Part shown: one piece after another, positions 1 to 64,000 of the stretch
Numbering within the stretch: position 1 is the stretch's first letter
Layout of the letters: every line of letters starts with the position of its first letter
Assembly: GCA_963659875.1 (NCBI GenBank)
Contig: CAVKVA010000008.1
Span: forward strand, 37,793-101,792
DNA length: 64,000 bases
Source of the DNA: Parolsenella sp.
GTDB lineage: Bacteria; Bacillota; Clostridia; Lachnospirales; Lachnospiraceae
Reading direction: 5' to 3'
Made by a program: the position numbers and the translations under genes
Notes under the pieces: model-generated
Database searches by the model: none
Told to the model about the DNA's origin: nothing
Seen by the model: only the letters and a program-made list of their open reading frames with translations

Positions 1-1
1 C

Positions 2-196
2 TCCGGCAGCATGGCGGAGAGCTGGCAGTACATCATCGGCCTTCTGTTTGTCATTACGATTCTGTTCTTTAAGGGCGGCATCGTGGGCATTGTCCGGGAT
101 CAGATTCCGGCCCTGCTGAGCAAGCTGAAAAACAGCAGCAATGCAAGAGGCAAGGGACAGGCAGGCATGGCAGCAGCGGAGAAGGGAGCGGCATAA
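2..196 (+). CDS. ABC transporter permease, C-terminal fragment (UrtC-like), cut by the window edge
   Basis: The ORF is open to the window start. It has a hydrophobic tail (YIIGLLFVITILFFKGGIVGIV) and lies directly upstream of two LivG/LivF-like ATPase genes and the urease cluster. The UrtC identity is inferred from context only. Confidence 0.5.
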   Translation, partial: SGSMAESWQYIIGLLFVITILFFKGGIVGIVRDQIPALLSKLKNSSNARGKGQAGMAAAEKGAA

Positions 197-197
197 A

Positions 198-974
198 ATG
201 GCGGACGCAAATACGGTTCTGAAGATCAAAAACATTTCCGTGGTTTTCGACGGCTTCCAGGCCCTGACGGATGTGAATGTCAATGTGAAGCGCAACAGCA
301 TTCACTTCTTCATCGGTCCCAACGGTGCCGGAAAGACCACCTTGCTGGACATCATCTGCGCGAAGACCAAGCCCACCGGCGGCAATGTGAGCTACTATCC
401 CCTGCACGGCGATAAGCAGCGGCTCACCGGCATGCCGGAGTACAAGATTGTCAACAGCGGCGTGGTACGGAAGTTCCAGGTGCCTTCGGTTTTTGTGAAC
501 CTGACGGTTTACGAGAACATGGAGCTGTCGCTGAAGGGAAACAAGGGCGTATGGCAGTCCATCTTCCACAAGACCACTAAGGATGAGGCGGAGTGGATCG
601 ACACCACACTGGAGAAGGTGGGACTGAAGAGTCGGAAGAACATTCCGGCGGGTTCCCTGGCCCACGGCGAAAAGCAGTGGCTGGAGATTGCCATGCAGCT
701 GGTGCAGCGGCCGGAAATCATCATGCTGGATGAGCCGGCAGCCGGTATGGGCAAGCCGGAGACCTTCCGCACCGGTGAACTGCTGAAGGAGATCAAGAAG
801 GAAAGCACCATCATTGTGGTGGAGCATGACATGGATTTTGTGAAGCAGATCGCGGATTGTGTGACGGTGCTCCATGAGGGCAAGGTCCTGATGGAGGGCG
901 ATGTGCACGAGGTGCTGGCGGACAAGACCGTACAGGCGGTATATCTGGGAAGAGGTGGTGAGAGAAATGCTTAA
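198..974 (+). CDS. urtD: urea ABC transporter ATP-binding protein (UrtD/LivG-like)
   Basis: Walker A GPNGAGKTT and Walker B IIMLDEP are present. ATG 198 was chosen over the track start at 141, which overlaps the upstream gene. The gene sits next to the urease genes. Confidence 0.8.
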   Translation: MADANTVLKIKNISVVFDGFQALTDVNVNVKRNSIHFFIGPNGAGKTTLLDIICAKTKPTGGNVSYYPLHGDKQRLTGMPEYKIVNSGVVRKFQVPSVFVNLTVYENMELSLKGNKGVWQSIFHKTTKDEAEWIDTTLEKVGLKSRKNIPAGSLAHGEKQWLEIAMQLVQRPEIIMLDEPAAGMGKPETFRTGELLKEIKKESTIIVVEHDMDFVKQIADCVTVLHEGKVLMEGDVHEVLADKTVQAVYLGRGGERNA

Positions 975-1659
975 GCTGGAAGGACTGGATGCCTATTACG
1001 GTGAGAGCCGGGTGATTGACGGCCTGAGCCTGCAGGCAGAAAAGGGAAAAATCACATGCCTCATCGGCAGAAACGGTGTGGGAAAGAGCACGACGCTGAA
1101 GAGCATCATGGGGCTTGTGAAGACACCCGCCGGCAGAATTCTTCTGCAGGACAAGGACATCATTAAGATGAAGACCTATGACCGGGTAAAGCTGGGCATC
1201 GGCTATGTACCCCAGGGCAGAGACATTTTCCCGCAGATGACGGTGCAGGAAAATCTGGAGCTCGGGCTGCAGGCCATCGGCGGCAGAGGGAAGGTGCCGG
1301 ACTATATTTACGACCTCTTCCCGATCCTGCCGAAGTTTGCGAAGCGTAAGGGCGGCGACCTCTCCGGCGGACAACAGCAGCAGCTGGCCATCGCCCGGGC
1401 CTTGGTGGCCAATCCCAACATTCTCATCCTGGATGAGCCCACAGAGGGCATACAGCCTTCCGTGATCCAGGATATCGGGGATGCGATCCGGCGGGTCAAC
1501 AAGGAACTGGACATCACGGTATTTATTGTTGAGCAGTATCTGGAGTTTGTGCTGGGCATTTCTGACGCCCTCTATGTCATGGAGAAGGGACAGGTGGTGC
1601 TGTCCGGCAAGACCAGCGACATGGATCCGGCTGAGGTACAGCGCATGATGACAGATTAA
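967..1659 (+). CDS. urtE: urea ABC transporter ATP-binding protein (UrtE/LivF-like)
   Basis: Walker A GRNGVGKST, signature LSGGQQQ and Walker B ILILDEP are present. ATG 967 overlaps the urtD stop. The track start at 901 lies inside urtD. Confidence 0.8.
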   Translation: MLKLEGLDAYYGESRVIDGLSLQAEKGKITCLIGRNGVGKSTTLKSIMGLVKTPAGRILLQDKDIIKMKTYDRVKLGIGYVPQGRDIFPQMTVQENLELGLQAIGGRGKVPDYIYDLFPILPKFAKRKGGDLSGGQQQQLAIARALVANPNILILDEPTEGIQPSVIQDIGDAIRRVNKELDITVFIVEQYLEFVLGISDALYVMEKGQVVLSGKTSDMDPAEVQRMMTD

Positions 1660-1741
1660 GCAATAGGCAAGGGGAAAGGGAAAATCCGGAGGGGTTTTCT
1701 CTTTTTCCGTCGTTTTAGAAAAGAGAACAGGAGGCAGGAAA

Positions 1742-2434
1742 ATGCGGTTAACACCAAGGGAAACAGATAAGCTGATGCTTCATCTGGCCGGTACGCTGGC
1801 AAAGGAAAGAAAGGACAGAGGGCTGAAGCTCAACTATCCGGAGGCCATTGCCTATATCAGTGCGGAGCTACTGGAGCTGGCGAGAGACGGCCATACAGTG
1901 ACGGAGCTCATGAGCATGGGCGCAGAGCTTCTGAAGGCAGAGGACTGTATGCCGGGCGTGCCGGAGATGATCCCGGAGATTCAGGTGGAGGCCACCTTCC
2001 CGGACGGCACGAAGCTGGTGACCATTCACAACCCCATCTGTCCAGCCGGCGACCTGGTGCCCGGTGAACTGCTGGTGGAGGACGGTGAGCTGGAGCTGAA
2101 CCGCGGCAAGGATACCGCCGAGATCGAGGTCACCAATACCGGAGACCGTCCCATTCAGGTGGGCTCCCATTTCCATTTCTTTGAAGCCAACAAGGCACTG
2201 CGCTTTGCCCGGACCCGGGCTTACGGCATGCGTCTCGACATTCCGGCCGGCAATGCGGTGCGCTTTGAGCCGGGCGAGACCCGTCGGGTGCAGCTGGTGG
2301 AGATCGGCGGCAGCCGGGAGGGCTACGGTCTCAACGGTCTCGTGGAAGGATCCTTGGATGATCCGGCGCGGAAGGCAGCAGCATTGAAGAAGGCGGCAGA
2401 GAAGGGCTTTCAGGGGGTAGAAGCAGATGAATAA
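1742..2434 (+). CDS. ureAB: urease gamma-beta fused subunit
   Basis: The N-terminus [35 protein letters not shown] is gamma-like. It continues in the same ORF into the beta-subunit motif [17 protein letters not shown]. The RBS AGGAGG lies upstream. Confidence 0.9.
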
Positions 2435-4139
2435 GATCAGCAGAAAGAAATATGCAGATATGTACGGCGCCACCACAGGAGACCGGATTCGCCTGGCGGA
2501 TACCTCTCTCATCCTCGAGGTGGAGAAGGACTATGCGGTTTACGGTGAAGAACTGAAGTTCGGTGGCGGAAAGACGGCCCGGGACGGCATGGGACAGTCC
2601 TGCCGGGTGCGGGACAAGGATTGCCCGGATCTCGTGATCACCAGCGCGGTGATCGTGGACTACTGGGGCATCGTGAAGGCCGACGTGGGCATCAAGGACG
2701 GCAAGATCTGCGGCATTGGCAAGGCCGGTAACCCGGATATCATGGACGGCGTGGATGAGAACCTCATCGTCGGTGCCGGTACCGAGGTGATCGCCGGTGA
2801 AGGTCTGATCCTCACCGCCGGCGGATTGGATACCCATATCCATTTCATCAGCCCGACCCAGGTGGAAACCGCTCTCTACAGCGGCATCACCACCATGATC
2901 GGCGGCGGTACAGGTCCGGCGGACGGCACCAATGCCACCACCTGTTCACCCGGTGCGTTCAACATTGAAAAAATGCTGGAGGCGGCAGAGGAACTCCCCA
3001 TGAACTTCGGCTTCCTGGGCAAGGGAAATTCCTCCGATCTGGCAACCCTGGAGGAGCAGATCGTGGCCGGTGCCTGCGGTCTGAAGCTGCATGAGGACTG
3101 GGGCTCCACACCGGACGCCATTGACCACTGTCTGACGGTTTGTGATAAGTATGATGTGCAGGCAGCCATTCATACCGATACTCTGAACGAGGCGGGCTGT
3201 GTGGAGGATACCGTGGCGGCCTTCAAGGGAAGAACCATCCATACCTACCACACCGAAGGTGCCGGCGGCGGTCATGCACCCGACATCATCCGGGCAGCAG
3301 CTTTCCCGAATGTACTGCCTTCCTCCACGAACCCCACCATGCCCTTCACCCGGAATACACTGGATGAGCATCTGGACATGCTGATGGTTTGTCATCACCT
3401 CGATAAGAACGTGCCAGAGGATATTTCCTTCGCCGATTCCCGTATCCGTCCGGAGACCATTGCGGCAGAGGACGTGCTTCATGACATGGGCATTTTCTCC
3501 ATGATGAGTTCCGATTCTCAGGCCATGGGTCGTGTGGGCGAGGTCATCACCCGGACCTGGCAGACCGCGGACAAAATGAAGAAGCAGAGAGGCGCTTTGC
3601 CGGAGGACAGCGAGAGAAACGATAACTTCCGTATCCGCCGTTATGTGGCGAAGTACACCATCAACCCGGCCATCACCCATGGCGTGTCCCAGTATGTGGG
3701 CTCCGTTGAGGTCGGCAAGATGGCGGATCTCGTGCTCTGGAATCCCCGTTTCTTCGGTGCGAAGCCGGAGATGATCATCAAGGGCGGCTTCATCATCGCG
3801 TCGAAGATGGGCGATGCCAATGCTTCCATCCCGACACCGGAGCCGGTGGTCTATACAAATATGTTCGGCGCCTACGGTCTGGCCCGGAGCACGACCTGTG
3901 CTTCCTTCGTTTCCAAGGCGGCTCTGGAGAACGGCGTTAAAGAGCGTCTGGGCCTGAAGCGCCAGGTGCTGCCGGTGAGCCACTGCCGTGACATCGGTAA
4001 GAAGGATATGAAGAACAATGATGTCATCGCAGATATCCAGGTGAACCCGGAGACCTATGAGGTGCGGGTAGATGGTGAGAAGATTACCTGTGAGGCAGCA
4101 GAGGAGCTGTCACTGACACAGCGCTACTTCCTGTTCTGA
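2427..4139 (+). CDS. ureC: urease alpha subunit
   Basis: 570 aa with [30 protein letters not shown] and MVCHHL motifs. The start overlaps the ureAB stop. Confidence 0.95.
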
Positions 4140-4153
4140 TCTGAGGAGGCATT

Positions 4154-4735
4154 ATGCGGATCAATGAAATACTGGGAAATCTGCAGGATTTCCCCCTTAC
4201 GGGAAGACGCGTGGACACGGTCTCTCTGGAATGGTTTGAGCTGGAGAAAAAATTGCTGCGGAAGACCTCAGCCGAAGGCGAGGAGCTGGGCATCCTGGTG
4301 GAGAAGCCCCTGCAGAACGGAGACGTTCTGTACGCCGATGACGAAAAAGTTATCGCGGTGCAGCAGCTGCCCTGTACCCTGACGGTGACACCGGTGGACA
4401 GCATGCAGAAAATGGGACGCCTCTGCTTTGAGCTTGGCAACCGGCATCTGTCCCTGGCCATTGAAGAGGATCGTGTGACGGTGATTTACGATGAGCCCAC
4501 CTTCCTGTACCTTCAGAAGCTGGGCTTTGCGCCGGAGAAGCAGGAAGGCCTCTTCACCCACTACACCGTGTGTCATGGTCACAGCCACGGGGATGATGGT
4601 CATACGCATTCTCATGACGGCGAACACAGTCATGCGCATGAACATGGACACGCGCATACCCACAGCCATGATGGCGCACATGAACACACGCATCACCATG
4701 ACCACGACCATGCGGAAGGGCACTGCCATGGATAA
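4154..4735 (+). CDS. ureE: urease accessory protein UreE with a long His-rich tail
   Basis: The position after ureC fits UreE. The C-terminal roughly 55 aa are almost entirely H/D/E/G (HGHSHGDDGHTHSHDGEHSHAHEHGHAHTHSHDGAHEHTHHHDHDH), as in Ni-binding UreE tails. Confidence 0.85.
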   Translation: MRINEILGNLQDFPLTGRRVDTVSLEWFELEKKLLRKTSAEGEELGILVEKPLQNGDVLYADDEKVIAVQQLPCTLTVTPVDSMQKMGRLCFELGNRHLSLAIEEDRVTVIYDEPTFLYLQKLGFAPEKQEGLFTHYTVCHGHSHGDDGHTHSHDGEHSHAHEHGHAHTHSHDGAHEHTHHHDHDHAEGHCHG

Positions 4736-5390
4736 GGAGCTTGGCTTCCTGCACATATTGCAGAGTGTGGATGCCTTCTTCCCCATCGGTGCTTTTACCC
4801 TGTCGAATGGTCTGGAAAGCTACGTGACGGAGGGCTGGATTACCTCCCCGGAGACCCTGCAGGAATACCTGCAGGGCTTCCTGTATGCTTTTCCTTACCA
4901 GGACCTGGGGCTTTTGCAGCTGGCCTTCATCCACGCAGAGGATCCCGCGTACATCGCGGAACTGGATGCCGTGGCCGGGGCCATGAAGCTGCCCCGGGAG
5001 GTACGGCAGGGAAGCCAGCGTATGGGAAAACGGTTGCGCAAGGCCCTGGAGAAGATGGAGGTGCTGTCACCGGCGCTGCAGGAATACCGGGAGGGCTACC
5101 ATCCCATCGTGCTGGGGCTCTACGGAAGATCCTGGGGCATCGATTGTCGGCAGCTTCTCATGATGTACGGCTACGGGGTGATCTCCGCTGTGGTCAACAA
5201 TGCGGTGAAGCTGGTACCCCTCAGTCAGCTGGAGGGACAGCGGGTATTGCATGAGTGCCTGCCGCTCCTGCAGAAGGCGGTGGAGACGGCCATGGAAGTC
5301 AGTATAGATGAGTTGGGGATTTCCGCTGCCGCAAACGACATTCACTGTATGCGGCACGAGAGACTCTACAGCCGGCAATATATGTCCTAG
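4728..5390 (+). CDS. ureF: urease accessory protein UreF
   Basis: ATG 4728 (MDKELGFLHILQSVDAFFPIGAFTLSNGLE) overlaps the ureE stop by 8 nt. The longer track ORF from 4491 is just the alternative frame of the ureE His-tail. Confidence 0.85.
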   Translation: MDKELGFLHILQSVDAFFPIGAFTLSNGLESYVTEGWITSPETLQEYLQGFLYAFPYQDLGLLQLAFIHAEDPAYIAELDAVAGAMKLPREVRQGSQRMGKRLRKALEKMEVLSPALQEYREGYHPIVLGLYGRSWGIDCRQLLMMYGYGVISAVVNNAVKLVPLSQLEGQRVLHECLPLLQKAVETAMEVSIDELGISAAANDIHCMRHERLYSRQYMS

Positions 5391-5414
5391 GGGACGAAAG
5401 AAGGGAGTAAAGAA

Positions 5415-6023
5415 ATGTCTTATGTCAAAATCGGTGTCGGGGGCCCCGTGGGCTCCGGCAAAACGGCACTTATCGAGCGTCTGACCCGGAAAATGTCAAA
5501 GGAATATTCCATCTGCGTGGTGACCAACGACATTTACACAAAAGAAGATGCGGAGTTCCTCATCAAGAATTCGGCTCTGCCGGCGGAGCGCATTGTGGGC
5601 GTGGAAACCGGCGGCTGCCCCCATACCGCCATCCGGGAGGACTGCAGCATGAACCTGGAGGCCGTGGAGGAAATGGCAGAAAAATTTCCGGATGTGGAAA
5701 TTATTTTCATTGAGAGCGGTGGCGACAATCTGTCGGCCACCTTCAGCCCGGACCTCGCGGACGTGACCATTTACGTCATCGACGTGGCCCAGGGAGAGAA
5801 GATTCCCCGGAAGGGCGGCCCCGGCGTGACGCGCTCCGACCTGCTGGTCATCAACAAGACGGATCTGGCCCCCATGGTCGGCGCCAGCCTGGAGGTGATG
5901 GCCCGGGATTCCGAGAGAATGCGGCAGGGCCGCGACTTCCTCTTCACCAACCTGATGCAGGGCGACAGCGTGGATGCGGTCATCGACTGGATCAAGAAAA
6001 ATGCACTGCTGGAGGGCGTCTAA
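5415..6023 (+). CDS. ureG: urease accessory GTPase UreG
   Basis: P-loop GPVGSGKT, the ETGGCPH motif and NKTDL are present. Confidence 0.95.
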
Positions 6024-6026
6024 GTC

Positions 6027-6794
6027 ATGGCTTCCGCATTCAGACTGACCGTGGGGCATGATCCGGTCCGGGACAGGTCCTTTCGGGAGGCCGCTTATTT
6101 TACGGCCCCCATCAAACTGGGAGAACCTCGGACGGAGGGCAAGCGACTGCAGCTCATGCTCATGATGGCGTCTGCCGGTATCCTGGCGGGGGACAGCTTT
6201 TCCTATGACATCCGTTGTCGAGCGGGGGCCCGCAGCCTCATCACGGAGCAGTCCTACACCAAGCTCTTTGATATGGGCGAGGCGGGACAGGCGGATAGGG
6301 TAATGTCGGTGGCCCTGGAAGAGGGGGCTTCCCTCTGGTACCGTCCCTGCGCCATGGTGCCCTTTCGGAACAGTGACTTCAGGGGAAAAACCGAGATCCG
6401 CATGGAAAAGGGCAGCGAACTGCTGTGGACCGACATTTTCACCGCCGGGCGCGTCGGCATGGGCGAGCGTTTTCTGTTCCGTCACTATGAAAATCTGCTA
6501 CGGGTGTTTTATGACGGCGAACTGATCTGGCATGACCGGACCCTGCTGAAACCGGCAGAGCTCAGGATGGAGAACTGCTATTTCTACCGGGACTACACCC
6601 ACCAGGGCAGCTGCTTCTACTGCGGCAGCGAGGCCGCAGAGGAACGGATCCTCAGTATGGATTTTTCGGATCCACGCTACGGGCGCATCTATGCCGGTGT
6701 GACTCGGGCCCGGCGCGGCGTCTGCGTCCGGGTACTGGCCACCCAGGCCCAGGATATCGAAGAATTGTTTTCGGAGATACAGGGCAAAATCTAA
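6027..6794 (+). CDS. ureD: urease accessory protein UreD/UreH
   Basis: The position immediately after ureG and the 255 aa size are typical of UreD. Confidence 0.8.
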   Translation: MASAFRLTVGHDPVRDRSFREAAYFTAPIKLGEPRTEGKRLQLMLMMASAGILAGDSFSYDIRCRAGARSLITEQSYTKLFDMGEAGQADRVMSVALEEGASLWYRPCAMVPFRNSDFRGKTEIRMEKGSELLWTDIFTAGRVGMGERFLFRHYENLLRVFYDGELIWHDRTLLKPAELRMENCYFYRDYTHQGSCFYCGSEAAEERILSMDFSDPRYGRIYAGVTRARRGVCVRVLATQAQDIEELFSEIQGKI

Positions 6795-6807
6795 GGCGAT
6801 TTTAGTA

Positions 6808-6845
6808 AAAAGGAAGACCTTGTGAAAACAGGGCCTTCTTTTTTA
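6808..6845. terminator. bidirectional stem-loop between convergent ureD and the AraC gene
   Basis: AAAAAGGAAGACCTTG-tgaaaa-CAGGGCCTTCTTTTTT is an imperfect roughly 11-bp stem flanked by an A-run and a T-run. Confidence 0.5.
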
Positions 6846-7739
6846 GTGCCGTTTTTCGATCCGTCGCAGTCGTGACCGGTACTCTGTTGGTGTGACGCCG
6901 TAGAGGCTGCGGAAGCTTTTCAGAAAGCTGCTGTAATTGCTGAAGCCGCTGTCATTGCAAATTTCCAGTACGCTGCCGCCCAGCGCCAGGGCATTGCGGC
7001 AGTGCTGCATGCGCAGGTTGGTGAGGTAGCTGTGGACACTTTCCAGTGTATATTCCTTAAAGACCCGGGAGAGGTGCTCCCGGCTGGTATAGGTGTATTT
7101 TGCCAATTGACTGACCGTCAGATTGGGATCGGTGTAGTGGCTTTGCAGGTAGGCCACGGCCCGGGTCACGAGCTCGTTGTAGGCACCGGGCGCTGCACTG
7201 TCCTGGTGTATCAGCTGATGGTCCAGGAGCAGGAGAAGTTCGGAAATTTCGCAGTCCAGTATGGAGGCCCGGATGCTGTCATCGAGGCGGCAGCTGTGCC
7301 CCAGCCGTTCCAGAAGTCCCCGGATATCCCAACGTGCAGTGGCTTCCGCATCCAAAATCACGAGCTTCTGCTGCCAGCTGTTTTTGCTGAGACCCGTCAT
7401 AAGACTGATCCGGTTCCACAGGGCGGCATTGATCTGTAACACGATGCGGTCGGATACGGAATCCGTGACATGAAAGAGGCCGGAGTGGTATATGCCGGAC
7501 GGAAAGAAGATAAGTTCCCCGAGCTGCAGGTCGAAGATGCTGCCGCCGATGGAATAACGCACAACACTGCCGCGGACCGGCAGAATCAATTCGTAGTAGG
7601 GATGCGAGTGTACCACGGACTGGACATTTTCGATATTGGTATAGAGGCTCACGGTCACCTGTCCATTCTGCAGGGCTTCACCGGCGGCCTCCTGGGTCAG
7701 AATGGAATCCACATAATGGGGCATACTGTTCTGCATCAT
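6843..7739 (-). CDS. AraC family transcriptional regulator (cupin plus HTH)
   Basis: The C-terminal double-HTH region (LTVSQLAKYTYTSREHLSRVFKE ... GFSNYSSFLKSFRSLYGVTPTEYR) is AraC-like. The gene is divergent from the GH31 gene. Confidence 0.85.
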   Translation of the reverse strand: MMQNSMPHYVDSILTQEAAGEALQNGQVTVSLYTNIENVQSVVHSHPYYELILPVRGSVVRYSIGGSIFDLQLGELIFFPSGIYHSGLFHVTDSVSDRIVLQINAALWNRISLMTGLSKNSWQQKLVILDAEATARWDIRGLLERLGHSCRLDDSIRASILDCEISELLLLLDHQLIHQDSAAPGAYNELVTRAVAYLQSHYTDPNLTVSQLAKYTYTSREHLSRVFKEYTLESVHSYLTNLRMQHCRNALALGGSVLEICNDSGFSNYSSFLKSFRSLYGVTPTEYRSRLRRIEKRH

Positions 7740-7989
7740 CAGAAATTCCTCTTTTCTTCGTTTTCGATGGGATTGTTCACGGATAAATACAGCATATCAC
7801 GTTTTGCGAGATTTGCAGCACAAAAGCATAGGAAAATTGACTAGGATATTGTTAGTATATGGACGATTGAGCGACGGAATGCACAGATATGCACAAAAAT
7901 AGAAATGCGTAATTGTGCATTACCTACAATTCTATCTGGCGGCTGGCATAATGAACATGTCATGAACAAAAAATAAAGGGGGATAATCT

Positions 7990-10515
7990 ATGAAAGTGTG
8001 TTACACAGGCGGCGCGGTGCGGGACTGCGGCGGCTATTATTCTGTGGAGACCAATGCCGCAGAGCTTCGGATTTGGTTTCTGACGGATGACATTCTGCGC
8101 ATTCGTGCCGGATTTGACGGGGACTGGGACGAGGCTTCCTACAGTCTGACCATGACGGCCTGGGACTCCCGCACGGATGAACTGATGAAGGATTGCCGGA
8201 AGCGGATACAGCCCGCAGAGGCTGTGCTGACCGAGGGAGAGCAGCAGGCGGTGCTGCAGGGAAACAGACTGAAGGTGGTGATCGAAAAGAAGCCTTTCCG
8301 CGTACTGGTCTATGACCGGGACGGCAGTCTCCTGCATGCGGATATTCCGGACCTTGCCTACCGGGAGGACAGCAATCACCGTCGCATCCATGCAAGCCAG
8401 ATAGAAGCGGATGACTGCTTCTATGGCTTTGGTGAAAAGTCCGGCGAGATCAATAAGGCGGAAAAGTTCATGAACATGGCGCCCGGCGATGCCATGGGCT
8501 ACAACGCCAAGGAGACGGATTCACTGTACAAGCACATCCCCTTCTACATTCGTCTGAACCGGGGCACGAAGCAGGCGGTGGGATATTTCTACCACAATAC
8601 CGCAGAGTGTGACTTTAACATGGGACGGGAAAAGCGCAACTACTGGCATCGCTATTCCACCTACCGGACCGATGCAGGTGACATTGATCTCTTCCTGATC
8701 GCCGGTCCTTCGATCCGGGACATCATCGAGCGTTATACGGATCTCACCGGCAAGAGTGTGCTGCTGCCGAAGGCGGCACTCGGGTACCTCGGCAGCTCCA
8801 TGTACTATCCAGAGCTTCCGGAGAACTCGGACGATGCGGTATTGGACTTCATCGACACCACCCGGGAAGAAGAGATTCCTGCGGATGGCTTCCAGCTGTC
8901 CTCCGGCTATTGTGCGGTGGAGACCGAGGAAGGCATCAAGCGCTGCACCTTCACCTGGAACAAGAAGCGTTTCAAGGATCCGGCAGACTGGTTCGCCCAG
9001 ATGGAGAAGCGCGGCATCGTGGTGTCTCCCAACATTAAACCCGGCATGCTTTTGGTGCATCCCCTTCTGGCGGAAATGAAGGAAAAGGGCATGTTTATGG
9101 CGGCCTCCGACGACAACGAAGGCGTGGACGGCCTGGCAGTGGGCACCTGGTGGGGTGGCCCGGGACTCTTTGTGGATTTCACGAAGGATTCGACCCGCCG
9201 GCATTGGAAGCAGTACATCAAGGATGCGCTGCTTCAGTATGGCTGCCGCTCCATCTGGAATGACAACTGTGAGTACGATTCTCTGGTAGATAAGGACGCG
9301 AAGGTTTGCTTCGAAGGTAAGGGCAGCACCATCGGCACCATGAAGCCTGTGATGAGCAACCTCATGTGTCAGCTGTCCAACGAAGCCATTGAGGAGTATG
9401 CCCCGGATCGCCGTCCCTTCTCGGTTTGCCGTTCCGGACATGCCGGCATTCAGCGCTATGCGCAGGTTTGGGCGGGTGATAATCTGACCCACTGGGATAC
9501 CCTGAAGTACAACATTGCGACGATCCTCGGCATGGCATTGTGCGGTGTATCCAACAACGGTGCGGACATCGGCGGCTTCTATGGCGTGGCACCGGAGGGC
9601 GAGCTTTTCGTGCGCTGGGTGCAGAACGGCATCTTCCAGCCTCGCTTCTCCATCCACTCCACCAACACGGACAACACCGTGACGGAGCCCTGGATGTACA
9701 GTGACCAGAAGGAGAACATCAAGGCAGCCATCGACTTCCGCTATCGCCTCAGCCCGACACTCTATTCCCTGATGGCTAGGGCTCATGAGAGCGGCCTGCC
9801 CATCTGGCAGCCCCTCTTCAGCGTCTTCCAGAATGACCCGGCGACCTATGATGAGGGCGTGGACTTCATGTTCGGCGATTCCCTGCTGGTGGCCAATGTG
9901 GTGGAGAAGGGACAGAAAATTCGCACGGTTTATCTGCCGAAAACCGAGGATGCAAAGGAACGCTTCTACGACTTCTATACCCGGGAGGAATATGCACCGG
10001 GGCAGACCATTCAGGTACCGGTGGATATGGCCAGCATTCCCCTCTTTGTGCGGAGCGGCGCCATCATCCCCATGAGCGGCAACAAGCTCCATAATCTGAT
10101 GACGGAGAAGACCACAAGCCTCGACATCCTCATGGCACCGGATGTGGATTCCAGCTTTACCCTTTATGAGGATGACGGATGCACCAACAAATATCGTGAG
10201 GGTGACTATCTTCGGACAGAAATTTCCGTGCAGGCCGGTGTGAAGACCATGGTTCGCTTTAAGAACGAGGGAAGCTATGAAACGGCAGTGGAAGACATGT
10301 ATCTTGATATGATCCATCGGGAGAAGGCGCCGTTCTATGTGCAGCTTGACGGGGAAGAGATTCCGCATTTCCTGCATAGACGGAAATTTGAGGAGGCAGC
10401 GTGCGGCTGGTACTACAGCCAGCGCCTGAAGAGCGTACAGATCAAGTACAAAAATCCGAAGCAGGATCATGAAGTGCTGGTGTCCTTTGAGCAGTTCGAT
10501 CTGATCGGCATGTAA
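7990..10515 (+). CDS. glycoside hydrolase family 31 (alpha-glycosidase, specificity unknown)
   Basis: 841 aa. GH31-type catalytic regions are WNDNCEYD (nucleophile region) and RYAQVWAGDN. Confidence 0.8.
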   Translation: MKVCYTGGAVRDCGGYYSVETNAAELRIWFLTDDILRIRAGFDGDWDEASYSLTMTAWDSRTDELMKDCRKRIQPAEAVLTEGEQQAVLQGNRLKVVIEKKPFRVLVYDRDGSLLHADIPDLAYREDSNHRRIHASQIEADDCFYGFGEKSGEINKAEKFMNMAPGDAMGYNAKETDSLYKHIPFYIRLNRGTKQAVGYFYHNTAECDFNMGREKRNYWHRYSTYRTDAGDIDLFLIAGPSIRDIIERYTDLTGKSVLLPKAALGYLGSSMYYPELPENSDDAVLDFIDTTREEEIPADGFQLSSGYCAVETEEGIKRCTFTWNKKRFKDPADWFAQMEKRGIVVSPNIKPGMLLVHPLLAEMKEKGMFMAASDDNEGVDGLAVGTWWGGPGLFVDFTKDSTRRHWKQYIKDALLQYGCRSIWNDNCEYDSLVDKDAKVCFEGKGSTIGTMKPVMSNLMCQLSNEAIEEYAPDRRPFSVCRSGHAGIQRYAQVWAGDNLTHWDTLKYNIATILGMALCGVSNNGADIGGFYGVAPEGELFVRWVQNGIFQPRFSIHSTNTDNTVTEPWMYSDQKENIKAAIDFRYRLSPTLYSLMARAHESGLPIWQPLFSVFQNDPATYDEGVDFMFGDSLLVANVVEKGQKIRTVYLPKTEDAKERFYDFYTREEYAPGQTIQVPVDMASIPLFVRSGAIIPMSGNKLHNLMTEKTTSLDILMAPDVDSSFTLYEDDGCTNKYREGDYLRTEISVQAGVKTMVRFKNEGSYETAVEDMYLDMIHREKAPFYVQLDGEEIPHFLHRRKFEEAACGWYYSQRLKSVQIKYKNPKQDHEVLVSFEQFDLIGM

Positions 10516-10532
10516 GGAAGAGGGAGGAAAGT

Positions 10533-11573
10533 ATGATATTCAAAAAAATGGCAGCCTTTGGGGCTGCAGCGATGCTGTGTGTCGGTCTCATGACCGGCTG
10601 CGGCACAGCAGATACGACCGCAGCGAACGGTAGCTACAGCGCAGAAAATCCGCTGGTATTGACATTGGCCCACGGCCTGTCGGAAACCCATACCGTGCAC
10701 ATCGCCATGACCCAGTTTGCAGAGGAGGTCAATGAGAAGACGGAGGGCCGTGTGCAGGTGAAGATCTTCCCCAATGGTCAGCTGGGCAGTGAGAATGAGA
10801 ACATGGAGCAGCTGCAGGCCGGTGTTATCGCTATGACCAAGGTTTCGGCACCGGGCCTGGCCACCTATAATGAGGCGTACAATGCCTTTGGTCTGCCCTA
10901 TATCTTTAATGACACGGAAGATTTTTATCATGTGATGGATTCCCAGGAGATGCAGGATTTCTTCCTGTCCACCGGAGAAGATGGTTTTGTGACACTGACC
11001 TACTATACTTCCGGCGCCCGTTCCTTCTATACAAAGGATAAGGCGATCCGTACACCGGCAGATTTGAAGGGCTTGAAGATTCGTGTCCAGGATATGAAGA
11101 GTCAGACAGATATGATGAATTATCTGGGCGGCGTGCCGGTGGCCATGTCCTATGGTGATGTGTACACCTCTCTGCAGACCGGCATCATTGACGGAACGGA
11201 GAACAATGAGACGGCATTGACCACCGGTAAGCATGGTGAGGTTTGCAAGGTCTATTCCGTGGATCAGCATGCCATGATCCCGGATGTGCTGATCATGAGT
11301 GAGAAGGTTTGGGAACAGATCGATCCGGAGGACCAGCAGAGCATCCTGGAGGCGGCCCATGATTCCACCGATGCCCACAAAATCATGTGGGATACCGCAG
11401 TGGAAGAGGCTGTAAAGGAAGCACAGGAAACGATGGGCGTGGAGTTTGTCTATGACGTGGACAAGGAAGCCTTCCGGGAGGCAACACAGCCGATGATTGA
11501 GGCCTATGAAGCCCAGTATCCCGGTGTGAAGACGCTGATGGATACCATTGAGCAGGCCAGAGGGGAGGAATAA
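10533..11573 (+). CDS. dctP: TRAP transporter substrate-binding protein (DctP family)
   Basis: A lipoprotein-like signal (LMTGCG) is present, with DctP-like length. It is followed by small and large TRAP permease genes. Confidence 0.85.
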   Translation: MIFKKMAAFGAAAMLCVGLMTGCGTADTTAANGSYSAENPLVLTLAHGLSETHTVHIAMTQFAEEVNEKTEGRVQVKIFPNGQLGSENENMEQLQAGVIAMTKVSAPGLATYNEAYNAFGLPYIFNDTEDFYHVMDSQEMQDFFLSTGEDGFVTLTYYTSGARSFYTKDKAIRTPADLKGLKIRVQDMKSQTDMMNYLGGVPVAMSYGDVYTSLQTGIIDGTENNETALTTGKHGEVCKVYSVDQHAMIPDVLIMSEKVWEQIDPEDQQSILEAAHDSTDAHKIMWDTAVEEAVKEAQETMGVEFVYDVDKEAFREATQPMIEAYEAQYPGVKTLMDTIEQARGEE

Positions 11574-11576
11574 GCC

Positions 11577-12086
11577 ATGAAAAAAACACTTGGCAGCATT
11601 AAATTCTGGATGGATCGGATTCTGAGCATTGCTTGCGCAATCCTGCTGTCCTTTATGACCATTCTTGTTCTGATTCAGGTTTTTTCCCGTTATGTGCTGA
11701 ACAGCCCGGTGGCATTCACCGAGGAGCTGGTGCGCTACAGCCTGATCTGGACCGGCTTTATCGGCGCGGCCTATGCCTTCTCCACCCGGGAGCATATGTC
11801 ACTGACCCTGCTGCGGGATAAGTTCACCGGAAATGCCCATACAGGTCTGCTGGTTCTGATCGATGCGCTGATTCTTTTGATGGCACTCTTTGTGTTCACC
11901 ATCGGCGGTTTCAAGCTGGCGGTTTCTGCCAGTCGCGAGTTTTCTGCGCTCCTGGGCATTCCCCGGAGTCTGGTTTATGCCATCGCGCCTGTTTCCGGTG
12001 TCTTCATCGTGTTGGCGCAGATCATCAATATCTATGAAGATATTGTGGGTGAGAAAGTAGATACAAAGGAGGCTGCAGAAAAATGA
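11577..12086 (+). CDS. dctQ: TRAP transporter small permease (DctQ family)
   Basis: 169 aa with four hydrophobic segments, located between the dctP-like and dctM-like genes. Confidence 0.8.
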   Translation: MKKTLGSIKFWMDRILSIACAILLSFMTILVLIQVFSRYVLNSPVAFTEELVRYSLIWTGFIGAAYAFSTREHMSLTLLRDKFTGNAHTGLLVLIDALILLMALFVFTIGGFKLAVSASREFSALLGIPRSLVYAIAPVSGVFIVLAQIINIYEDIVGEKVDTKEAAEK

Positions 12087-13384
12087 GCATTGCATTGACA
12101 ACCGTTATTCTCTTTGCCGTATTCGGCGTACTGCTGTTCCTGGGCGTGCCCATTTCCATCGGCATTCTGGCGTCTTCCATTGTGACCGCCATGTCCACCC
12201 TGTCCTGGGACCAGATCACCTTCATCACCATGCAGAAGATGAACTCCGGCGTGGAGTCCTTCTCCCTGCTGGCGGTGCCTCTCTTTATTCTGGCGGGCAA
12301 TATCATGAACAACGGCGGTATCGCCAAGCGTCTGGTGAATTTTGCCCAGCTTTTTGTGGGTAAGATTCCGGGCTCCATGGCCCAGGCCAACATTCTGGGC
12401 AACATGCTCTTCGGTGCGCTGTCCGGTTCCTCTGTGGCGGCAGCTTCTGCCATGGGCGGCTGCATCAGCCCCATCGAAGAGGAAAATGGCTATGATCCGG
12501 CATACTCTGCCGCAGCCAACATTGCCTCCGCACCCACGGGTCTGCTGATTCCGCCGACATCCGCCTTCATTGTGTATTCTACCGTGGCGGGTGGCGTATC
12601 CATCTCGACTCTATTCATGGCCGGTTACATTCCCGGTATTTTAATGGGATTGTGCTGTATGGTGGTTGCCTTCATCGGTGCAAAGCGGGCCGGTATGAAG
12701 GCCACCGGCTTTGACAGAAGCCAGAGCATCATGAAGACCGTATGGGATGCCGTGCCGAGTCTTCTGCTGATCATCATTGTCATCGGCGGTATCGTTTCCG
12801 GTGTCTTCACTGCGACTGAGGGTGCAGGTGTTGCCGTTTTGTATTGCCTGATCCTTTCTGTTATCTATAAGAGCATTGATATGAAGACCTTTATGCGGAT
12901 TCTCTTTGATTCTGCAAAGACCAGCGGCATCATCCTTTTCCTGATTTCGGCATCGTCCGCCATGTCCTTCGTGATGGCTTACTCCGGTATTCCGGCAGCC
13001 ATTTCCAGCGGCCTTATGAGCCTGACCGGCAACAAGTACATTATCTTCCTGCTCATGAATCTGATCCTGATGGTGGTTGGTATGTTTATGGATATCACAC
13101 CTGCGATCCTGATCTTCACGCCGATCTTCCTGCCCATCGCCACCAGCTTCGGCATGACCGATATTCAGTTTGGTGTGATGTTGATCTTCAACATGTGTCT
13201 TGGTAATATTACACCGCCGGTGGGTTCCGTTCTCTTTGTGGGATGCGGTATCGGCCATGTCACCATCGAGCAGGTTGCGCCTAAGCTGGTGCCCTACTTC
13301 ATTATCCTGATCGCGGCACTGCTGGCTGTTACCTACGTCCCGGCACTGTCTCTGGGACTGCCGATGCTGATGGGACAGATTTAA
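12083..13384 (+). CDS. dctM: TRAP transporter large permease (DctM family)
   Basis: 433 aa polytopic membrane protein. Its start overlaps the dctQ stop. Confidence 0.9.
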   Translation: MSIALTTVILFAVFGVLLFLGVPISIGILASSIVTAMSTLSWDQITFITMQKMNSGVESFSLLAVPLFILAGNIMNNGGIAKRLVNFAQLFVGKIPGSMAQANILGNMLFGALSGSSVAAASAMGGCISPIEEENGYDPAYSAAANIASAPTGLLIPPTSAFIVYSTVAGGVSISTLFMAGYIPGILMGLCCMVVAFIGAKRAGMKATGFDRSQSIMKTVWDAVPSLLLIIIVIGGIVSGVFTATEGAGVAVLYCLILSVIYKSIDMKTFMRILFDSAKTSGIILFLISASSAMSFVMAYSGIPAAISSGLMSLTGNKYIIFLLMNLILMVVGMFMDITPAILIFTPIFLPIATSFGMTDIQFGVMLIFNMCLGNITPPVGSVLFVGCGIGHVTIEQVAPKLVPYFIILIAALLAVTYVPALSLGLPMLMGQI

Positions 13385-13432
13385 AGTACACGTATTCATT
13401 TTCGTTTGGGATTTTCGACAGGAGGTGCAGAA

Positions 13433-14788
13433 ATGGCATTGACATCAGGTTCTTCGGGTACCACCGATCTGACAAAGGGAAGACCCCTACCCCAGATTCT
13501 GCGCTTTGCCCTGCCGCTGGTGCTGGGTACGGTGTTCCAGCAGCTTTACAGTTTTGCGGACACAGTGATCGTCGGCCGCTGCCTGGGTAGTAATGCTTTG
13601 GGTGCGGTGGGAACGACCTATTCCCTGAATTTTCTGATTCTCGGCTTCATACAGGGCGCCTGCGTGGGCTTCGGCATTCCGGTGGCGGAGAGCTTCGGGG
13701 CCAAAGACAGGGAAGGACTTCAAAAATATCTCTTTAACGGCGCGCTGCTTTGCGTCCTGCTGAGTCTGTGCTTTACGATTCTGACCACGCTGCTGTCCGG
13801 TGTTTTGCTCTCGCTGATGCATACGCCGGCAGAGCTTTATGATGATGCGGTTCTTTATATCCGCATCATCTTTTTTGGCATTCCGGCCACGGTACTGTAT
13901 AACTATGGATCCAGCGTGCTGCGGTCCATGGGAGATTCCAAACATCCCTTTTACTTCCTGTTGGCGGCGAGTGTGCTGAACATCGCCATGGACTACATTT
14001 TAATCGTGCCCTTTGACATGGGGGTGGACGGGGCAGCCATAGCGACGGTTCTCAGCCAGCTGCTCAGCGGTGTCCTCTGTGCACTCTGGTTTTTCGGGAA
14101 AACTGCCCGGCAGGAGCAGCTGGATTTCCGGAAGGCAGGGAAGCTTCTTTCCGGGACTTGCTGCAGCCGTCTGGCCTATATCGGATTCCCCATGGGCTTT
14201 GAGTATTCGGTTTCCGCCATCGGCGCGGTGATCATGCAGGACGCCATCAACCTCCTGGGCACCACTGCGGTGGCGGCGCAGACCGCGGGAGAGAAGATCC
14301 GCCAGATGTTTACGCTGCCTATGGAAAGCGTCGGCATGGCCATGGCCACCTATGTGGGACAAAATCACGGCGCCGGAAAGCATGAACGCATCCGGCAGGG
14401 CATCAAAGACGGATGCCGGATCCAACTGGCCTATTGCGTTGTGGCCTGGCTCGTGATCTTTTTCCTGAAGCCCTATGCGGTCGGTCTGGTACTGGGAAAG
14501 GCAGATGCGGCGGTGACAGAGGAGGCGATTCAGTACCTCTCCGTCATCAGCTGTTTCTTCATTCTTCATGGCCTTCTGATGGTCTTCCGCAATACCCTGC
14601 AGGGCTATGGATACAGTGTACAGGCGGTGATTTCCGGTGTCGGTGAGCTGCTGGGCCGCAGCATCGGAAGTTTGCTGGCGATCCAGGCCGGCCTTGGCTA
14701 TCTCGGCATCTGCCTGTCCAATCCCCTGGCCTGGGGCCTGGCGCTGTTGTATTGTGTGGTGATGGTATATAGGATATCTGAAAAATAA
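13433..14788 (+). CDS. MATE family efflux transporter
   Basis: The N-terminal LTKGRPLPQILRFALPLVLGTVFQQLYSFADTVIVGR is typical of MATE/NorM proteins, and about 12 TM segments are present. ATG 13433 follows the RBS GGAGG. The track start 13406 is a non-ATG codon. Confidence 0.85.
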   Translation: MALTSGSSGTTDLTKGRPLPQILRFALPLVLGTVFQQLYSFADTVIVGRCLGSNALGAVGTTYSLNFLILGFIQGACVGFGIPVAESFGAKDREGLQKYLFNGALLCVLLSLCFTILTTLLSGVLLSLMHTPAELYDDAVLYIRIIFFGIPATVLYNYGSSVLRSMGDSKHPFYFLLAASVLNIAMDYILIVPFDMGVDGAAIATVLSQLLSGVLCALWFFGKTARQEQLDFRKAGKLLSGTCCSRLAYIGFPMGFEYSVSAIGAVIMQDAINLLGTTAVAAQTAGEKIRQMFTLPMESVGMAMATYVGQNHGAGKHERIRQGIKDGCRIQLAYCVVAWLVIFFLKPYAVGLVLGKADAAVTEEAIQYLSVISCFFILHGLLMVFRNTLQGYGYSVQAVISGVGELLGRSIGSLLAIQAGLGYLGICLSNPLAWGLALLYCVVMVYRISEK

Positions 14789-14886
14789 GGAAAAGAAGCG
14801 GTGGCGGCAGGCACAAAAGTTAGATACAATGAAAGAAATTTAACGGAGCGGGAGCATAGGGGCTGACGCGCAGAAAGGAACAAAGC

Positions 14887-15021
14887 TTGCAGATCACGGA
14901 AAGGCTGTTGAAGCCGCTGCCGGAGGTGCAGTATCTCAACACAGAGAACACGGACAGATATCGCTGCATCATGCGGATCTTTTATGAAAATACGGAGAAG
15001 CTGCACAGCTGGATGTACTAG
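14887..15021 (+). pseudogene. jetA: detached N-terminal fragment of jetA, ended by an in-frame TAG
   Basis: TTG 14887 follows the RBS AAAGGAA. The fragment encodes (M)QITERLLKPLPEVQYLNTENTDRYRCIMRIFYENTEKLHSWMY*. The same frame continues as EEVFESLRNF... into the 15094 ORF. Confidence 0.55.
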
Positions 15022-15093
15022 GAGGAGGTTTTTGAGAGCCTGCGGAATTTCCCGGAATTCCGGGAGTACCGGCTGGAGCAGTGTCAGCAGGAT

Positions 15094-16368
15094 TTGAATA
15101 TGCTGGTGAACTGGCATAACCTGGAGACCCTGCAGGATACCCGGCATGTGAGCTCCCTAGAGGAGTTTCAGAGCAAGCGCTATCGTTACCAGATGTCGCC
15201 CTACAGCGTGGAGATTGAACGCCTGGTGCTGCGCCTGGAAAATCTGCAGATCGAAGGTGGTTCCCTGGAGCCGACGCTGCTGGAACGCATTCGCAGATCC
15301 CTGGAACGCTTCCCGGAGATGGCGGATGCCACACCGGCAGAGGCCTATGATTTCTGGGACGAGCTGGAGCGAAATTTCACGCGTCTCAATCAGAACTACC
15401 ACGATTACATCCGGGATTTAAGCAGTGTCCGTGCCGAAGAGATGATGCATACCCAGGAGTTCCTGCTGTTTAAGGATAAGCTGGTGGAGTACCTTCGTAA
15501 CTTTGTCACGACACTGCAGCGCAATGTCGGCGTCATCGAGGAATTGCTGGAAAACCTCAGTCCGACGCTCTGTGATACGGTATTGGAAAAGGTCAATGCC
15601 TATGAGGCATCCATTCCCCGGATGGAGGCGGTGGATCCTGCGGCCATTGCAGAGAACAACCGCGGCAAGCTGGAGAGCATTCGCCGCTGGTTCCAGACCG
15701 CGGAGGGAGAGGACAATGAGGCAGGGAAGCTCTTTGATGCCACCAACGACATTATCCGGAGAATCACCCGCTTTGCCATGGAACTCAGTGAAAAAAGCGC
15801 CATGGGGGCGAACCGGCGGGAGGAATACCGGAAGGCGGCAGAGCTGTTTCTGGCCTGTACAGAGCTTTCCGAAGCCCATCGGCTGAGTGCCTGCATCTTT
15901 GGCGTGGAGACACCGCGGCATCTGCAGAGCGAGCGGGAGCCGGAGAGCATGAGCATGAATCTGAGCGCCTATGCATTGGAGCCGGAGCAAAAGCAGCTGA
16001 AGTCCCGCTCCCGGAAGGGAACCGAGCGCAGCAACCGCAGTGCCATTGCGGACCATACTGCGGAAAAGAAGGCCGTGCGGGAGAAGCTGCTCGCGGAACA
16101 GCAGAAGCAACAGAAAGCACTGCAGCGTCTGGAAAAGGATGGCTGCATTGAATTTGCGAAACTGCCTCGTCTGACGCCTGATCTGCGGGAGATTCTGCTT
16201 CGCTGGCTGTCCGATGCCCTGGAGGATCCGGGAAGAAGCTCCCGCACAGAGACGGGACGGGTGTTTCAGCTGGAGGCTGCCGAGGACGGAGGGCGTTGCC
16301 TGGTGCGTTGCACGGACGGCGATTTTGAGATGCCCAGGCTACGGATCGTATTTAAAGAGGAGAAATGA
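15094..16368 (+). CDS. jetA: Wadjet type II JetA (DUF2397 / TIGR02677-like), N-terminally truncated as drawn
   Basis: It is the first gene of a four-gene operon with overlapping stops and starts, ahead of JetB-like, SMC-like JetC and Toprim JetD genes. The family is assigned by operon architecture and the N-terminal YL..EN...YR.IMR.FY motif in the upstream fragment. Confidence 0.7.
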   Translation: MNMLVNWHNLETLQDTRHVSSLEEFQSKRYRYQMSPYSVEIERLVLRLENLQIEGGSLEPTLLERIRRSLERFPEMADATPAEAYDFWDELERNFTRLNQNYHDYIRDLSSVRAEEMMHTQEFLLFKDKLVEYLRNFVTTLQRNVGVIEELLENLSPTLCDTVLEKVNAYEASIPRMEAVDPAAIAENNRGKLESIRRWFQTAEGEDNEAGKLFDATNDIIRRITRFAMELSEKSAMGANRREEYRKAAELFLACTELSEAHRLSACIFGVETPRHLQSEREPESMSMNLSAYALEPEQKQLKSRSRKGTERSNRSAIADHTAEKKAVREKLLAEQQKQQKALQRLEKDGCIEFAKLPRLTPDLREILLRWLSDALEDPGRSSRTETGRVFQLEAAEDGGRCLVRCTDGDFEMPRLRIVFKEEK

Positions 16369-17480
16369 TGCAGGAAGCGCTGGAAGCCTTGCTGTCAAAG
16401 CATTGGATTTTAAAATCAGAGGATAGGGAGCTGTATTATCGGATCCGGGACAATTCCCAGGAGATCCGGAAGTTTGTGACGGAACGTTTGGGCTGCCCCA
16501 TGATCGAAAATCAGCTTCTTGTGAAGGTAGAGCGGATTCCTGCCGTACCGAAGCCCTTTATGGGCATTCAGGACTTCAAGAGTCCCCGGGAATATGCACT
16601 GTTCTGCATGCTGCTCATGTTTCTGGAAGAACATGCGGAGGACCAGTTCATCCTTTCGCAGCTGACAGAATTTATTGCCGGAAATCTGCCGGGCGGCGGT
16701 GTGGACTGGACCTCCTATCGGGAACGGAAATCCCTGGTGCGGGTACTTCAGTATGCGGAAGAACAGGGCATTTTGAAACGTACTGACGGCTCCGAGGATG
16801 GCTTTGTGGAAGCCCAGAAGGATGTGCTGTATGAAAACACCGGCGTGTCCATGTACTACATGCGGAGCTTTTCAGAGGATATCATGAACTATACCGGCAT
16901 AGAGGACTTCCTGAATTCCGGCTGGTATGAGGTGGACGAGGATAAGGGCCTGGTGCGGCGGCACCGGGTTTATCGTCGTCTTTTGTTTTCGCCGGGATTG
17001 TATCGCGCAGAAGGCGCAGAGGGCGATTACGAGTACCTGAAGAATCAAGGCGCCCGGATGCGGGAGGAGCTGAGTCGACTGCTGGACCTGCGGCTGGACA
17101 TCTCCAAGGGCGGCGGCATGCTGCTGCGCGGTGAAAACAGCAACTTAGGAGAAAGCTTCCCCGGTTCCAATACCCTCTCGGATATCCTTTTACTTTGTCT
17201 TTCCGGGATACAGCGGCGGATCCGGGACGGGATCTGGCAGCCGGATGTCCGGGACAATGTATGGCTGGAGGAGCCGGAGATGGATGCACTTCTCAGAGAG
17301 GTGCGGGAACAGAATCTGAAATATTTTTCCAAGCTGTACCGGGAACAGCCGGAGGGCGATTTTCTGCGGGAGGTGAAGGAAGAGCTGGTGTTCTGGACCT
17401 TCCTTTCCCGGGATACGGAGAGCGGAAGGCTGCGGATTGAGCCGCTGTGTGCAAAGCTGGCAGGAAGGTACAGAGAATAA
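16365..17480 (+). CDS. jetB: Wadjet type II JetB (DUF2398 / TIGR02678-like)
   Basis: 371 aa with an ATGA overlap with jetA. The position between jetA and the SMC-like ATPase supports the call, which is by context. Confidence 0.7.
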   Translation: MMQEALEALLSKHWILKSEDRELYYRIRDNSQEIRKFVTERLGCPMIENQLLVKVERIPAVPKPFMGIQDFKSPREYALFCMLLMFLEEHAEDQFILSQLTEFIAGNLPGGGVDWTSYRERKSLVRVLQYAEEQGILKRTDGSEDGFVEAQKDVLYENTGVSMYYMRSFSEDIMNYTGIEDFLNSGWYEVDEDKGLVRRHRVYRRLLFSPGLYRAEGAEGDYEYLKNQGARMREELSRLLDLRLDISKGGGMLLRGENSNLGESFPGSNTLSDILLLCLSGIQRRIRDGIWQPDVRDNVWLEEPEMDALLREVREQNLKYFSKLYREQPEGDFLREVKEELVFWTFLSRDTESGRLRIEPLCAKLAGRYRE

Positions 17481-17489
17481 GGGAGCGCT

Positions 17490-20400
17490 ATGGGACAGAA
17501 CAGATGGCATGCCAATAAACTGGGACTCATTAACTTTTGGTATTATGACGAGCAGGAATTCTGCTTTGCCAAGGGCAGACTTTTGCTGCGGGGCTCCAAT
17601 GGCTCCGGAAAATCCGTGACCATGCAGAGTGCGGTGCCGCTGCTGCTGGACGGCAACGCGAATCCGGAGCGTCTGGATCCCTTTGGCTCCCGGGACCGGA
17701 AGATGGCGGGGTATCTCCTGGAGGAGGGAGACGGTCGGGACGAGCGTACCGGCTATCTTTACATGGAATTTAAGCGGGAAAACAGCGAGGCCTATCTCAC
17801 CATCGGCATGGGCATTCGGGCTCGCCGTGGAAAGCCGCTGGACAAGTGGTATTTCGGCATTCTGGACGGCCGTCGGGTTGGCAAGGATTTTTCCCTCTAT
17901 AAGAATAGTGGGGAGAAGCTGACATTATCCCGAAAGGAACTGGAAAACCGTCTGGCAGAGGGCGGCCGGGTGTATGAGCGGCAGGCGGAGTATATCGAAT
18001 TCGTGAACCAGCAGCTCTTCGGCTTCGCCACCACAGACGCCTATCGGGAAATGCTGGATCTTCTGATTCAGCTGAGAACCCCGAAGCTTTCCCGGGACTT
18101 TAAGCCTTCGGTGATCAACGACATTCTGAGCTCGGCCCTGCAGGGACTGTCGGAAGAAGACCTGCGTCCGATGACAGAGGCCATTGAGAACATGGATTCC
18201 CTGCGTTTGCAGCTGGAGACGAAGGAAGCAGCCCGGAAAGCGGCGGAACGCATTGCCAATGTCTTCGGCCGATACAACCAGTGCATGCTCTATGAAAAGG
18301 CCGCCGCGGCTGAGCAGGCAGAGAAACGCCTGAAGGAAAACGAGAAGCAGCAGACGGCGGAGCAAACCCGACGCACGGAGGCTGCACAACGGTTGGCAGA
18401 GCTCACAGAGGAGCTTGCGAAGCTGTCCTCCCAAAAGGCAGCCATGGAGCAGGAGCGGGAGGAGCTGGGGAAGAGCGACGCCTATCAGTTGAAGCAGGAG
18501 GAGCAGCGACTCACGGAACGAATCCGGGAGCTCACGGCACAGCTTTCCGCGAAGGAAGTCCAGATCGAAAAGAAGCGGGAGAATGTCCGTACCTGCACGG
18601 CGCAGCTTCAGCGTAGCACGGAAAAACAGGCGAAAAAGCGACAGGAAATCGAGGAATGCCTGGAAAGCATGGCGGAGGAAGCGGACACCATGTCCTACCA
18701 GGCCCAGAGATTTCTGGCAGATGAGCTGCGGAAGGCGCTGGCGGAAAGCTTTGGCTTCAGTGCCTATGAGACGGAATTCCGGAAAACCCGGGAGGGCATT
18801 CAGGAAGGTCTGACGGTACAGCGTCGTCTCGCGGCCGGTGAAGAGAAGCTGCGAAGCAAGCGGGATGAGCTGGCGAAGCAGCAGGACAAGGCAGACCGAG
18901 CCGAGCGGAGTCTTCGGGAGAAGGAAGCGGCATTGACGGAGGCAGAGAGCAGCTGGAAGGAGTCGCTTTACCTTTGGCATGGACAGAATCAGGAACTCAA
19001 GCTGCCGGAGGCGCTGTTGCAGGCCCTTTGTCACTTTGCAGATGCCTATGATGGTGAAGCGGATTATCAGCAGGCCAAGCAGCCGGTGGATGTGCTGCTG
19101 CAGGATCTGCGGCTTCAGCTGAAGCAGGAGATCGAGGACCGCCGGACAGAGAACCGGAAGCTGTCGGAGGAGCGGAACGACTGTCTCGAGGAGCTTCACC
19201 AGTGGGAAAATGCACGGGAACCGGAACCGGAGCGGAGTCCGGCAGTACTGGAAAATCGTCGTAGACTCACAAAACGGGGCATTCCCTATCATGAATTTTA
19301 CAAGACGCTGGAATTTGCCGTGTCATTGGACGAGGAGAGCCGGAACCGCATCGAGGAAGCCATGCTGGAAATGGGACTATTGGATGCGCTGGTGATTGAG
19401 GAAAGCTACCGGCAGGAGGTGCTGCGGATGGATCCGGGTGCCTGCGACCGCTACATTTTCGTCCGGGAAAATGCCGGAAGGGCCGGGGGAAAGACCGCCC
19501 TGGAGACACTGGAGTTGAATGACAGTGTGAATACAGTATTCCTGAACATGGAAATGACTGAAATTCTGCGGCATATCTCCATTGAAGGCAGCGGAGAAAC
19601 CGTCATTTCTGCTGACGGCACCTGGCGGAACGGCCTTCTGGCCGGCACCATCAGCGGTGAATACCAGGCCGGTTTCATCGGCACCAAGGCGCGGGAAAGA
19701 AACCGGGCGGAGAAGATCCGGGTACTGCAGGAACGCATCGCTGCGCTGGAGCAGCAGATGGCCGTTCTGGCGGAGGAGATGGAGAATTTCCGGGGCAGAA
19801 TGACGATTCTGGAGACGGAATATGCGGCCTTCCCCAAGGAGAAGCCGCTTCGGGAGGCCCAGAGAGCCTGCGAAGAGGCAGAGAAACTGCTGTCTGTGCA
19901 GAATACGTTGAAGAAGCAGTTGGATGAGGCAGTGCATGCCTTGATTCAGTCGCTGCAGGAGGACCGGACCCAGGCTGCCAAGCTGGCGGAGAAACTTTAC
20001 CTCCACAACAGTCTGGAATGCTTCGAAGCGGCGGCAGCGGCAGCAGCGGACTATCAAAACGATCTGCATACGCTGAAGCTGACCCATGCTTCTTATCTGG
20101 ACACGGTTGCGGTTCTGGAGCAGCAGACGGCCCAGAAGGAAATGCTGGAGGAGGACCTGGATCAGCTCCGCTATGATCAGGGGCGGGTCGAGCAGGAGAA
20201 GCGGAGAGCAGAGGACCGAAGGGAATCCATCGAGAAGCAGCTGGCGCTGACCGACTATGCAGCGATCCGGGACAGATTGGAACATTGTATACAATGGCTT
20301 TCCGATTATGACCGTCAGCGTGGCAGCTGTGAAAAGGAGCGGGGCAACAAGGAAGCGGAGTGTCGCAGTGCCGAGGAAAAGCTGACTGCGCTTTCAGAAG

Positions 20401-21635
20401 CCAGCGTGCTTTTGGCGGAGGAACAGAAATTTGCGACAGAGGTGTATCTGGCGGAGTATCAGCTGGGGTATGTCTTTTCTGATGCGAAGGCGGATTCTGA
20501 TTCGGATCAGGAAGTGCAGAACCGCAGCCCGCAGGAAACCGTTCTCGCCCTTAAGAAACGTGGCGAGGAATCTCTGGAACAGCTGCAGACGAGGGTACAG
20601 CAGGTGTACTTCGAGAACAGCAGCTATCTCATCGACTATCAGCTCAGTGCACTGGAACAGTTCGGCGAGCTGGGGAAGCAGAAACCGACGGGCAGCAGCT
20701 GGTCCTTCCCGGTGCAGCGACTGGATTATCAGGCGCGTTACCATGGCGAAAAAATTCCTTTCCAGCGGCTCAGCGGCATACTGGATGAGGAGTTGGAGGA
20801 GCTGCGGCAGCTGATCCGCCAGAATGACCGGGAACTCTTCGAGGATATTCTGTCCAATACCATGAGCCGGAAGATCCGCAGCCGCATCAATAGTGCCCAG
20901 AGCTGGGTGGAAAATATGAACCGGCAGATGGAGAGCATGAATACCTCCAGTGGTCTGAAGCTTCGCCTTCGCTGGCGCAGTAAGACCGCGGAAAGTGAGT
21001 CGCAGTTGGATACGGCAGAGCTCGTGGAGCTTTTGCGGAAGGACTACCGTTCCATGCGGGAAGAGGAAGCCAACCGCTTGAGCCAGCATTTCCGTTCGAA
21101 GGTGGAGGAGTCCCGCCGCATTGCAGAGGACAGCGGCGGCGCGGCTTCCTTCTATCAGGTGATGCAGGATGCGCTGGACTACCGCAAGTGGTTTGAGTTC
21201 CAGCTGTTCTGCGAGAAGCCGGGCGAGCGGCAGAAGGAGCTGACCAATTCTGTCTTCGGCACCTTTTCCGGCGGTGAGAAGGCCATGTCCATGTATGTGC
21301 CTCTGTTCTCGGCCGTCACTGCCAAGTACCACGGCGCGCGTCCGGATGCCCCGCAGATCGTTTCGTTGGATGAGGCCTTTGCCGGGGTAGACAGTCGGAA
21401 TATCCGGGATATGTTCCGTCTGATGCGGGAATTCGGCTTCGACTTCATTATCAATTCCCAGGTGCTCTGGGGCGATGCGGATACTCTGGATGCGCTTTCG
21501 ATCTATGAGCTGCTGCGGCCCAACAATGCGAAGTTTGTGACGGTACTGTCCTTCCTCTGGAATGGAAAAAACCGTAGCCTACTGCCGGACGAAAAAGCAA
21601 TGGAAGAGGAGAGTCGGAAGCTGGATGCAGGATGA
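17490..21635 (+). CDS. jetC: Wadjet JetC, SMC-like ATPase (TIGR02680-like)
   Basis: 1381 aa. The N-terminal Walker A is GSNGSGKS. About 1000 aa are E/K/Q/L/R-rich coiled coil. The C-terminus has FSGGEKA and the Walker B IVSLDEAFAGVD. Confidence 0.85.
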   Translation: MGQNRWHANKLGLINFWYYDEQEFCFAKGRLLLRGSNGSGKSVTMQSAVPLLLDGNANPERLDPFGSRDRKMAGYLLEEGDGRDERTGYLYMEFKRENSEAYLTIGMGIRARRGKPLDKWYFGILDGRRVGKDFSLYKNSGEKLTLSRKELENRLAEGGRVYERQAEYIEFVNQQLFGFATTDAYREMLDLLIQLRTPKLSRDFKPSVINDILSSALQGLSEEDLRPMTEAIENMDSLRLQLETKEAARKAAERIANVFGRYNQCMLYEKAAAAEQAEKRLKENEKQQTAEQTRRTEAAQRLAELTEELAKLSSQKAAMEQEREELGKSDAYQLKQEEQRLTERIRELTAQLSAKEVQIEKKRENVRTCTAQLQRSTEKQAKKRQEIEECLESMAEEADTMSYQAQRFLADELRKALAESFGFSAYETEFRKTREGIQEGLTVQRRLAAGEEKLRSKRDELAKQQDKADRAERSLREKEAALTEAESSWKESLYLWHGQNQELKLPEALLQALCHFADAYDGEADYQQAKQPVDVLLQDLRLQLKQEIEDRRTENRKLSEERNDCLEELHQWENAREPEPERSPAVLENRRRLTKRGIPYHEFYKTLEFAVSLDEESRNRIEEAMLEMGLLDALVIEESYRQEVLRMDPGACDRYIFVRENAGRAGGKTALETLELNDSVNTVFLNMEMTEILRHISIEGSGETVISADGTWRNGLLAGTISGEYQAGFIGTKARERNRAEKIRVLQERIAALEQQMAVLAEEMENFRGRMTILETEYAAFPKEKPLREAQRACEEAEKLLSVQNTLKKQLDEAVHALIQSLQEDRTQAAKLAEKLYLHNSLECFEAAAAAAADYQNDLHTLKLTHASYLDTVAVLEQQTAQKEMLEEDLDQLRYDQGRVEQEKRRAEDRRESIEKQLALTDYAAIRDRLEHCIQWLSDYDRQRGSCEKERGNKEAECRSAEEKLTALSEASVLLAEEQKFATEVYLAEYQLGYVFSDAKADSDSDQEVQNRSPQETVLALKKRGEESLEQLQTRVQQVYFENSSYLIDYQLSALEQFGELGKQKPTGSSWSFPVQRLDYQARYHGEKIPFQRLSGILDEELEELRQLIRQNDRELFEDILSNTMSRKIRSRINSAQSWVENMNRQMESMNTSSGLKLRLRWRSKTAESESQLDTAELVELLRKDYRSMREEEANRLSQHFRSKVEESRRIAEDSGGAASFYQVMQDALDYRKWFEFQLFCEKPGERQKELTNSVFGTFSGGEKAMSMYVPLFSAVTAKYHGARPDAPQIVSLDEAFAGVDSRNIRDMFRLMREFGFDFIINSQVLWGDADTLDALSIYELLRPNNAKFVTVLSFLWNGKNRSLLPDEKAMEEESRKLDAG

Positions 21636-22992
21636 ATTGCTGAAAAATTGTCTTGACTATTTCCGCAGCATGCCGGTATTCTGTCGGCTGCTGAAGGGGT
21701 TCTGTGAAAAGTACCGCTCCTACGGCAGCTTTATGGGAAGTGTGTCGCTTTCTCTGCGGAACGACACAGAGCGGGAAATGCTGGAGGGCTTTTTCGGCCG
21801 CAGCTACCGGAATCAGAAAAGCGCGTCGATCTCGGCGAAAGCCTTTCAGAAAGCGTTGACGGAGAGTCGCTTTGCCGCGGTTTCACCGGAGGCTCTGCTG
21901 GAAGGCTTTCATGGCGCGCCGCTTCTCGGAAAACGGGAGGCAGAAGGTCAACACCGGGAAATGCTGCGGCGCTGCTGGCAAAGGGCCATTGCGGCCCAGA
22001 AAGAATTGGCAAAGTCTGCTGCGGCGCAGGCGCTTCTTCAGGCCCTTGGGACAATGTCTTCGGCGGAAGCTGCGGATGAGGACCGGACAGAATTGGTCGC
22101 GCTGCAGCAACAGATGCTGAACGGTCATCAGGAAATGTCGGAGGAAGCACTTTTGACCTCGCTTACGCGGCAGCTGGCGTTTCTTGTGCGGGCCCTGGAG
22201 CTTCTGGATGCACTGCGGCAGCAGTCGCATTACCAATATCTTCCGGTGTTTGCGGCGTCTCTCACGGGGGATCCTCATGCCCTGGATGCGGGCAGTGAAA
22301 AAGCCCGGCTGTTTGGCTTGCTGCTGGAATGGCTGCGGGCACAGGCGGAATCCCCGGAAGAACCCATGGAGGCGGCAGCTATCCGGCGGCAGTCATTGTA
22401 TTTTTCGGCCGGGATTTTATTGGATGACGTTTCCAACTTTGCCATGCTCTGCGGCGTAGAGGCCTCGTGTGCAGAGGATGCCCGCCATAGCGGCATGGCG
22501 GGATTTGCAGCGGCAGGTGAACCGGTCAATGTGCCGCTTTCGGCCCTTGCCAAGTGGCAGCATCTGCATTGCCGTGACAATACCTTGTGGATCGTGGAGA
22601 ATCCGGTGGTCTTTGCCGTACTGGCGGAGCAATGGAAGGGACAGCGGTCGCTGATGTGCATGAATGGCCAGCCGAGGCTCAGCGCCTGGCTGATTCTCCG
22701 TCTTTTGAAAAAGGATGGGATCATGGTCCGTTACGCCGGTGACTTCGATCCGGAGGGGCTTTGCATCGCAGAGCGCGTGCAGCAGAGTCTGGATGAAGAT
22801 CGCTTCGCCTTCTGGCATATGACGGAAGAAGATTATGCCCTGGCTATCTCCCGGAAGCCCATTGAGAACCGACGGCTGAAGATGCTGGAGAAGGTACGGC
22901 ATCCGCTGCTCCGAAAAACGGCGGCAGCGATTCAGAAGCAGGGCCTTGCCGGGTATCAGGAAAATATCCTGACTTTGTATCTCATGGATTAG
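21625..22992 (+). CDS. jetD: Wadjet JetD (DUF3323/DUF2399, Toprim-like nuclease subunit)
   Basis: ATG 21625 (MQDELLKNCLDYF) overlaps the jetC stop by 11 nt. The C-terminal WIVENPVVF ... YAGDFDPEG is Toprim-like. Confidence 0.8.
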   Translation: MQDELLKNCLDYFRSMPVFCRLLKGFCEKYRSYGSFMGSVSLSLRNDTEREMLEGFFGRSYRNQKSASISAKAFQKALTESRFAAVSPEALLEGFHGAPLLGKREAEGQHREMLRRCWQRAIAAQKELAKSAAAQALLQALGTMSSAEAADEDRTELVALQQQMLNGHQEMSEEALLTSLTRQLAFLVRALELLDALRQQSHYQYLPVFAASLTGDPHALDAGSEKARLFGLLLEWLRAQAESPEEPMEAAAIRRQSLYFSAGILLDDVSNFAMLCGVEASCAEDARHSGMAGFAAAGEPVNVPLSALAKWQHLHCRDNTLWIVENPVVFAVLAEQWKGQRSLMCMNGQPRLSAWLILRLLKKDGIMVRYAGDFDPEGLCIAERVQQSLDEDRFAFWHMTEEDYALAISRKPIENRRLKMLEKVRHPLLRKTAAAIQKQGLAGYQENILTLYLMD

Positions 22993-23003
22993 GAAAAAAG
23001 AAA

Positions 23004-23045
23004 CAAAAAAAAGAGAGAGCAGCATTTGCCGCTCTCTCTTTTCGT
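23004..23045. terminator. bidirectional rho-independent terminator between jetD and the ATPase gene
   Basis: A-run, then AGAGAGAGC-agcatttgcc-GCTCTCTCT, then a T-run. The stem is a perfect 9 bp. Confidence 0.65.
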
Positions 23046-23046
23046 A

Positions 23047-25698
23047 TTATTTTGCCATAGACCGCTGGATAAATTTGATCACTTCCACCACCGGGATCAC
23101 GCAGAAGGCGAGTGCCAGGGCGATGCCGTACTCCGGCCAGCTTACCGGTGTGAAGCCGAAGAGATCGGCAATGAAGGGAACCTCCAGTACCAGCGTCACC
23201 ATAGCCAGCGCACCGATCATTGCGGCCCAGAGCACCTTGTTCTGCGCCTTCAGCCGGAACACGCTGCCGCGCACGGAACGCATGTTGAAGCTATGGAAGA
23301 TCTCGCACATGTTCATTGTCAGGAAGGCCATGGTCATGCCGTCCGGAGAGACACCCTTCGGCATCTCGAAGTAACCGATTTCCATGCAGTGACCGATGAT
23401 GTAGGAGATCAGCGTCAGGGCAGTAATCAATGCACCCTGATAGAAGATGTCAAAGGCCATGCCGCCGGCAAAAACGGAATCCTTCGAATCTCTGGGCGGG
23501 CGATCCATGATGTCGCTTTCGCCGCGCTCCATACCGAGGGCCAGTGCCGGGAAGCAGTCGGTGATCAGGTTGATGAACAGAAGATGTACCGGCTCCAGCA
23601 GCGTGAAGCCCAGAAGGGTGGAGAAGAAGACACCCATAACCTCACTCATGTTGGAGGAGAGCAGGAACTGAATGGACTTACGGATGTTGTCATAAATCCG
23701 GCGTCCCTCGTCCACGGCATTTACGATGGTGGCGAAGTTGTCATCCGCCAGGATCATGTCGGCCACGTTCTTGGTGACATCGGTTCCTGTGATGCCCATG
23801 CCGATACCGATATCGGCAGACTTGATGGAAGGCGCATCGTTCACGCCGTCACCGGTCATTGCGGTGATGGCGCCGCGCTTCTTCCAGGCCTGCACGATTC
23901 GTACCTTATGCTCCGGCTGTACCCGGGCATAAACGGAATAGTTTCCAATGCACTTGTCCAGTTCCTCGTCGGACAGCTGATCCAGCTCGGCACCGGTGAT
24001 GGCCTGGGAGGCATCCGTTACGATACCCAGCTGCTTTGCAATAGCCACAGCAGTGTCCTTGTGGTCGCCGGTGATCATAACCGGACGGATACCGGCACGG
24101 CGGCACTCCTGAATGGCCGGCTTCACCTCGTCACGCACCGGATCGATCATGCCGGTGAGGCCGATATAGCAGAGATCCTGCTCCAGAGCCTCCGGGCGAA
24201 TGTCTTCGGGCTGAGATGTGTAGACACGCTCCGCGGCACAGAGGACGCGGAGTGCCTGATCAGCCATGCTCTTGTTTTCTGCGGCGATGGCCTTCTGCTT
24301 CTCCTCTGTCATCGGGAGGACAGTCCCATTCTCGAGGTAATGTGTGCAGCGGGAGAGTACCACATCCGGCGCACCCTTGGTGAACTGAATGAAGTTGCCG
24401 TCGTTCCGGGCATGGATGGTGGACATCATCTTCCGGGAAGAGTCGAAGGGAGCTTCTGCCACACGGGGCAGTGTCTTCTCCAGCTCATGCTTCGGAAGAC
24501 CGGCATTGGCAGCAAAGGCCACCAGAGCAGCCTCTGTCGGCTCGCCCTCGGCCTGACCCTGGGCATTCAGGTAAGCATCAGAGCAGAGTGCCATGGCGGT
24601 GGCCAGCTCTGCGGTATTTCCGGTATTCTGCACCACAGTCATGCGGTTCTGGGTCAGGGTTCCGGTCTTATCGGAGCAGATCACCTGAGTACAGCCCAGT
24701 GTCTCCACCGCGGTCAGACGACGGATCACGGCATTGGCCTTGGACATCTTGGTGACACCGATGGACAGCACCACAGTCACCACGGTGGCGAGACCCTCCG
24801 GAATGGCAGCCACGGCCAGAGAAACGGCGATCATGAAGGTATTCAATACTGCAGTCAGACTGAACTCACCGCCCATGAAGAGGTTGAAAACGAAGATGAA
24901 GACACAGATGATGAGGACGAGATAGGACAGCTTCTTGCCCAGCTCGTTCAGCTTCTGCTGCAGCGGGGTCTCCTCCTGCTGTGTCTCGTTCAGGGCTGTG
25001 GCGATCTTTCCCATCTCTGTCTGCATGCCGGTATCGGTGATGACAGCAGTGCCGCGGCCATATACCACGGTGGAGCCCATGTAGACCATGTTTTTCCGGT
25101 CACCGAGAGGGATGTCCTTGGCATCTTCCTTCAGGTGCAGAATGTCGATGAGCTTATTGACGGGAACGCTCTCGCCGGTGAGGGCAGCCTCCTCCAGCTT
25201 CAGGGAATTGGCGCTCAGGAGACGGCCGTCTGCCGGCACTGAGTCACCGGCCTCCAGCACCACGATATCGCCGGGCACGAGACTTGTGCTGGGGATGGTG
25301 CAGTTCTGACCGTTGCGGATGACCTTGCAGCTGGGCTGGGTCATGCTCTGCAGCGCTTCGATGGCCTCCTCTGCCTTGCTTTCCTGGATCACGCCCAGGA
25401 TGGCATTCAGGAGCACCACTACGATGATGATAAATACCTCCGCCATGCTTTCACCGCTGATGTAGTTTGTGACAGCGGAAACGGCGGCGGCGATCATCAG
25501 CATGATCAGCATCGGATCCTTGAGGGCCTCCAAGAAGCGCTGGAGGTTCGATACCTTCTCTGCCTCCTTCAAACGGTTTTCACCGTATTTCTGCAGACGT
25601 TCTGCGGCTTCCGCATCGCTGAGGCCGTCCATACGGCTTTCGGCATCTGCCAGCGCCTCCTCCGGCGACTCCAGATAGTATTTTCTGTTTTCGTCCAT
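23047..25698 (-). CDS. P-type cation-transporting ATPase (PMCA/PMR1-like, Ca2+/Mn2+ type)
   Basis: 883 aa with LTGES, the phosphorylation motif ICSDKTGTLTQN, the hinge MTGDGVNDAP, and a Cation_ATPase_N-like start. Confidence 0.9.
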   Translation of the reverse strand: MDENRKYYLESPEEALADAESRMDGLSDAEAAERLQKYGENRLKEAEKVSNLQRFLEALKDPMLIMLMIAAAVSAVTNYISGESMAEVFIIIVVVLLNAILGVIQESKAEEAIEALQSMTQPSCKVIRNGQNCTIPSTSLVPGDIVVLEAGDSVPADGRLLSANSLKLEEAALTGESVPVNKLIDILHLKEDAKDIPLGDRKNMVYMGSTVVYGRGTAVITDTGMQTEMGKIATALNETQQEETPLQQKLNELGKKLSYLVLIICVFIFVFNLFMGGEFSLTAVLNTFMIAVSLAVAAIPEGLATVVTVVLSIGVTKMSKANAVIRRLTAVETLGCTQVICSDKTGTLTQNRMTVVQNTGNTAELATAMALCSDAYLNAQGQAEGEPTEAALVAFAANAGLPKHELEKTLPRVAEAPFDSSRKMMSTIHARNDGNFIQFTKGAPDVVLSRCTHYLENGTVLPMTEEKQKAIAAENKSMADQALRVLCAAERVYTSQPEDIRPEALEQDLCYIGLTGMIDPVRDEVKPAIQECRRAGIRPVMITGDHKDTAVAIAKQLGIVTDASQAITGAELDQLSDEELDKCIGNYSVYARVQPEHKVRIVQAWKKRGAITAMTGDGVNDAPSIKSADIGIGMGITGTDVTKNVADMILADDNFATIVNAVDEGRRIYDNIRKSIQFLLSSNMSEVMGVFFSTLLGFTLLEPVHLLFINLITDCFPALALGMERGESDIMDRPPRDSKDSVFAGGMAFDIFYQGALITALTLISYIIGHCMEIGYFEMPKGVSPDGMTMAFLTMNMCEIFHSFNMRSVRGSVFRLKAQNKVLWAAMIGALAMVTLVLEVPFIADLFGFTPVSWPEYGIALALAFCVIPVVEVIKFIQRSMAK

Positions 25699-25770
25699 GT
25701 TTTCTCCTTCTGTTTCTGGCTGTGGGGATCCGAATGTTTTTGATTCATAGAGTGCAGTTGCCTATGAATC

Positions 25771-25915
25771 AAAAAAGAGACCCCGCACATTTGACCGGCG
25801 GCATTGCCGCCGATGGCAAAATGTGTTGAGTCTCATTCTGGTTAGATAGCCCGGGCCGAAGCCGTACTGACGGAACTATCGCACATATCCTGTGGAATTA
25901 CTCCCTCAAACCTAA
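25771..25915 (-). promoter_or_regulatory. candidate yybP-ykoY-like (Mn2+) riboswitch with terminator expression platform
   Basis: The minus-strand leader reads UUGAGGGAGUAAUUCC...GUCAGUAC...AAUGAGACUCAA. This resembles the conserved GGGGAGUAG / UUGACAUA / AGACC elements. It is followed by the hairpin GAGACUCAACACAUUU / AAAUGUGCGGGGUCUC plus U6. The left arm of that hairpin overlaps the putative P1 3' strand. Confidence 0.4.
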
Positions 25916-25984
25916 GTTGAATTCCGGATTAGGATAGCACAAAAACGCTGAAGCTGCAAGCTGTCAATGCTTTTTACCTGAAAT

Positions 25985-27130
25985 TCAGCGGGAGCCGATC
26001 TGCATACCGGCCTGAACGAAGCGGAACATGCGGACCGCACCCTTGTAGTACAGGTTTTCGGCATCAGCCAGCGCCTTCTCCAGCGGCATGGGGCCGTCCA
26101 CGGTGGTCATGATGGAGTTGATGCCGTGCGCATAGATTTTTTCATAGTCACGACCGAGGGAGCCGCAGAGGGCGGTCACCGGTACATTGTGCTTTTTGGC
26201 CCGGTCGCCGACACCCTGCATAACCTTGCCGAAGCAGCTCTGCCAGTCGGTGCGGCCTTCGCCGGTGATGCAGAGATCCACGCCTTCAAGACGCTGGTCA
26301 AAATCGATGAGATCCAGCACGGTTTCGATGCCCGACTTCATTTCCGCATGGAAGAAGACCTTCAGCGCCGCGCCCAGACCGCCGGCAGCGCCGGTTCCCT
26401 GGGTCTCGTCCGGGTTGATGCCGAATTCGCGGATGATCACATCCCGGTAGTTCTGCATGCCCTTCTCCAGACGATCGAGAATCTCCGGGGTGCCGCCCTT
26501 CTGGGCACCGAAGGTGTAGGTGGCACCGTCGGGACCGCAGAGCGGATTGGTGACATCGCACATTACGGTAATGTGGGCTTTTTCCAGCTTCGGGTTCATG
26601 CCGGAGATGTCGATATGGGCGACCTTCTCGAGATCCTCGCCCTTGCCGGTGAGGACATTGCCTGCCGCATCATAGAATCGAACACCCAGGGCGGAGGCAA
26701 AGCCCATGCCGCCGTCATTGGTGGCAGAGCCGCCGATGGCGATGGCGATCTCTGTATAACCGGCATCCAGAATGGCATTCAGGAGCTCGCCGGTGCCGTA
26801 GGTGGTGGTGTTCAGCGGATTCCGCTTCTCCATGGGCACCATGGGAAGACCGGAGGCGGCTGCCATTTCCAGAATGGCCTCGGTGTCGGACAGTCTGCCG
26901 TACTGGGCTTCTACGTTCTCCATCAGGGGACCGTGGACGGGCACTGTCACGAAGGCACCACCTCTGGCCTTCACCACAGCCTCGGTGGTGCCTTCACCGC
27001 CGTCGGCCACCGGCACGCCGCTGCAGTCGCAGCTGCCGAAGACTTCATTGGCGGCTTTGGTGAGCAGTGCGATGGTCTGGTCACTGGAGAGGGTTCCCTT
27101 AAAGGAATCGGATGCAAATAAAAGCTTCAT
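25985..27130 (-). CDS. glxK: glycerate kinase (GlxK/GarK family)
   Basis: MKLLFASDSFKGTLSS is the hallmark N-terminus, the length is about 381 aa, and GGSATNDGG is present. ATG 27130 was chosen over the track start at 27181. Confidence 0.85.
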   Translation of the reverse strand: MKLLFASDSFKGTLSSDQTIALLTKAANEVFGSCDCSGVPVADGGEGTTEAVVKARGGAFVTVPVHGPLMENVEAQYGRLSDTEAILEMAAASGLPMVPMEKRNPLNTTTYGTGELLNAILDAGYTEIAIAIGGSATNDGGMGFASALGVRFYDAAGNVLTGKGEDLEKVAHIDISGMNPKLEKAHITVMCDVTNPLCGPDGATYTFGAQKGGTPEILDRLEKGMQNYRDVIIREFGINPDETQGTGAAGGLGAALKVFFHAEMKSGIETVLDLIDFDQRLEGVDLCITGEGRTDWQSCFGKVMQGVGDRAKKHNVPVTALCGSLGRDYEKIYAHGINSIMTTVDGPMPLEKALADAENLYYKGAVRMFRFVQAGMQIGSR

Positions 27131-27240
27131 GGTAAATCTCCTTCCGAAAGGCGGCAGTGCCGCTGTACTATCAAAAATCATTCTATGCCATCATAGCATG
27201 AAAAAACAGAACGTAAGAATTCGATTTGCTTATATCACGA

Positions 27241-27774
27241 TTAGTTTTTGACGTTGAAGTGGTCGGACAGCATTTCCTGGATCCGGGCAAAGAGCTCTGC
27301 GGCGGAGTGACGGCGGGAGCTGGCACATTCCTGGGCCTGGCAGCCGCAGAGAAGACAGGTCCGGTAGCGGGGGCGGGAAAGCTTGCGGCCATCGCTGCCG
27401 ATGATGTCAATGTCGAAGAGGCGACCCAACGGGTGGCTTTCCTCGATCCGGCTCATGCTGTCCTTGAGAGACTGGGCATCGGCAGAGACTGCCAGCATCA
27501 GCTCGTCTCCGGTTTTCTCATGGATTTCGTGACGTGCAAGAACTTGCCAGTCCGGATGGGCGGCCAGGACCCCGGCGATTTCTTCCGTGCCCTGCGCGAA
27601 GGCCCGGCGGATCAGGGCATCGGTTTTCACGGGTCCGGGAATGTTCATGCAGAAGGAGATGAGCGGTACGGCATGGCTTTGCAAAAGCTGCTCCTGCAGC
27701 TGTACCCGCCGGTCACGGCAGAACATCATGTCCTGAATGCTGACGGTTTCTGTTTCGGTGGTATTGGTATGCAT
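27241..27774 (-). CDS. citX: holo-ACP synthase CitX (apo-citrate lyase phosphoribosyl-dephospho-CoA transferase) family
   Basis: 177 aa. The FCMNIPGPVK and GRLFDIDI motifs recall CitX/MdcG. No citDEF or citG genes are in the window. Confidence 0.65.
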   Translation of the reverse strand: MHTNTTETETVSIQDMMFCRDRRVQLQEQLLQSHAVPLISFCMNIPGPVKTDALIRRAFAQGTEEIAGVLAAHPDWQVLARHEIHEKTGDELMLAVSADAQSLKDSMSRIEESHPLGRLFDIDIIGSDGRKLSRPRYRTCLLCGCQAQECASSRRHSAAELFARIQEMLSDHFNVKN

Positions 27775-27913
27775 TATTTTTGTCCTTTCCGATCGATTTT
27801 ATCTTTGTTTCAGAGTAACACGACACGGTCTGTACCGCAAGGCATGACCCGAAGGTCTGTATAAATCAAATGGCAATATGATGCAAAAAGTGGGTAAAAT
27901 TCTGTTTTTTTTG

Positions 27914-27942
27914 TTGACTTTTTCAAAAACCGATACTATTAT
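27914..27942 (+). promoter_or_regulatory. sigma-A-type promoter
   Basis: TTGACT, then 17 nt, then TATTAT, in an AT-rich patch about 65 nt upstream of ATG 28009. Confidence 0.4.
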
Positions 27943-28008
27943 GTCGGCAAAAGCAAGAACCTGCGGCGTCGAAGGGGAAAGATACCGGCAGGAGAGAGGG
28001 GGAAGCAT

Positions 28009-28449
28009 ATGCGCATGGATTTTAGAAGACCGTGTTTTCAGAGACGGCTGTCTTTTGCTGTGCTCATGCTGCTTCTCTCTGTTTTTCTGCTGACAGCATT
28101 TCAGTCCGTGGATCGCGTGCAGACCTCGGCGGATGCTGTCCGTACCGGTAGCGAGGCGCAGCTGAGTGCCGGCTCCACAGATGCACTCCCGGAGACTGAC
28201 AATCGCCAGATTTTCTGCACTGTGCATGGCAGTGCCAATAGCTTTGCCAAGCTGGCACTCCGCAGCATGGGCGGCAATCAGAATCGTCTCAGCGGCAGAA
28301 CCCTGCGGGTACTCTTCAGCTTTTTCATGTTCACTTTCTGTATCGAAAGCGCTGGCGCTTCGCTGTCTCGTTCCGGAGACGGCTTAGGTTTCATACCTTC
28401 TTCTCAGGATATCTCTGAGAAAATTTCCAGTTTCAGACTCAACAACTAA
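28009..28449 (+). CDS. hypothetical membrane-anchored protein
   Basis: A promoter and the RBS GGAGAGAGGGGGAAG lie upstream. An N-terminal signal-anchor (RRLSFAVLMLLLSVFLLTAF) is present. I recognise no family, so the ORF could be spurious. Confidence 0.35.
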   Translation: MRMDFRRPCFQRRLSFAVLMLLLSVFLLTAFQSVDRVQTSADAVRTGSEAQLSAGSTDALPETDNRQIFCTVHGSANSFAKLALRSMGGNQNRLSGRTLRVLFSFFMFTFCIESAGASLSRSGDGLGFIPSSQDISEKISSFRLNN

Positions 28450-28653
28450 ATATCGCACTTTACCGGTAGCCTGATCCGTTTTTGCAGATCAGGGGTGCTT
28501 TCCTGCGCTCCTTTCTGCGAGAAGACATGTCAATGTCGTCGGATGGGGCTTCTTTGTGTACGCAAATTTCGAAAGAACTGTTTTGGGGGATTTCTCTGCG
28601 GTCTATTCCGCATGGAAATATATACACGTTAACCACATTTAAGGAGGAAAAGT

Positions 28654-29790
28654 ATGAGTGGTATGAGCTTCTTATGGGAGGGGCTGCTTTCCGTAACCTG
28701 GCAGGAAATCGTCATGTATGTCGTGGGTATCCTGCTGATCTATCTGGCCATTAAGAAGGAGTATGAGCCGTCGCTTCTGCTGCCGATGGGCCTGGGTGCC
28801 ATCCTGGTGAATCTGCCGGGCTCCAGTGCCATCAATCAGGTGATGAGCGGTGTGGGAGAGACCCACGGTATCATTCAGTGGCTGTTTGAATCTGGCATCG
28901 AGGCATCGGAGGCCTTCCCGCTGCTGCTCTTCATCGGTATCGGCGCCATGATCGACTTCGGTCCCCTGCTGGCAGACCCGAAAATGTTCCTTTTCGGTGC
29001 GGCTGCCCAGTTCGGTATTTTCCTGACCATTGTTGTGGCGGTCGTTCTGGGATTTGATATCAAGGATGCGGCTTCCATCGGCATCATCGGTGCGGCAGAC
29101 GGTCCGACCTCCATTCTGGTGTCTCAGGTCCTGCATTCCAACTATATCGGACCCATCGCCGTGGCGGCCTATTCCTACATGGCACTGGTTCCCATCATTC
29201 AGCCCCTGGCCATCCGTATGGTGACCACCAAGAAGGAGCGTCTGATCCGCATGGAGTACCATCCGAATTCTGTATCGAAGACGGCAAAGATCGCCTTCCC
29301 CATCATCGTAACCTTCATTGCCGGCTTCGTGGCACCGGATTCTGTTTCTCTGGTGGGTATGATCATGTTCGGTAACCTGATCCGGGAGTGCGGCGTGTTG
29401 AATTCTCTTTCTGACACTGCACAGAACAGCCTGGCCAACCTGGTTACCCTGCTGCTGGGCATTACGATCTCCTTCTCCATGCGGGCAGAGCAGTTCGTAC
29501 AGCCTTCCACGATCCTGATCATGTGTCTCGGCCTTGTGGCCTTTATCTTTGACTCCATTGGTGGCGTGCTGCTGGCCAAGCTCATCAATGTATTTTCAAA
29601 GAAGAAGATCAACCCTATGGTGGGTGCCGCCGGCATTTCCGCCTTCCCGATGAGCGCACGCGTGATCCAGAAGATGGGTATTGCGGAGGATCCGACCAAC
29701 CACCTGCTCATGCATGCCGTGGGTGCCAATGTGTCAGGACAGATCGCGTCTGCTGTGGCCGGAGGCATTATCCTGGGATTCTTCAGATAA
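28654..29790 (+). CDS. oadB: sodium ion-translocating decarboxylase beta subunit (OadB/GcdB/MmdB family)
   Basis: 378 aa polytopic protein. AADGPTSI and the conserved NLIRECGV region are typical of the beta subunit. The RBS is AAGGAGG. Confidence 0.85.
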   Translation: MSGMSFLWEGLLSVTWQEIVMYVVGILLIYLAIKKEYEPSLLLPMGLGAILVNLPGSSAINQVMSGVGETHGIIQWLFESGIEASEAFPLLLFIGIGAMIDFGPLLADPKMFLFGAAAQFGIFLTIVVAVVLGFDIKDAASIGIIGAADGPTSILVSQVLHSNYIGPIAVAAYSYMALVPIIQPLAIRMVTTKKERLIRMEYHPNSVSKTAKIAFPIIVTFIAGFVAPDSVSLVGMIMFGNLIRECGVLNSLSDTAQNSLANLVTLLLGITISFSMRAEQFVQPSTILIMCLGLVAFIFDSIGGVLLAKLINVFSKKKINPMVGAAGISAFPMSARVIQKMGIAEDPTNHLLMHAVGANVSGQIASAVAGGIILGFFR

Positions 29791-29803
29791 GAGAGGTGAA
29801 AAA

Positions 29804-29920
29804 ATGAGCGAAAATTTAGTGCTTGCCCTCAATATGATGTGGCAGGGAATGGCAGGTCTCTTCGTGGTTATGATCGTCATCGCGCTGATCGTGGTGGGTC
29901 TCACGAAGTTGGGAAAGTAA
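29804..29920 (+). CDS. small single-TM protein, OadG-like decarboxylase gamma subunit
   Basis: 38 aa (MSENLVLALNMMWQGMAGLFVVMIVIALIVVGLTKLGK), beginning 13 nt after oadB. The call rests on position and shape only. Confidence 0.5.
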   Translation: MSENLVLALNMMWQGMAGLFVVMIVIALIVVGLTKLGK

Positions 29921-29938
29921 GTTAATAAGGAGGAGAGT

Positions 29939-31273
29939 ATGTCAACAACTGTATTGGCTCTTTTGGGTATTGCCATGGTCGTGGTATTCATGGCACTGAT
30001 CATGATGAAAAAGCTGAGCCCCTTCACCTCGATGATCATTATCCCGGTGATTTTCGGTATCCTGGCGGGCTACGGCGTAGCGGGTACACTGTCCTGCGCA
30101 ATGGCAGGCATCAAGAGCGTGGCGTCCACATTTGCCATGATGACTTTCGCAATTCTGTATTTCGGTATCATGCTGACAGCCGGTATGTTTGATCCGATGG
30201 TGGATCGCGTCGTAAAGTGGGTAAAGGGTGACCCGCTGAAGGTGCTGGTGGGTACCGCGGTTCTGGCGGCTTTCGTGTCCCTGGACGGTGACGGCACCAC
30301 AACCGTAATGATCTGCTGTACCGCATTGATCCCCATCTACAATCGTCTGGGCATCAAGAAGATTTATCTGGCAACGCTGATCATTCTGGAAAACTGTATC
30401 ATGAACCTCATTCCCTGGGGCGGCCCCACAGCGCGTGTTATGTCTGTGATGCAGCTGGATGCCAACCAGATTCTGCCGCCGCTGGTGCCGGGCATGGTGC
30501 TTTCTGCTATTTACGCCATCGGTGTCGGCGCTTACCTCGGCATGAAGGAGAGAAAGCGTCTCGGTGTTATTAATATAGAAGAAAAAGCCATGAAGGTGGA
30601 GCTTTCCGAGGAGGAAAAGGCCTGGAAGAACCCCAATAAGGTATGGATCAACCTGATTCTCACGGTGGCCATCGTTGTGCTTCTGATCATGGGCTTCGCA
30701 TCCTCTGCCATCCTCTTCGGTGTGGGTGTGGCCATCGCTCTGGTGGTGAACTATCCCAGCACAAAGGTGCAGAGAAATGTCATCAGCTCCCTGGCACCGG
30801 ATATGATCAACGTGGTTATGATGGTACTGGGTGCCGGCGTCCTGATGGGCATCCTGAATGGTCCGGCCAATGCTGACGGCGAGTACGTTGCCGGTATGTC
30901 CAATGCCATCGCGACGCTGCTGACCACCATGATCCCCAGCTCTCTGGGACGTTACTTCGGCCTCTTCATCGCCATCCTCAGTGCACCGGGCACATACCTT
31001 CTGAACAACGATGCCTTCTACTTCGGTGTGCTGCCGCCCCTGGCTGCAACAGCGGAGGCTTACGGCTTCACCACACTGCAGATCGGTGTGGCATCTCTGA
31101 TGGGACAGGCTTTCCATTTCCTGAGCCCGCTGGTGCCGTTCATCTATCTCCTGATGGATCAGACGGAGATCACACTGGCAGAGTACCAGGGCTACATTTT
31201 CCGCTGGTGTCTCGGTATCTTTGTGATCTTCATGCTTTGCGGCATCGGCCTTGGCTATGTGCCGATCCTGTAA
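29939..31273 (+). CDS. CitMHS family citrate / organic anion transporter
   Basis: 444 aa polytopic protein with a CitM/CitH-like N-terminus (LALLGIAMVVVFMALIM) and the RBS AAGGAGG. Confidence 0.75.
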   Translation: MSTTVLALLGIAMVVVFMALIMMKKLSPFTSMIIIPVIFGILAGYGVAGTLSCAMAGIKSVASTFAMMTFAILYFGIMLTAGMFDPMVDRVVKWVKGDPLKVLVGTAVLAAFVSLDGDGTTTVMICCTALIPIYNRLGIKKIYLATLIILENCIMNLIPWGGPTARVMSVMQLDANQILPPLVPGMVLSAIYAIGVGAYLGMKERKRLGVINIEEKAMKVELSEEEKAWKNPNKVWINLILTVAIVVLLIMGFASSAILFGVGVAIALVVNYPSTKVQRNVISSLAPDMINVVMMVLGAGVLMGILNGPANADGEYVAGMSNAIATLLTTMIPSSLGRYFGLFIAILSAPGTYLLNNDAFYFGVLPPLAATAEAYGFTTLQIGVASLMGQAFHFLSPLVPFIYLLMDQTEITLAEYQGYIFRWCLGIFVIFMLCGIGLGYVPIL

Positions 31274-31305
31274 TGATTTAGAGAAGTGGCACTGACCACA
31301 TTTTC

Positions 31306-31498
31306 GTCCACTATCGTGTGTCAAAGCCGATAGTGGACTCCCGGAGCCGGTCCCCCTAACCGGTCTCTGGAAACCCCTAACGGGCGCGAAGCGTCTGTTT
31401 ATCCCCCTTAACAGAGGTCTTCAAGCCCTGTCGAACGGGCACGAAAGTGCTCGTCTGATGCCCCCGGAGTGACTCCCCAAAGTCCTCCGGGGATTTTT
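31306..31498 (+). ncRNA. candidate C-rich small RNA or structured 3' UTR ending in a terminator
   Basis: A perfect 11-bp hairpin joins 31306-31316 and 31328-31338. Three CCCC(C)U(U)AAC motifs lie at 31352, 31374 and 31403, the first in the loop of CCGG/CCGG. The terminator is CCCCGGAG/CTCCGGGG plus ATTTTT at 31462-31498. Confidence 0.3.
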
Positions 31499-31719
31499 AA
31501 TAAAATGATTTGAAACATAATGAAATATAATGTTTCGAAATTCTGAAATTCGCGAAACTGTACAAAAAGAGGTGCATTTTTGGCGCTTTTGCGGATAGCG
31601 AAGGAAGACGGAAAAGAATAAGCTATGGGCACAGGTTGAGAGAGACCTGAGAACAGAAACAACTCCCCGGAAGAAGCCGGGACAAGCAAAGTTTTCATTT
31701 GCAGAAAGTGAGGATTTAT

Positions 31720-32616
31720 ATGAAGGTAGGTTTTGTCGGACTTGGTATCATGGGTCGCCCGATGGCAAAGAATCTGGTGAAGGCCGGACATGAGGTTACC
31801 GTTTTTGATTTCAACAAGGATGCTGTAGCAGATCTGGTTTCCTGCGGTGCACAGGCTGCAGAGTCCGGAAAGGCAGTTGCTGAGGCTGCTCCCGTTGTGA
31901 TTACCATGGTTCCGAACTCCCCCAACGTTCGCGCTGCTGTATTCGGTGAGAATGGTCTGGCAGAGGGCATGAAGAACGGTGAGTCTGTTCTTATTGATAT
32001 GTCTTCCATCGATCCGGTTGAGTCCAAGAAGATCGCAGCTGATCTCGAGAAGATCGGCGTAGACATGCTGGATGCTCCGGTTTCCGGCGGAGAGCCCAAG
32101 GCCATCGACGGCACCATTTCTGTTATGGTAGGCGGTAAGAAGGAGACCTTCGACAAGTACTATGATCTTCTGATGGCTATGGCTGGTTCTGTGGTATACG
32201 TTGGACCCATCGGTTCCGGAAACGTTGCAAAGCTTGCCAACCAGATGGTTGTGGCAGCCAACATTGGCATCGTAGCTGAGGCACTTACCTTCGCAAAGAA
32301 GGCCGGCACAGATCCTGAACTTGTATATCAGGCCATCAGAGGCGGTCTGGCTGGTTCCACCGTTATGGACGCTAAGGCACCGATGATGCTTTCCGGCAAC
32401 TACAAGCCCGGCTTCAGAATTGATCTGCACATCAAGGATCTCACCAATGCGCTGAACGCTGCACATGCCATCAACATGCCGGTTCCCATGACCGCACAGA
32501 TGATGGAGGTTATGCAGGAGCTGAAGAACCACGGCGAGGGTTCCTGCGATCACGACGATATCGTGAAGTACTATGAGAGAATGACCGGTGTTTCCATTGT
32601 AAAGGACCAGAAGTGA
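31720..32616 (+). CDS. garR: 2-hydroxy-3-oxopropionate (tartronate semialdehyde) reductase / 3-hydroxyisobutyrate dehydrogenase family
   Basis: MKVGFVGLGIMGRPMAKNL is a Rossmann N-terminus, and the length and motifs fit the beta-hydroxyacid dehydrogenase family. ATG 31720 follows an RBS. Confidence 0.8.
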   Translation: MKVGFVGLGIMGRPMAKNLVKAGHEVTVFDFNKDAVADLVSCGAQAAESGKAVAEAAPVVITMVPNSPNVRAAVFGENGLAEGMKNGESVLIDMSSIDPVESKKIAADLEKIGVDMLDAPVSGGEPKAIDGTISVMVGGKKETFDKYYDLLMAMAGSVVYVGPIGSGNVAKLANQMVVAANIGIVAEALTFAKKAGTDPELVYQAIRGGLAGSTVMDAKAPMMLSGNYKPGFRIDLHIKDLTNALNAAHAINMPVPMTAQMMEVMQELKNHGEGSCDHDDIVKYYERMTGVSIVKDQK

Positions 32617-33515
32617 TGAATACAGATTTTATCAAGGGTGTTGTGGTTCCGATCATTACCGTAATTGATCAGGACGAGAAAATCGACGAAGCCGGCATGC
32701 GGAAGCAGGTAGATTTCGTCATCAACGGCGGCATGCAGGGCATTCTGGCTTTCGGCTCCAACGGTGAGTTCTATCAGCTGGAAGAGGATGAGATGGAGAG
32801 AGGTCTCCGGATCATGGTGGACCAGGCTGCCGGACGGGTACCGGTTTACTTCGGTATCGGTGCCATCAATACCAAGAAGTGCGTACGTCTTGCCAAGATG
32901 GCAGTGGCCAACGGTGCATCCTGCGTTTCCATTCTGCAGCCCATGTTCCTGAAGCCGACGACAGAGGAGCTCTATCTGCACTTCAAGACCATTGCAGATG
33001 CCATTCCGGAGACACCGGTGCTGCTGTACAATAACCCGGGTCGTGTGGGCTACGGACTGTCTGCAGATCTGGTGGACAGACTGGCGCATGAGGTGCCGAA
33101 CATCGTTGGTATGAAGGATACCTCCGGTGATATTACCCTTACCGAGGAGTGCGTGAGAAGAAACCGCGATGTAAACTTCAAGGTTTTCGGCGGCAAGGAT
33201 ACGCTGCTTTATGCTTCTCTCTGCGTGGGCGCCGTAGGCGGTGTCTGCACAGCCGGCAACTTCATGCCGGAGTTGATCGGTGATGTATACCAGAAGTTTG
33301 TGGCTGGTGATCTTCAGGGCTCCCTGGAGGCACAGTTCAAGCTGAATCCGGTAAGACTGTCCATGGACGGCGCTTCATTCCCCGTAGCCGCCAAGGACAT
33401 GGCAAACCTTCGCGGACAGAATGTCGGTGCCCCCTATCTGCCGAACCTTCTGACCAAGGAAGGACCGGTGCTGGACAAGATCAAGAGCGCTATGCAGACA
33501 GCTGGGTTGATCTAA
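32616..33515 (+). CDS. DapA/NAL family class I aldolase or dehydratase (specificity unknown)
   Basis: About 299 aa. GILAFGSNGEFYQL and the MKDTSGD Schiff-base lysine region are typical of the dihydrodipicolinate synthase family. The start overlaps the garR stop. Confidence 0.8.
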   Translation: MNTDFIKGVVVPIITVIDQDEKIDEAGMRKQVDFVINGGMQGILAFGSNGEFYQLEEDEMERGLRIMVDQAAGRVPVYFGIGAINTKKCVRLAKMAVANGASCVSILQPMFLKPTTEELYLHFKTIADAIPETPVLLYNNPGRVGYGLSADLVDRLAHEVPNIVGMKDTSGDITLTEECVRRNRDVNFKVFGGKDTLLYASLCVGAVGGVCTAGNFMPELIGDVYQKFVAGDLQGSLEAQFKLNPVRLSMDGASFPVAAKDMANLRGQNVGAPYLPNLLTKEGPVLDKIKSAMQTAGLI

Positions 33516-33658
33516 TATCACGTGGGCACCCTGCCAGCCTAGCTGTCGCTGAGCCCTACAGGGTAGGCTTTGCTATCACAAAGCCCTTTTTACGCTCGCC
33601 GCTAAGGCATCACGTGGGCACCCCGCCAGCCTAGCTGTCGCTGAGCCCACGTGATATA
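33515..33658. repeat. 144-bp MITE-like / structured intergenic element
   Basis: Perfect 13-bp terminal inverted repeats are ATATCACGTGGGC and GCCCACGTGATAT. A 40-nt direct repeat (ATCACGTGGGCACCC[T/C]GCCAGCCTAGCTGTCGCTGAGCCC) occurs at 33517-33556 and 33609-33648. These flank a terminator-like hairpin GGCTTTG/CAAAGCC. Confidence 0.55.
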
Positions 33659-33688
33659 TACTGGGGTGTCGGCAGAGATACCCCGGAA

Positions 33689-33733
33689 TAAAAAAGGAGT
33701 GGAGAAGAGGTCAGGCTTCTCCACTCCTTTTTT
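33689..33733. terminator. bidirectional rho-independent terminator
   Basis: AAAAAA, then GGAGTGGAGAAG-aggtcagg-CTTCTCCACTCC, then TTTTTTT. Confidence 0.65.
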
Positions 33734-33799
33734 TACTTGGGCTTTCGTGTACATCAGTGTACAATGTAGGGAAACCATTACAGAAATAGAGGAATCCCC

Positions 33800-35311
33800 A
33801 TGTCAAAAATCGCTCTTTTGGTGCCCAATGAGGAAATGTTCCGGCAGACCCATGACGTGCTGCAGGAGCTGAAGTACCGGTTGGACATCATGAAGGTCAT
33901 TGAAACTGAAAATGCCGTGACCGAGGCCCGGCAAGCCATCAATCAGGGTGCCGACATTATCATTGCAAGAGGTCTCCAGGCCACAATCATCAAACAGTAT
34001 ACAGATATCCCGGTGGTCGAGATCGTGCTGACGCCCCAGACCGTCATGGATATGCTGGAGCGCGCGAAGCGGATCCTGCGGAAATCGTCCCCGAATATCG
34101 CGCTGGTGATGTTCAAGAACATGGCCTGTGACATGACGGGCCTGGCGGAAAAATGCGGCGTGCAACTGCGGGAATATTTCGTGCAGAACCCGGAACTGTT
34201 GCACGCTTCAGCGGTGCAGGCGGTGGAGGACCGGGCGGACCTCATCATCGGCGGCGCCACGGTGCTGAAGGTGGCGGACGAGGCGGGAATTCCCTCCCTG
34301 TTCCTGGCCAATACGGAGGACGCCATCGCGCTGGCTATCCAGGAGGCGCGGAAGCTGGGGGAAACTCTGGAAAATGGTGTGCAGCATCCGGAGCCGCGGC
34401 AGGGCGAGAGGGCGGCCAGCTTCGTGAACTTCCCCTACGAGAGCAGGAAAATGCAGGCGGCCCTGACGCTGGCGGAAACGCTTTCGGGAACGGACTGTCC
34501 GAAACTTATCATCGAGCCGGTGGGCACCCTCTACCATGCCGTGGCCCACGCCATCCATACCCATTCCCGTTACTCTCATGAGAAGATCATTACCCACGAC
34601 TGTGTGGCGGGGGAGGACGCCTATGAGCTTCTCTTCGGACGGAACGGCCGGATTCCCAGCGCCGGAAAGGGCACTGTCCAGATCAATTTCATCGAAAACC
34701 TGGATTTCCGTTCCCAGAAAAAGCTGTTGGAAATTTTCATGTTTCGGAACGTTGTTGCCGTAGCGAAAACCAGAGATCTGCAGGACCGTCTTCTGCCGGA
34801 ACTCTATGAACGGCTGCGGCCCTTCGCCATCGAAATTCCCACATTGGACGAAACACCGGAGGATATCCCTCTTCTGGTGCGGGACTATGTTACCATGCTG
34901 ACGGAGCGCTACGGTCGTTTCCATGTGCTGAGCAAGGAAGCGGAGCAGCTGCTGCCGAAGCTTCGCTGGCCGGGCAACCGGATACAGCTGGAGAGTTTTC
35001 TGGAGCGCCTGATCCTTTGTGCGCCGAGACGCAGCATCGGTGCGGAGGAAATTCGTACATTGTATACAGAACTGTATGGGGAAAAGAAGGGAACAGAGGC
35101 CCGCAATACGATGCCGGACCGGCAGCCTATGCCAATGGCTTCGGCGGATCCTGCCTGGCGCAGCGATACGGAGGAACTGGCGCAGCTGGAGCGAGAGCAG
35201 CTGGTGCAGAGCCTGGCCCGGAATTTCGGCAACCGGAGCAAGACCGCGGAGGAGCTGGGCATCAGCAAGACCACACTGTGGCGGAAGCTGAAGCAGTACA
35301 AAATATCCTAG
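33800..35311 (+). CDS. PrpR-N-domain transcriptional regulator with degenerate sigma-54-type AAA+ core and Fis-type HTH
   Basis: The N-terminus is PrpR-like (IALLVPNEEM...IIIARGLQATIIKQY.DIPVVEI). The central region aligns by eye to the EBP core, but the Walker A reads EPVGTLYH, the Walker B reads FIENLD, and no GAFTGA is present. The C-terminal HTH is NRSKTAEELGISKTTLWRKLKQY. Confidence 0.7.
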   Translation: MSKIALLVPNEEMFRQTHDVLQELKYRLDIMKVIETENAVTEARQAINQGADIIIARGLQATIIKQYTDIPVVEIVLTPQTVMDMLERAKRILRKSSPNIALVMFKNMACDMTGLAEKCGVQLREYFVQNPELLHASAVQAVEDRADLIIGGATVLKVADEAGIPSLFLANTEDAIALAIQEARKLGETLENGVQHPEPRQGERAASFVNFPYESRKMQAALTLAETLSGTDCPKLIIEPVGTLYHAVAHAIHTHSRYSHEKIITHDCVAGEDAYELLFGRNGRIPSAGKGTVQINFIENLDFRSQKKLLEIFMFRNVVAVAKTRDLQDRLLPELYERLRPFAIEIPTLDETPEDIPLLVRDYVTMLTERYGRFHVLSKEAEQLLPKLRWPGNRIQLESFLERLILCAPRRSIGAEEIRTLYTELYGEKKGTEARNTMPDRQPMPMASADPAWRSDTEELAQLEREQLVQSLARNFGNRSKTAEELGISKTTLWRKLKQYKIS

Positions 35312-35323
35312 TACAAATCGTAA

Positions 35324-35356
35324 GAAAGGCCTTGCTTGTCGCAAGGCCTTCTTTTG
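35324..35356. terminator. stem-loop between convergent regulator and ECF-S genes
   Basis: GAAAGGCCTTGC-ttgtc-GCAAGGCCTTC, then TTTTG. Confidence 0.55.
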
Positions 35357-35381
35357 TGGCTTCATTTCTGGCTTGTGAATA

Positions 35382-35966
35382 TTAAGCAGTCTTCACACTC
35401 AGATTCTGCTTCCGCAGCACCGGATACAGGGCCATGTAGATCACCGTGGCGATGATGGTGGAAGCCACGGCATTGATGGAAGAAGCCGCGATATTGTAGG
35501 TGAGGGTCACCTCGGCTGCCGGCTTTCCGACGATTACAATTTTATAGAAGTAACCCACCAGAGGATCGAAGATGGCATTGAAGAGCAGTCCGGCGATGGC
35601 AGCGGCCAACACATAGCGGAAGATATGGCTTCGGTCGGTGCTTTCATCGATATGTCCCAGCTTGTGGGCTACAAAGCCGCTGATGAGACCGATGCAGAGC
35701 TTCAGCACGAAGGTCTTCGGTGCATAGATGATGTATACCGGATCCAGCAGGTCGCCGATGGTCATGCCGATGGAGCCTGCGATACCGCCCAGCGGACCGC
35801 CCAGGATCAGCGCACCCAGCACCACCACCGCATTGCCGAAGTGGATGGAGGTGGCATCGCCGCCCGGCAGGAAGATCTTGAACTGCAGGAAGGTGAAGAC
35901 CACATAGGAGAGGGCGGCAAAGAGTGCGCCCAGGGAAAGTTTGTAGGTATTGTTTTTCATAATCAT
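35382..35966 (-). CDS. ECF transporter S component (substrate unknown)
   Basis: 194 aa with 5-6 TM segments and a G-rich TM (GALILGGPLGGIAGSIGMTIGDLL), typical of ECF S units. No EcfAAT genes are adjacent. Confidence 0.55.
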   Translation of the reverse strand: MIMKNNTYKLSLGALFAALSYVVFTFLQFKIFLPGGDATSIHFGNAVVVLGALILGGPLGGIAGSIGMTIGDLLDPVYIIYAPKTFVLKLCIGLISGFVAHKLGHIDESTDRSHIFRYVLAAAIAGLLFNAIFDPLVGYFYKIVIVGKPAAEVTLTYNIAASSINAVASTIIATVIYMALYPVLRKQNLSVKTA

Positions 35967-36246
35967 TGCCTCCTTTTGCCCGGCGCGTCCGGCCCGGCTT
36001 TTCGTTTAGAAGGCATTATAATCATCTGCTGATGCTATGGGAATTACCAGAAATGGAATAAAATATAAGACCAGATGGGTCCCCGACAGCCAAGCCACAG
36101 GATAACATATAGAACGAACTTATAACCAAATCAAAAATTCAGGTATTAGACGAGTATTATGGAGCATGGTAGTATGTACCCATCACAAAGAAATGACGCA
36201 CCGCTGAAGCGGCGGGGCTCAGTATAAAACTTGGGAGGATAAGACA

Positions 36247-37560
36247 ATGGCAAAGAAAACATATGCAGAGAGAAACCTGGGATTTGACACAAAGGCCCTT
36301 CATGTAGGACAGGAGAAGCCGGATCCGGCAACAGGTGCAAGAGCGGTTCCCATTTACCAGACTTCTTCCTTCGTCTTCAACAATTCCGATCATGCAGAGG
36401 CGAGATTTGCGCTGAAGGATGCCGGAAACATTTACGGAAGACTCACCAACCCCACAGTGGATGTGCTGGAGCAGAGAGTGACCGCACTGGAGGGCGGCGC
36501 CGCAGCCGTGGCTGTCAGCTCCGGTGCTGCAGCCGTAACCTACGCTTTCAAAGCAGTGGCCCATGCCGGTGACCACATTGTATCGGCCAAGAACATCTAC
36601 GGTGGTACTTATAACTTCCTGGCACACACCTTCCCGGATGCCGGTGTAACCACCACCTTTGTGGAGCCCACAGATCTGGCCGGTGCCGAGGCAGCCATCC
36701 AGCCCAACACCAAGGCGCTCTACATCGAGACCCTGGGCAACCCCAACAGTGAGGTTGTAGACATTGCCGCATGGGCAGACCTGGCACATAAGAATGGCCT
36801 TCCGCTCATCATCGACAACACCTTCGCTACCCCGTATCTGGTAAGACCCATTGAGTACGGCGCAGACATCGTGGTACATTCCGCAACCAAGTTCATCGGC
36901 GGACACGGCACAACCCTGGGCGGCATCATCGTGGATGCAGGCAAGTTTGACTGGGCTTCCAAGGGAGACAAGTGGCCCTGGCTGGTGGAGCCGAATGCTT
37001 CCTACCACGGCGTAAGCTTCGCAAAGGACACAGCGCCGGCCGTTATCGCCACCTACATCCGTGCCATCGTGCTTCGTGATGAAGGTGCCTGCCTCGCACC
37101 GCTTAACGCATGGCTCCTTCTGCAGGGCCTGGAGACATTGGCACTCCGTGTCGAGAGACATGTTTCCAATGCACTGGCTGTGGTAGAGTATCTGTCCAAG
37201 CATCCGCAGGTAGAGTCTGTTTCTCACCCGGCAGTGACCCAGGATGCGGCCCAGAAGGCACTCTACGAGAAGTACCTGCCGAATGGCGGCGGTTCCATCT
37301 TCACCTTCAACATCAAGGGTGACGAGAGAAAGGCCAAGGATTTCATCGATAACCTCGAGCTCTTCTCCCTCCTGGCCAATGTTGCCGACGTGAAGTCTCT
37401 GGCTATCCACCCGGCTTCCACGACCCACTCCGAGTGCAACGAGGCAGAGCTGATCGACCAGAACATTCAGAGAAACACCATCCGTCTTTCCATCGGTGTG
37501 GAGAACATTGCCGACATTATTGAGGACCTCGACGAGGCATTCAAGGCCGTTGCTGAATAA
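36247..37560 (+). CDS. metY: O-acetylhomoserine sulfhydrylase (aminocarboxypropyltransferase)
   Basis: 437 aa. The Cys/Met-metabolism PLP fold is indicated by RLTNPT, the PLP lysine region HSATKFIGGHGT, and the C-terminal IRLSIGVEN. Confidence 0.9.
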   Translation: MAKKTYAERNLGFDTKALHVGQEKPDPATGARAVPIYQTSSFVFNNSDHAEARFALKDAGNIYGRLTNPTVDVLEQRVTALEGGAAAVAVSSGAAAVTYAFKAVAHAGDHIVSAKNIYGGTYNFLAHTFPDAGVTTTFVEPTDLAGAEAAIQPNTKALYIETLGNPNSEVVDIAAWADLAHKNGLPLIIDNTFATPYLVRPIEYGADIVVHSATKFIGGHGTTLGGIIVDAGKFDWASKGDKWPWLVEPNASYHGVSFAKDTAPAVIATYIRAIVLRDEGACLAPLNAWLLLQGLETLALRVERHVSNALAVVEYLSKHPQVESVSHPAVTQDAAQKALYEKYLPNGGGSIFTFNIKGDERKAKDFIDNLELFSLLANVADVKSLAIHPASTTHSECNEAELIDQNIQRNTIRLSIGVENIADIIEDLDEAFKAVAE

Positions 37561-37692
37561 AAAATTCGTAATATTTATCCTCCATAGGGGGCTGTCGCAG
37601 CTGCGGCGGCCCCCTTTTCTCTTGCTTGACATTATGCCGGAAAAACCGGATGATATTAAAGATATTTACGTGATGACAAAGAGGTGGGAACA

Positions 37693-40600
37693 ATGGCCAT
37701 TCAATACATCTTCGGCGGAGCGGGCGCCGGAAAAACCGAATATATGCTGCGGCGTATGCTGCGCGAGGCGCCGAAGGATTTTCAGAAGCAGTGGATTCTG
37801 GTGGTGCCGGAGCAGGACACGCTGGCCATGCAGCGGCGGATCCTGGCACATCCCGAGAACCGGGGACACGGCATTTTAAATATCGACGTCATGAGCTTTC
37901 AGCGCATGGCTTACCGGGTATTTGAGGAAAAAGGCATTACCCTGCCCCGGATCATCGACGACCTGGGCAAGATCATGATCCTCCGGGAGCTGCTGGGAAA
38001 GCTCAGTCCCCGCCTCAGCCTCTACAAAAGCCAGCTGAACAAGGCGGGCTTTCTGGACGAGCTGAAGTCCCAGATTTCCGAGTTTTATCAATACCGCATC
38101 TTGCCGGAGATGCTGCAGCTAGTGGCGGAACGGACGGACTCCCCCTATGTGCAGAGCAAGCTCCGGGATCTCGCCTTGATCTACGAGGCTTTTCTTTTCT
38201 ATATGGAAAGTCACGGCTTCATGGCGGAGGAGGAGTTGCTGGACCGTCTCTACGAGGCTCTGCCGGATTCCCGGATTTTTGACGGCACAGAGCTGCTCTT
38301 TGATGGTTTCACAGGCTTCACTCCGGTGCAGCTGCGGGTGCTGGAGGAGCTCATGCCGAAGGCTGCCAATCTGCAGTTTGCCCTCTGTCTCCGTGAGGAT
38401 GAGCGGGCGCAGGTCTACGAAAAGTGCGGTCCCGAGGCCCTGTTTTACCTCACCCGGCAGACCGTTCAGAAGCTTAGTGCCATGGCGGCGCAGCTGCAGG
38501 TGCCGGTACTGCCGGAGATCGATCTCAATCACTTCGATGTTCAGAGCGGTGAGGCCCGAAATCCACAGGAGCCGCTGCCCCGCTTCCGGAAGGCCCCGGC
38601 CCTGGGCTTGATCGAACAGAATCTATATCGCAGTGCCTTTCAGGATAATGTCTTCGCGTCCGCTGCGCCGGTACATGCGGTGGAGATCTGGGAGGCGCCG
38701 GATCAGAAAAGCGAGATCGAGGCCATCGCCGCAGAGATCGAGAAGGCAGTACGGGAGGAGGGCCTGCGCTATCAGGACATCGGCATCCTCCTGACGGCGC
38801 CGTCCGACTACCGGGATCTTATCTTCAAAACCTTTTCCGAGGCGGGCATTCCCTACTTCTTCGATGATGCGGGAAGTCTGCTGGACTCGCCCTTTGCCGA
38901 GGTCATGCGGGCGGCCCTGGAGGCGGTGGACCAGAGCTTCGGTTTTGACCCGGTGCTCCGCTTCCTGCGGGCATTGCCGAAGGACAGCGCCGCGGAAGAA
39001 AATGAGATCGACCTCTTTGACAATTACCTGCGGGAGAAGGGCCTGCGGGGCGTTTCCGCCTATCAGAAAAGCTGGGAGGAATATGACCGGCTGCGCCTCA
39101 AGTGGATGACCCCGCTGCTCACCATGTATGAAGCCACAAAGACAAGGAATACGCCGGTGGCAGAGCGGGTGCAGGCGCTGCGGACGCTGCTGACTGAGCT
39201 TTCTGCAGAGGACAAGGTGACGGCTATGGCCGCCCGGCTGGAGACCGCGGGGGAACAGAACCGGGCGGAAGCCCTGCGGCAGAGCATCACGGTGCTCTAT
39301 GAGGTGCTGGACCGTCTCGAGGAACTTCTGGGTACAATGCCCATTTCCCGGAGCGAGTTCCGGGAGGTACTGGATGCAGGCATACAGGAGGCCAGTGTGC
39401 GGATGATCCCCGCCACCCTTGACCAGGTGGTGGTGGGTGACATGACCCGTTCCCGCTTCCTTATGCCCCGGCGCTTCTTCCTGGCCGGTGCCAATGCCTC
39501 GCTGCTCCCCAAGGCCGATCCGGGCAAGAAACTCCTGGGAGACCGGGAACGGAAACTGTTCCGGGCGGCGGAGATTGAACTGGCGCCGGACCGAATGGAG
39601 GACGCTCTGGTGGGGCGCTTCTACATCTATCGCGCCCTGCTGAATCCGTCGGAGCGGCTGGTGCTGAGCTATCCGCTCAAAGGAAGAGCCGGAAAAGCTT
39701 TGAAGCCTGCCGGAATCCTCAATGAGCTGCGGAACATCCTGCCGGGCATTCCTGTGCGCCGTCTGGAAGAGGAGCGGCGGGAAATCTACACCGAGAAGGA
39801 GCTTCTGCGGGAGCTTTCCAGGGCAATGCCTTCGCTTCTGGATGCTTTTTCTGCCGGAGAGAAGGAAGACGCGGCGGCAGAGGAAAAACTGGATCTTCTT
39901 CGCTTGCTCTACGAGACCTCGGAAGGGCGGGAGAAGGCCCGGCAGCTGCTGTCGGCAGCATTTACCCGCTATACCGAGAGTCGACTGGAACTTTCTGCGG
40001 CGAAGGCGCTGTACGGTGAGCTGATCAGCGGTTCGGTGACCCGGCTGGAGCTCTTCAACGGCTGCGCCTTTGCGCATTTTCTGAAGTATGGGCTGGGGCT
40101 CACGGAGCGGAAGAGCCACGAGGTGCAGGCCTTCGACCTGGGCACACTCTATCATGCGGCCATCGAAAAGGCCTTTCGTCTGGCGGCGGAAGAGAAGCGA
40201 CAGCTTTGGGAATACGATGAGAAGGAACTGCAGGCGCTTTGCGAACGGGCTGTGACTTTGGCCACAGAGGAATGCGGGGAAAAACTTCTGGGTGACAGTG
40301 CCCGGAACCGCTACCTCATCCGGAAGCTTAAGGATATCACGGAGACCACGCTGCAGACACTGGCGGAGCAGTTGCGCCGGGGCGATTTCCGCACCCGGGA
40401 GCTGGAGAAGAGCTTTGACTTTGTGCGGTCGGGAATCCGGCTGAAGGGACGCATTGACCGGGTGGATCTCTGCGAAGCGGAGGATCGGGTCTATGTCCGG
40501 GTCATCGACTATAAGTCCGGAAAGACGGCCTTTGATCTGAATAAGGTATATGAAGGACTGCAGCTGCAGCTCGCGACCTATCTCAATGTGATGCTGACGA

Positions 40601-41190
40601 ATCTCCGGAACCGCTACCCGGACAAGGAGATCGTGCCGTCGGGCATGCTGTATTACCACATCGATGACCCCGTTTTGCCCTATGTACCGGGCGAGGATGC
40701 GGCGGATCTGTCGCGGGATCGCCTGCGGGCACTCAAGATGGATGGCCTCATCAACACAGACAAGGAAAGCGTGCAGCACATGGACCGGGAGGCAGTGAAG
40801 GAGTCGGACATCCTGCCGCTTAGCTTGAAGGACGGCGAAGCGGATCCGCGGAAGAAATCCGCGGCCTCCGGGGCTATGTTCCGGGCGCTGGAGCGTTACG
40901 TGGATGCGCGGCTGCAAAAGGACAGTGCGCGGATTCGCGCCGGGGAAATCGGTATTCATCCCATGCAGGAGAACCGGCAGCGCAGCAGCTGCAGCTACTG
41001 TCCCTACCATGCGGTCTGTTGCTTTGATCCCCGGATCGCGGGCTTCCGCTACCGGAATCTCAGCAAGCTGTCAATGGAAGAAATCTGGGGTGAATGGACA
41101 AGTGAGAACACAGCGGAAAGCGGAGACGGCACCGGACAGGATGCTGCCGCCGGCAGCGGAAGAGAAGAAGCAGAAAAACATCAGAAATAA
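37693..41190 (+). CDS. addB: helicase-exonuclease AddAB, subunit AddB
   Basis: The N-terminal Walker A is FGGAGAGKT. The C-terminus has a RecB-type nuclease region and the Fe-S cysteines CSYCPYHAVCCF. The gene is directly followed by addA. Confidence 0.9.
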   Translation: MAIQYIFGGAGAGKTEYMLRRMLREAPKDFQKQWILVVPEQDTLAMQRRILAHPENRGHGILNIDVMSFQRMAYRVFEEKGITLPRIIDDLGKIMILRELLGKLSPRLSLYKSQLNKAGFLDELKSQISEFYQYRILPEMLQLVAERTDSPYVQSKLRDLALIYEAFLFYMESHGFMAEEELLDRLYEALPDSRIFDGTELLFDGFTGFTPVQLRVLEELMPKAANLQFALCLREDERAQVYEKCGPEALFYLTRQTVQKLSAMAAQLQVPVLPEIDLNHFDVQSGEARNPQEPLPRFRKAPALGLIEQNLYRSAFQDNVFASAAPVHAVEIWEAPDQKSEIEAIAAEIEKAVREEGLRYQDIGILLTAPSDYRDLIFKTFSEAGIPYFFDDAGSLLDSPFAEVMRAALEAVDQSFGFDPVLRFLRALPKDSAAEENEIDLFDNYLREKGLRGVSAYQKSWEEYDRLRLKWMTPLLTMYEATKTRNTPVAERVQALRTLLTELSAEDKVTAMAARLETAGEQNRAEALRQSITVLYEVLDRLEELLGTMPISRSEFREVLDAGIQEASVRMIPATLDQVVVGDMTRSRFLMPRRFFLAGANASLLPKADPGKKLLGDRERKLFRAAEIELAPDRMEDALVGRFYIYRALLNPSERLVLSYPLKGRAGKALKPAGILNELRNILPGIPVRRLEEERREIYTEKELLRELSRAMPSLLDAFSAGEKEDAAAEEKLDLLRLLYETSEGREKARQLLSAAFTRYTESRLELSAAKALYGELISGSVTRLELFNGCAFAHFLKYGLGLTERKSHEVQAFDLGTLYHAAIEKAFRLAAEEKRQLWEYDEKELQALCERAVTLATEECGEKLLGDSARNRYLIRKLKDITETTLQTLAEQLRRGDFRTRELEKSFDFVRSGIRLKGRIDRVDLCEAEDRVYVRVIDYKSGKTAFDLNKVYEGLQLQLATYLNVMLTNLRNRYPDKEIVPSGMLYYHIDDPVLPYVPGEDAADLSRDRLRALKMDGLINTDKESVQHMDREAVKESDILPLSLKDGEADPRKKSAASGAMFRALERYVDARLQKDSARIRAGEIGIHPMQENRQRSSCSYCPYHAVCCFDPRIAGFRYRNLSKLSMEEIWGEWTSENTAESGDGTGQDAAAGSGREEAEKHQK

Positions 41191-41245
41191 AACAGCATTG
41201 CCGCATCATGGGTGATGCAAAACAAGAAGGAAACGGGAGGAATTT

Positions 41246-44200
41246 ATGGGCGTGCAGTGGACAGAGGAACAGCAGGAGGTGATCCGGCATCGGGAGGGAA
41301 ATCTTCTGGTGGCGGCTGCCGCCGGTTCCGGCAAAACCGCCGTGCTGGTGGAGCATATTCTGGAGCGGCTGACGGATCCGGCGGACCCGGTGTCTCTGTC
41401 AGAGCTGGTGGTCATGACCTTTACAGATGCAGCGGCCCAGGAAATGCGGGAACGTCTGCGGAAGGGACTGCTGGAGCGTCTCCGGCAGGAGCCGGGCAAT
41501 GAACGGCTGATCCGGGAGGCCGGCAGTATACAGAATGCAGACATCAGCACCATTGATGCCTTCTGTAAGCGTCTGATTACGGAAAATTATGCGGTTATCG
41601 GTCTGGACCCGGCCTTCCGTCTGGGCGAGGAAGGAGAGCTCAAGCTGCTGAAGGGCGACGTAATCCGGGATCTTCTGGAAGCACGCTATGAAATGCAGGA
41701 TGAGGCCTTTCTGCGTTTTGCCGACAGCTACACCCGGGGGAAGGACGACAGTGGGCTGGAGGAACTGATCCTCCGGGTCTTCGACTATGCCTCGGCCAAT
41801 CCCTGGCCGGAGGAATATCTCGCGGATGCGGAAAATGGCAATGCCTCGGCGGAAGAATATCTCCTCGAAGACATCCGCCTGCGGCTCCGGGATTTTTGTG
41901 CGGCCTATCGCTATGCCTTGGAGATCTGTCAGGAAGAGGATGGCCCCGAAAGCTATCTGCCGACCCTGGAGGAGGAGCTACGGCACATGTCTGCCCTGGC
42001 CAAAGCAGAGAACCTGCCGACATTGGCTGAAGGATTGCAGGCAATCACCTTCGGTCGCCTGAAAAGCAGCAAGTCGGAGAAAAAGGGACTGGTCACCAAT
42101 GTGCGAAACGGTGTGAAGAAGGAACTCCAGGCTTTGCAGAAGCTGCTGGTGCTGCCGCCCGCCGCACTGCAGGAGAAGATACAGCAGGGCATGGCGGAAA
42201 ATGTCCATGTTCTGGTGGAACTGACCCGGGACTTTATGGTCCGCTTCCGGGAGGAAAAAACGCGGCGGCGTATGTTGGATTTCTCGGATCTCGAGCACTT
42301 CGCGCTGCAAATACTGTATACAGGAGAGGGGGAGGAACGACGTCCCTCGGCCATCGCCGATGACTATGCGAAGCGGCTCCGGGAAATCCTGGTGGACGAG
42401 TACCAGGACTCCAACTATGTGCAGGAGGCGTTGGTAGAGGCGCTTTCTGCGGAACGCTTCGGCCGCCCGGATGTCTTCCAGGTGGGCGACGTGAAGCAGA
42501 GCATCTACAGCTTCCGTCTGGCCCGTCCTGAGCTCTTCCTCTCGAAATACAAGGATCCGCAGTATCCGACGATCACCCTTTCCCAGAACTTCCGCAGCTG
42601 TCCCGAGGTGCTGGATGCCGCCAATGCGGTCTTTTTCCGGGTGATGCAGGAAGAGGTTGGCGGTATTCTGTATACAGAAGAGAGCAGCCTTCATCCGGGC
42701 CGCATCCTTAGCGAGGAGGAGAAGGCATTGTCCTGTCCGGCGGAGCTGCATCTCGTTTCCGTGCAGGACAGTGAAATGGAAGAGGCCATGGACAAGACCG
42801 AGGCGGAGACCCGTGTCATCGCCTCCCGCATCAAAAAGCTCCGGACAGAAGGCATTCCCTACCGGGACATGGTGATCCTTTTGCGTTCTCCGGGCAGCAT
42901 CGGCGACGAGATGGTGACGGTGCTGGGCAATGAAGGCATCCCCGCCTACTGCGTTTCCCGAGAGGGCTATTTCACCGCGGTGGAGGTGGAGATCGTGCTC
43001 TCCGTCCTCAGCATCATCAACAATCCCCGGCAGAGCATTCCGCTGGCGGCGGTACTGCGCTCCCCGATCTACGGCTTCACGGACGAGGAGCTGGCGGAGC
43101 TTGCCGCAAAGCAGGGGGGCCTCGAGCGGCGCTTCCCGGGAGAAGAGGAACTGTGGCAGCAGCCGGAGGATAATGTTGGCGATCCGGAGGCCGCGGTCGT
43201 GGCCGATGCTGACGGCGCTTCGAAAGAAGTGACAGATGTGCAGGCAGAAGGAGCAGCCGGAAGGGAAGCGGGGGCAGACAGCGAAATGGAAGCCCTGTCC
43301 CCGGCGCTGGCGGAGAAGCTGGAGAAATTTTATGAACAGCTGGCCCATTTCCGGGAATTGTCCCAGTATCTCAGCATCCATGAGCTCCTCTACCGGATCT
43401 ACGATGAAACGGGCTACTACAACTATGTCTCTGCGCAGCCCGCCGGAGAGCGGCGCCGGGCCAATCTGGATCAGCTGATCGATTCGGCCCTGGCCTTTGA
43501 GAATACCTCCTACCGGGGGCTCTTCGACTTTATCCGCTATATCGAAAAGCTGAAGAAGTACAGCAGCGACCAAGGCGAGGCCTCTGTACTGTCAGAGCAG
43601 AACGACCTGGTGCGCATCATGTCCATCCATAAGTCCAAGGGTCTCCAGTTTCCGGTGGTCTTTCTGGCCGGTCTGGGCCGCCGCATCAACAAGATGGATC
43701 TCAGCGGCAACGTTCTGATCGACCCCGTCCTGGGCATTGGGACCGACTACATTGACCCGGAAAAACGTGTGCGCTATCCCTCCATGCAGAAGCTTGGTAT
43801 CCGGGAGAAGCTGGCCCGGGACCAGCTGGGCGAGGAATTGCGGGTATTGTATGTGGCCATGACCCGGGCGGAAAACCGGCTGATCCTCAGCGGTACCTGC
43901 ACGGATCCGGAGAAGGCCATCGAGAGTGTCGGGGAATCTGCCCGGCCCCTTTCTGGCAGCAATATCCGGAGCGCGTCCTGCCTTCTGGACTGGGTCATCA
44001 TGGCCCTGGGAGAGCGGCTGTGGCAGAGCCATTCGCCGCTTCGCCTGTATACAGAAAGTCCGACGGGGCTGCGGGAGGAAAAGACCGAGGAGCTGAAGGA
44101 AATCGCCGCGCTGGCGGAGGATTTCCAGAATGCCCTGTTCCAAAGAAAGACAGATACGGCACTGCAGCAGGAAATGCAGCGGCGCTTTACGTACCGCTAT

Positions 44201-44926
44201 CCCCACGAGGCGGCTACGACGCTCTTCCCGAAGCACACGGTATCGGAGATCAAGGCCCGGGCGGCAGAGCAGGAGGGAGCGGATGCGCCGGGAATTGTCC
44301 TGCTGCCGGATCACAGTGGCAGCAGCGAGGCCTATGTCTTTCCGGAGCAGGAAATCCCGGATGGGGCAATTTTAGATGGGAAAATGTCTTCGGTGCCGGA
44401 AGAAGATGCGCCGTCCGGCGCGCGGAACGCGGTCGTTGGCAGAGAAAAAACCGGCAGTGCCCGCGGTACGGCCTATCACAAGGTTCTCGCGCAATATGAT
44501 TTTGCGAAGGGCGAGGAACAACTGGAAGCCCTGCCGGAGGAAGTGCAGGCACTGGTGAATCTCCAGGATATCCGTCACTTCCTGCAGTCGCCGCTCGGAC
44601 AGCGCCTGCGGCAGGCCGCAGCGGAGAAACGCCTCTTCCGGGAGCAGCGCTTCATGAAGCAGGTAAGTTACAACTACCTTTTCCGGGACTCTGACGTTAC
44701 GGAACCGGTGCTGCTTCAGGGCGTGGCGGATGCCTTCATCCTCGAGGAGGAAGGCATTTTGCTGCTGGACTACAAGACAGACCGGGTGCGGACCGCAGAA
44801 ACCCTGCGCCGACGCTACAGTCTGCAGCTGCAGCTCTATGCCGATGCCCTGTCCGACATCACCGGCCGCCCGGTCAAGGAGAAGCTGCTGTATTCCTTTG
44901 CATTGCAGCAAACGGTTTCGTGCTGA
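41246..44926 (+). CDS. addA: helicase-exonuclease AddAB, subunit AddA
   Basis: UvrD/Rep helicase motifs VAAAAGSGKT, VDEYQDSN and QNFRS are present. The C-terminal nuclease region is GVADAFILEEEGILLLDYKTD. Confidence 0.9.
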   Translation: MGVQWTEEQQEVIRHREGNLLVAAAAGSGKTAVLVEHILERLTDPADPVSLSELVVMTFTDAAAQEMRERLRKGLLERLRQEPGNERLIREAGSIQNADISTIDAFCKRLITENYAVIGLDPAFRLGEEGELKLLKGDVIRDLLEARYEMQDEAFLRFADSYTRGKDDSGLEELILRVFDYASANPWPEEYLADAENGNASAEEYLLEDIRLRLRDFCAAYRYALEICQEEDGPESYLPTLEEELRHMSALAKAENLPTLAEGLQAITFGRLKSSKSEKKGLVTNVRNGVKKELQALQKLLVLPPAALQEKIQQGMAENVHVLVELTRDFMVRFREEKTRRRMLDFSDLEHFALQILYTGEGEERRPSAIADDYAKRLREILVDEYQDSNYVQEALVEALSAERFGRPDVFQVGDVKQSIYSFRLARPELFLSKYKDPQYPTITLSQNFRSCPEVLDAANAVFFRVMQEEVGGILYTEESSLHPGRILSEEEKALSCPAELHLVSVQDSEMEEAMDKTEAETRVIASRIKKLRTEGIPYRDMVILLRSPGSIGDEMVTVLGNEGIPAYCVSREGYFTAVEVEIVLSVLSIINNPRQSIPLAAVLRSPIYGFTDEELAELAAKQGGLERRFPGEEELWQQPEDNVGDPEAAVVADADGASKEVTDVQAEGAAGREAGADSEMEALSPALAEKLEKFYEQLAHFRELSQYLSIHELLYRIYDETGYYNYVSAQPAGERRRANLDQLIDSALAFENTSYRGLFDFIRYIEKLKKYSSDQGEASVLSEQNDLVRIMSIHKSKGLQFPVVFLAGLGRRINKMDLSGNVLIDPVLGIGTDYIDPEKRVRYPSMQKLGIREKLARDQLGEELRVLYVAMTRAENRLILSGTCTDPEKAIESVGESARPLSGSNIRSASCLLDWVIMALGERLWQSHSPLRLYTESPTGLREEKTEELKEIAALAEDFQNALFQRKTDTALQQEMQRRFTYRYPHEAATTLFPKHTVSEIKARAAEQEGADAPGIVLLPDHSGSSEAYVFPEQEIPDGAILDGKMSSVPEEDAPSGARNAVVGREKTGSARGTAYHKVLAQYDFAKGEEQLEALPEEVQALVNLQDIRHFLQSPLGQRLRQAAAEKRLFREQRFMKQVSYNYLFRDSDVTEPVLLQGVADAFILEEEGILLLDYKTDRVRTAETLRRRYSLQLQLYADALSDITGRPVKEKLLYSFALQQTVSC

Positions 44927-45020
44927 GGGGATAATTCGGCAAAATTCAGCCGGGCAGCATGAAGTAGGCAGGAATATTTGCAAAACATGATTTAATATTT
45001 TGATGCGCAAGATGTGAATA

Positions 45021-45049
45021 TTGAAAACGAAACATCTGTGTGCTATTAT
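45021..45049 (+). promoter_or_regulatory. sigma-A-type promoter upstream of the methyltransferase gene
   Basis: TTGAAA, then 17 nt, then TATTAT, about 85 nt upstream of ATG 45133. Confidence 0.4.
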
Positions 45050-45132
45050 GAAGAGGTTTTGCAAAAATATGTCGTGCTCTTAAATATGATAGTGGCGATA
45101 TTGTTGGAATTATTGAATAAGGTTGGTAGAAG

Positions 45133-46080
45133 ATGCTTACAAGTATTGAGATATGCGCTGGAGCAGGCGGGCAGGCACTGGGGTTGGAAAAGGCCGGTTT
45201 TTCACATATTGCTTTGGTAGAGTATGAGAAACCATATTGTGACGCTTTGAAAAAAAATCGTCCAGACTGGAATGTATTGTGCATGGATGTACATGATTTT
45301 TCTGGAATTCCATATAAAGGGAAGATAGATTTATTTGCAGGCGGAGTTCCGTGTCCGCCATTTTCAGTTGCTGGAAAACAACTTGGAAATGAAGATGAAC
45401 GTGATTTATTTCCGGAGGCTATCAGGCTCATTGGGGAAATTCAGCCAAGGGCTATTATGCTAGAAAATGTTCGAGGATTTTTGGATTCCGTATTTAGAGA
45501 ATATCGAGAATCAATTATTGAGAAAATCAGAGCATTAGGGTATGAGGTTAATATAAAGCTACTAAATGCAAATGATTATGGTGTTCCACAGCTTAGGCCA
45601 AGGGTTGTTATTGTTGGAATAAGAAAGGATATTAAGGAGAAATTCAGTTATCCTGTTGAACACCCGGAGACTACGAAAAGTGTCGGAGAAACCCTATATG
45701 ATTTGATGCGATCCAACGGATGGAATGGCGCAGAAGATTGGGCGAAAAATGCAAATACGATAGCTCCGACAATTGTTGGAGGTTCAAAAAAACATGGTGG
45801 CCCAGATCTCGGGCCTGCAAGAGCCAGAAAGGCATGGGCTGCTTTAGGAGTAGATGGTGCAGGGGTTGCAAACGAAGCTCCAACAAATGAGTTTGAGGGT
45901 ATGCCAAAATTAACTCCTCGCATGATTGCAAGAATACAAGGATTTCCGGATGAGTGGAACTTTGGAGAAAAGAAAACGGCTGCATGCAGGATGATTGGTA
46001 ATGCTTTTCCGCCACCAGTGGCTTGCGCAGTGGGGAGAGAAATCAGGAGGGTTTTAGAAAATGAAAGCGTTAATTGCTGA
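45133..46080 (+). CDS. DNA (cytosine-5)-methyltransferase, M.NgoMIV-like (probable GCCGGC specificity)
   Basis: Motif I is EICAGAGGQALG, motif IV is GGVPCPPFS, motif VI is LENVRG, and motif X is IGNAFPPPV. Overall it closely resembles my memory of M.NgoMIV. Confidence 0.9.
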   Translation: MLTSIEICAGAGGQALGLEKAGFSHIALVEYEKPYCDALKKNRPDWNVLCMDVHDFSGIPYKGKIDLFAGGVPCPPFSVAGKQLGNEDERDLFPEAIRLIGEIQPRAIMLENVRGFLDSVFREYRESIIEKIRALGYEVNIKLLNANDYGVPQLRPRVVIVGIRKDIKEKFSYPVEHPETTKSVGETLYDLMRSNGWNGAEDWAKNANTIAPTIVGGSKKHGGPDLGPARARKAWAALGVDGAGVANEAPTNEFEGMPKLTPRMIARIQGFPDEWNFGEKKTAACRMIGNAFPPPVACAVGREIRRVLENESVNC

Positions 46081-46104
46081 AGAAAGAAAAAATATCACCA
46101 AGCA

Positions 46105-46917
46105 TTGTTGGATAGTGGCGTTCTCACAATCGATAAAAATGGTGTTCCAAGCAATGCTGACACATCGTCAAAACTTTCCAAGGCAATAGCTAAAGGAATC
46201 GCAGATCGTCTGATGGCAGAGACACATGAAAAGGTTGTAGGACAAACATCTGGAGCAAAATTTGAGCAAATTAATATGGAGTTTTTATCGGCTACATTTC
46301 CGAAACTACAGAATATACGGCCGGGGAAATGGCATATTGTTAAGCTTGGAAACAGAAATGCAATTAAGACAAGCAGTTTTGTGCAATATGAACACCTGGA
46401 ATACTTATCCAGATTGTTACAGTACGACACAAAATTGGCAGCAAGTATGGGCAATGACTATATGGTTGCGCCTGACGTAGTCATATACAGAGAGCCTGTT
46501 TGTGATGATGAATTAAATACACCGATAAAAGTTGTAGATGACACTGTTTCGCTCAAAACAGATATACGAAAAAAGAATGGTGAACTTCCGATTCTTCATG
46601 CTTCCATATCAGCAAAATGGACGATGAGAAGTGACCGGGCACAAAATAGTCGAACAGAGGCCCTTAATTTGATAAGAAATAGAAAAGGACATCTTCCTCA
46701 TATCGTTGTTGTTACTGGAGAGCCATTACCAAGCCGTCTTGCTTCGCTTGCTTTAGGAACAGGCGATATAGATTGTATGTATCACTTTGCCCTATATGAG
46801 CTATTGGACTCTGTTATTGAAACGGGAGCGGAAGATTCAATTGAAATGCTCAAATCATTAATAGACGGGAAACGTTTGAAAGATATAAGTGATTTACCGT
46901 TAGATCTTTCGGTCTAA
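46105..46917 (+). CDS. NgoMIV-family type II restriction endonuclease (N-terminus apparently frameshifted)
   Basis: LHASISAKWTMRSDRAQNSRTEALNLIRNRKGHLPHIVVVTGEP and the C-terminal GKRLKDISDLPLDLSV recall NgoMIV. The long ORF has only a TTG start at 46105. A likely original ATG at 46061 is in another frame. Confidence 0.8.
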   Translation: MLDSGVLTIDKNGVPSNADTSSKLSKAIAKGIADRLMAETHEKVVGQTSGAKFEQINMEFLSATFPKLQNIRPGKWHIVKLGNRNAIKTSSFVQYEHLEYLSRLLQYDTKLAASMGNDYMVAPDVVIYREPVCDDELNTPIKVVDDTVSLKTDIRKKNGELPILHASISAKWTMRSDRAQNSRTEALNLIRNRKGHLPHIVVVTGEPLPSRLASLALGTGDIDCMYHFALYELLDSVIETGAEDSIEMLKSLIDGKRLKDISDLPLDLSV

Positions 46918-47039
46918 AAGTAATTGCGGAGAAAAAAGCAATTGCTGAAGGGGTGTTGAACAATTGTTAAGGTAGATAGAAGATAAGGGTCTGGACTATC
47001 TGAAGAAATCAAATAACGAGACATGCCAGGGCTTAAGAA

Positions 47040-47290
47040 ATCCATTTGAGGAAGCTGGAGACAGCTGCTTGCGGACGAACCTTAGTGCGCTCCACAGGGA
47101 CTACAAGTCCCGGCGGTGCAGAACGGAGCACTTTTCATCAAGAAAAGTGCGATCGTATCAAGCCGCTGATGAGCGCACTTGGTGAAGTCGGCAACGCGGC
47201 GCAGATGTGCCGCGGCAGATGTCCAGCTGACGACTGGATTTCGAGAGCCCATTGGCTGTTGCGTGCTTTTGCTGAGAATTAGAAGGCCTG
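47040..47290 (+). ncRNA. GC-rich, highly structured non-coding segment (candidate ncRNA or ssDNA origin/oriT-type element)
   Basis: Perfect complementary pairs:
- 47084-47092 AGTGCGCTC with 47171-47179 GAGCGCACT
- 47128-47135 GCACTTTT with 47143-47150 AAAAGTGC
- 47195-47200 CGCGGC with 47209-47214 GCCGCG
- GGGAC/GTCCC, TCCAG/CTGGA and AGCTG/CAGCT hairpins
No convincing protein is seen in any frame. Confidence 0.3.
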
Positions 47291-47342
47291 AAAAACCTGT
47301 TGCAGTATTATCAAGTAACGGAGAATGTGAGGTTATGCAGCT

Positions 47343-47393
47343 ATGACAAAAATACTATTCGTCTGCCACGGCAGCATACCGGCAACTCTCTGA
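47343..47393 (+). pseudogene. 16-codon stub resembling the start of a low-molecular-weight phosphatase/ArsC-type gene
   Basis: MTKILFVCHG matches the family's N-terminal strand and P-loop start, but then diverges (SIPATL*) and stops. Confidence 0.25.
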
Positions 47394-47556
47394 AAAGCCT
47401 TATTTTATGGGATTCTTGGACGTGGAAATCGTGCTTTTACACAGCTTTTACACGGTTTGAAGTGGTGACATTTTTGACTAAAAACTATGATAGAATTTTA
47501 GAGCCTTGCATAAGGGATTATGTTGTGTAGAAAATAAAAATGTATGAAAATGAATT

Positions 47557-47601
47557 CGGCAGTAAAAACTGTTTTACACAGTCAGTACTGCCGATTTTTT
47601 T
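47557..47601 (+). terminator. rho-independent terminator (plus-strand orientation)
   Basis: CGGCAGTA-(21 nt)-TACTGCCG, followed by ATTTTTTT. Confidence 0.55.
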
Positions 47602-47605
47602 ATGC

Positions 47606-47830
47606 TTATTTATCGGAGTTCTTCTCCTGATCGCGGGCCATGGTTTCGTCAATGGCCCGGTTGATGAAAGCAGTGGTGCTTTCTTCCATTGAGGCTGCAT
47701 GATCCTGGACGACGGTTCTGCGTTCCGGAGTCATGCGGACCTTTACTTCTACAAATTTACTATTGTATCTGGCATTGGCTTCCTTGCGGGCCTGCGTCAG
47801 TTTTCTTCCGGGTTTCTTCTCTTCACTCAT
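47606..47830 (-). CDS. ribbon-helix-helix (CopG/Arc-like) DNA-binding protein
   Basis: 74 aa. KFVEVKVRMTPERRTVVQDHAASMEESTTAFINRAIDETM follows the beta-alpha-alpha RHH pattern. The gene is divergent from the symE-parAB operon. Confidence 0.7.
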   Translation of the reverse strand: MSEEKKPGRKLTQARKEANARYNSKFVEVKVRMTPERRTVVQDHAASMEESTTAFINRAIDETMARDQEKNSDK

Positions 47831-47893
47831 TCATCTATTCTCTCAATCTGCCCGTTCGGGCGCAATATTCCAAAAAGATTATAGCATAAAGGC

Positions 47894-47968
47894 GGACATA
47901 AGACCATGTATTTTTAAAAGGACATGCGACCATACATTTTCTTGTTGACGGGACATGCGACTATGTCC
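47894..47968. promoter_or_regulatory. three GGACAT-N6-(C)ATGT operator-like repeats overlapping a promoter
   Basis: The repeats are GGACATAAGACCATGTA (47894), GGACATGCGACCATACAT (47920) and GGACATGCGACTATGTCC (47951). The third lies between TTGACG (47944) and TATAAT (47969). Confidence 0.45.
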
Positions 47969-48019
47969 TATAATGAAGCTCCAAAGGAAAATAGTACACA
48001 GATAGAAAGGAGCAAATCT

Positions 48020-48337
48020 ATGACAAGAAAACGTAAAGAATACAGGGAACTAAAGGTAAGCAGCTTCAGCGGATACGGCTATAAGACAGCGCCTATGCTG
48101 CGGATTCAGGGACTGTGGCTGGAGGAGCTTGGCTTCAATGTGGGAGAGCCGATTCTGGTTAAGTGCGAGGATGGTAAGCTGGTCATTACTGTGGATCGTG
48201 ACAGAGCCATTGCCAAGGAGAAGGAACAGGCTTATCTGGATGCGGAGATGAAGAAGCTGCAGAAGAAGTTTGAGGCTGAGAAGAAAAAGATTTACCAACA
48301 GGTCGTTGCTGAGAGAAAAGAGGTGTATGGCGCATGA
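48020..48337 (+). CDS. SymE-family (AbrB-fold) toxin-like protein
   Basis: 105 aa. APMLRIQGLWLEELGFNVGEPILVKCEDGKLVITV matches the SymE/SpoVT-AbrB pattern, followed by a K/E-rich tail. The RBS is GAAAGGAG. The track start 47924 is too far upstream. Confidence 0.65.
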   Translation: MTRKRKEYRELKVSSFSGYGYKTAPMLRIQGLWLEELGFNVGEPILVKCEDGKLVITVDRDRAIAKEKEQAYLDAEMKKLQKKFEAEKKKIYQQVVAERKEVYGA

Positions 48338-49122
48338 TGGGAAAGATAATAATGATCGGTTCCATGAAGGGCGGCGTGTCAAAGACCGTGACGACATTCA
48401 ACTTGGCATATTCTCTGGCTAAGCTCGAAAGGAAGGTATTGGCTGTTGATTTCGACAGTCAGGCAAACTTAAGCACCTGCTTTGGAGTGGAGAACACAGC
48501 GACTCTTCCGGTAAGCATCGGAAGCCTGATGTTAAATCAAATCGAGGATGAAGAGATGCCGGAGACTTCAAAATTTATTATGAGCCGTAACGGTGTGGAT
48601 TTTATTCCATCATCCATATTGCTCTCTGCAGTGGATTCCAAACTGAGGCTGGAGATGGGAGCAGAAAAGATGCTCTCACAGATCCTGGAGCCGCTTCACA
48701 CTTCCTATGATTATATTCTGATAGACACATCACCTTCTCTTGGAGCATTAACTATCAATGCACTGGCTGCAGCCGATGAGGTAATCATTACTGTGAATCC
48801 TCAGCTTCTGGCAATGATGGGACTTCAGGATTTCTTAAAGACAGTAAAGAAGATTAAGAGCAGAGTAAATGAAAGGCTTGAGGTGGCAGGCATATTGCTC
48901 ACTATGTGCGATGCCAGAACCAATCTCTGCAGGACTATTACAGAGCAGGTAAATGAAACCTTCCAGGGACAGATCCGAATCTACGAGAGCATGATTCCAA
49001 ATACTGTAAAGGTTGGTGAATCCGTCTATTATTCGGAACCTCTTCTGGAATATGCACCGGAATGTAAGGCCAGTGAGGCTTATCTGAAATTTGCGGAGGA
49101 GGTAGTTGCCGATGAAAAGTAA
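48334..49122 (+). CDS. parA: ParA/Soj family partition ATPase
   Basis: A deviant Walker A (GSMKGGVSKTVTTFNLA), DFDSQANL and ILIDTSPSLG are present. The start forms an ATGA overlap with the symE-like stop. Confidence 0.9.
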   Translation: MMGKIIMIGSMKGGVSKTVTTFNLAYSLAKLERKVLAVDFDSQANLSTCFGVENTATLPVSIGSLMLNQIEDEEMPETSKFIMSRNGVDFIPSSILLSAVDSKLRLEMGAEKMLSQILEPLHTSYDYILIDTSPSLGALTINALAAADEVIITVNPQLLAMMGLQDFLKTVKKIKSRVNERLEVAGILLTMCDARTNLCRTITEQVNETFQGQIRIYESMIPNTVKVGESVYYSEPLLEYAPECKASEAYLKFAEEVVADEK

Positions 49123-50089
49123 TGCTCCAAAAAGACAGATTTTCGATGCAGTTGACCTGCTGACAGAAACGCCACCAGCACCGGCAAATAACTCTAAGAA
49201 AAAGAATGGAGTGGTGATGCTGAAGCTGGATGATATCAAGCCTTTCCATGATCATCCTTTTCATTTGTATGAGGGCGACCGGCTGGATGATATGGTGGAG
49301 AACATCAAGGATCATGGAGTGCTAAATCCGGTTATCGTCAGGACCACAGCGGATGGCTATGAAATGCTTTCCGGTCATAACAGACAGAATGCTGCAAGGC
49401 TAGCTGGCCTTGCAGAAATTCCGGCAATTGTGAAGGAGAACCTTCCGGATACAGATGCCTATGTATATGTCATCGAGACCAATCTGATGCAGAGGTCCTT
49501 TACGGATCTGGAGATATCTGAGAAGGCGGCAGTGCTGAAGGAACGGTATGACAAGGTCCTTTATCAGAGACAGAGGGAAAACATTATGGCTGAGGTGGCC
49601 AAGCTGGAAGGTAAGCCTTTAAAAGGTGGTCACGGTGACCAACATTTCAATAACCGCGATGAAGTCGGAAAAGAGTATGGGCTATCCGGCAGTTCCGTGG
49701 GAAGACTTTTAAAGGTAAACGACTTGATTGTGCCACTTCGTCACAAGCTGGATAATGGATCCCTGATATTTAAGGTGGGAATACAGCTCGCTTTTCTGAC
49801 AGAGGAAGAGCAACAGCTGGTGTATGAGCAGATGATGGAACTGCATGTGAAGCTGACTATGACGATGGCCATCAAGCTGAGAGAGCATTCCGGAGATCTG
49901 AATCTGGCAATGGTAAGAAGATACCTGACTAAGACGGTGGAACCGAAAGATAAGCCGATGAATGTTAAGGTGCCTGAGACCTTATCCAAGAAATATTTCA
50001 AAGGGAAGGACCAGAAGACTATTGAAGATATAATGGAGAAGGCACTGGCTGCCTGGTTTGCAGCAGAGAGTGTAGGTGCCGATGTTTGA
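49112..50089 (+). CDS. parB: ParB/Spo0J-like partition protein
   Basis: The ParB N-terminal domain is GVLNPVIVRTTADGYEMLSGHNRQNAARLAGLAEIPAIV. ATG 49112 follows GGAGGAGG and overlaps the parA end. Confidence 0.85.
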   Translation: MKSNAPKRQIFDAVDLLTETPPAPANNSKKKNGVVMLKLDDIKPFHDHPFHLYEGDRLDDMVENIKDHGVLNPVIVRTTADGYEMLSGHNRQNAARLAGLAEIPAIVKENLPDTDAYVYVIETNLMQRSFTDLEISEKAAVLKERYDKVLYQRQRENIMAEVAKLEGKPLKGGHGDQHFNNRDEVGKEYGLSGSSVGRLLKVNDLIVPLRHKLDNGSLIFKVGIQLAFLTEEEQQLVYEQMMELHVKLTMTMAIKLREHSGDLNLAMVRRYLTKTVEPKDKPMNVKVPETLSKKYFKGKDQKTIEDIMEKALAAWFAAESVGADV

Positions 50090-50357
50090 TGAAAAGAGTC
50101 TTAAGAAAATAGATCCGGTCTATTTCAATATCATATTGGCGGACGATATGGATGTGACAATTCAGAGCAGAAATACCGGGCGTTACTGGTATCTGCACTG
50201 CGCCGGCTATCCGACGGAAGAAGCGCTGGTAATCTTTCATAAGCATCATTTTAAGGATGGATATCATCAGCATGGAAGAGCCAGGACACTGAGGCAGGCG
50301 ATAAAAAGTATTCAGGGACACGATGATTATCAATTGAATGTAAGGAAATGCATATAG
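50082..50357 (+). CDS. hypothetical protein (91 aa), last gene of the par operon
   Basis: ATG 50082 overlaps the parB stop. I recognise no family. Confidence 0.45.
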   Translation: MFDEKSLKKIDPVYFNIILADDMDVTIQSRNTGRYWYLHCAGYPTEEALVIFHKHHFKDGYHQHGRARTLRQAIKSIQGHDDYQLNVRKCI

Positions 50358-50365
50358 AAAAATGA

Positions 50366-50402
50366 GCGGCGGTATCTTCGTGATGAGGATATCGCCGCTT
50401 TG
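50366..50402. terminator. stem-loop between convergent genes
   Basis: GCGGCGGTATC-(11 nt)-GATATCGCCGC is an 11-bp stem with one G-T pair, followed by TTTGG. Confidence 0.5.
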
Positions 50403-50425
50403 GTAGTTACGGGTTAGCTTACAGC

Positions 50426-51028
50426 TTATTCTCCGTAGTAGAGCTTCTTAGCAAGCTCCTGAGCTGCTTTAATATCGGCGTAGCCCTGAGATTTGCCAAG
50501 ATGTAATTCTTCAAGAATCTGGCCTTTGGTGTAATCTTCGCAGATGAGATCCAGAATGCGGCCGTACTTCGGATTGATTATATGGATCTGCTTTAACAGA
50601 TCATCAATGATCATGCGGAGCATAACGGTATCTTCCAGATTTTCCGGTGATGCAGGCTCGAAACCTTTGCCATCTTCTGATTCGGCTTCTTCCAGAAACT
50701 GATCCAGGGAAAGAGTATCGTCTGTCTGGAAGGATGCAAAGTATTCACGTACATCACGATAGAAGCTTTTGATGGCAGCAGCTTTGTTCTCAGTTGCCAC
50801 CGGTGCAAAGGCTATCAGAACCTTATTCGGTCCGATATGCCAGGTCTCAAGGTTGTCACGGCACATGTTGAAGTGCTTGACCATTTCCCAGTCTACACGG
50901 ATCGGGACGAGGCACTCGCCCTGGTGTAGCGGAAGATTGTTGTAGCTGCGACGGTTGCCGTAGTTGTGATTGTCATTGGTTGACTGATGATTTTCAGTAC
51001 TTGTTTGTACATTTACATTGATTTCCAT
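50426..51028 (-). CDS. hypothetical protein with C-terminal sigma-70 region-4-like HTH
   Basis: 200 aa. The C-terminal ILDLICEDYTKGQILEELHLGKSQGYADIKAAQELAKKL resembles a region-4/LuxR-like HTH. The N-terminal domain is unknown. Confidence 0.4.
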   Translation of the reverse strand: MEINVNVQTSTENHQSTNDNHNYGNRRSYNNLPLHQGECLVPIRVDWEMVKHFNMCRDNLETWHIGPNKVLIAFAPVATENKAAAIKSFYRDVREYFASFQTDDTLSLDQFLEEAESEDGKGFEPASPENLEDTVMLRMIIDDLLKQIHIINPKYGRILDLICEDYTKGQILEELHLGKSQGYADIKAAQELAKKLYYGE

Positions 51029-51260
51029 ATCGTGCGGCCTCCTGTGTCCGCTGAAAGCGGAACGAAGGCTTCGATATGAAATTCAGATAAGCATCGATTG
51101 ACTTATTCATGGCACGTCTCCGTTCCGAAAAATAAGCAATCAGGCTTCTTAGCCCCTGATGCGGTTTATAAGGTTTATCACGCCACAACTCTAAGAAGAG
51201 GGCCGCGTCCGGCAGTTGCTTTGTGATGGAGCAGTTTTACGTCGTGCTCGGGACGGGTAT

Positions 51261-51452
51261 TTAATTGTCGTTTGCCATCAGATATAAATCACTGAAAGCA
51301 GATTCGTAGTCGCTTGGACTGAGTTCTTCAGCAGAGTTAACACCGAATCTTTGAAAGACGGACTTCGCTACATCAGAACCATATTCAGCACTTACTTTGT
51401 CAGCGGCATCCTGAATGCTGTCTAACATATCTCTGTTGCTGTACCAGCTCAT
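51261..51452 (-). CDS. hypothetical small acidic protein (63 aa)
   Basis: ATG 51452 is preceded by GGAGG, on the same strand and upstream of the 50426-51028 gene. Confidence 0.4.
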   Translation of the reverse strand: MSWYSNRDMLDSIQDAADKVSAEYGSDVAKSVFQRFGVNSAEELSPSDYESAFSDLYLMANDN

Positions 51453-51673
51453 TTTCTGTACCTCCATATTCCGTCCGCTCATTCTGCCGGGCCCTGGCGT
51501 TGGCAGACATATTTCAAAAGAAATTTTAAAGTCGATTTGAGTTGATTTATAACCAATGACCACCGAGAAAGTTGATTCATAAGACCACTTATGCTAAGAT
51601 GGAAATTGGGTTTTTATATCAACTGATAACCGCTTCCTACATTTTTCTTTTGATGATTTAAGGATACCAATCG

Positions 51674-51739
51674 AAAAAGGGACTTACATTATGGGAGACT
51701 ATCGATAAAAAGGGACTTTTGGGACCAAAAAAGGGACTT
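51674..51739 (+). repeat. three direct copies of AAAAAGGGACTT immediately upstream of the first gene of the defence array
   Basis: Copies lie at 51674-51685, 51707-51718 and 51728-51739. The last abuts start codon ATG 51741. Confidence 0.6.
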
Positions 51740-51740
51740 G

Positions 51741-52580
51741 ATGAAAAAGATAACGATTAAAGAATATTCCGATGCTGTGAAGAAGAGTTTTGGCATCACG
51801 ATTAGCCAAGGTCAATTCATGCGTGAAATGTTTACAGCGGCTGGATCTGATAAATTCTCCTCTCGATCCGACGAGGATTATGCAAAAAAAATCTGCAATG
51901 GTTCCAAACCCATTACAGATGAAATGAAAAACAGCTTCCCAAAGCCATACCGTGTTAAAGCTGTGGCTACATATCTGACAGGGAAAAATGCTGAATCAAA
52001 GATATATAATCTTGCACTATTTTTTGAAGTACAGCATGCGGATGTAAAAAAGGAGCATCTCTTAAAAGCTATAGCTGCTCAGTTCTTCTTATACGTTGAA
52101 GGTGGAGGGCAGGATAAGGCTGAGGAGAATCAAGTTCCGGTAACCTATCAGAGACTTTTAGACGGTACCATTGATGAAAATGTACTGGGTTTTCCTCTAT
52201 ATTCCGGAGATCGGGCATGGGTAATAAATGGCCAAAGAGTAAGAGCCTATACAAAAGGATTTTACGAAAAGTTTAAACATGTCTGGGATATTCGAAATAA
52301 TGGAAAAGTAGTCTGGAGCGGCCGCAAACTAATATGCAGAAGCGAAAGTACACAATATATAAAGTTAGATAAGCTGGAACTGGACATCCCCGAGACTGAA
52401 CCTGGGGGTCGTTTTGAAATTACAGTAGATGTGGATTCCAGAGGTAAGGAAGGCACATTTGAAAGTATCTGGGAAATGATTGACAGCAACGGTAATAATT
52501 GTTTTCCAGATGATAAGAAACAGTTTGCATTTACAGTAACTGTTATTAACAAATCACGGAGAGCGATGGAGGCTGAGTGA
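51741..52580 (+). CDS. protein with unknown N-terminal domain and C-terminal NBR1-FW / Ig-like domain
   Basis: The C-terminal FKHVWDIRNNGKVVWSGRKLIC...ELDIPETEPGGRFEITVDVDSRGKEGTFESIWEMIDSNGNNCFPDDKKQFAFTVTV follows the W.v.N.G...W / p.v.PGe..e.sv...aP...G.y.s.W.m pattern of the NBR1-like Ig domain. Confidence 0.5.
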   Translation: MKKITIKEYSDAVKKSFGITISQGQFMREMFTAAGSDKFSSRSDEDYAKKICNGSKPITDEMKNSFPKPYRVKAVATYLTGKNAESKIYNLALFFEVQHADVKKEHLLKAIAAQFFLYVEGGGQDKAEENQVPVTYQRLLDGTIDENVLGFPLYSGDRAWVINGQRVRAYTKGFYEKFKHVWDIRNNGKVVWSGRKLICRSESTQYIKLDKLELDIPETEPGGRFEITVDVDSRGKEGTFESIWEMIDSNGNNCFPDDKKQFAFTVTVINKSRRAMEAE

Positions 52581-52798
52581 TGAGTGACAATACAATCGAG
52601 AAATGGTCAACATTAAAAGAAGTACAGGAGCATTTAGGAGTAGGACGCGAGACAATTCTTCAGTGGATCGCAAAGAAGAATATGCCTGCGTATAAGATGG
52701 GACGGCTCTGGAAATTTAAAATATCTGAAGTTGATGCATGGGTTAAGTCTGGGGAGGCTGCAGATAATTCAGCACCGCAGGATCAGGAAAATCAATAA
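52580..52798 (+). CDS. excisionase-family / MerR-like helix-turn-helix DNA-binding protein
   Basis: 72 aa. WSTLKEVQEHLGVGRETILQWIAKKNMPAYKMGRLWKFKISEVDAWV is the classic excisionase-type HTH. The start overlaps the stop of the preceding gene (TGATG). Confidence 0.7.
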   Translation: MSDNTIEKWSTLKEVQEHLGVGRETILQWIAKKNMPAYKMGRLWKFKISEVDAWVKSGEAADNSAPQDQENQ

Positions 52799-52815
52799 TT
52801 TTTACGGAGGCAGTA

Positions 52816-53739
52816 ATGGGGGATCAAATTCTCAGCAAAACATTAAATGAAAAATTTGATACCGTTTTCGAAGAGGTGGAACATTCAGAGTCCTTAGGAC
52901 TGATGAATAAGAACGACCTCAAATTATTCTGCCTGGATATAGAAAATAATGAGTTCAGCTTTGATCCATTGATAGAATTCCTGACAGATAATCTGGGCCA
53001 GTATGTTTTTTCCAGGGCTGAGATTGATGATCTTAAGATGGATGGTAAAGAACAGACAGTTGCGCTAAAAGCGGTCAGAAGATTGTATAAAGCAGGAAGA
53101 CCTGACGAGAAAGGAACCGGAAACGAGCTCGGGGAGGTACTTGACTATTGCTTCTTTGAGCATGTACTTGGTGCTCCCAAAATCCTCAGTAAATATGAGC
53201 AAATATCTGTCGGAGGAATCTATAAAGCAAAGAGCTCAGGTGTCCATCTGCTGACAGTGGGTGATGAGACAGCACCGGCATATCAGCTGGTGTATGGAGC
53301 ATCCGGAATAATTGACGATATACAGGATGCAATAGATAAAGCTTTTGAGGAGATTGCTGCAGTTTCAGGCGGTCAGAGGCAGGAACGCCAGGTAGTAGAT
53401 AGTACCATTATGGGCAAAAGCTTTGATAATCAGACAACAGAAAGGCTTAAGGAAGTTCTTCTGCCAAGCAAGAAGAAAATACCGGTAGATAACGCTTATG
53501 GCATGTTTATAGGTTACACCCTTGGCTTAGATGTAGATCAATATACAAATGAAGAATTCAGGGCTGAGGCTCAGAGCAAGATGCGTTTGGATCTTCAGCA
53601 TCATGTTCAGTATATCGTGGATAAGGTCAATGAGTTGAAACTGAGTAGGTGCTCTTTCTATATCTATGTACTTCCGCTTAACAGTGCACTTTCAGATAAA
53701 AAAGAAGTTATGGATAGACTGCTGGGAGGTGACGACTGA
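52816..53739 (+). CDS. hamA: Hachiman HamA (DUF1837-like)
   Basis: 307 aa, immediately upstream of and overlapping a large SF2 helicase gene. The GNELGEVLDYCFFEHVLGAPKILSK helix is typical of DUF1837. Confidence 0.7.
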   Translation: MGDQILSKTLNEKFDTVFEEVEHSESLGLMNKNDLKLFCLDIENNEFSFDPLIEFLTDNLGQYVFSRAEIDDLKMDGKEQTVALKAVRRLYKAGRPDEKGTGNELGEVLDYCFFEHVLGAPKILSKYEQISVGGIYKAKSSGVHLLTVGDETAPAYQLVYGASGIIDDIQDAIDKAFEEIAAVSGGQRQERQVVDSTIMGKSFDNQTTERLKEVLLPSKKKIPVDNAYGMFIGYTLGLDVDQYTNEEFRAEAQSKMRLDLQHHVQYIVDKVNELKLSRCSFYIYVLPLNSALSDKKEVMDRLLGGDD

Positions 53740-56348
53740 TGCCGGATAACGCTGAAAACCAGGTTCGGCTTGCAGATGCCATTTACCAGAATATTTTGGA
53801 AAATGAGTATCTTCAGGAACTCTATGCGGCAATACTACATAACTACACGATTAAATTATTTGGGGACGATCAGAAATATTGTGTCGAATTCGACAAGATA
53901 GACGCATTGCGGTTTGCAGATATTTTATCCAAGTCCTCTTATAATGAGAAATCTGATGTACATAAATCACTTGCGCAGGAAATGGTTACGCTTTTGGATT
54001 ATTTATATCCGAATGATGAGGATGTCGCTTTTTATGCCGGTTCCGTTTTGACCAACACCTGCAATTTCCGAGGCAGGGATTTGATGGCTCCAGAGTACAA
54101 GAGCAGTTCACTTTTTGAACAGCTGTATTCTGAAGTTATGAAGGAATATCTGGAAGTTCCAGGAGATGAAGAAAAGCACTTTTTCAGATCGCAGAAGGAA
54201 GTATACGATCATTTTGAGGATGGAAGTTTCAGCTACTCAGGACCTACTTCTATGGGTAAATCCTTTGTTATGCAGACCTTCATAAAAAATCAGATAGAAC
54301 TGGATAAGGGCTATAATTTCGCACTGCTGGTTCCGACCAAGGCATTGATTAATGAGGTGACGAGTGAACTGACAAAGACGCTTCGGAATTATTTTGCAGA
54401 GAAGGATTACAGAATCGTTACTTCAGCAGGCGCAGTGGTCCTGAAAGATGTACATCACTTCATTTTTATCATGACGCCGGAAAGAATGGCTTACCTTCTG
54501 ACTTTATATAGAGACATGCCGATAGACTATATCTTTATAGATGAGGCACATAAAATTTCAGAAGAAGACTCCAGAAGTGCTTTTTACTATTCGGTTGTGG
54601 AGAAATTATGCAACAGACAGAACAAACCGAGGATTATTTTTGCATCTCCCAATATCCCGAATCCGGAAATCTATCAGCAGTTAATTCCGGAAGGAACAGA
54701 TTTGGTAAAAAATCAGATGGCTTCTGAATACACACCTGTGAGTCAGGTTAAGTTCCTGGTGGATTTTAATCATGGTGAAATTAAATACTATGATTCGATA
54801 AAGCGATGTCTGACATATGCCAGTCAATTAACAGGAGATGAAAACCTTTACAGGCTTCTTATAAAACTCGGAGGAAGTTCGAAGAATCTGGTGTATTGTC
54901 ATTCTAAAACGAGAGTCATTGAGTATGCTCAGACTTTTGCGGCTATGCTTCCGGAACTCCATGACCCAGACTTGGATGCATTGTCGGATGAGATAAAGGA
55001 TGAGGTATATAATGATTATTTCCTTGCAGAGACGGTAAAAAAAGGCGTGGCCTACCATATGGGGTACCTTCCCGCTGCACTGCGCCTTAGGATAGAGGAA
55101 CTGTTTCGTCAGGAAAATAAGATACATACCATTGTGTGTACAAGCACTTTGCTTGAAGGAGTAAATCTTCCTGCGGATAACTTATTTGTGACACATTATC
55201 TAAACGGAAAGAAAGAACTGAATGAGGTGGCGTTCAGAAATCTTCTGGGTCGCGTTGGACGCATACAGTACAACCTTTACGGAAATGTATACCTTATGGC
55301 ACTTGAAAAAGGAACTGATACACAGAAGTATGCTGAAATGCTTCAAAAGGAAGTTCCTAAGCAGGAATTGTCAATAAGAAAGACGCTTACAAAGCATCAG
55401 GAGAAAAAGATAATAGAGCACTTGAAGCAGGGCAACACCGAACTTGATAAAACGAGTGCACAGACATTGGATGAGTTTGCTCTGATGAGGAAATTCATGG
55501 TAATGCTTCTGAGAAGCATATTAAACGATATCGATAGCCCGGTAAGGAAAGAATTTAAGGATTTACTGACGGACGAAGTTGTTAATCAGATTAAAAATGC
55601 CTTCTCGGGGAAAGAAAGTGAACTTGATGATCTGAATATCACTCCGGATCAGTCTGAGAAACTTTATTTTGCTATAAAAAATGGTTTGAAGTATCCCAAA
55701 ATCAATATTTACGGCTATGTGGATAATAAGGAGCTAATGGCATTCCTCGAAAAACTGAATGAAATATTTAACTGGAATAAATATGATCGCTCCCTTGTAG
55801 GAGGGGAATCAAATGGTGAGCATCCGGTGCTGAAAAGAAATGCGGTCGCTCTGTCAAAATGGTTTAAGGGAATGAGCATTCAGCAGATGATCAAGGATTC
55901 CATTGAATATAAAAAGGCCAGTGGACAAAAGGTCTATTTCCCGGATCATTCAAAAGAGTCGTATAACGGATCCGCCAGACACAATAATCAGATAGCGGCG
56001 GATGTGCTTAACGACATTAATGATGTAATTCTGTTTAGTTTTTCCAATTACTTTATGGCATTTTCATCCGCGTATAAAGCCTTTATAGGAGAAGAGAGCT
56101 TTTCGAATGATTGGTATGAATATGTGGAATATGGTTCTGTCAATCCATTAACCATCATGTTGCAACGTAATGGCTTTTCGAGAGAAGCAGCAACGTTCAT
56201 TACTGAAAATGAGAGGATCTATGTTGAAGCAACAGATGATGGCGCTCGGCTCAAATTGACTTTGCTTAATTGTGGAAAGACTACGGTTGAGCGTGAGGCC
56301 CAAATCATTCACATCAATATGCCGGAATTATTTATAGAACACAATTGA
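53739..56348 (+). CDS. hamB: Hachiman HamB (SF2 DEAD/DEAH-box helicase)
   Basis: 869 aa with Walker A GPTSMGKSF, DEAH box FIDEAHKI, and helicase-C motifs CTSTLLEGVNLPA and LLGRVGR. The start forms an ATG/TGA overlap with hamA. Confidence 0.8.
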   Translation: MPDNAENQVRLADAIYQNILENEYLQELYAAILHNYTIKLFGDDQKYCVEFDKIDALRFADILSKSSYNEKSDVHKSLAQEMVTLLDYLYPNDEDVAFYAGSVLTNTCNFRGRDLMAPEYKSSSLFEQLYSEVMKEYLEVPGDEEKHFFRSQKEVYDHFEDGSFSYSGPTSMGKSFVMQTFIKNQIELDKGYNFALLVPTKALINEVTSELTKTLRNYFAEKDYRIVTSAGAVVLKDVHHFIFIMTPERMAYLLTLYRDMPIDYIFIDEAHKISEEDSRSAFYYSVVEKLCNRQNKPRIIFASPNIPNPEIYQQLIPEGTDLVKNQMASEYTPVSQVKFLVDFNHGEIKYYDSIKRCLTYASQLTGDENLYRLLIKLGGSSKNLVYCHSKTRVIEYAQTFAAMLPELHDPDLDALSDEIKDEVYNDYFLAETVKKGVAYHMGYLPAALRLRIEELFRQENKIHTIVCTSTLLEGVNLPADNLFVTHYLNGKKELNEVAFRNLLGRVGRIQYNLYGNVYLMALEKGTDTQKYAEMLQKEVPKQELSIRKTLTKHQEKKIIEHLKQGNTELDKTSAQTLDEFALMRKFMVMLLRSILNDIDSPVRKEFKDLLTDEVVNQIKNAFSGKESELDDLNITPDQSEKLYFAIKNGLKYPKINIYGYVDNKELMAFLEKLNEIFNWNKYDRSLVGGESNGEHPVLKRNAVALSKWFKGMSIQQMIKDSIEYKKASGQKVYFPDHSKESYNGSARHNNQIAADVLNDINDVILFSFSNYFMAFSSAYKAFIGEESFSNDWYEYVEYGSVNPLTIMLQRNGFSREAATFITENERIYVEATDDGARLKLTLLNCGKTTVEREAQIIHINMPELFIEHN

Positions 56349-56418
56349 GTCCGTATTTTGGGACAATTAAAATGATAGCCTGATAGTGGCTAATAATATA
56401 TGAAAGGTGGAAGCGCTT

Positions 56419-57609
56419 ATGGCCAAACCAGGTGAAAAATTTTACATAGATGCCCGTGGCGTTAAAGCAGAAGGCGTGGTTACAGAGAACGGATTCCTTG
56501 TGTTTAAAGGCAGCCAGGTCCGTGATAAGATAGCAAACTATTTAAATCAAACATTAAAAGACTTGAGGAAGATTTCTGCAGAGGATGGAACTATTGTAGA
56601 TAATCTTCTTACAAGGGATATGGAATTTAAGAGTCCGTCAACCGCAGCATATTTCCTGTTTGGAGCCAATGCCAGCGGTCCGCAGACATGGAAAGATGAA
56701 AACGGAATGACTATGTTGGAGCATGACAAGCTTGAGGCTGGAATTCTTAAAGATCCTACTGACCGTGAATATCTTGGTTTCCTGAAAACTGTTGAAGGTA
56801 ATGAGGGAAGCAAATGCTATTATCCGACTCGTTTGGATACTTATGGCTGTGGTTGTGGACATGATTGCAGTTACTGTTATGCAAAGGATATGATTCAGCG
56901 ACTGTCAGGACCTGACGGCTGGGATCCGAAGCATCCTAAAATCGCTGATACATGGCGAATTGAAAATCGTATAAAGCGCGGGGACTTAAAAGCAGGAGAC
57001 GTAGTAAGGCTTGGTGGGCTTACGGATTGTTTCCAACCAGTAGAGCTTAAATACCATACTACACTTGAGACAATCAAGATCCTTAATAATTATGACATTG
57101 GGTATCTGATTGTTACCAAGTCTCATTTGGTGGCAAATCCGGAGTATTTGGAAGTTATGAGAAAGGATCTGGCGCATATTCAGATTACAACGACAAGTTT
57201 TGATTCGAAAATCTGTAAGAAATATGAGAAGGCCAGTCCACCGTCAAAACGTGTTGAAGCGATAGAAAAGCTTCAGAGCGAAGGCTTTGATACATTCTTT
57301 AGACTTAGCCCTTATGTAGATGGGTGGATTGACTTTGATAAGCTGAACCAAGTCGCCTGTGACAAAATTCTGGTGGAGTTTCTTAGAGTGAATACTACCA
57401 TCCTTCGGCAATTTGATATAGATGCATCAGCTTATACCTATAATGACAATGGATATATGAACCTGCCGCTGGAGCGTAAACTTGAAATATTATCGAAAAT
57501 TACCGGGTTCAAAGAGGTGACGGTATGTGATGATTGCACGGAGCATTATAACTACTTCCGTGATCATTTTAATCCGAATCCTCATGATTGCTGCAACTTG
57601 AGAAAATAG
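56419..57609 (+). CDS. DUF4357-like N-terminal domain fused to a radical SAM domain (SplB/COG1533-like)
   Basis: The N-terminus KFYIDARGVKAEGVVTENGFLVFKGS...EFKSPSTAAYFLFGANASGPQTWK is the DUF4357 pattern. The radical SAM cluster motif is CGHDCSYC (CX3CX2C), and GGLTDCFQP lies downstream. ATG 56419 follows the RBS GAAAGGTGG. Confidence 0.75.
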   Translation: MAKPGEKFYIDARGVKAEGVVTENGFLVFKGSQVRDKIANYLNQTLKDLRKISAEDGTIVDNLLTRDMEFKSPSTAAYFLFGANASGPQTWKDENGMTMLEHDKLEAGILKDPTDREYLGFLKTVEGNEGSKCYYPTRLDTYGCGCGHDCSYCYAKDMIQRLSGPDGWDPKHPKIADTWRIENRIKRGDLKAGDVVRLGGLTDCFQPVELKYHTTLETIKILNNYDIGYLIVTKSHLVANPEYLEVMRKDLAHIQITTTSFDSKICKKYEKASPPSKRVEAIEKLQSEGFDTFFRLSPYVDGWIDFDKLNQVACDKILVEFLRVNTTILRQFDIDASAYTYNDNGYMNLPLERKLEILSKITGFKEVTVCDDCTEHYNYFRDHFNPNPHDCCNLRK

Positions 57610-57627
57610 ATAGGAGATTAAGAGAAG

Positions 57628-60249
57628 ATGGCTGTTAAGAAAAATGAATTATACAGTTCTTTATATGCAAGCTGCGATAAGCTTCGCGGTGGTATGGATA
57701 CCTCACAGTACAAGGACTATATCCTTACTTTGCTTTTTGTGAAGTATGTAACAGATAAATTCAAGGGCGTAAAGTACGCCGACATTGTAGTGCCAGAGGG
57801 TGGAAGTTTTGATGATCTTATTGCTCTCAGAGGAAATAAGAATATTGGTGAAGAAATAGATAAGGTGATTGCAAAACTCGCCGAAGAAAATGAACTGCGC
57901 GGTGTTATTGATAATGCCCATTTTAATGACGAGACAAAGCTGGGAAAAGGCCAGGAGATGGTGGACAAACTCACGGGACTTATCGGAATCTTCATGCGTC
58001 CAGAATTTGACTTTAAGCACAACAAAACTAGCGGCGACGATATCTTGGGTGATGCTTACGAGTATTTGATGCGTAAATTTGCTACCGAGAGTGGAAAGAG
58101 TAAAGGACAGTTCTATACTCCGGCAGAGGTATCTCGAATTCTGGCCAAGGTAGTTGGAATTGGAAAGATTAAACCTAGAGAGGAAGGATATTCCGTATAT
58201 GATCCGGCCTGTGGATCTGGTTCGTTGCTTATTCGTGCTGTTGATGAGGCTCCTTTTGAAATAGCTATATACGGTCAGGAGAAGGAGACCACCACGGCTG
58301 GTCTTGCAAAGATGAACCTTGTACTTCACAACAAGGCGGCTGGTGAAATTCATGCAGCGGATACATTTTCATCACCTCAGTATTTTGAAGAAGGCTCTGA
58401 TAATCAGGTGCTTAAGCGTTTTGATTTTGCTGTAGTTAATCCTCCATTTTCACTTAAAAACTGGACAGATGGTCTTAAAGATTATGGCAGATTTACAGGT
58501 TATGGAGATAATCCTCCAGAGAAAAATGCTGATTTCGCTTGGCTGCTTCATATTATCAAGTCTATTAAGAATACAGGAAAGGCTGCCATTGTAGAGCCTC
58601 ATGGCGTTCTTTTTCGAGGAAATGCTGAGGCTACAATCCGTCAGTCAATTGTAGACAGGGGATATATTAAGGCAATTATTGGCCTTCCAACAAACCTTTT
58701 CTATGGTACAGGTATACCTGGTTGCATTATTGTACTTGATAAAGAGGATGCAGATGAGAGAAGTGGCATCTTTATGATTGATGCTAGTCACGATTTTATT
58801 AAAGACGGAAACAAGAATAGACTCCGTGAAGAGGATATTTATCGTATTGTTACAACATTTGATAATCAGCTTGAAGTACCGGGATATTCCAGAATGGTAC
58901 CAATGGAAGAGATTAAGGTAAAGAATGGATATAACCTCAATATTCCAAGATATATCGATTCCGGAGCTAAGGAAGACATTCAGGATATTGAAGCACATCT
59001 GCATGGAGGAATTCCTGCCGCTGATGTGGATTCACTTGGAAAGTATTGGACTTTATTCCCAGGACTTAAGGACAGGTTATTCTCTGTTGAACGAGAGGGC
59101 TACTATAAGCTGAATATTGATATAGATGAGGTAAGAAACATCATATACAATGACGAGCAGTTTGCAGCATACGCAGACCGTATTGAAAATGCATTTGATG
59201 CATGGAAGCAGAAGGTAGATGAAGGCCTGAGAAGCATTAATTCAGAGACCAATATTAAGCAGTACATTGTAGAACTTTCAGAACAGTTGGTAAAAGAGTT
59301 TGAAGATGTAGAACTTATTGATAAGTATGACGTCTATGAAGTGCTGCTGTCATACTGGCAGGAGACCATGGCTGATGATGTTCTTATTGTTACTTACGAT
59401 GGATATGAAGCCGGCAGGGAAATCGTTGACATCAAAGAGATTAAAAAGAAAAAGGATGGTACGGAAGAGGAAAAAATCAAGGGATGGGAAGGGAAAATTA
59501 TCCCGCGCCCGCTAATGGAGCAGACTTTCTTCAAATCCGAGTGTGATGAGATAGCAAAGCTTCAAGCAGAGATGGATGAGGCTGATAGCAAGCTTTCTGA
59601 ACTTATTGAAAATACGGCAGATGACTCGGCTCTTTCAGATGTAATAGAGGATGGAAAAGTTAAAGCTACGGATGTGCAGACAAAGATTGACGAAATATTA
59701 AGCTACACAGAAAATGAAGAAGTTACAGCATTGCTTGCAATGGCTGATGCTTTTCCTATGAAGAAAAAAGAATACCAGGATTATATAAAAATCCATCCTA
59801 TATGTGAGAATGCCTATAATGGCGGAACTACTATAAGTAAGAAAACAATTACTGCAAGAATTGCCGAGATCCGTTCACAACTTCCTGTAAAAGAAATGTA
59901 CGAAGAGGACTTTGATGAATTAAAACAGGTGGCTGAAAATATTGCTATTTTATCAGATCTTAAATCAAAAATTAAGACTTTATCTACAGAACTCGAGGAG
60001 AAGGTTAAAGCTAAGTATTCAGAGCTTACAGATGAAGAAATCAAGATGTTGCTGATTGATCTTAAGTGGTATGCAGCTTTGAGGGATGGCATTGATAGTT
60101 TATATGTGGCGGCTTCACATAATATTTCTAACAGAGTGATTGAACTCGCTGAGAGATATAAGGATACATTGCCTGAACTTGAAATATCTGTGGCAGACTA
60201 TGAGTCAAAGGTGAAGGCTCATCTGGAAAGGATGGGGTTTGCATGGTAA
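57628..60249 (+). CDS. hsdM: type I restriction-modification system methyltransferase subunit (long form, 873 aa)
   Basis: An HsdM_N-like start (YKDYILTLLFVKYVTDKF), FYTPAEV, motif I DPACGSGS and motif IV NPPF are present. A roughly 420-aa C-terminal extension follows the usual end (NLNIPRYID). Confidence 0.9.
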   Translation: MAVKKNELYSSLYASCDKLRGGMDTSQYKDYILTLLFVKYVTDKFKGVKYADIVVPEGGSFDDLIALRGNKNIGEEIDKVIAKLAEENELRGVIDNAHFNDETKLGKGQEMVDKLTGLIGIFMRPEFDFKHNKTSGDDILGDAYEYLMRKFATESGKSKGQFYTPAEVSRILAKVVGIGKIKPREEGYSVYDPACGSGSLLIRAVDEAPFEIAIYGQEKETTTAGLAKMNLVLHNKAAGEIHAADTFSSPQYFEEGSDNQVLKRFDFAVVNPPFSLKNWTDGLKDYGRFTGYGDNPPEKNADFAWLLHIIKSIKNTGKAAIVEPHGVLFRGNAEATIRQSIVDRGYIKAIIGLPTNLFYGTGIPGCIIVLDKEDADERSGIFMIDASHDFIKDGNKNRLREEDIYRIVTTFDNQLEVPGYSRMVPMEEIKVKNGYNLNIPRYIDSGAKEDIQDIEAHLHGGIPAADVDSLGKYWTLFPGLKDRLFSVEREGYYKLNIDIDEVRNIIYNDEQFAAYADRIENAFDAWKQKVDEGLRSINSETNIKQYIVELSEQLVKEFEDVELIDKYDVYEVLLSYWQETMADDVLIVTYDGYEAGREIVDIKEIKKKKDGTEEEKIKGWEGKIIPRPLMEQTFFKSECDEIAKLQAEMDEADSKLSELIENTADDSALSDVIEDGKVKATDVQTKIDEILSYTENEEVTALLAMADAFPMKKKEYQDYIKIHPICENAYNGGTTISKKTITARIAEIRSQLPVKEMYEEDFDELKQVAENIAILSDLKSKIKTLSTELEEKVKAKYSELTDEEIKMLLIDLKWYAALRDGIDSLYVAASHNISNRVIELAERYKDTLPELEISVADYESKVKAHLERMGFAW

Positions 60250-61484
60250 AGGAAGAAATGAAATTTATCGAGACAGGGTATATTATCCAAGATTGGGACG
60301 ATGATATTATATCGAACTTTGCCAGTACATCCTCAGGCGGAACTCCTTCAAGATCGATAGCATCATATTATGAGGGAAATATTAAATGGTTAACTACGAG
60401 TGAATTACGAGATAACTTAATTGATGATTCAATTGAATATATAAGTGAAGCAGCATTGAAAAATTCATCTGCAAAAATTTTTCCGCAAGATACAGTCTTG
60501 ATGGCCATGTATGGGGCTACAATTGGGCGATTAGGAATTCTTACTACTGAATCTGCCACAAATCAAGCTTGCTGCGCAATGATGTGCAATCCTAAAAAAT
60601 GCGATTACAAGTATTTGTTTTATTCATTGCAAGGAATGAGGGACTATATTATTTCTTTAGGTAGTGGAGCTGGCCAGCCTAACATTAGTCAAAACATTGT
60701 TAAAAATTTGCGTGTCGCTTTGCCTGATTTAGAAGAGCAGAAAACTATTGCAACAGCTCTTTCTGATATTGACGAATTAATTGATAATCTTGAGAAACTT
60801 ATTGAAAAGAAAAAGAATATCAAGCAAGGTGCAATGCAGGAACTGTTGACAGGAAAGAAAAGACTGCCAGGATTTACAAATAACTGGGAGGAGGCTTTTC
60901 TTAATGATATTTCATCAAGCATGACAGATGGCCCATTTGGAAGTGATTTAAAAACTGAACACTATACTTCAGAACATGAAGTAAGATTAATCCAGCTCAG
61001 TAACATAGGCGAAGATGGATGGAACAATGACAATACTAAATATACAACTTATGAGCATGCCAATGAACTTAGTCGGTGCAAAGTCAAACCAGGAGACATT
61101 GTAATTGCAAAGATGATGCCAGCAGGAAGGACGATAATCTGTCCTGACATAGAAAAAGACTATATTCTTGCGTCGGATGTTGTAAAGTTTGTACCTAATG
61201 AAAAAGTAAATTCTAAATATTTTGTTTATGCAACAAAAAGTGAGTTCTTTTTAGAGCAAGTTGCTGAAAATACCCAAGGCAGTACAAGAGCAAGAACGAG
61301 CATTAGTAAGTTGAGAAAAATATCTATTATGTTACCTGATATAGAGGAACAACAAGCTATAGCTAACTTATTAGGCGATATGGATAACGAAATTAACATG
61401 TTATGCAGAAAACTTGCAAAAACAAAATTGTTAAAGCAGGGAATGATGCAGAAATTACTGACCGGTGAAATCCGTCTAGTATAA
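60243..61484 (+). CDS. hsdS: type I restriction-modification system specificity subunit
   Basis: 413 aa. Two target-recognition halves are each followed by a conserved helix (LPDLEEQKTIATALSDIDELI and LPDIEEQQAIANLLGDMDNEI). The start overlaps the hsdM end. Confidence 0.85.
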   Translation: MVKEEMKFIETGYIIQDWDDDIISNFASTSSGGTPSRSIASYYEGNIKWLTTSELRDNLIDDSIEYISEAALKNSSAKIFPQDTVLMAMYGATIGRLGILTTESATNQACCAMMCNPKKCDYKYLFYSLQGMRDYIISLGSGAGQPNISQNIVKNLRVALPDLEEQKTIATALSDIDELIDNLEKLIEKKKNIKQGAMQELLTGKKRLPGFTNNWEEAFLNDISSSMTDGPFGSDLKTEHYTSEHEVRLIQLSNIGEDGWNNDNTKYTTYEHANELSRCKVKPGDIVIAKMMPAGRTIICPDIEKDYILASDVVKFVPNEKVNSKYFVYATKSEFFLEQVAENTQGSTRARTSISKLRKISIMLPDIEEQQAIANLLGDMDNEINMLCRKLAKTKLLKQGMMQKLLTGEIRLV

Positions 61485-61497
61485 GGAGGTGATCAGT

Positions 61498-64000
61498 ATG
61501 CCAAATATTGGCGACGCTGAAAGAAACACACAGAATAGAGTAGTGAAGTTGTTTATAGATAAGCTTCATTACACTTATCTTGGAGATTTGCATGATACTG
61601 AGAATACCAACCTTATGCCAGATTGGATCATGGCTTATTTAAGCAAAATGGGCTATGGCGATAAACTGGCTAAAGGTGCCGTTCTGGAACTGGAACGTAC
61701 ATCTACCAACCTCCAGCAGGGACTTTATCATGCCAATAAGTCGGTATATAGCCTTTTAAAATATGGTGCCAAGGTAAACGATGAAGCAGGGACTCCAAAG
61801 ACGGTATATTTTATCGATTTTGAAACTCCGGGAAACAATGATTTTTACGTTGCAGAAGAGGTTACAGTTAAAGGTGATCATACAAAGAGACCGGATGTGG
61901 TCCTTTATGTAAATGGTATTGCATTGGCTGTAATTGAACTCAAGAAGAGTAGCGTATCTGTCTCTAATGGCATCAGACAGAATCTCACTAACCAACGCGC
62001 TCATTTCATTGAAGATTTCTTTACTACTATACAGTTTTGCATGGCAGGAAATGACAGCGAAGGGCTTCGTTATGGCACATTGCTTACTCCTGAGAAATAC
62101 TATTTGGAATGGAAACAGGATGGCTTTAGAAATCAATTTGATGAGCTAGATGAGTCAGATCTTAGGATAGAAGAATATTGTAAATCCGTTGATGAAAAGC
62201 TGGATGAGCAGATTTATTCGATGTTCTACAAGAAGCGTTTTCTTGAGTTGATCCATGATTTTATCATTTTTGATAAGGGTGTAAAAAAGGTTTGCCGATA
62301 CAATCAGTTTTATGCTATCAAGCGAGCACAACACCGATTGGTAGACAAAAAGACCGGCGGTATTGTATGGCATACTCAAGGATCTGGTAAGAGCCTTACC
62401 ATGGTTTGGCTGGCAAAATGGGTACTTGCAAATAATCCCAATGCCAGGGTTCTTATCGTAACAGATAGAGATGAACTGGACGATCAGATAGAAAAGTTAT
62501 TTATCGGTGTAGAGGAGAATATTGTTCGTACAAAGAGCGGTAAAGATCTGATTGAAAGAATAGACAAATTTGACGATCGGCTGCTTTGTTCTCTAGTACA
62601 TAAGTTTGGTAAACGTGGTGGTGAAGCAACAGAAAAAGATTACGACAAGTATGTTGAGGAACTGAAAGAATCACTACCTGCCAATTTCTCTGCTAAAGGC
62701 GAATTTGTCATATTTGTAGATGAATGTCATAGAACACAATCTGGTAAGTTGCACACTGCGATGAAGGTAATTATTCCAAAAGGAATATTTATCGGTTTTA
62801 CAGGTACACCTCTGCTGAAGAAAGATAAGAAAACTAGTCTTGAGACATTTGGTGGTTATATCCATACTTACAAATTTGATGAAGGTGTAAGGGATGGAGT
62901 TATTCTTGATCTTCGCTATGAGGCAAGAGACGTACCACAGGATATAACATCCCAGGATAAGGTTGACGCATGGTTTGATGCTAAAACTCAGGGCCTTTCA
63001 TCAAGAGGAAAGGCGAAACTGAAGCAACTTTGGGGAAACATGCAGAAAGTATTTTCTTCCAGATCAAGGCTGGAGAAAATTGCCAATGATATTATATTCG
63101 ATTTTGCTACTAAGCCAAGACTTATGGATGGCAATGGAAATGCTATTCTCGTAGCTGGCTCAGTCTATTCTGCATGTAAATATTATGAGATATTCCAAAA
63201 TAAGAACTTTAAAAAGTGTGCCATCATTTCATCATATACACCGAATGCAGGAGACTTAAGGACAGATACTGTAAGTGAAGAGGAAGAAACAGAGACTTTC
63301 GAGAAGTATTCCATTTATCTGAAGATGATAGGCGTATCAGAAAGTGATGACTCTACCTCTGTGGCAAAGGCTGTAGAGGCTTTTGAGACAGAAGCTAAAC
63401 GTAAATTTGTTGAAGAGCCTAATAACATGAAGCTCCTTATCGTTGTTGATAAGCTGCTTACAGGATTTGATGCTCCTCCGTGTACTTATCTTTATATTGA
63501 TAAGGCAATGCACGACCATGGTTTGTTCCAGGCCATTTGCCGTGTAAACAGACTAGACGGTGATGCTAAGGATTTTGGCTACATTGTTGATTATAAGCAG
63601 CTTTTTGGTGATCTGACAGATGCCATGAATACATATACCTCAGGCGCATTTGAATCGTATGATGCCGAGGATGTTCAGGGACTCTTAAAGGACCGTACAG
63701 ATGAAGCAAGGAAGTATTTCGAAGATACTCTGGACGAGATAGAGGAACTGTGTGATGGAGTGGAAATGCCGAAAACACAAATTGACTATATTCATTACTT
63801 CTGTGGTGAGAATGGTGTCCCGCTCGACGAAGAGTCTGACGAAGCTTATGCAAGAATTAGGGAAAGACTGTATAAACTTGTGGCAAGGCTTGTTCGTGCA
63901 TATGCTGAATTGAAACCGAGAATGGATGATATTGGTTATTCAGCAGAACAACGTTCAAAATTTGAAGAAAAAGTAACCTTCTATGTAGACTTGAGGCAGG
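61498..64000 (+). CDS. hsdR: type I restriction enzyme R subunit, N-terminal about 834 aa (ORF runs off the window)
   Basis: This ORF is not in the supplied track. ATG 61498 follows AAGGAGG, and I translated the frame by eye to the window end without a stop. It has the nuclease motif RPDVVLYVNGIALAVIELKK, the Walker A HTQGSGKSLTM and FVDECHRTQSGK. Confidence 0.9.
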   Translation, partial: MPNIGDAERNTQNRVVKLFIDKLHYTYLGDLHDTENTNLMPDWIMAYLSKMGYGDKLAKGAVLELERTSTNLQQGLYHANKSVYSLLKYGAKVNDEAGTPKTVYFIDFETPGNNDFYVAEEVTVKGDHTKRPDVVLYVNGIALAVIELKKSSVSVSNGIRQNLTNQRAHFIEDFFTTIQFCMAGNDSEGLRYGTLLTPEKYYLEWKQDGFRNQFDELDESDLRIEEYCKSVDEKLDEQIYSMFYKKRFLELIHDFIIFDKGVKKVCRYNQFYAIKRAQHRLVDKKTGGIVWHTQGSGKSLTMVWLAKWVLANNPNARVLIVTDRDELDDQIEKLFIGVEENIVRTKSGKDLIERIDKFDDRLLCSLVHKFGKRGGEATEKDYDKYVEELKESLPANFSAKGEFVIFVDECHRTQSGKLHTAMKVIIPKGIFIGFTGTPLLKKDKKTSLETFGGYIHTYKFDEGVRDGVILDLRYEARDVPQDITSQDKVDAWFDAKTQGLSSRGKAKLKQLWGNMQKVFSSRSRLEKIANDIIFDFATKPRLMDGNGNAILVAGSVYSACKYYEIFQNKNFKKCAIISSYTPNAGDLRTDTVSEEEETETFEKYSIYLKMIGVSESDDSTSVAKAVEAFETEAKRKFVEEPNNMKLLIVVDKLLTGFDAPPCTYLYIDKAMHDHGLFQAICRVNRLDGDAKDFGYIVDYKQLFGDLTDAMNTYTSGAFESYDAEDVQGLLKDRTDEARKYFEDTLDEIEELCDGVEMPKTQIDYIHYFCGENGVPLDEESDEAYARIRERLYKLVARLVRAYAELKPRMDDIGYSAEQRSKFEEKVTFYVDLRQ

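Follow-up and report, generated by a model that had tools for sequence, protein, structure and literature searches.

A candidate control head with a phased array of short DNA words at the front of a composite Hachiman defence operon on a prophage-like element

What do two small genes and a cluster of direct repeats do immediately upstream of a Hachiman defence system? Canonical Hachiman is a two-gene system; it is toxic and 'must be regulated' (PMC12278908). Its need for restraint arises because Hachiman both senses and causes DNA damage. Apart from PezAT in Streptococcus, the literature searched gave no account of how Hachiman is controlled in its native setting. In the window (the whole 64,000-nucleotide stretch of DNA that was analysed), hamA and hamB are preceded on the same strand by such a pair of genes and such repeats. 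We find that the region from 51.57 to 52.80 kb is best explained as the control head of a composite defence operon carried by a prophage-like element.

Layout of the operon and domains of its two leading genes

The operon is predicted to run in the order promoter, leader of about 140 nt, ORF1, ORF2, hamA, hamB, radical-SAM gene and hsdMSR. The features of the region are as follows.

50426 to 51028, minus strand: 200-aa sigma-70 region-4-like protein, divergent, kept upstream of ORF1 in most lineages
51261 to 51452, minus strand: 63-aa acidic protein, divergent, with a conserved 5' leader at about 51453 to 51545
51572 to 51600, plus strand: predicted sigma-70-type promoter, TTGATT, 17 nt, TAAGAT, with TG at -15/-14
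51659 to 51670, plus strand: conserved box TAAGGATACCAA in the leader, 8 nt ahead of the first word
51674 to 51739, plus strand: array of five direct G-rich words, candidate operator
51741 to 52580, plus strand: ORF1, 279 aa, all-alpha N-domain (about 1 to 145) and NBR1/FW Ig-like domain (about 155 to 270)
52580 to 52798, plus strand: ORF2, 72 aa, excisionase-type winged HTH (HTH_17), MAD1-like
52816 to 53739, plus strand: hamA, Hachiman nuclease (DUF1837), by Pfam and PADLOC
53739 to 56348, plus strand: hamB, Hachiman SF2 helicase, by Pfam and PADLOC
56407 to 57609, plus strand: DUF4357 and radical SAM protein, between hamB and hsdM
57628 to 64000, plus strand: type I restriction-modification (RM) genes, hsdM (57628 to 60249), hsdS (60243 to 61484) and hsdR (from about 61498, exceeding the window end)

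The promoter candidate, read from the sequence, was omitted by a consensus scan because it scores 8 of 12; relatives have near-consensus promoters at the matching position (e.g. TTGATT-17-TGnTATAAT). As originally predicted, the first two genes are translationally coupled, the ORF1 stop and ORF2 start overlapping as TGATG at 52580, and ORF2 ends 17 nt upstream of the hamA ATG at 52816. HamA (PF08878, E 3e-35) and HamB match PADLOC HamA1 (E 2e-105) and HamB1 (E 1e-304) end to end, and their genes adjoin with a 1-nt overlap, which together identify a Hachiman of type I. The DUF4357 and radical SAM gene also occurs in the closest relative, L023. The divergent 200-aa protein matches phrog_2513 and is tied by jackhmmer to the Sigma70_r4 proteins of loci L013, L058 and L141, and the 63-aa gene has a TGnTATAAA-type -10 element at 51546-51555 on the minus strand. 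Both divergent genes, which the original prediction did not mention, are part of a conserved neighbourhood. A megablast search of 46-53 kb against plasmids and phages gave no matches.

ORF1 is a two-domain protein. Its C-terminal part had been read as an NBR1 FW/Ig-like domain, and this reading is well borne out. Residues 176-257 match N_BRCA1_IG (PF16158) with E 2e-8 and 35.2 bits, above the gathering cut-off of 28, and nearly all full-length ORF1 homologues bear a precomputed PF16158 match. The top Foldseek matches in the PDB for the AF2 model of the FW domain (pLDDT 84.5) are NBR1 (4OLE) and ILRUN (6VHI), with E values of 3e-6 to 4e-6, target TM of 0.68-0.79 and a superposable beta-sandwich. 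Four conserved tryptophans complete the likeness: among 22 ORF1 homologues three of them (W182, W192 and W244) do not vary, and the fourth, W160, has a conservation of at least 90%. Whereas eukaryotic FW domains reside in autophagy receptors and bind protein cargo (PMC9233695), that of ORF1 follows a new bacterial N-domain in the same protein and belongs to a defence operon.

The N-domain, modelled as all-alpha with pLDDT 91.7 and pTM 0.88, could not be placed originally, nor did it match anything in the libraries and structure sets that we searched. Pfam, NCBIfam and PHROGs returned no match for it, and neither did its profile against PDB sequences. By Foldseek, the best E value was 2.3 against the PDB, where TM was at most 0.25 and no known DNA-binding fold was found, and 1.3 against BFVD. 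No toxin family in Pfam, NCBIfam, PADLOC or PHROGs matches ORF1; PADLOC gives a weak LmuA match to its N-terminus. The N-domain is neutral to acidic in most lineages, and ORF1 is not basic.

This domain also occurs in other architectures. Proteins of an established family (P0182, with 30% identity to residues 8-143 of ORF1, E 1e-10) have it fused directly to HamA, and the same fusion has arisen through three independent in-frame deletion derivatives (P0023 in L065, P0037 in L058 and P0180 in L139). None of these fusions figured in the original prediction. The N-domain further heads P-loop NTPase/TPR proteins, at the position usual for an effector or adaptor domain; P0173, from this set, has no relative in IMG/VR. 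Its comparison with the N-terminal extensions of HamA proteins of 490-522 aa gave an hhalign probability of 61%, yet no HMM match.

ORF2, originally described as an excisionase/MerR-type HTH, is indeed one, as it matches HTH_17 (PF12728, E 4e-12, 46.5 bits, cut-off 27), the excisionase family TIGR01764 (54.2 bits, cut-off 28.8) and the excisionase family phrog_66. Its matches to solved winged-HTH members are marginal (RacA, E 0.15-0.24; RdfS, E 0.66). The closest named relative is MAD1: ORF2 matches PADLOC mad1 (E 4e-9) and NCBIfam NF047737 (E 2e-17), where 63.2 bits against an equivalog cut-off of 80 make it a relative and not an equivalog. Both are small HTH_17 genes heading an operon with a type-I-like methyltransferase, and deletion of mad1 barely affects MADS defence (bioRxiv 10.1101/2023.03.30.534895), as expected for a regulator. 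The partners differ, however, being HamAB and ORF1 here. Among the seven operon genes from ORF1 to hsdS (hsdR left out), PADLOC found mad1-, mad2- and mad5-like matches, namely ORF2, hsdM and hsdS, and no mad3, mad4 or mad6-8, the last three being mandatory genes of MADS.

One HamAB clade has ORF1 and ORF2 as dedicated companions

Separate searches from ORF1, from HamA and from the HTH yielded about 230 related loci for a survey of gene order. Nearly all of them show ORF1-HTH-[type I/III RM]-HamA-HamB-[RM/BREX], which places the pair in a single Hachiman clade carried by prophage-like elements. In ORF1-seeded look-ups and a genome scan, every locus with enough downstream flank had ORF1-HTH followed by HamA-HamB, either adjacent or behind a type I/III RM block of 5-8.5 kb. 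Starting from HamA in metagenomes, ORF1(-HTH) lay upstream in 52 of 80 loci, the contig ending inside the RM block in most of the remainder; starting from the HTH in IMG/VR, ORF1 lay directly upstream in about 70 of 80. Neither the insertion of RM genes, nor a change of RM type, nor recombination of the backbone has cost these loci HamAB, even where ORF1 identity falls to 25%. ORF2 is the most conserved gene of the cassette, with 53-94% identity to its relatives, versus 25-63% for ORF1.

A single evolutionary event provides the complement: in loci L157-L163 the promoter and the HTH remain, together with a type III RM system, and ORF1, the array and HamAB are missing. These surveys are phylogenetically non-independent, because all of the loci share one mobile-element backbone family. 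The co-occurrence of ORF1 relatives with a small HTH and with hamAB in nearly all loci with enough flank nevertheless shows that, in many bacteria, the two genes travel as dedicated partners with one HamAB clade and its attached RM or BREX system. It also speaks against the earlier option of a separate, free-standing two-gene system, and the Hachiman of this clade is not the canonical two-gene one. As an observation in its own right, absent from the original prediction, the operon is a composite of Hachiman and RM, with RM genes between the HTH and hamA in most relatives.

Nor does the pair sit mainly beside integrases, the finding that the original prediction had named as counting against it. 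Next after the ORF1-HTH pair comes hamA or the methyltransferase gene of an RM system, some loci but not all have serine recombinases at a distance of a few kb, and no integrase gene follows or adjoins the pair in about 230 annotated loci, contrary to what a recombination directionality factor would call for.

Compared with canonical Hachiman, the clade described here thus adds two upstream genes, a repeat array in cis and, almost always on the same strand and tightly spaced, RM or BREX. The literature searched contains no description of a Hachiman clade with the upstream pair, the array and RM/BREX.

A helically phased word array varies with the ORF1 N-domain

The triple direct repeat that drew attention to this leader is exact: AAAAAGGGACTT stands at 51674, 51707 and 51728, with spacings of 33 and 21 nt. 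There are exactly three exact copies in the 64-kb window and one extra match with one mismatch, at 42080; 0.34 matches with at most one mismatch are expected by chance, and none of 100 shuffles gave four. The repeats are part of a longer series of five words (GGGAC at 51679, a degenerate GGGAG at 51693, and GGGAC at 51712, 51721 and 51733), the last of which stops 3 nt short of the ORF1 ATG at 51741.

Relatives have the same layout. When 37 representative homologous leaders were compared with control windows drawn from the same loci, the commonest 5-mer occurred at least four times within 100 nt in 22 of 37 leaders versus 25 of 1800 controls. Start-to-start spacings are 23 or 33, then 9, then 12 nt in every leader. 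The word itself is lineage-specific (GGGAC, GGTAC, GGTTC, AGGAC and others) and stable within its own lineage, while the layout is constant. At the level of sequence, these comparisons show that the leader carries a helically phased word array with a conserved layout and a lineage-specific word. The alternatives of 23 and 33 nt differ by one turn of the helix, a difference that favors reading on duplex DNA.

The original prediction had taken the repeats for an operator or iteron array. The first half of this idea has gained, as a conserved cis element is what one expects of an operator; an iteron or parS role is not supported, ParAB adjoining only in the window's own clade. Two further roles for the words were considered and set aside. 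They are not mere copies of a Shine-Dalgarno sequence, since relatives have a separate one after the array, and the word varies by lineage whereas the anti-Shine-Dalgarno sequence is essentially invariant among bacteria. A meaning as RM recognition sites or in methylation sensing was rejected too, as one word, GGGACTT, is found with partners of type I, of type III and of BREX alike.

Upstream of the words, the TAAGGATACCAA box is the best-conserved stretch of the leader across three clades (alignment A6). Other lineages have similar TAAT/TAAG..ATAnC boxes, and a box-like hairpin is retained in the lineage that lacks ORF1 and the array. About 80-110 nt separate the array from the consensus promoter upstream of it, a distance at which one would not normally expect a repressor to bind except as a roadblock or through wrapping of the DNA. 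Conserved leader RNA structure is not generally supported: the consensus structure energy is -0.13 kcal/mol, the leader of the window folds no better than shuffled sequence (z +0.89), the leaders of 29 lineages have a mean folding z of -0.5 (p 0.09), and an Rfam search of the leader gave no matches. Some clades have a strong hairpin directly upstream of the array (z -2.8 to -5.7).

Which protein, then, changes when the word changes? Between loci with differing words, identities of 90-100% occur for each of the HTH, the sigma-r4-like protein, HamA and HamB, and RM type varies under one and the same word. The comparison does not support the original prediction in its stated form, with the HTH as binder of the repeats, since the 54-aa HTH core is identical in L031 (GGGAC), L032 (GGTAC) and L037 (GGTTC), and the lineage that keeps the HTH and lacks ORF1 has no array. 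The sigma-r4-like protein was rejected as the reader because it is 91% identical in L037 (GGTTC) and L115 (AGGAC), its region-4 HTH being essentially identical with two substitutions. HamA (90-92%) and HamB (90-93%) were likewise rejected, given such identities across differing words. The small divergent protein is an unlikely reader, being about 75% identical by eye between L037 and L115, acidic, and not homologous across lineages.

By contrast, in three controlled pairs the N-domain is 24-42% identical versus 64-76% for the FW domain, 91-96% for the HTH and 87-92% for HamA. Between L031 and L032, nucleotide identity climbs again in the FW-coding part of ORF1 and peaks over the HTH gene. The lineage L141/L142, in which the N-domain is fused to HamA and both the FW domain and the HTH are missing, nonetheless has a phased array of GGG words. 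Across the loci compared, the word hence changes with the ORF1 N-domain and not with the HTH, the sigma-like protein, HamA, HamB or RM type. This co-inheritance could reflect plain physical linkage, because the array is only 10-50 nt from the N-domain coding sequence. Moreover, all words are one or two changes from a G-GAC core, which a conserved reader with loose, shape-based recognition, such as BldC, could tolerate, so that the HTH remains a candidate.

A tentative model, its rivals and their meaning

We tentatively favor a model, plausible though short of probable, in which ORF1 reads the array and autoregulates or accompanies Hachiman, with the HTH as a conserved co-regulator linked to RM. 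ORF1 would bind the array as double-stranded DNA through its fast-evolving N-domain, at a site just ahead of its own ribosome-binding site, and by negative autoregulation would keep transcription of the toxic Hachiman/RM operon at a set level. The FW Ig-like domain, a protein-binding fold, may serve as an input or assembly domain that contacts a trigger protein or HamA/HamB. The near-invariant, MAD1-like HTH_17 protein would be a general co-regulator, either as an architectural winged HTH of the Xis/BldC type that polymerizes on phased, A/T-spaced repeats, or as a controller of the RM part that acts at the conserved leader box. Since the N-domain is fused to the N terminus of HamA in some lineages, ORF1 probably also works physically alongside HamA, in which case it would be a split-off regulatory or sensor domain of the nuclease and not a transcription factor alone.

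This last point shades into a reading that we consider possible but not probable, i.e. that ORF1 is mainly a structural or sensor subunit of a Hachiman complex, its N-domain docking on HamA or DNA and its FW domain capturing a phage or host protein, with transcriptional control exerted by something else or secondary. It is compatible with our favored model, and the HamA fusions (P0182 and the three deletion derivatives), the N-domain at the effector/adaptor position of NTPase/TPR proteins, the weak LmuA match and the cargo binding of FW domains (PMC9233695) all speak for it. However, an N-domain that can be replaced (24-42% identity) while HamA stays at 87-92% has not co-evolved with HamA, and the co-variation of word and N-domain is left unexplained. 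Somewhat less likely is the view of the original prediction that the HTH_17 protein alone is an operator-binding autorepressor and ORF1 a mere modulating sensor or partner. Direct repeats at intervals of one helical turn are targets of small winged-HTH proteins (PMC5859096, PMC7498355), and proteins of the MerR/excisionase-like BldC, Xis, Apl and RdfS type oligomerize head-to-tail on such repeats (PMC5859096, PMC7498355, PMC11963761). The array has a suitable geometry, A/T-rich spacers being followed by G-rich words at 9-12 nt much as in the largely shape-read AATTxxxx(C) units of BldC, and a G-GAC-like core is common to all words. Yet the comparative data do not tie word specificity to ORF2: HTH cores are identical although the words differ and each is stable in its lineage, the HTH without ORF1 comes without an array, and the N-domain-HamA fusion lineage retains an array without the HTH.

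Two other explanations carry less weight. That the repeats act in the mRNA leader, where a protein or the ribosome would bind GGGAC words near the Shine-Dalgarno sequence and control ORF1 translation, is improbable. The array always falls within the predicted 5' UTR with all copies in the sense orientation, the distance from the start of the final word to the start codon is 13-20 nt in most lineages and 8 nt in the window, and the hairpin of some clades would suit such a role. Against this stand an exact 10-nt step (23 versus 33) combined with fixed spacings of 9 and 12, which fits the phasing of duplex DNA and not RNA, together with the weak folding of the leaders, the lack of Rfam matches and an ORF1 that is not basic. 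Finally, we regard it as very improbable that ORF1 and ORF2 are ordinary backbone genes of a mobile element, an excisionase with a partner or a toxin-antitoxin pair, adjacent to defence genes by descent. The excisionase matches of ORF2, a prophage-like neighborhood with the sigma-r4-like gene, a DUF2800-type nuclease and, in some loci, nearby serine recombinases, the many loci on IMG/VR contigs, and the resemblance of coupled genes behind a repeat-bearing promoter to a toxin-antitoxin operon are all in line with such an origin. But an integrase is never the next gene after the pair, HamAB is retained through RM swaps and recombination of the backbone and is absent where ORF1 is absent, the N-domain is fused to HamA in some lineages, and the nearest named family of the HTH is a defence regulator, MAD1.

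Known systems offer parallels for the favored model of an ORF1-centered control head. In RM systems, controller (C) proteins and autoregulating methyltransferases, in which an N-terminal DNA-binding domain is fused to the enzyme, time and limit expression after entry into a new host; C proteins, which are dimers of the Xre type, recognize palindromic C-boxes. The operon described here likewise has a small DNA-binding protein near its head, with five phased words in direct orientation in place of C-boxes and a fold without known relatives as the candidate reader. In Streptococcus, PezAT upstream of hamAB represses Hachiman expression, balancing its cost against defence (PMC13064477). An upstream two-gene module that restrains hamAB is the logic that we propose for ORF1 and ORF2, although the proteins are unrelated (Xre-type antitoxin and zeta kinase versus N-domain plus FW and HTH_17), and the pair studied here shows no toxin-like domain and is preceded by a phased word array.

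The locus points to a widespread solution among mobile elements, in which a four-part head (promoter, word array, ORF1 and HTH) governs Hachiman and restriction or BREX jointly. Two defence systems under common control bear on how defence islands coordinate cost and timing. New here is a fold without known relatives whose divergence tracks a short DNA word, and the natural pairs of array and N-domain would suit studies of specificity. These findings also place a bacterial FW/NBR1 domain in an immune operon, and suggest that a Hachiman subtype of four genes should be added to defence-annotation tools and that long HamA proteins merit attention for their N-terminal extensions. A bolder reading, which we hold to be doubtful, is that the N-domain is a new sequence-specific DNA-reading fold, evolving jointly with a phased word array, and the FW domain a bacterial immune sensor, together forming a new class of modular defence component. 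The N-domain could then be plugged onto FW, the HamA nuclease or STAND-type NTPases, and FW would capture a phage or host protein, so that Hachiman and its partner RM system would be released or targeted once infection is sensed. If this were true, the domain of the NBR1 autophagy receptor would gain a prokaryotic immune role.

The gene pair and repeats heading the Hachiman operon

The 64-kb window has only three exact copies of AAAAAGGGACTT, starting at 51674, 51707, and 51728. With one mismatch or fewer allowed, there are four matches against 0.34 expected by chance, a count that no shuffle reached. Including two degenerate copies recognized by reading the sequence, the array consists of five words (short G-rich units), with cores at 51679, 51693 (GGGAG), 51712, 51721, and 51733. 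Exact matches, ORF coordinates, and the TGATG overlap confirm the original description of three direct repeats and a coupled gene pair ending 17 nt before hamA (52816).

51741-52580, plus strand: ORF1, 279 aa
52580-52798, plus strand: ORF2, 72 aa, overlapping ORF1 as TGATG
56407-57609: DUF4357/radical-SAM gene between hamB and hsdM (DUF4357 N-terminal, then a radical-SAM core)

ORF2 is followed by the nuclease HamA and the SF2 helicase HamB, both full-length as assessed by Pfam and PADLOC, and a complete type I restriction-modification (RM) system (hsdM, hsdS, hsdR from ~61498) lies downstream of the radical-SAM gene. A terminator scan of the plus strand from ORF1 to hsdM found no intrinsic terminator. 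The radical-SAM gene is preceded by a promoter-like site (56345-56373); its product gives PDC-S14-like matches in PADLOC and is only distant kin of the 'radical SAM mobile pair B' family. Radical-SAM relatives also occur 3' of HamB in the surveyed loci L115, L136, and L201.

The ORF1 family is small: clustering at 90% identity gives 32 clusters, and a 50% level gives 83 representatives (E below 1e-30). Its AF2 model (pLDDT 84.5) has two domains. The C-terminal NBR1-like fold proposed originally is borne out by an N_BRCA1_IG match on residues 176-257 above the Pfam gathering score, by a β-sandwich whose first structural matches are the four-tryptophan (FW) domains of human NBR1 (4OLE) and ILRUN (6VHI), and by retention of the four tryptophans. 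When the first 150 residues are modelled by themselves, the result is a high-confidence domain of eight helices (pLDDT 91.7, pTM 0.88). As originally stated, this part could not be placed: neither the structure search (best E 2.3 in PDB, 1.3 in BFVD) nor searches of PDB sequences, Pfam, NCBIfam, and PHROGs gave a significant match, and PADLOC gave only a weak LmuA N-terminal match (E 4e-4). Most lineages have a neutral to acidic N-domain. The best, non-significant BFVD match, A0A8S5Q7J1, is an uncharacterised protein from a gut Siphoviridae contig; at 279 aa it equals ORF1 in length and may represent a phage-borne member of the family. ORF2 is an excisionase-type winged HTH with a Pfam HTH_17 match, whose closest named relative, scoring below the equivalog cut-off, is MAD1, the HTH heading the MADS operon.

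Other features of the window are as follows.

2578-2865, minus strand: 5_ureB_sRNA, the sole Rfam match in the window (87.7 bits)
37684-41190: 1168-aa ORF just upstream of the AddA-type gene
41246-44926: AddA-type helicase-nuclease gene
45133-46080: C5 cytosine methyltransferase of a type II RM pair
46105-46917: NgoMIV-family endonuclease, its partner
47924-48337: SymE-like toxin
48334-49122: ParA
49106-50089: ParB

Because the type II RM pair directly follows the AddA-type gene, the defence island begins right behind repair genes. The SymE-like toxin, ParA, ParB, and a 93-aa ORF form a set (47924-50357) upstream of the module that is shared by the closest relatives (L015-L023), not by distant ones. 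A divergent 63-aa gene on the minus strand has a TGnTATAAA-type -10 element and a leader (51453-51560; GTCTGCCAACGCCAGGGCCCGGCAGAATGAGCGGACGGAATATGGAGGT, minus strand) strongly conserved in nucleotides across the window's clade; this leader might act as a regulatory RNA or as an operator. The Rfam match is antisense inside a 570-aa ORF (2427-4139), which, going by the Rfam family name, we take to be a urease subunit gene; it probably reflects coding-sequence conservation rather than a real sRNA.

Linkage to Hachiman and restriction-modification

The pair is a dedicated, conserved head of a Hachiman and RM operon. Loci seeded with ORF1 came from protein look-ups, 33 species genomes (Clostridia, Actinomycetota, Spirochaetota, Sutterella, and Sumerlaeota), and 12 IMG/VR contigs. 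In all of these ORF1 is followed by the HTH, with the single exception of L042, where the HTH was not detected, and HamA-HamB lie downstream wherever the flank is long enough, either adjacent or 5-8.5 kb on with type I or type III RM between. Among the best 80 metagenome loci seeded with HamA (39-79% HamA identity), 52 have ORF1(-HTH) upstream and most others end inside the RM block. The clear exceptions are L069 and L133/134, where HamA carries a long N-terminal extension; upstream of HamA, L099 has different genes, L076 an HTH remnant, and L122 ORF1 without the HTH. When IMG/VR was seeded with the HTH, ORF1 was directly upstream in about 70 of 80 loci. The region 3' of hamB is variable (type I RM, type III RM, or BREX).

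The three independent seeds thus agree on linkage, across loci that are not phylogenetically independent, since nearly all share one backbone (a divergent sigma-r4-like gene, a small gene, and a DUF2800-type nuclease). The block has nevertheless been kept through divergence to 25% ORF1 identity, RM insertion and exchange, and backbone recombination. Because the seeds agree, we assign the pair to a composite Hachiman and RM operon on prophage-like elements, of which ORF1 and ORF2 are very probably dedicated parts. Of the two options raised originally, a Hachiman-linked module is upheld and a separate two-gene system is not; an integrase-linked excision cassette is ruled out by the same linkage.

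The leader array and the protein that tracks its word

In every leader, a near-consensus sigma-70 promoter precedes ORF1 by about 100-130 nt. Downstream of it, relatives carry three to five direct words ending just before the ribosome-binding site. The word differs between lineages (GGGAC, GGTAC, GGTTC, GGGGC, TGGAC, AGGAC, GAGAC, CGGAC, GGTAG, and GGAA types), whereas the layout is constant (start-to-start 23 or 33, then 9, then 12 nt); the repeats are a real cis element. The 23- and 33-nt alternatives are exactly one helical turn apart, and the 9- and 12-nt steps add up to two turns, so one face of duplex DNA appears to be read. The array is probably a DNA operator. RNA-level structure is unsupported as its basis: folding of the window leader gives z +0.89, the consensus structure -0.13 kcal/mol (RNAalifold), and 29 lineages a mean z of -0.5 (p 0.09). 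A strong leader hairpin is found in one clade only (L031/L035/L066/L067).

The word co-varies with the ORF1 N-domain, as assessed using locus pairs with a near-identical protein but different words. The 54-aa HTH core is identical in L031 (GGGAC), L032 (GGTAC), and L037 (GGTTC), and the HTHs of L048 (TAGGACA) and L052 (TCGGACAC) are 91% identical overall, differing at one core residue. HamA (90-92%) and HamB (90-93%) are likewise highly identical across different words, and RM type varies under a single word. The sigma-r4-like protein is rejected as word reader: in L037 (GGTTC) and L115 (AGGAC), with the breakpoint separating the small divergent gene from the leader, it is 91% identical, with two substitutions in its HTH region. 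Among ORF1 pairs with different words, the closest shares 75% identity (AGGAC versus GAGAC, which also occur together in single arrays), and all others are ≤55% identical. In three controlled pairs (L031/L032, L048/L052, and L030 or L033/L109), identity is 24-42% for the N-domain, 64-76% for FW, 91-96% for the HTH, and 87-92% for HamA. Between L031 and L032, nucleotide identity recovers inside the FW-coding segment of ORF1 and peaks over the HTH gene.

Two natural variants fit the same pattern. L157-L163 keep the promoter, HTH (79% identical), and type III RM without ORF1, array, or HamAB; L141/L142, in which the N-domain is fused to HamA without FW or HTH, still have four phased GGG-words. 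From these loci and the controlled pairs, the array is associated with the N-domain and with Hachiman, and the HTH follows the RM part. The proposal that the HTH binds the repeats is therefore unsupported by the comparative data, its core being identical where words differ and the lineage with the HTH but without ORF1 lacking the array. Three points weigh against reading the co-variation as word recognition by the N-domain: the array physically adjoins the N-domain coding region, the N-domain shows no known DNA-binding fold, and a BldC-like reader with loose specificity could in principle accept word variants (PMC5859096). On the co-variation in sequence, the N-domain of ORF1 is a possible, still tentative, reader of the array. 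For the invariant HTH, a candidate site is the conserved leader box TAAGGATACCAA (and variants) at 51659-51670, just 5' of the first word, which is kept inside a hairpin in the lineage with the HTH but without ORF1 and array.

The N-domain as a module and a proposed role

Direct N-domain-HamA fusions form an established family, represented by P0182 (451 aa), which shares 30% identity with residues 8-143 of ORF1 (E 1e-10). The same fusion has arisen in three separate in-frame deletion derivatives, which have lost the HTH and all or part of FW.

L058 3870-5696 (P0037): ORF1 N-terminal part joined to HamA
L065 9437-10744 (P0023): same
L139 529-1953 (P0180): same

Such loci may be decaying, or selection may have favored them as short-cuts to the P0182-type architecture. 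Because such fusions exist, we argue from sequence that ORF1 probably acts physically alongside HamA, yet the N-domain does not co-evolve with HamA in the controlled pairs. For the N-extensions of HamA proteins of 490-522 aa, homology to the N-domain is no more than suggested (hhalign probability 61%). The N-domain also heads P-loop NTPase and/or TPR proteins (P0161, P0166, P0171, and P0173) and, listed with them, proteins whose C termini match no family (P0152, P0163, P0164, and P0178). In L141 (12048-15552), HamB is followed by an HTH_26 gene and two methyltransferases on the same strand, with an MspI-type endonuclease beyond HTH_26 on the opposite strand; the arrangement resembles a classical C-protein-controlled type II RM standing in for the HTH_17-headed RM.

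Hachiman is mildly toxic and "must be regulated" (PMC12278908), and PezAT, encoded upstream of hamAB, represses it (PMC13064477). ORF1 would bind the array via its N-domain and set the expression level of the toxic operon, with FW giving protein contacts that serve either input or assembly. The invariant MAD1-like HTH would be a general co-regulator, perhaps architectural on the phased A/T-spaced repeats, or alternatively acting at the leader box. Direct repeats one turn apart are bound by Apl, Xis, and BldC (PMC7498355, PMC5859096); in MADS defence, mad1 is largely dispensable (bioRxiv 10.1101/2023.03.30.534895). In our full-text literature search, neither an NBR1-like or HTH_17 accessory for Hachiman nor bacterial FW-domain proteins in defence turned up. 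The system itself, Hachiman, is known; here it has four genes, is coupled to RM, and brings a cis element of its own. What is unexpected is that a bacterial immune operon encodes an FW domain; truly new is the N-domain fold with its co-varying array.

Follow-up and report, generated by a model that had tools for sequence, protein, structure and literature searches.

The stretch of DNA analysed here (the window, 64,000 nt) carries a gene that joins a DUF4357 module to a radical SAM domain. HamA and HamB are encoded upstream of it, and HsdM and HsdS downstream. The features discussed below are the following.

56349..56418, + strand: 70-nt spacer between hamB (end at 56348) and the fusion gene, carrying AAAGGTGG
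56419..57609, + strand: DUF4357-radical SAM fusion gene that opens the type I R-M operon, 396 codons and a stop
56419..56733, + strand: N-terminal module of about 100-105 aa with Pfam DUF4357 inside it, predicted beta-beta-beta-alpha-beta-alpha-alpha-alpha
56764..57606, + strand: radical SAM catalytic domain, residues 116-396, predicted SPL-like fold (Pfam, NCBIfam, Foldseek), equivalent of a stand-alone phage protein
56815-56817, + strand: C133, invariant in an alignment of 142 relatives
56854..56877, + strand: CGHDCSYC, the C146-x3-C150-x2-C153 motif for the [4Fe-4S]/SAM cluster (same alignment)
57013..57039, + strand: GGLTDCFQP motif, residues 199-207 (same alignment)
57439..57462, + strand: predicted beta-hairpin, residues 341-348, late in the barrel, with conserved G345-Y346 (AlphaFold2 model and alignment)
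57526..57594, + strand: C-terminal cysteines C370, C391 and C392, invariant (same alignment)
57610..57627, + strand: 18-nt spacer between the fusion gene and hsdM, with AGGAG
57628..60249, + strand: hsdM, 873 aa, long form (Pfam, NCBIfam and PADLOC profile matches)
60243..61484, + strand: hsdS, 413 aa (profile matches)
61498..64000, + strand: hsdR, N-terminal 834 aa, continuing past the window end, 72-74% identical to HsdR of the related loci L003 and L008

A first-pass annotation, made from the sequence alone, had described an open reading frame at 56419-57609, set 70 nt after hamB and 18 nt before hsdM with no terminator on either side. The frame was found at these coordinates, both spacers measured the same lengths, and neither contained a terminator-like site on the + strand. 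A mechanical list of open reading frames puts the start at GTG 56407. We assigned it to ATG 56419 because all homologues open with MAKPGEKF; this ATG has the Shine-Dalgarno-like AAAGGTGG eight nt upstream, and the stop codon ends at 57609. The 70-nt spacer gave one weak promoter-like match (56345-56373), and such matches were no more numerous than expected from shuffled sequence. No record identical to the window protein was found, and a single-protein scan of genome contigs gave at least two loci, one of them a chimera and the other a distant relative. The architecture of two Pfam domains recurs in over 100 full-length homologues, which are 52-97% identical, and an AlphaFold2 model of the whole protein reached a pLDDT of 92. 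Together these place the architecture far beyond chance, and the DUF4357-radical SAM fusion is a real, conserved gene.

Comparison of homologue neighbourhoods bore out the link to type I R-M that had been read from the window. All independent loci (15 of 15) have the fusion gene directly ahead of a co-oriented type I R-M gene, the distance from the fusion stop to hsdM or hsdR ranging between an overlap of 4 nt and a few tens of nt. Where genes had been called, in 11 loci, it does not exceed 18 nt. This linkage spans several unrelated hsd families and the M-S-R, M-M-S-R and R-S-x-M gene orders, with HsdM proteins that are mutually just 23-28% identical. In the window itself hsdM, hsdS and hsdR are adjacent and co-oriented (57628-64000), as they are in relatives. 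Presence of the DUF4357 fusion coincides with the leading position in a type I hsd operon. The best explanation is that the fusion gene leads a type I R-M operon and that its product is an enzyme of two parts, and the genomic context favours an R-M accessory over an independent gene. The PrrC and RloC anticodon nucleases are accessory proteins encoded within type I R-M loci. They resemble the present case in being an extra enzyme genetically coupled to a type I system, possibly as a second layer, and differ in being ATPase-nuclease proteins that act on tRNA. We know of no radical SAM member among the accessory genes of type I R-M.

One contig of the window's own lineage, L172, bears on this from the other side. 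It is 91.6% identical to the window until 12 nt after the fusion stop (57621) and then carries a different type I cassette; judged from this alignment, position 57621 is a cassette-swap breakpoint. The swap could also mean that the fusion gene is an independent neighbour, since it was kept in place while the type I cassette was exchanged. It would then be a single-gene defence effector, with DUF4357 as sensor and the radical SAM domain in place of a PDC-S14-type GIY-YIG nuclease, inflicting radical damage on invading DNA and merely co-located or co-mobilised with type I systems. We consider this unlikely. The adjacency in every independent locus and the tight gaps point to co-transcription or translational coupling with hsd, which would be unexpected for an autonomous gene.

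The upstream neighbour proved to be a different matter. That Hachiman might form part of the unit had been suggested by the window, where the gene follows co-oriented hamB after 70 nt and no terminator separates the two, an arrangement repeated in L172 and L173. Both of these contigs belong to the window's lineage (92% DNA identity), co-occurrence is confined to that lineage, and the 13 other contexts have neither HamA nor HamB. The Hachiman neighbour is incidental. The idea that the fusion gene is an accessory third gene of Hachiman is contradicted by these comparative data and was rejected as extremely improbable.

A Pfam profile search placed both proposed domains, the DUF4357 N-terminus and the radical SAM core, above their cut-offs. 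DUF4357 (PF14267) covers residues 53-99 (51-99 at its widest) with 50-53 bits (50.1 for the 53-99 match) against a cut-off of 38.4, and Radical_SAM (PF04055) covers residues 143-293 with 49 bits against 29.5. The N-terminal position of DUF4357 had been called unusual, and relatives of the module are indeed mostly C-terminal modules of GIY-YIG-type proteins. Positions 193-294 of the 301-position PADLOC profile PDC-S14 align to fusion residues 5-102 (E 5e-25), so that the N-domain matches the C-terminal part of PDC-S14; PADLOC gave no full-length PDC-S14 match that included the N-terminal GIY-YIG-type part. Homologues of the module number 1311 representatives, of which 113 were scanned by profile: all 113 contain DUF4357, 40 match RAMA (E < 1e-3), 18 have GIY-YIG and a few have HEPN, TIR, STAND or HSDR_N. 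Outside the fusion family the module, frequently repeated in tandem, is joined to nuclease, HEPN, TIR, NTPase and HsdR-N modules belonging to systems of restriction and defence, and the literature adds GmrSD and McrB to its partners. The GIY-YIG-DUF4357 proteins also occur in the same type of locus, with extra DUF4357 genes ending the hsd operons of L007 and L175. In those proteins and in PDC-S14 the same module of about 100 aa is C-terminal and sits on a nuclease, whereas the fusion protein has it at the N-terminus, with near-neutral charge, joined to a radical SAM enzyme. The match to PDC-S14 and the effector nature of the partners (GIY-YIG, HEPN, TIR, HSDR_N, GmrSD, McrB) both speak for an independent effector. 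Because these partners are mostly toxic effectors, a damaging role fits the fusion protein as well as a modifying role.

The overlap of the whole module of about 100 aa with RAMA, a dsDNA-binding domain tied to adenine-methylase R-M systems, was a further observation absent from the first-pass annotation. The overlap of the module with the RAMA family is seen in profile comparisons alone: RAMA (PF18755) scored 16 bits against the window N-domain, under its cut-off of 35.2. The RAMA domains of CcrM and MPND bind dsDNA (PMC9963953, PMC4738411). The N-domain was modelled with a pLDDT of 90, and a Foldseek search with this model against the PDB and BFVD returned nothing better than E 0.6, leaving the solved RAMA domains in the PDB unmatched. 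A profile search of PDB sequences with the N-domain was negative, and a word-index homologue search with the N-domain alone retrieved fragments only.

In the catalytic domain, the CGHDCSYC and GGLTDCFQP motifs that had been picked out by eye are present, and are invariant or nearly so across the 142 relatives. C146, C150 and C153 of the CX3CX2C cluster motif are each invariant or conserved in 141 of the 142. With Y154 added (56878-56880) the motif becomes CxxxCxYCY, in which Y152 and Y154 flank C153. Within GGLTDCFQP, T202, D203 and F205 are invariant and C204 is found in 141 of 142 sequences. The beta-hairpin carries Asn at position 348 (N348) in the window protein and His in 138 of the 142 relatives. 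As for the remaining invariant cysteines, C133 together with C370, C391 and C392 may make an auxiliary metal or Fe-S site.

The best NCBIfam matches of the fusion protein all belong to the COG1533/SplB-like branch, and all fall far short of their cut-offs (36-75 bits against 360-430): PA0069 at 74.9 bits against 360 (E 6e-21), Rv2578c at 35.7 against 430 (E 5e-9) and radical SAM mobile pair B (TIGR04470) at 52.4 against 410 (E 5e-14). Identity to these families is about 27%. A region with a TD-x-[FY]-QP-type motif is common to them and the fusion protein, and some of their members also lie on mobile elements. To our knowledge the three families contain no DUF4357 domain and have no known link to type I R-M.

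Structure comparison gave a more definite placement. The first-pass annotation had assigned the core to the SPL/COG1533-like rather than the viperin branch and had called for a predicted structure to be set against spore photoproduct lyase (SPL). With the pLDDT 92 model as query, Foldseek against the PDB returned SPL for all six top matches (E 5e-10 to 4e-9, TM 0.45-0.54), while viperin scored about 2e-4 and the next radical SAM enzymes about 1e-4. SPL (SplB; PDB 4FHC/4FHF) is thus the closest solved fold, at an E-value of about 1e-9. In SPL, Y96 and Y98 flank C97, Cys140 is the H-atom donor, a hairpin flips the base and Tyr98 acts as a relay (PMC3467042). The fusion protein shares the CxxxCxYCY motif with its two flanking tyrosines, a conserved Cys about 40-50 residues further on and a late beta-hairpin bearing a conserved aromatic residue. 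C204 lies 51 residues beyond C153, the distance from C97 to Cys140 in SPL being 43, and C204 is a candidate counterpart of the H-atom donor Cys140. By analogy, the hairpin at residues 341-348 may parallel the base-flipping hairpin of SPL. The differences are equally clear. Identity to SPL is just 14-16% at a TM of about 0.5, with no SPL HMM match; the N-terminal DUF4357 module and the four further invariant cysteines belong to the fusion protein, and a cysteine site of the kind suggested above is not described for SPL. All contexts of the fusion gene and of the catalytic-domain gene are R-M operons or phage genomes; none relates to spores or repair. Searches of PDB sequences with the whole fusion protein, by phmmer and by profile, did not find SPL, and a match to Tako8 in these searches was discarded as a repeat artefact. 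From this distant fold match we infer that the substrate is probably DNA.

Two alternatives take issue with that substrate or with its use. The enzyme might act on a nucleotide or small molecule, following a viperin-like logic, or on a protein such as an Hsd subunit, with DUF4357 as a regulatory or protein-binding module. Charge is consistent with such a role. The N-domains of fusion proteins have a median pI of 6.6 and a net charge of 0, against pI 9.0 and net +3 for the DUF4357 domains of other proteins, and the catalytic domain is slightly acidic; both domains being neutral to acidic, DNA binding draws weak support from them. The N-domain also has no structural match to known DNA-binding folds, and the sole characterised defence radical SAM enzymes, the pVips, act on nucleotides. 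Like the fusion protein, pVips are radical SAM enzymes that occur in phage defence, but they form another branch, act on free nucleotides and have no known R-M link. The PADLOC pVip match to the fusion protein was not significant (14 bits, E 0.0046, 0 stretches), and in Foldseek E-value SPL is some five orders of magnitude ahead of viperin. The Pfam matches included no features of SPASM or peptide-maturase type, and a link that spans such divergent HsdM families argues against a specific protein partner. We therefore judge a non-DNA substrate to be quite unlikely.

A repair lyase in the sense of SPL, which would directly reverse a base lesion or cross-link (arising for example from restriction or from a rival's defence) and write no mark, appears very unlikely. 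Repair genes are common in phages, JGI names the relatives 'DNA repair photolyase', and the SPL-like fold and CxxxCxYCY motif fit such an enzyme. Against it, no spore-photoproduct-lyase model was among the NCBIfam matches at E <= 0.01, and no housekeeping or repair context was found among the fusion-gene loci, the gene being confined to R-M operons and the phage pre-terminase region. The named sources are moreover gut or faecal, where UV photoproducts would be improbable.

That the catalytic domain is chiefly a stand-alone phage gene had not been part of the earlier reading. Residues ~116-396 also form a separate gene of about 280 aa, 50-79% identical, in hundreds of phage contigs. A relative was found in 326 IMG/VR contigs, and the best 80 of these 326 all match residues ~116-396 only; annotated phage and plasmid collections gave one close, unannotated match besides distant relatives of the PA0069 or mobile-pair-B type. 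Some phage variants that looked longer (300-356 aa) turned out to be start-codon over-extensions rather than extra domains. The phage gene is placed just ahead of the terminase genes. Of 79 phage loci, 41 have a ParB_N gene and 20 have it directly downstream, with some ParB_N-N6/N4 methylase fusions. Methylase genes were detected in 17 of the 79, so the phage context does not require a methylated-base substrate. DpdA-like and Vut_1 genes occur in about 10/79; a QueE-like role in 7-deazaguanine synthesis was rejected on this minority linkage and on the lack of a QueE-type NCBIfam match. None of the 153 stand-alone loci has hsd genes nearby. That hundreds of phages carry close catalytic homologues with neither the sensor domain nor an obvious immunity gene also counts against the independent effector. 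Some fusion proteins are 78-79% identical to phage copies across the catalytic domain. A neighbour-joining tree placed some fusions beside phage copies and did not recover the fusions as a single clade, partly since P0114 is a truncated fusion; the idea of a single fusion event was dropped on this tree.

Weighing the fold comparison and the operon linkage, we propose, with our confidence evenly balanced, that the fusion protein would be a radical SAM enzyme that acts on DNA as an accessory to type I R-M. In such an enzyme the [4Fe-4S] cluster would cleave SAM to give a 5'-deoxyadenosyl radical, which would take a hydrogen from a base of the DNA after this had flipped, as it does in SPL, into the active site, and the base would thereby be changed to another chemical state without oxygen. 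Our best guess is that the substrate would be a generic feature that every type I system makes or reads, such as N6-methyladenine or its unmethylated target. The enzyme could then serve as a second-step DNA modifier or de-modifier combinable with any type I cassette, and the phage copies would carry out the same chemistry on phage DNA ahead of packaging. A more specific proposal, which we regard as possible and hold tentatively, is that the family performs an oxygen-independent radical-SAM conversion of DNA bases, for example by functionalising or removing the methyl of N6-methyladenine or of some other methylated base, as an anaerobic counterpart of the TET/JBP/AlkB-type dioxygenases. On this view, phages of the gut and rumen would disguise their DNA with it, and type I operons would have captured the enzyme, joined to a DUF4357/RAMA-type reader, in order to set up or police a second layer of epigenetic marking.

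Literature searches on DUF4357, radical SAM/COG1533, PDC-S14, SPL and type I R-M found, within the library searched, no description of the fusion family, in line with the earlier claim that no system with this architecture had been described. The paired distribution provides a ready experimental contrast between a stand-alone form in phages and a reader-fused form in type I operons. The data also make DUF4357 testable, an orphan domain common in defence loci and seen here to be a module some 100 aa long that is frequently repeated in tandem and carries varied effector types. If the enzyme acts on DNA, radical SAM chemistry would join the repertoire of R-M and phage counter-defence, and gut and rumen microbes may carry base modifications formed without oxygen that current sequencing and LC-MS surveys have perhaps missed. 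If the base-conversion reading is true, this would be the first radical SAM enzyme working within an R-M system.

The gene reported in the first-pass annotation as a fusion of DUF4357 to a radical SAM core lies between Hachiman genes and a type I restriction-modification (R-M) operon, and HamA and HamB upstream and HsdM and HsdS downstream were all confirmed.

56419-57609, + strand: fusion gene, 396 aa, from the ATG at 56419 to the end of the stop codon at 57609
from 61498, co-oriented with hsdM: hsdR, which continues past the window end

The ATG is preceded at a distance of 8 nt by AAAGGTGG, which resembles a Shine-Dalgarno sequence. GTG 56407, the start in a mechanical ORF list, was ruled out because every homologue begins with MAKPGEKF. 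Pfam profiles bore out both domain assignments, with 50 bits for DUF4357 (cut-off 38.4) and 49 bits for Radical_SAM (cut-off 29.5), and the proposed COG1533/SplB-like branch agreed with the only NCBIfam matches (PA0069, mobile pair B and Rv2578c), all of them sub-threshold. Since hamB ends at 56348 and hsdM starts at 57628, the reported gaps of 70 and 18 nt on the two sides of the gene were correct; the shorter one contains AGGAG. Neither spacer holds a terminator-like site on the + strand, again as claimed. The upstream spacer has one weak promoter-like match, and shuffled sequence yielded such matches at least as often.

The link to type I R-M was scored in 15 independent fusion-type contexts, represented by the window and the loci L172, L003-L006, L175/L176, L007, L096, L008, L010, L177, L178, L179 and L092-L095. 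In all 15, hsdM or hsdR lay directly 3' of the fusion gene on the same strand. In the 11 loci with called genes, the spacing after the fusion stop lay between a 4-nt overlap and 18 nt. L092-L095 were scored by tblastn alone; where the match to hsdM extended to its N-terminus, it started 14-73 nt past the stop. The operons themselves are diverse: downstream gene orders include M-S-R, M-M-S-R and R-S-x-(x)-M, the HsdR C-terminus is of EcoR124_C, EcoEI_R_C or T1RH-like_C type, and HsdM proteins of different lineages share just 23-28% identity. Linkage of the fusion gene to type I operons is tight and strict, and the operons concerned are of many kinds. The single exception was L001, from a Clostridia MAG, where no hsd gene lies in the vicinity and a GmrSD-like gene adjoins a chimeric reading frame.

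L001 681-2309: chimeric ORF, 542 aa, DUF4357 and radical SAM residues 1-283 of the fusion followed by a C-terminus that is unrelated and carries an HNH-type motif

Lacking the conserved C-terminal third, this chimera looks like a rearranged remnant.

A small HTH_26 gene is often found 5' of the fusion gene. In two lineages (L003 7336-9693 and L175 7408-9690), a ~780-aa AAA_13 ATPase gene with two small upstream genes directly precedes the HTH_26 and fusion genes, and may be a further defence gene of the same island. The 3' ends of the hsd operons often carry a YgjP-like/SprT-like metallopeptidase, a Cys-rich DUF4186 protein (HGHP...CACCCRGC), a 140-aa protein resembling EVE/PUA by eye only, and further DUF4357 proteins (103 and 277 aa). 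Extra 3' genes were located as follows.

L004 18911-19312: extra gene at the 3' end of the hsd operon
L007 16093-17187: extra gene, same position
L175 18708-19378: extra gene, same position
L178 14151-14531: extra gene, same position

Hachiman, also considered as a possible partner, did not show this association. Among the relatives, HamA and HamB were restricted to L172 and L173, and because these are same-lineage contigs 91.6% identical to window 50616-57621, Hachiman is a lineage-specific neighbour of the fusion gene. The homology to L172 ends at window position 57621 (L172 7021), 12 nt past the fusion stop and within the 18-nt spacer before hsdM. Beyond this breakpoint the type I cassette of L172 is a different one, its HsdM being 524 aa long (873 aa in the window) and its HsdR of EcoR124_C type. 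Adjacency of the fusion gene to type I genes outlasts cassette replacement, and its 3' end may serve as an anchor for cassette exchange. The swap would also fit an autonomous DUF4357-type defence gene with a DNA-damaging effector, the main rival explanation, which we consider unlikely.

Hachiman and the type I R-M operon belong to a low-GC defence island (44900-64000), where GC content drops from ~56% to ~40% directly after addA. The AddB/AddA-type genes suggest a Firmicutes-type chromosome of ~56% GC. The 64-kb window contains no tRNA genes. A probable Wadjet/JetABCD-like cluster occupies 15094-22992, and the position of the 280-aa protein listed below is kept in L172 and L173.

15094-17480: two ORFs upstream of the SbcC/Rad50-like gene
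17490-21635: SbcC/Rad50-like protein, 1381 aa, of the Wadjet/JetABCD-like cluster
21562-22992: DUF3323+DUF2399 protein, after the SbcC/Rad50-like gene
37684-44926: AddB- and AddA-type helicase-nuclease genes, bordering the defence island
45133-46917: C5 methylase and NgoMIV-type endonuclease, in the island
47924-48337: SymE-like toxin, in the island
48334-49122: ParA, in the island
49106-50089: ParB, in the island
51738-52580: 280-aa protein with N_BRCA1_IG-like domain and weak PADLOC LmuA match, 5' of the HTH_17 gene and Hachiman
52577-52798: HTH_17 gene, in the island

The fusion protein has two domains, with an intact cluster motif in a radical SAM fold resembling spore photoproduct lyase (SPL). 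Its AlphaFold2 model reached a mean pLDDT of 92 and a pTM of 0.85, and the structural comparison with SPL proposed earlier returned SPL as the first six Foldseek PDB matches (E 5e-10 to 4e-9, TM 0.45-0.54); other radical SAM enzymes, including viperin, ranked below at E ~1e-4. A small-molecule or protein substrate seems quite improbable to us. The cluster motif has the form CxxxCxYCY. SPL, too, has tyrosines (Tyr96 and Tyr98) on either side of Cys97; its hydrogen donor is Cys140, and the lesion is proposed to be flipped out by a beta-hairpin that carries Arg304/Tyr305 (PMC3467042). By analogy, C204, 51 residues past the third cluster cysteine, and a predicted hairpin formed by residues 341-348, in which G345-Y346 is conserved, are candidate counterparts of Cys140 and the SPL hairpin. 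PDB sequence searches gave no match, and no SPL model was among the NCBIfam matches; the fold is SPL-like, and the protein is not an SPL orthologue.

Searching with the fusion protein returned 4969 proteins at E <= 1e-5; of the 120 best, over 100 were full length with both Pfam domains and 52-97% identity. The sole source name among these homologues was 'DNA repair photolyase' (JGI). A true repair enzyme is in our judgement very improbable. Many residues were invariant in an alignment of 74 sequences. Across 142 fusion and phage sequences, C133, C146, C150, C153, Y154, C204, C370, C391 and C392 were invariant or absent from one sequence, and Y152 was Tyr in 140. Residue 348 (57460-57462), the window protein's only deviation among positions at least 95% conserved, is Asn there and in the close relatives P0002, P0004 and P0010, and His in 138 of the 142.

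56815-56817, 57526-57528, 57589-57594: extra cysteines C133, C370, C391 and C392, outside the radical SAM cluster

The (near-)invariance of these four cysteines hints at an auxiliary site for a metal or Fe-S cluster, which is not described for SPL.

The N-terminal module is most likely a predicted DNA reader. When residues 1-115 were searched exhaustively with HMMER, 1311 representatives matched (E <= 1e-3). The matches span residues ~6-101, about twice the 54-position Pfam model, and many proteins have 2-6 tandem copies of the ~100-aa module. Six copies occur in one 1207-aa protein, and P0144 is among the tandem-array matches. All 113 representatives scanned contained DUF4357, with RAMA (PF18755) in 40, GIY-YIG in 18 and HEPN_Swt1, TIR_2, STAND NTPase or HSDR_N in a few. 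In PADLOC the module matches the C-terminal part of the GIY-YIG-DUF4357 candidate PDC-S14. In the literature DUF4357 is listed on GmrSD, McrB-type and GIY-YIG/T5orf172 proteins without assigned function; that its other partners are effectors would be compatible with the DNA-damaging rival. RAMA is defined as an adenine-methylase R-M module and predicted m6A reader, and the RAMA domains of CcrM and MPND bind dsDNA backbones, MPND without clear m6A preference (PMC9963953, PMC4738411). The window module scored only 16 bits for RAMA. Modelled separately it reached pLDDT 90; neither PDB nor BFVD gave a structural match, and its family profile found no solved relative. The module is near neutral in fusions (median pI 6.6) and basic in other proteins (pI 9.0).

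The catalytic domain is encoded chiefly by phages, in which close orthologues stand alone. Relatives occurred in 326 viral contigs, and the best 80 matches were all confined to residues ~116-396, at 50-60% identity in ORFs of ~280 aa; among the 80 top loci of a metagenome scan, fusions numbered only 6. The phage gene lies shortly 5' of terS, terL, portal and head-morphogenesis genes. Of 79 phage loci, 41 had a ParB_N-domain gene, and in 20 it started directly 3' of the radical SAM gene; some of these genes are fusions to N6/N4 methylases or DUF4417. C5 methylases were present in 12 loci. About 10 of the 79 (L017, L067 and ~8 others) carry DpdA-like transglycosylase (phrog_887) and Vut_1/YhhQ-type transporter genes, which suggests that the cassette also serves to modify DNA with 7-deazaguanine. 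The cluster P0116, also in a phage location, adjoins PAPS reductase, ERF and SSB genes. By tblastn, hsd genes were found at 0 of 153 stand-alone loci. Deposited phage genomes gave one close match, an unannotated human faecal phage. Because the catalytic domains of fusions P0104, P0105 and P0112 share 78-79% identity with phage copies (~54% with the window protein) and a neighbour-joining tree does not unite the fusions in a single clade, the sequences indicate repeated transfer of the domain between phages and R-M operons, or recombination between the two settings. Phage and R-M copies are expected to share the same chemistry.

In the mechanism we propose, the N-domain would bring the enzyme to DNA, where it would abstract hydrogen from a flipped base, the target being a feature presumably common to all type I systems. 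We favour a non-destructive base conversion, either a second-step modification or a de-modification, because phages carry the bare catalytic domain, because the fusion gene tolerates any hsd cassette, and because the gene directly precedes DNA-modification genes in both settings. A literature search found no paper on the DUF4357-radical SAM architecture, in keeping with the initial statement that no such system was described, nor on a radical SAM enzyme that partners a type I R-M system, and none of the curated HMMs names the family. Radical SAM enzymes, DUF4357 fusions and type I accessory genes are each known kinds of component, and there is a real chance, if a modest one, that the fusion protein represents new enzymology on DNA.
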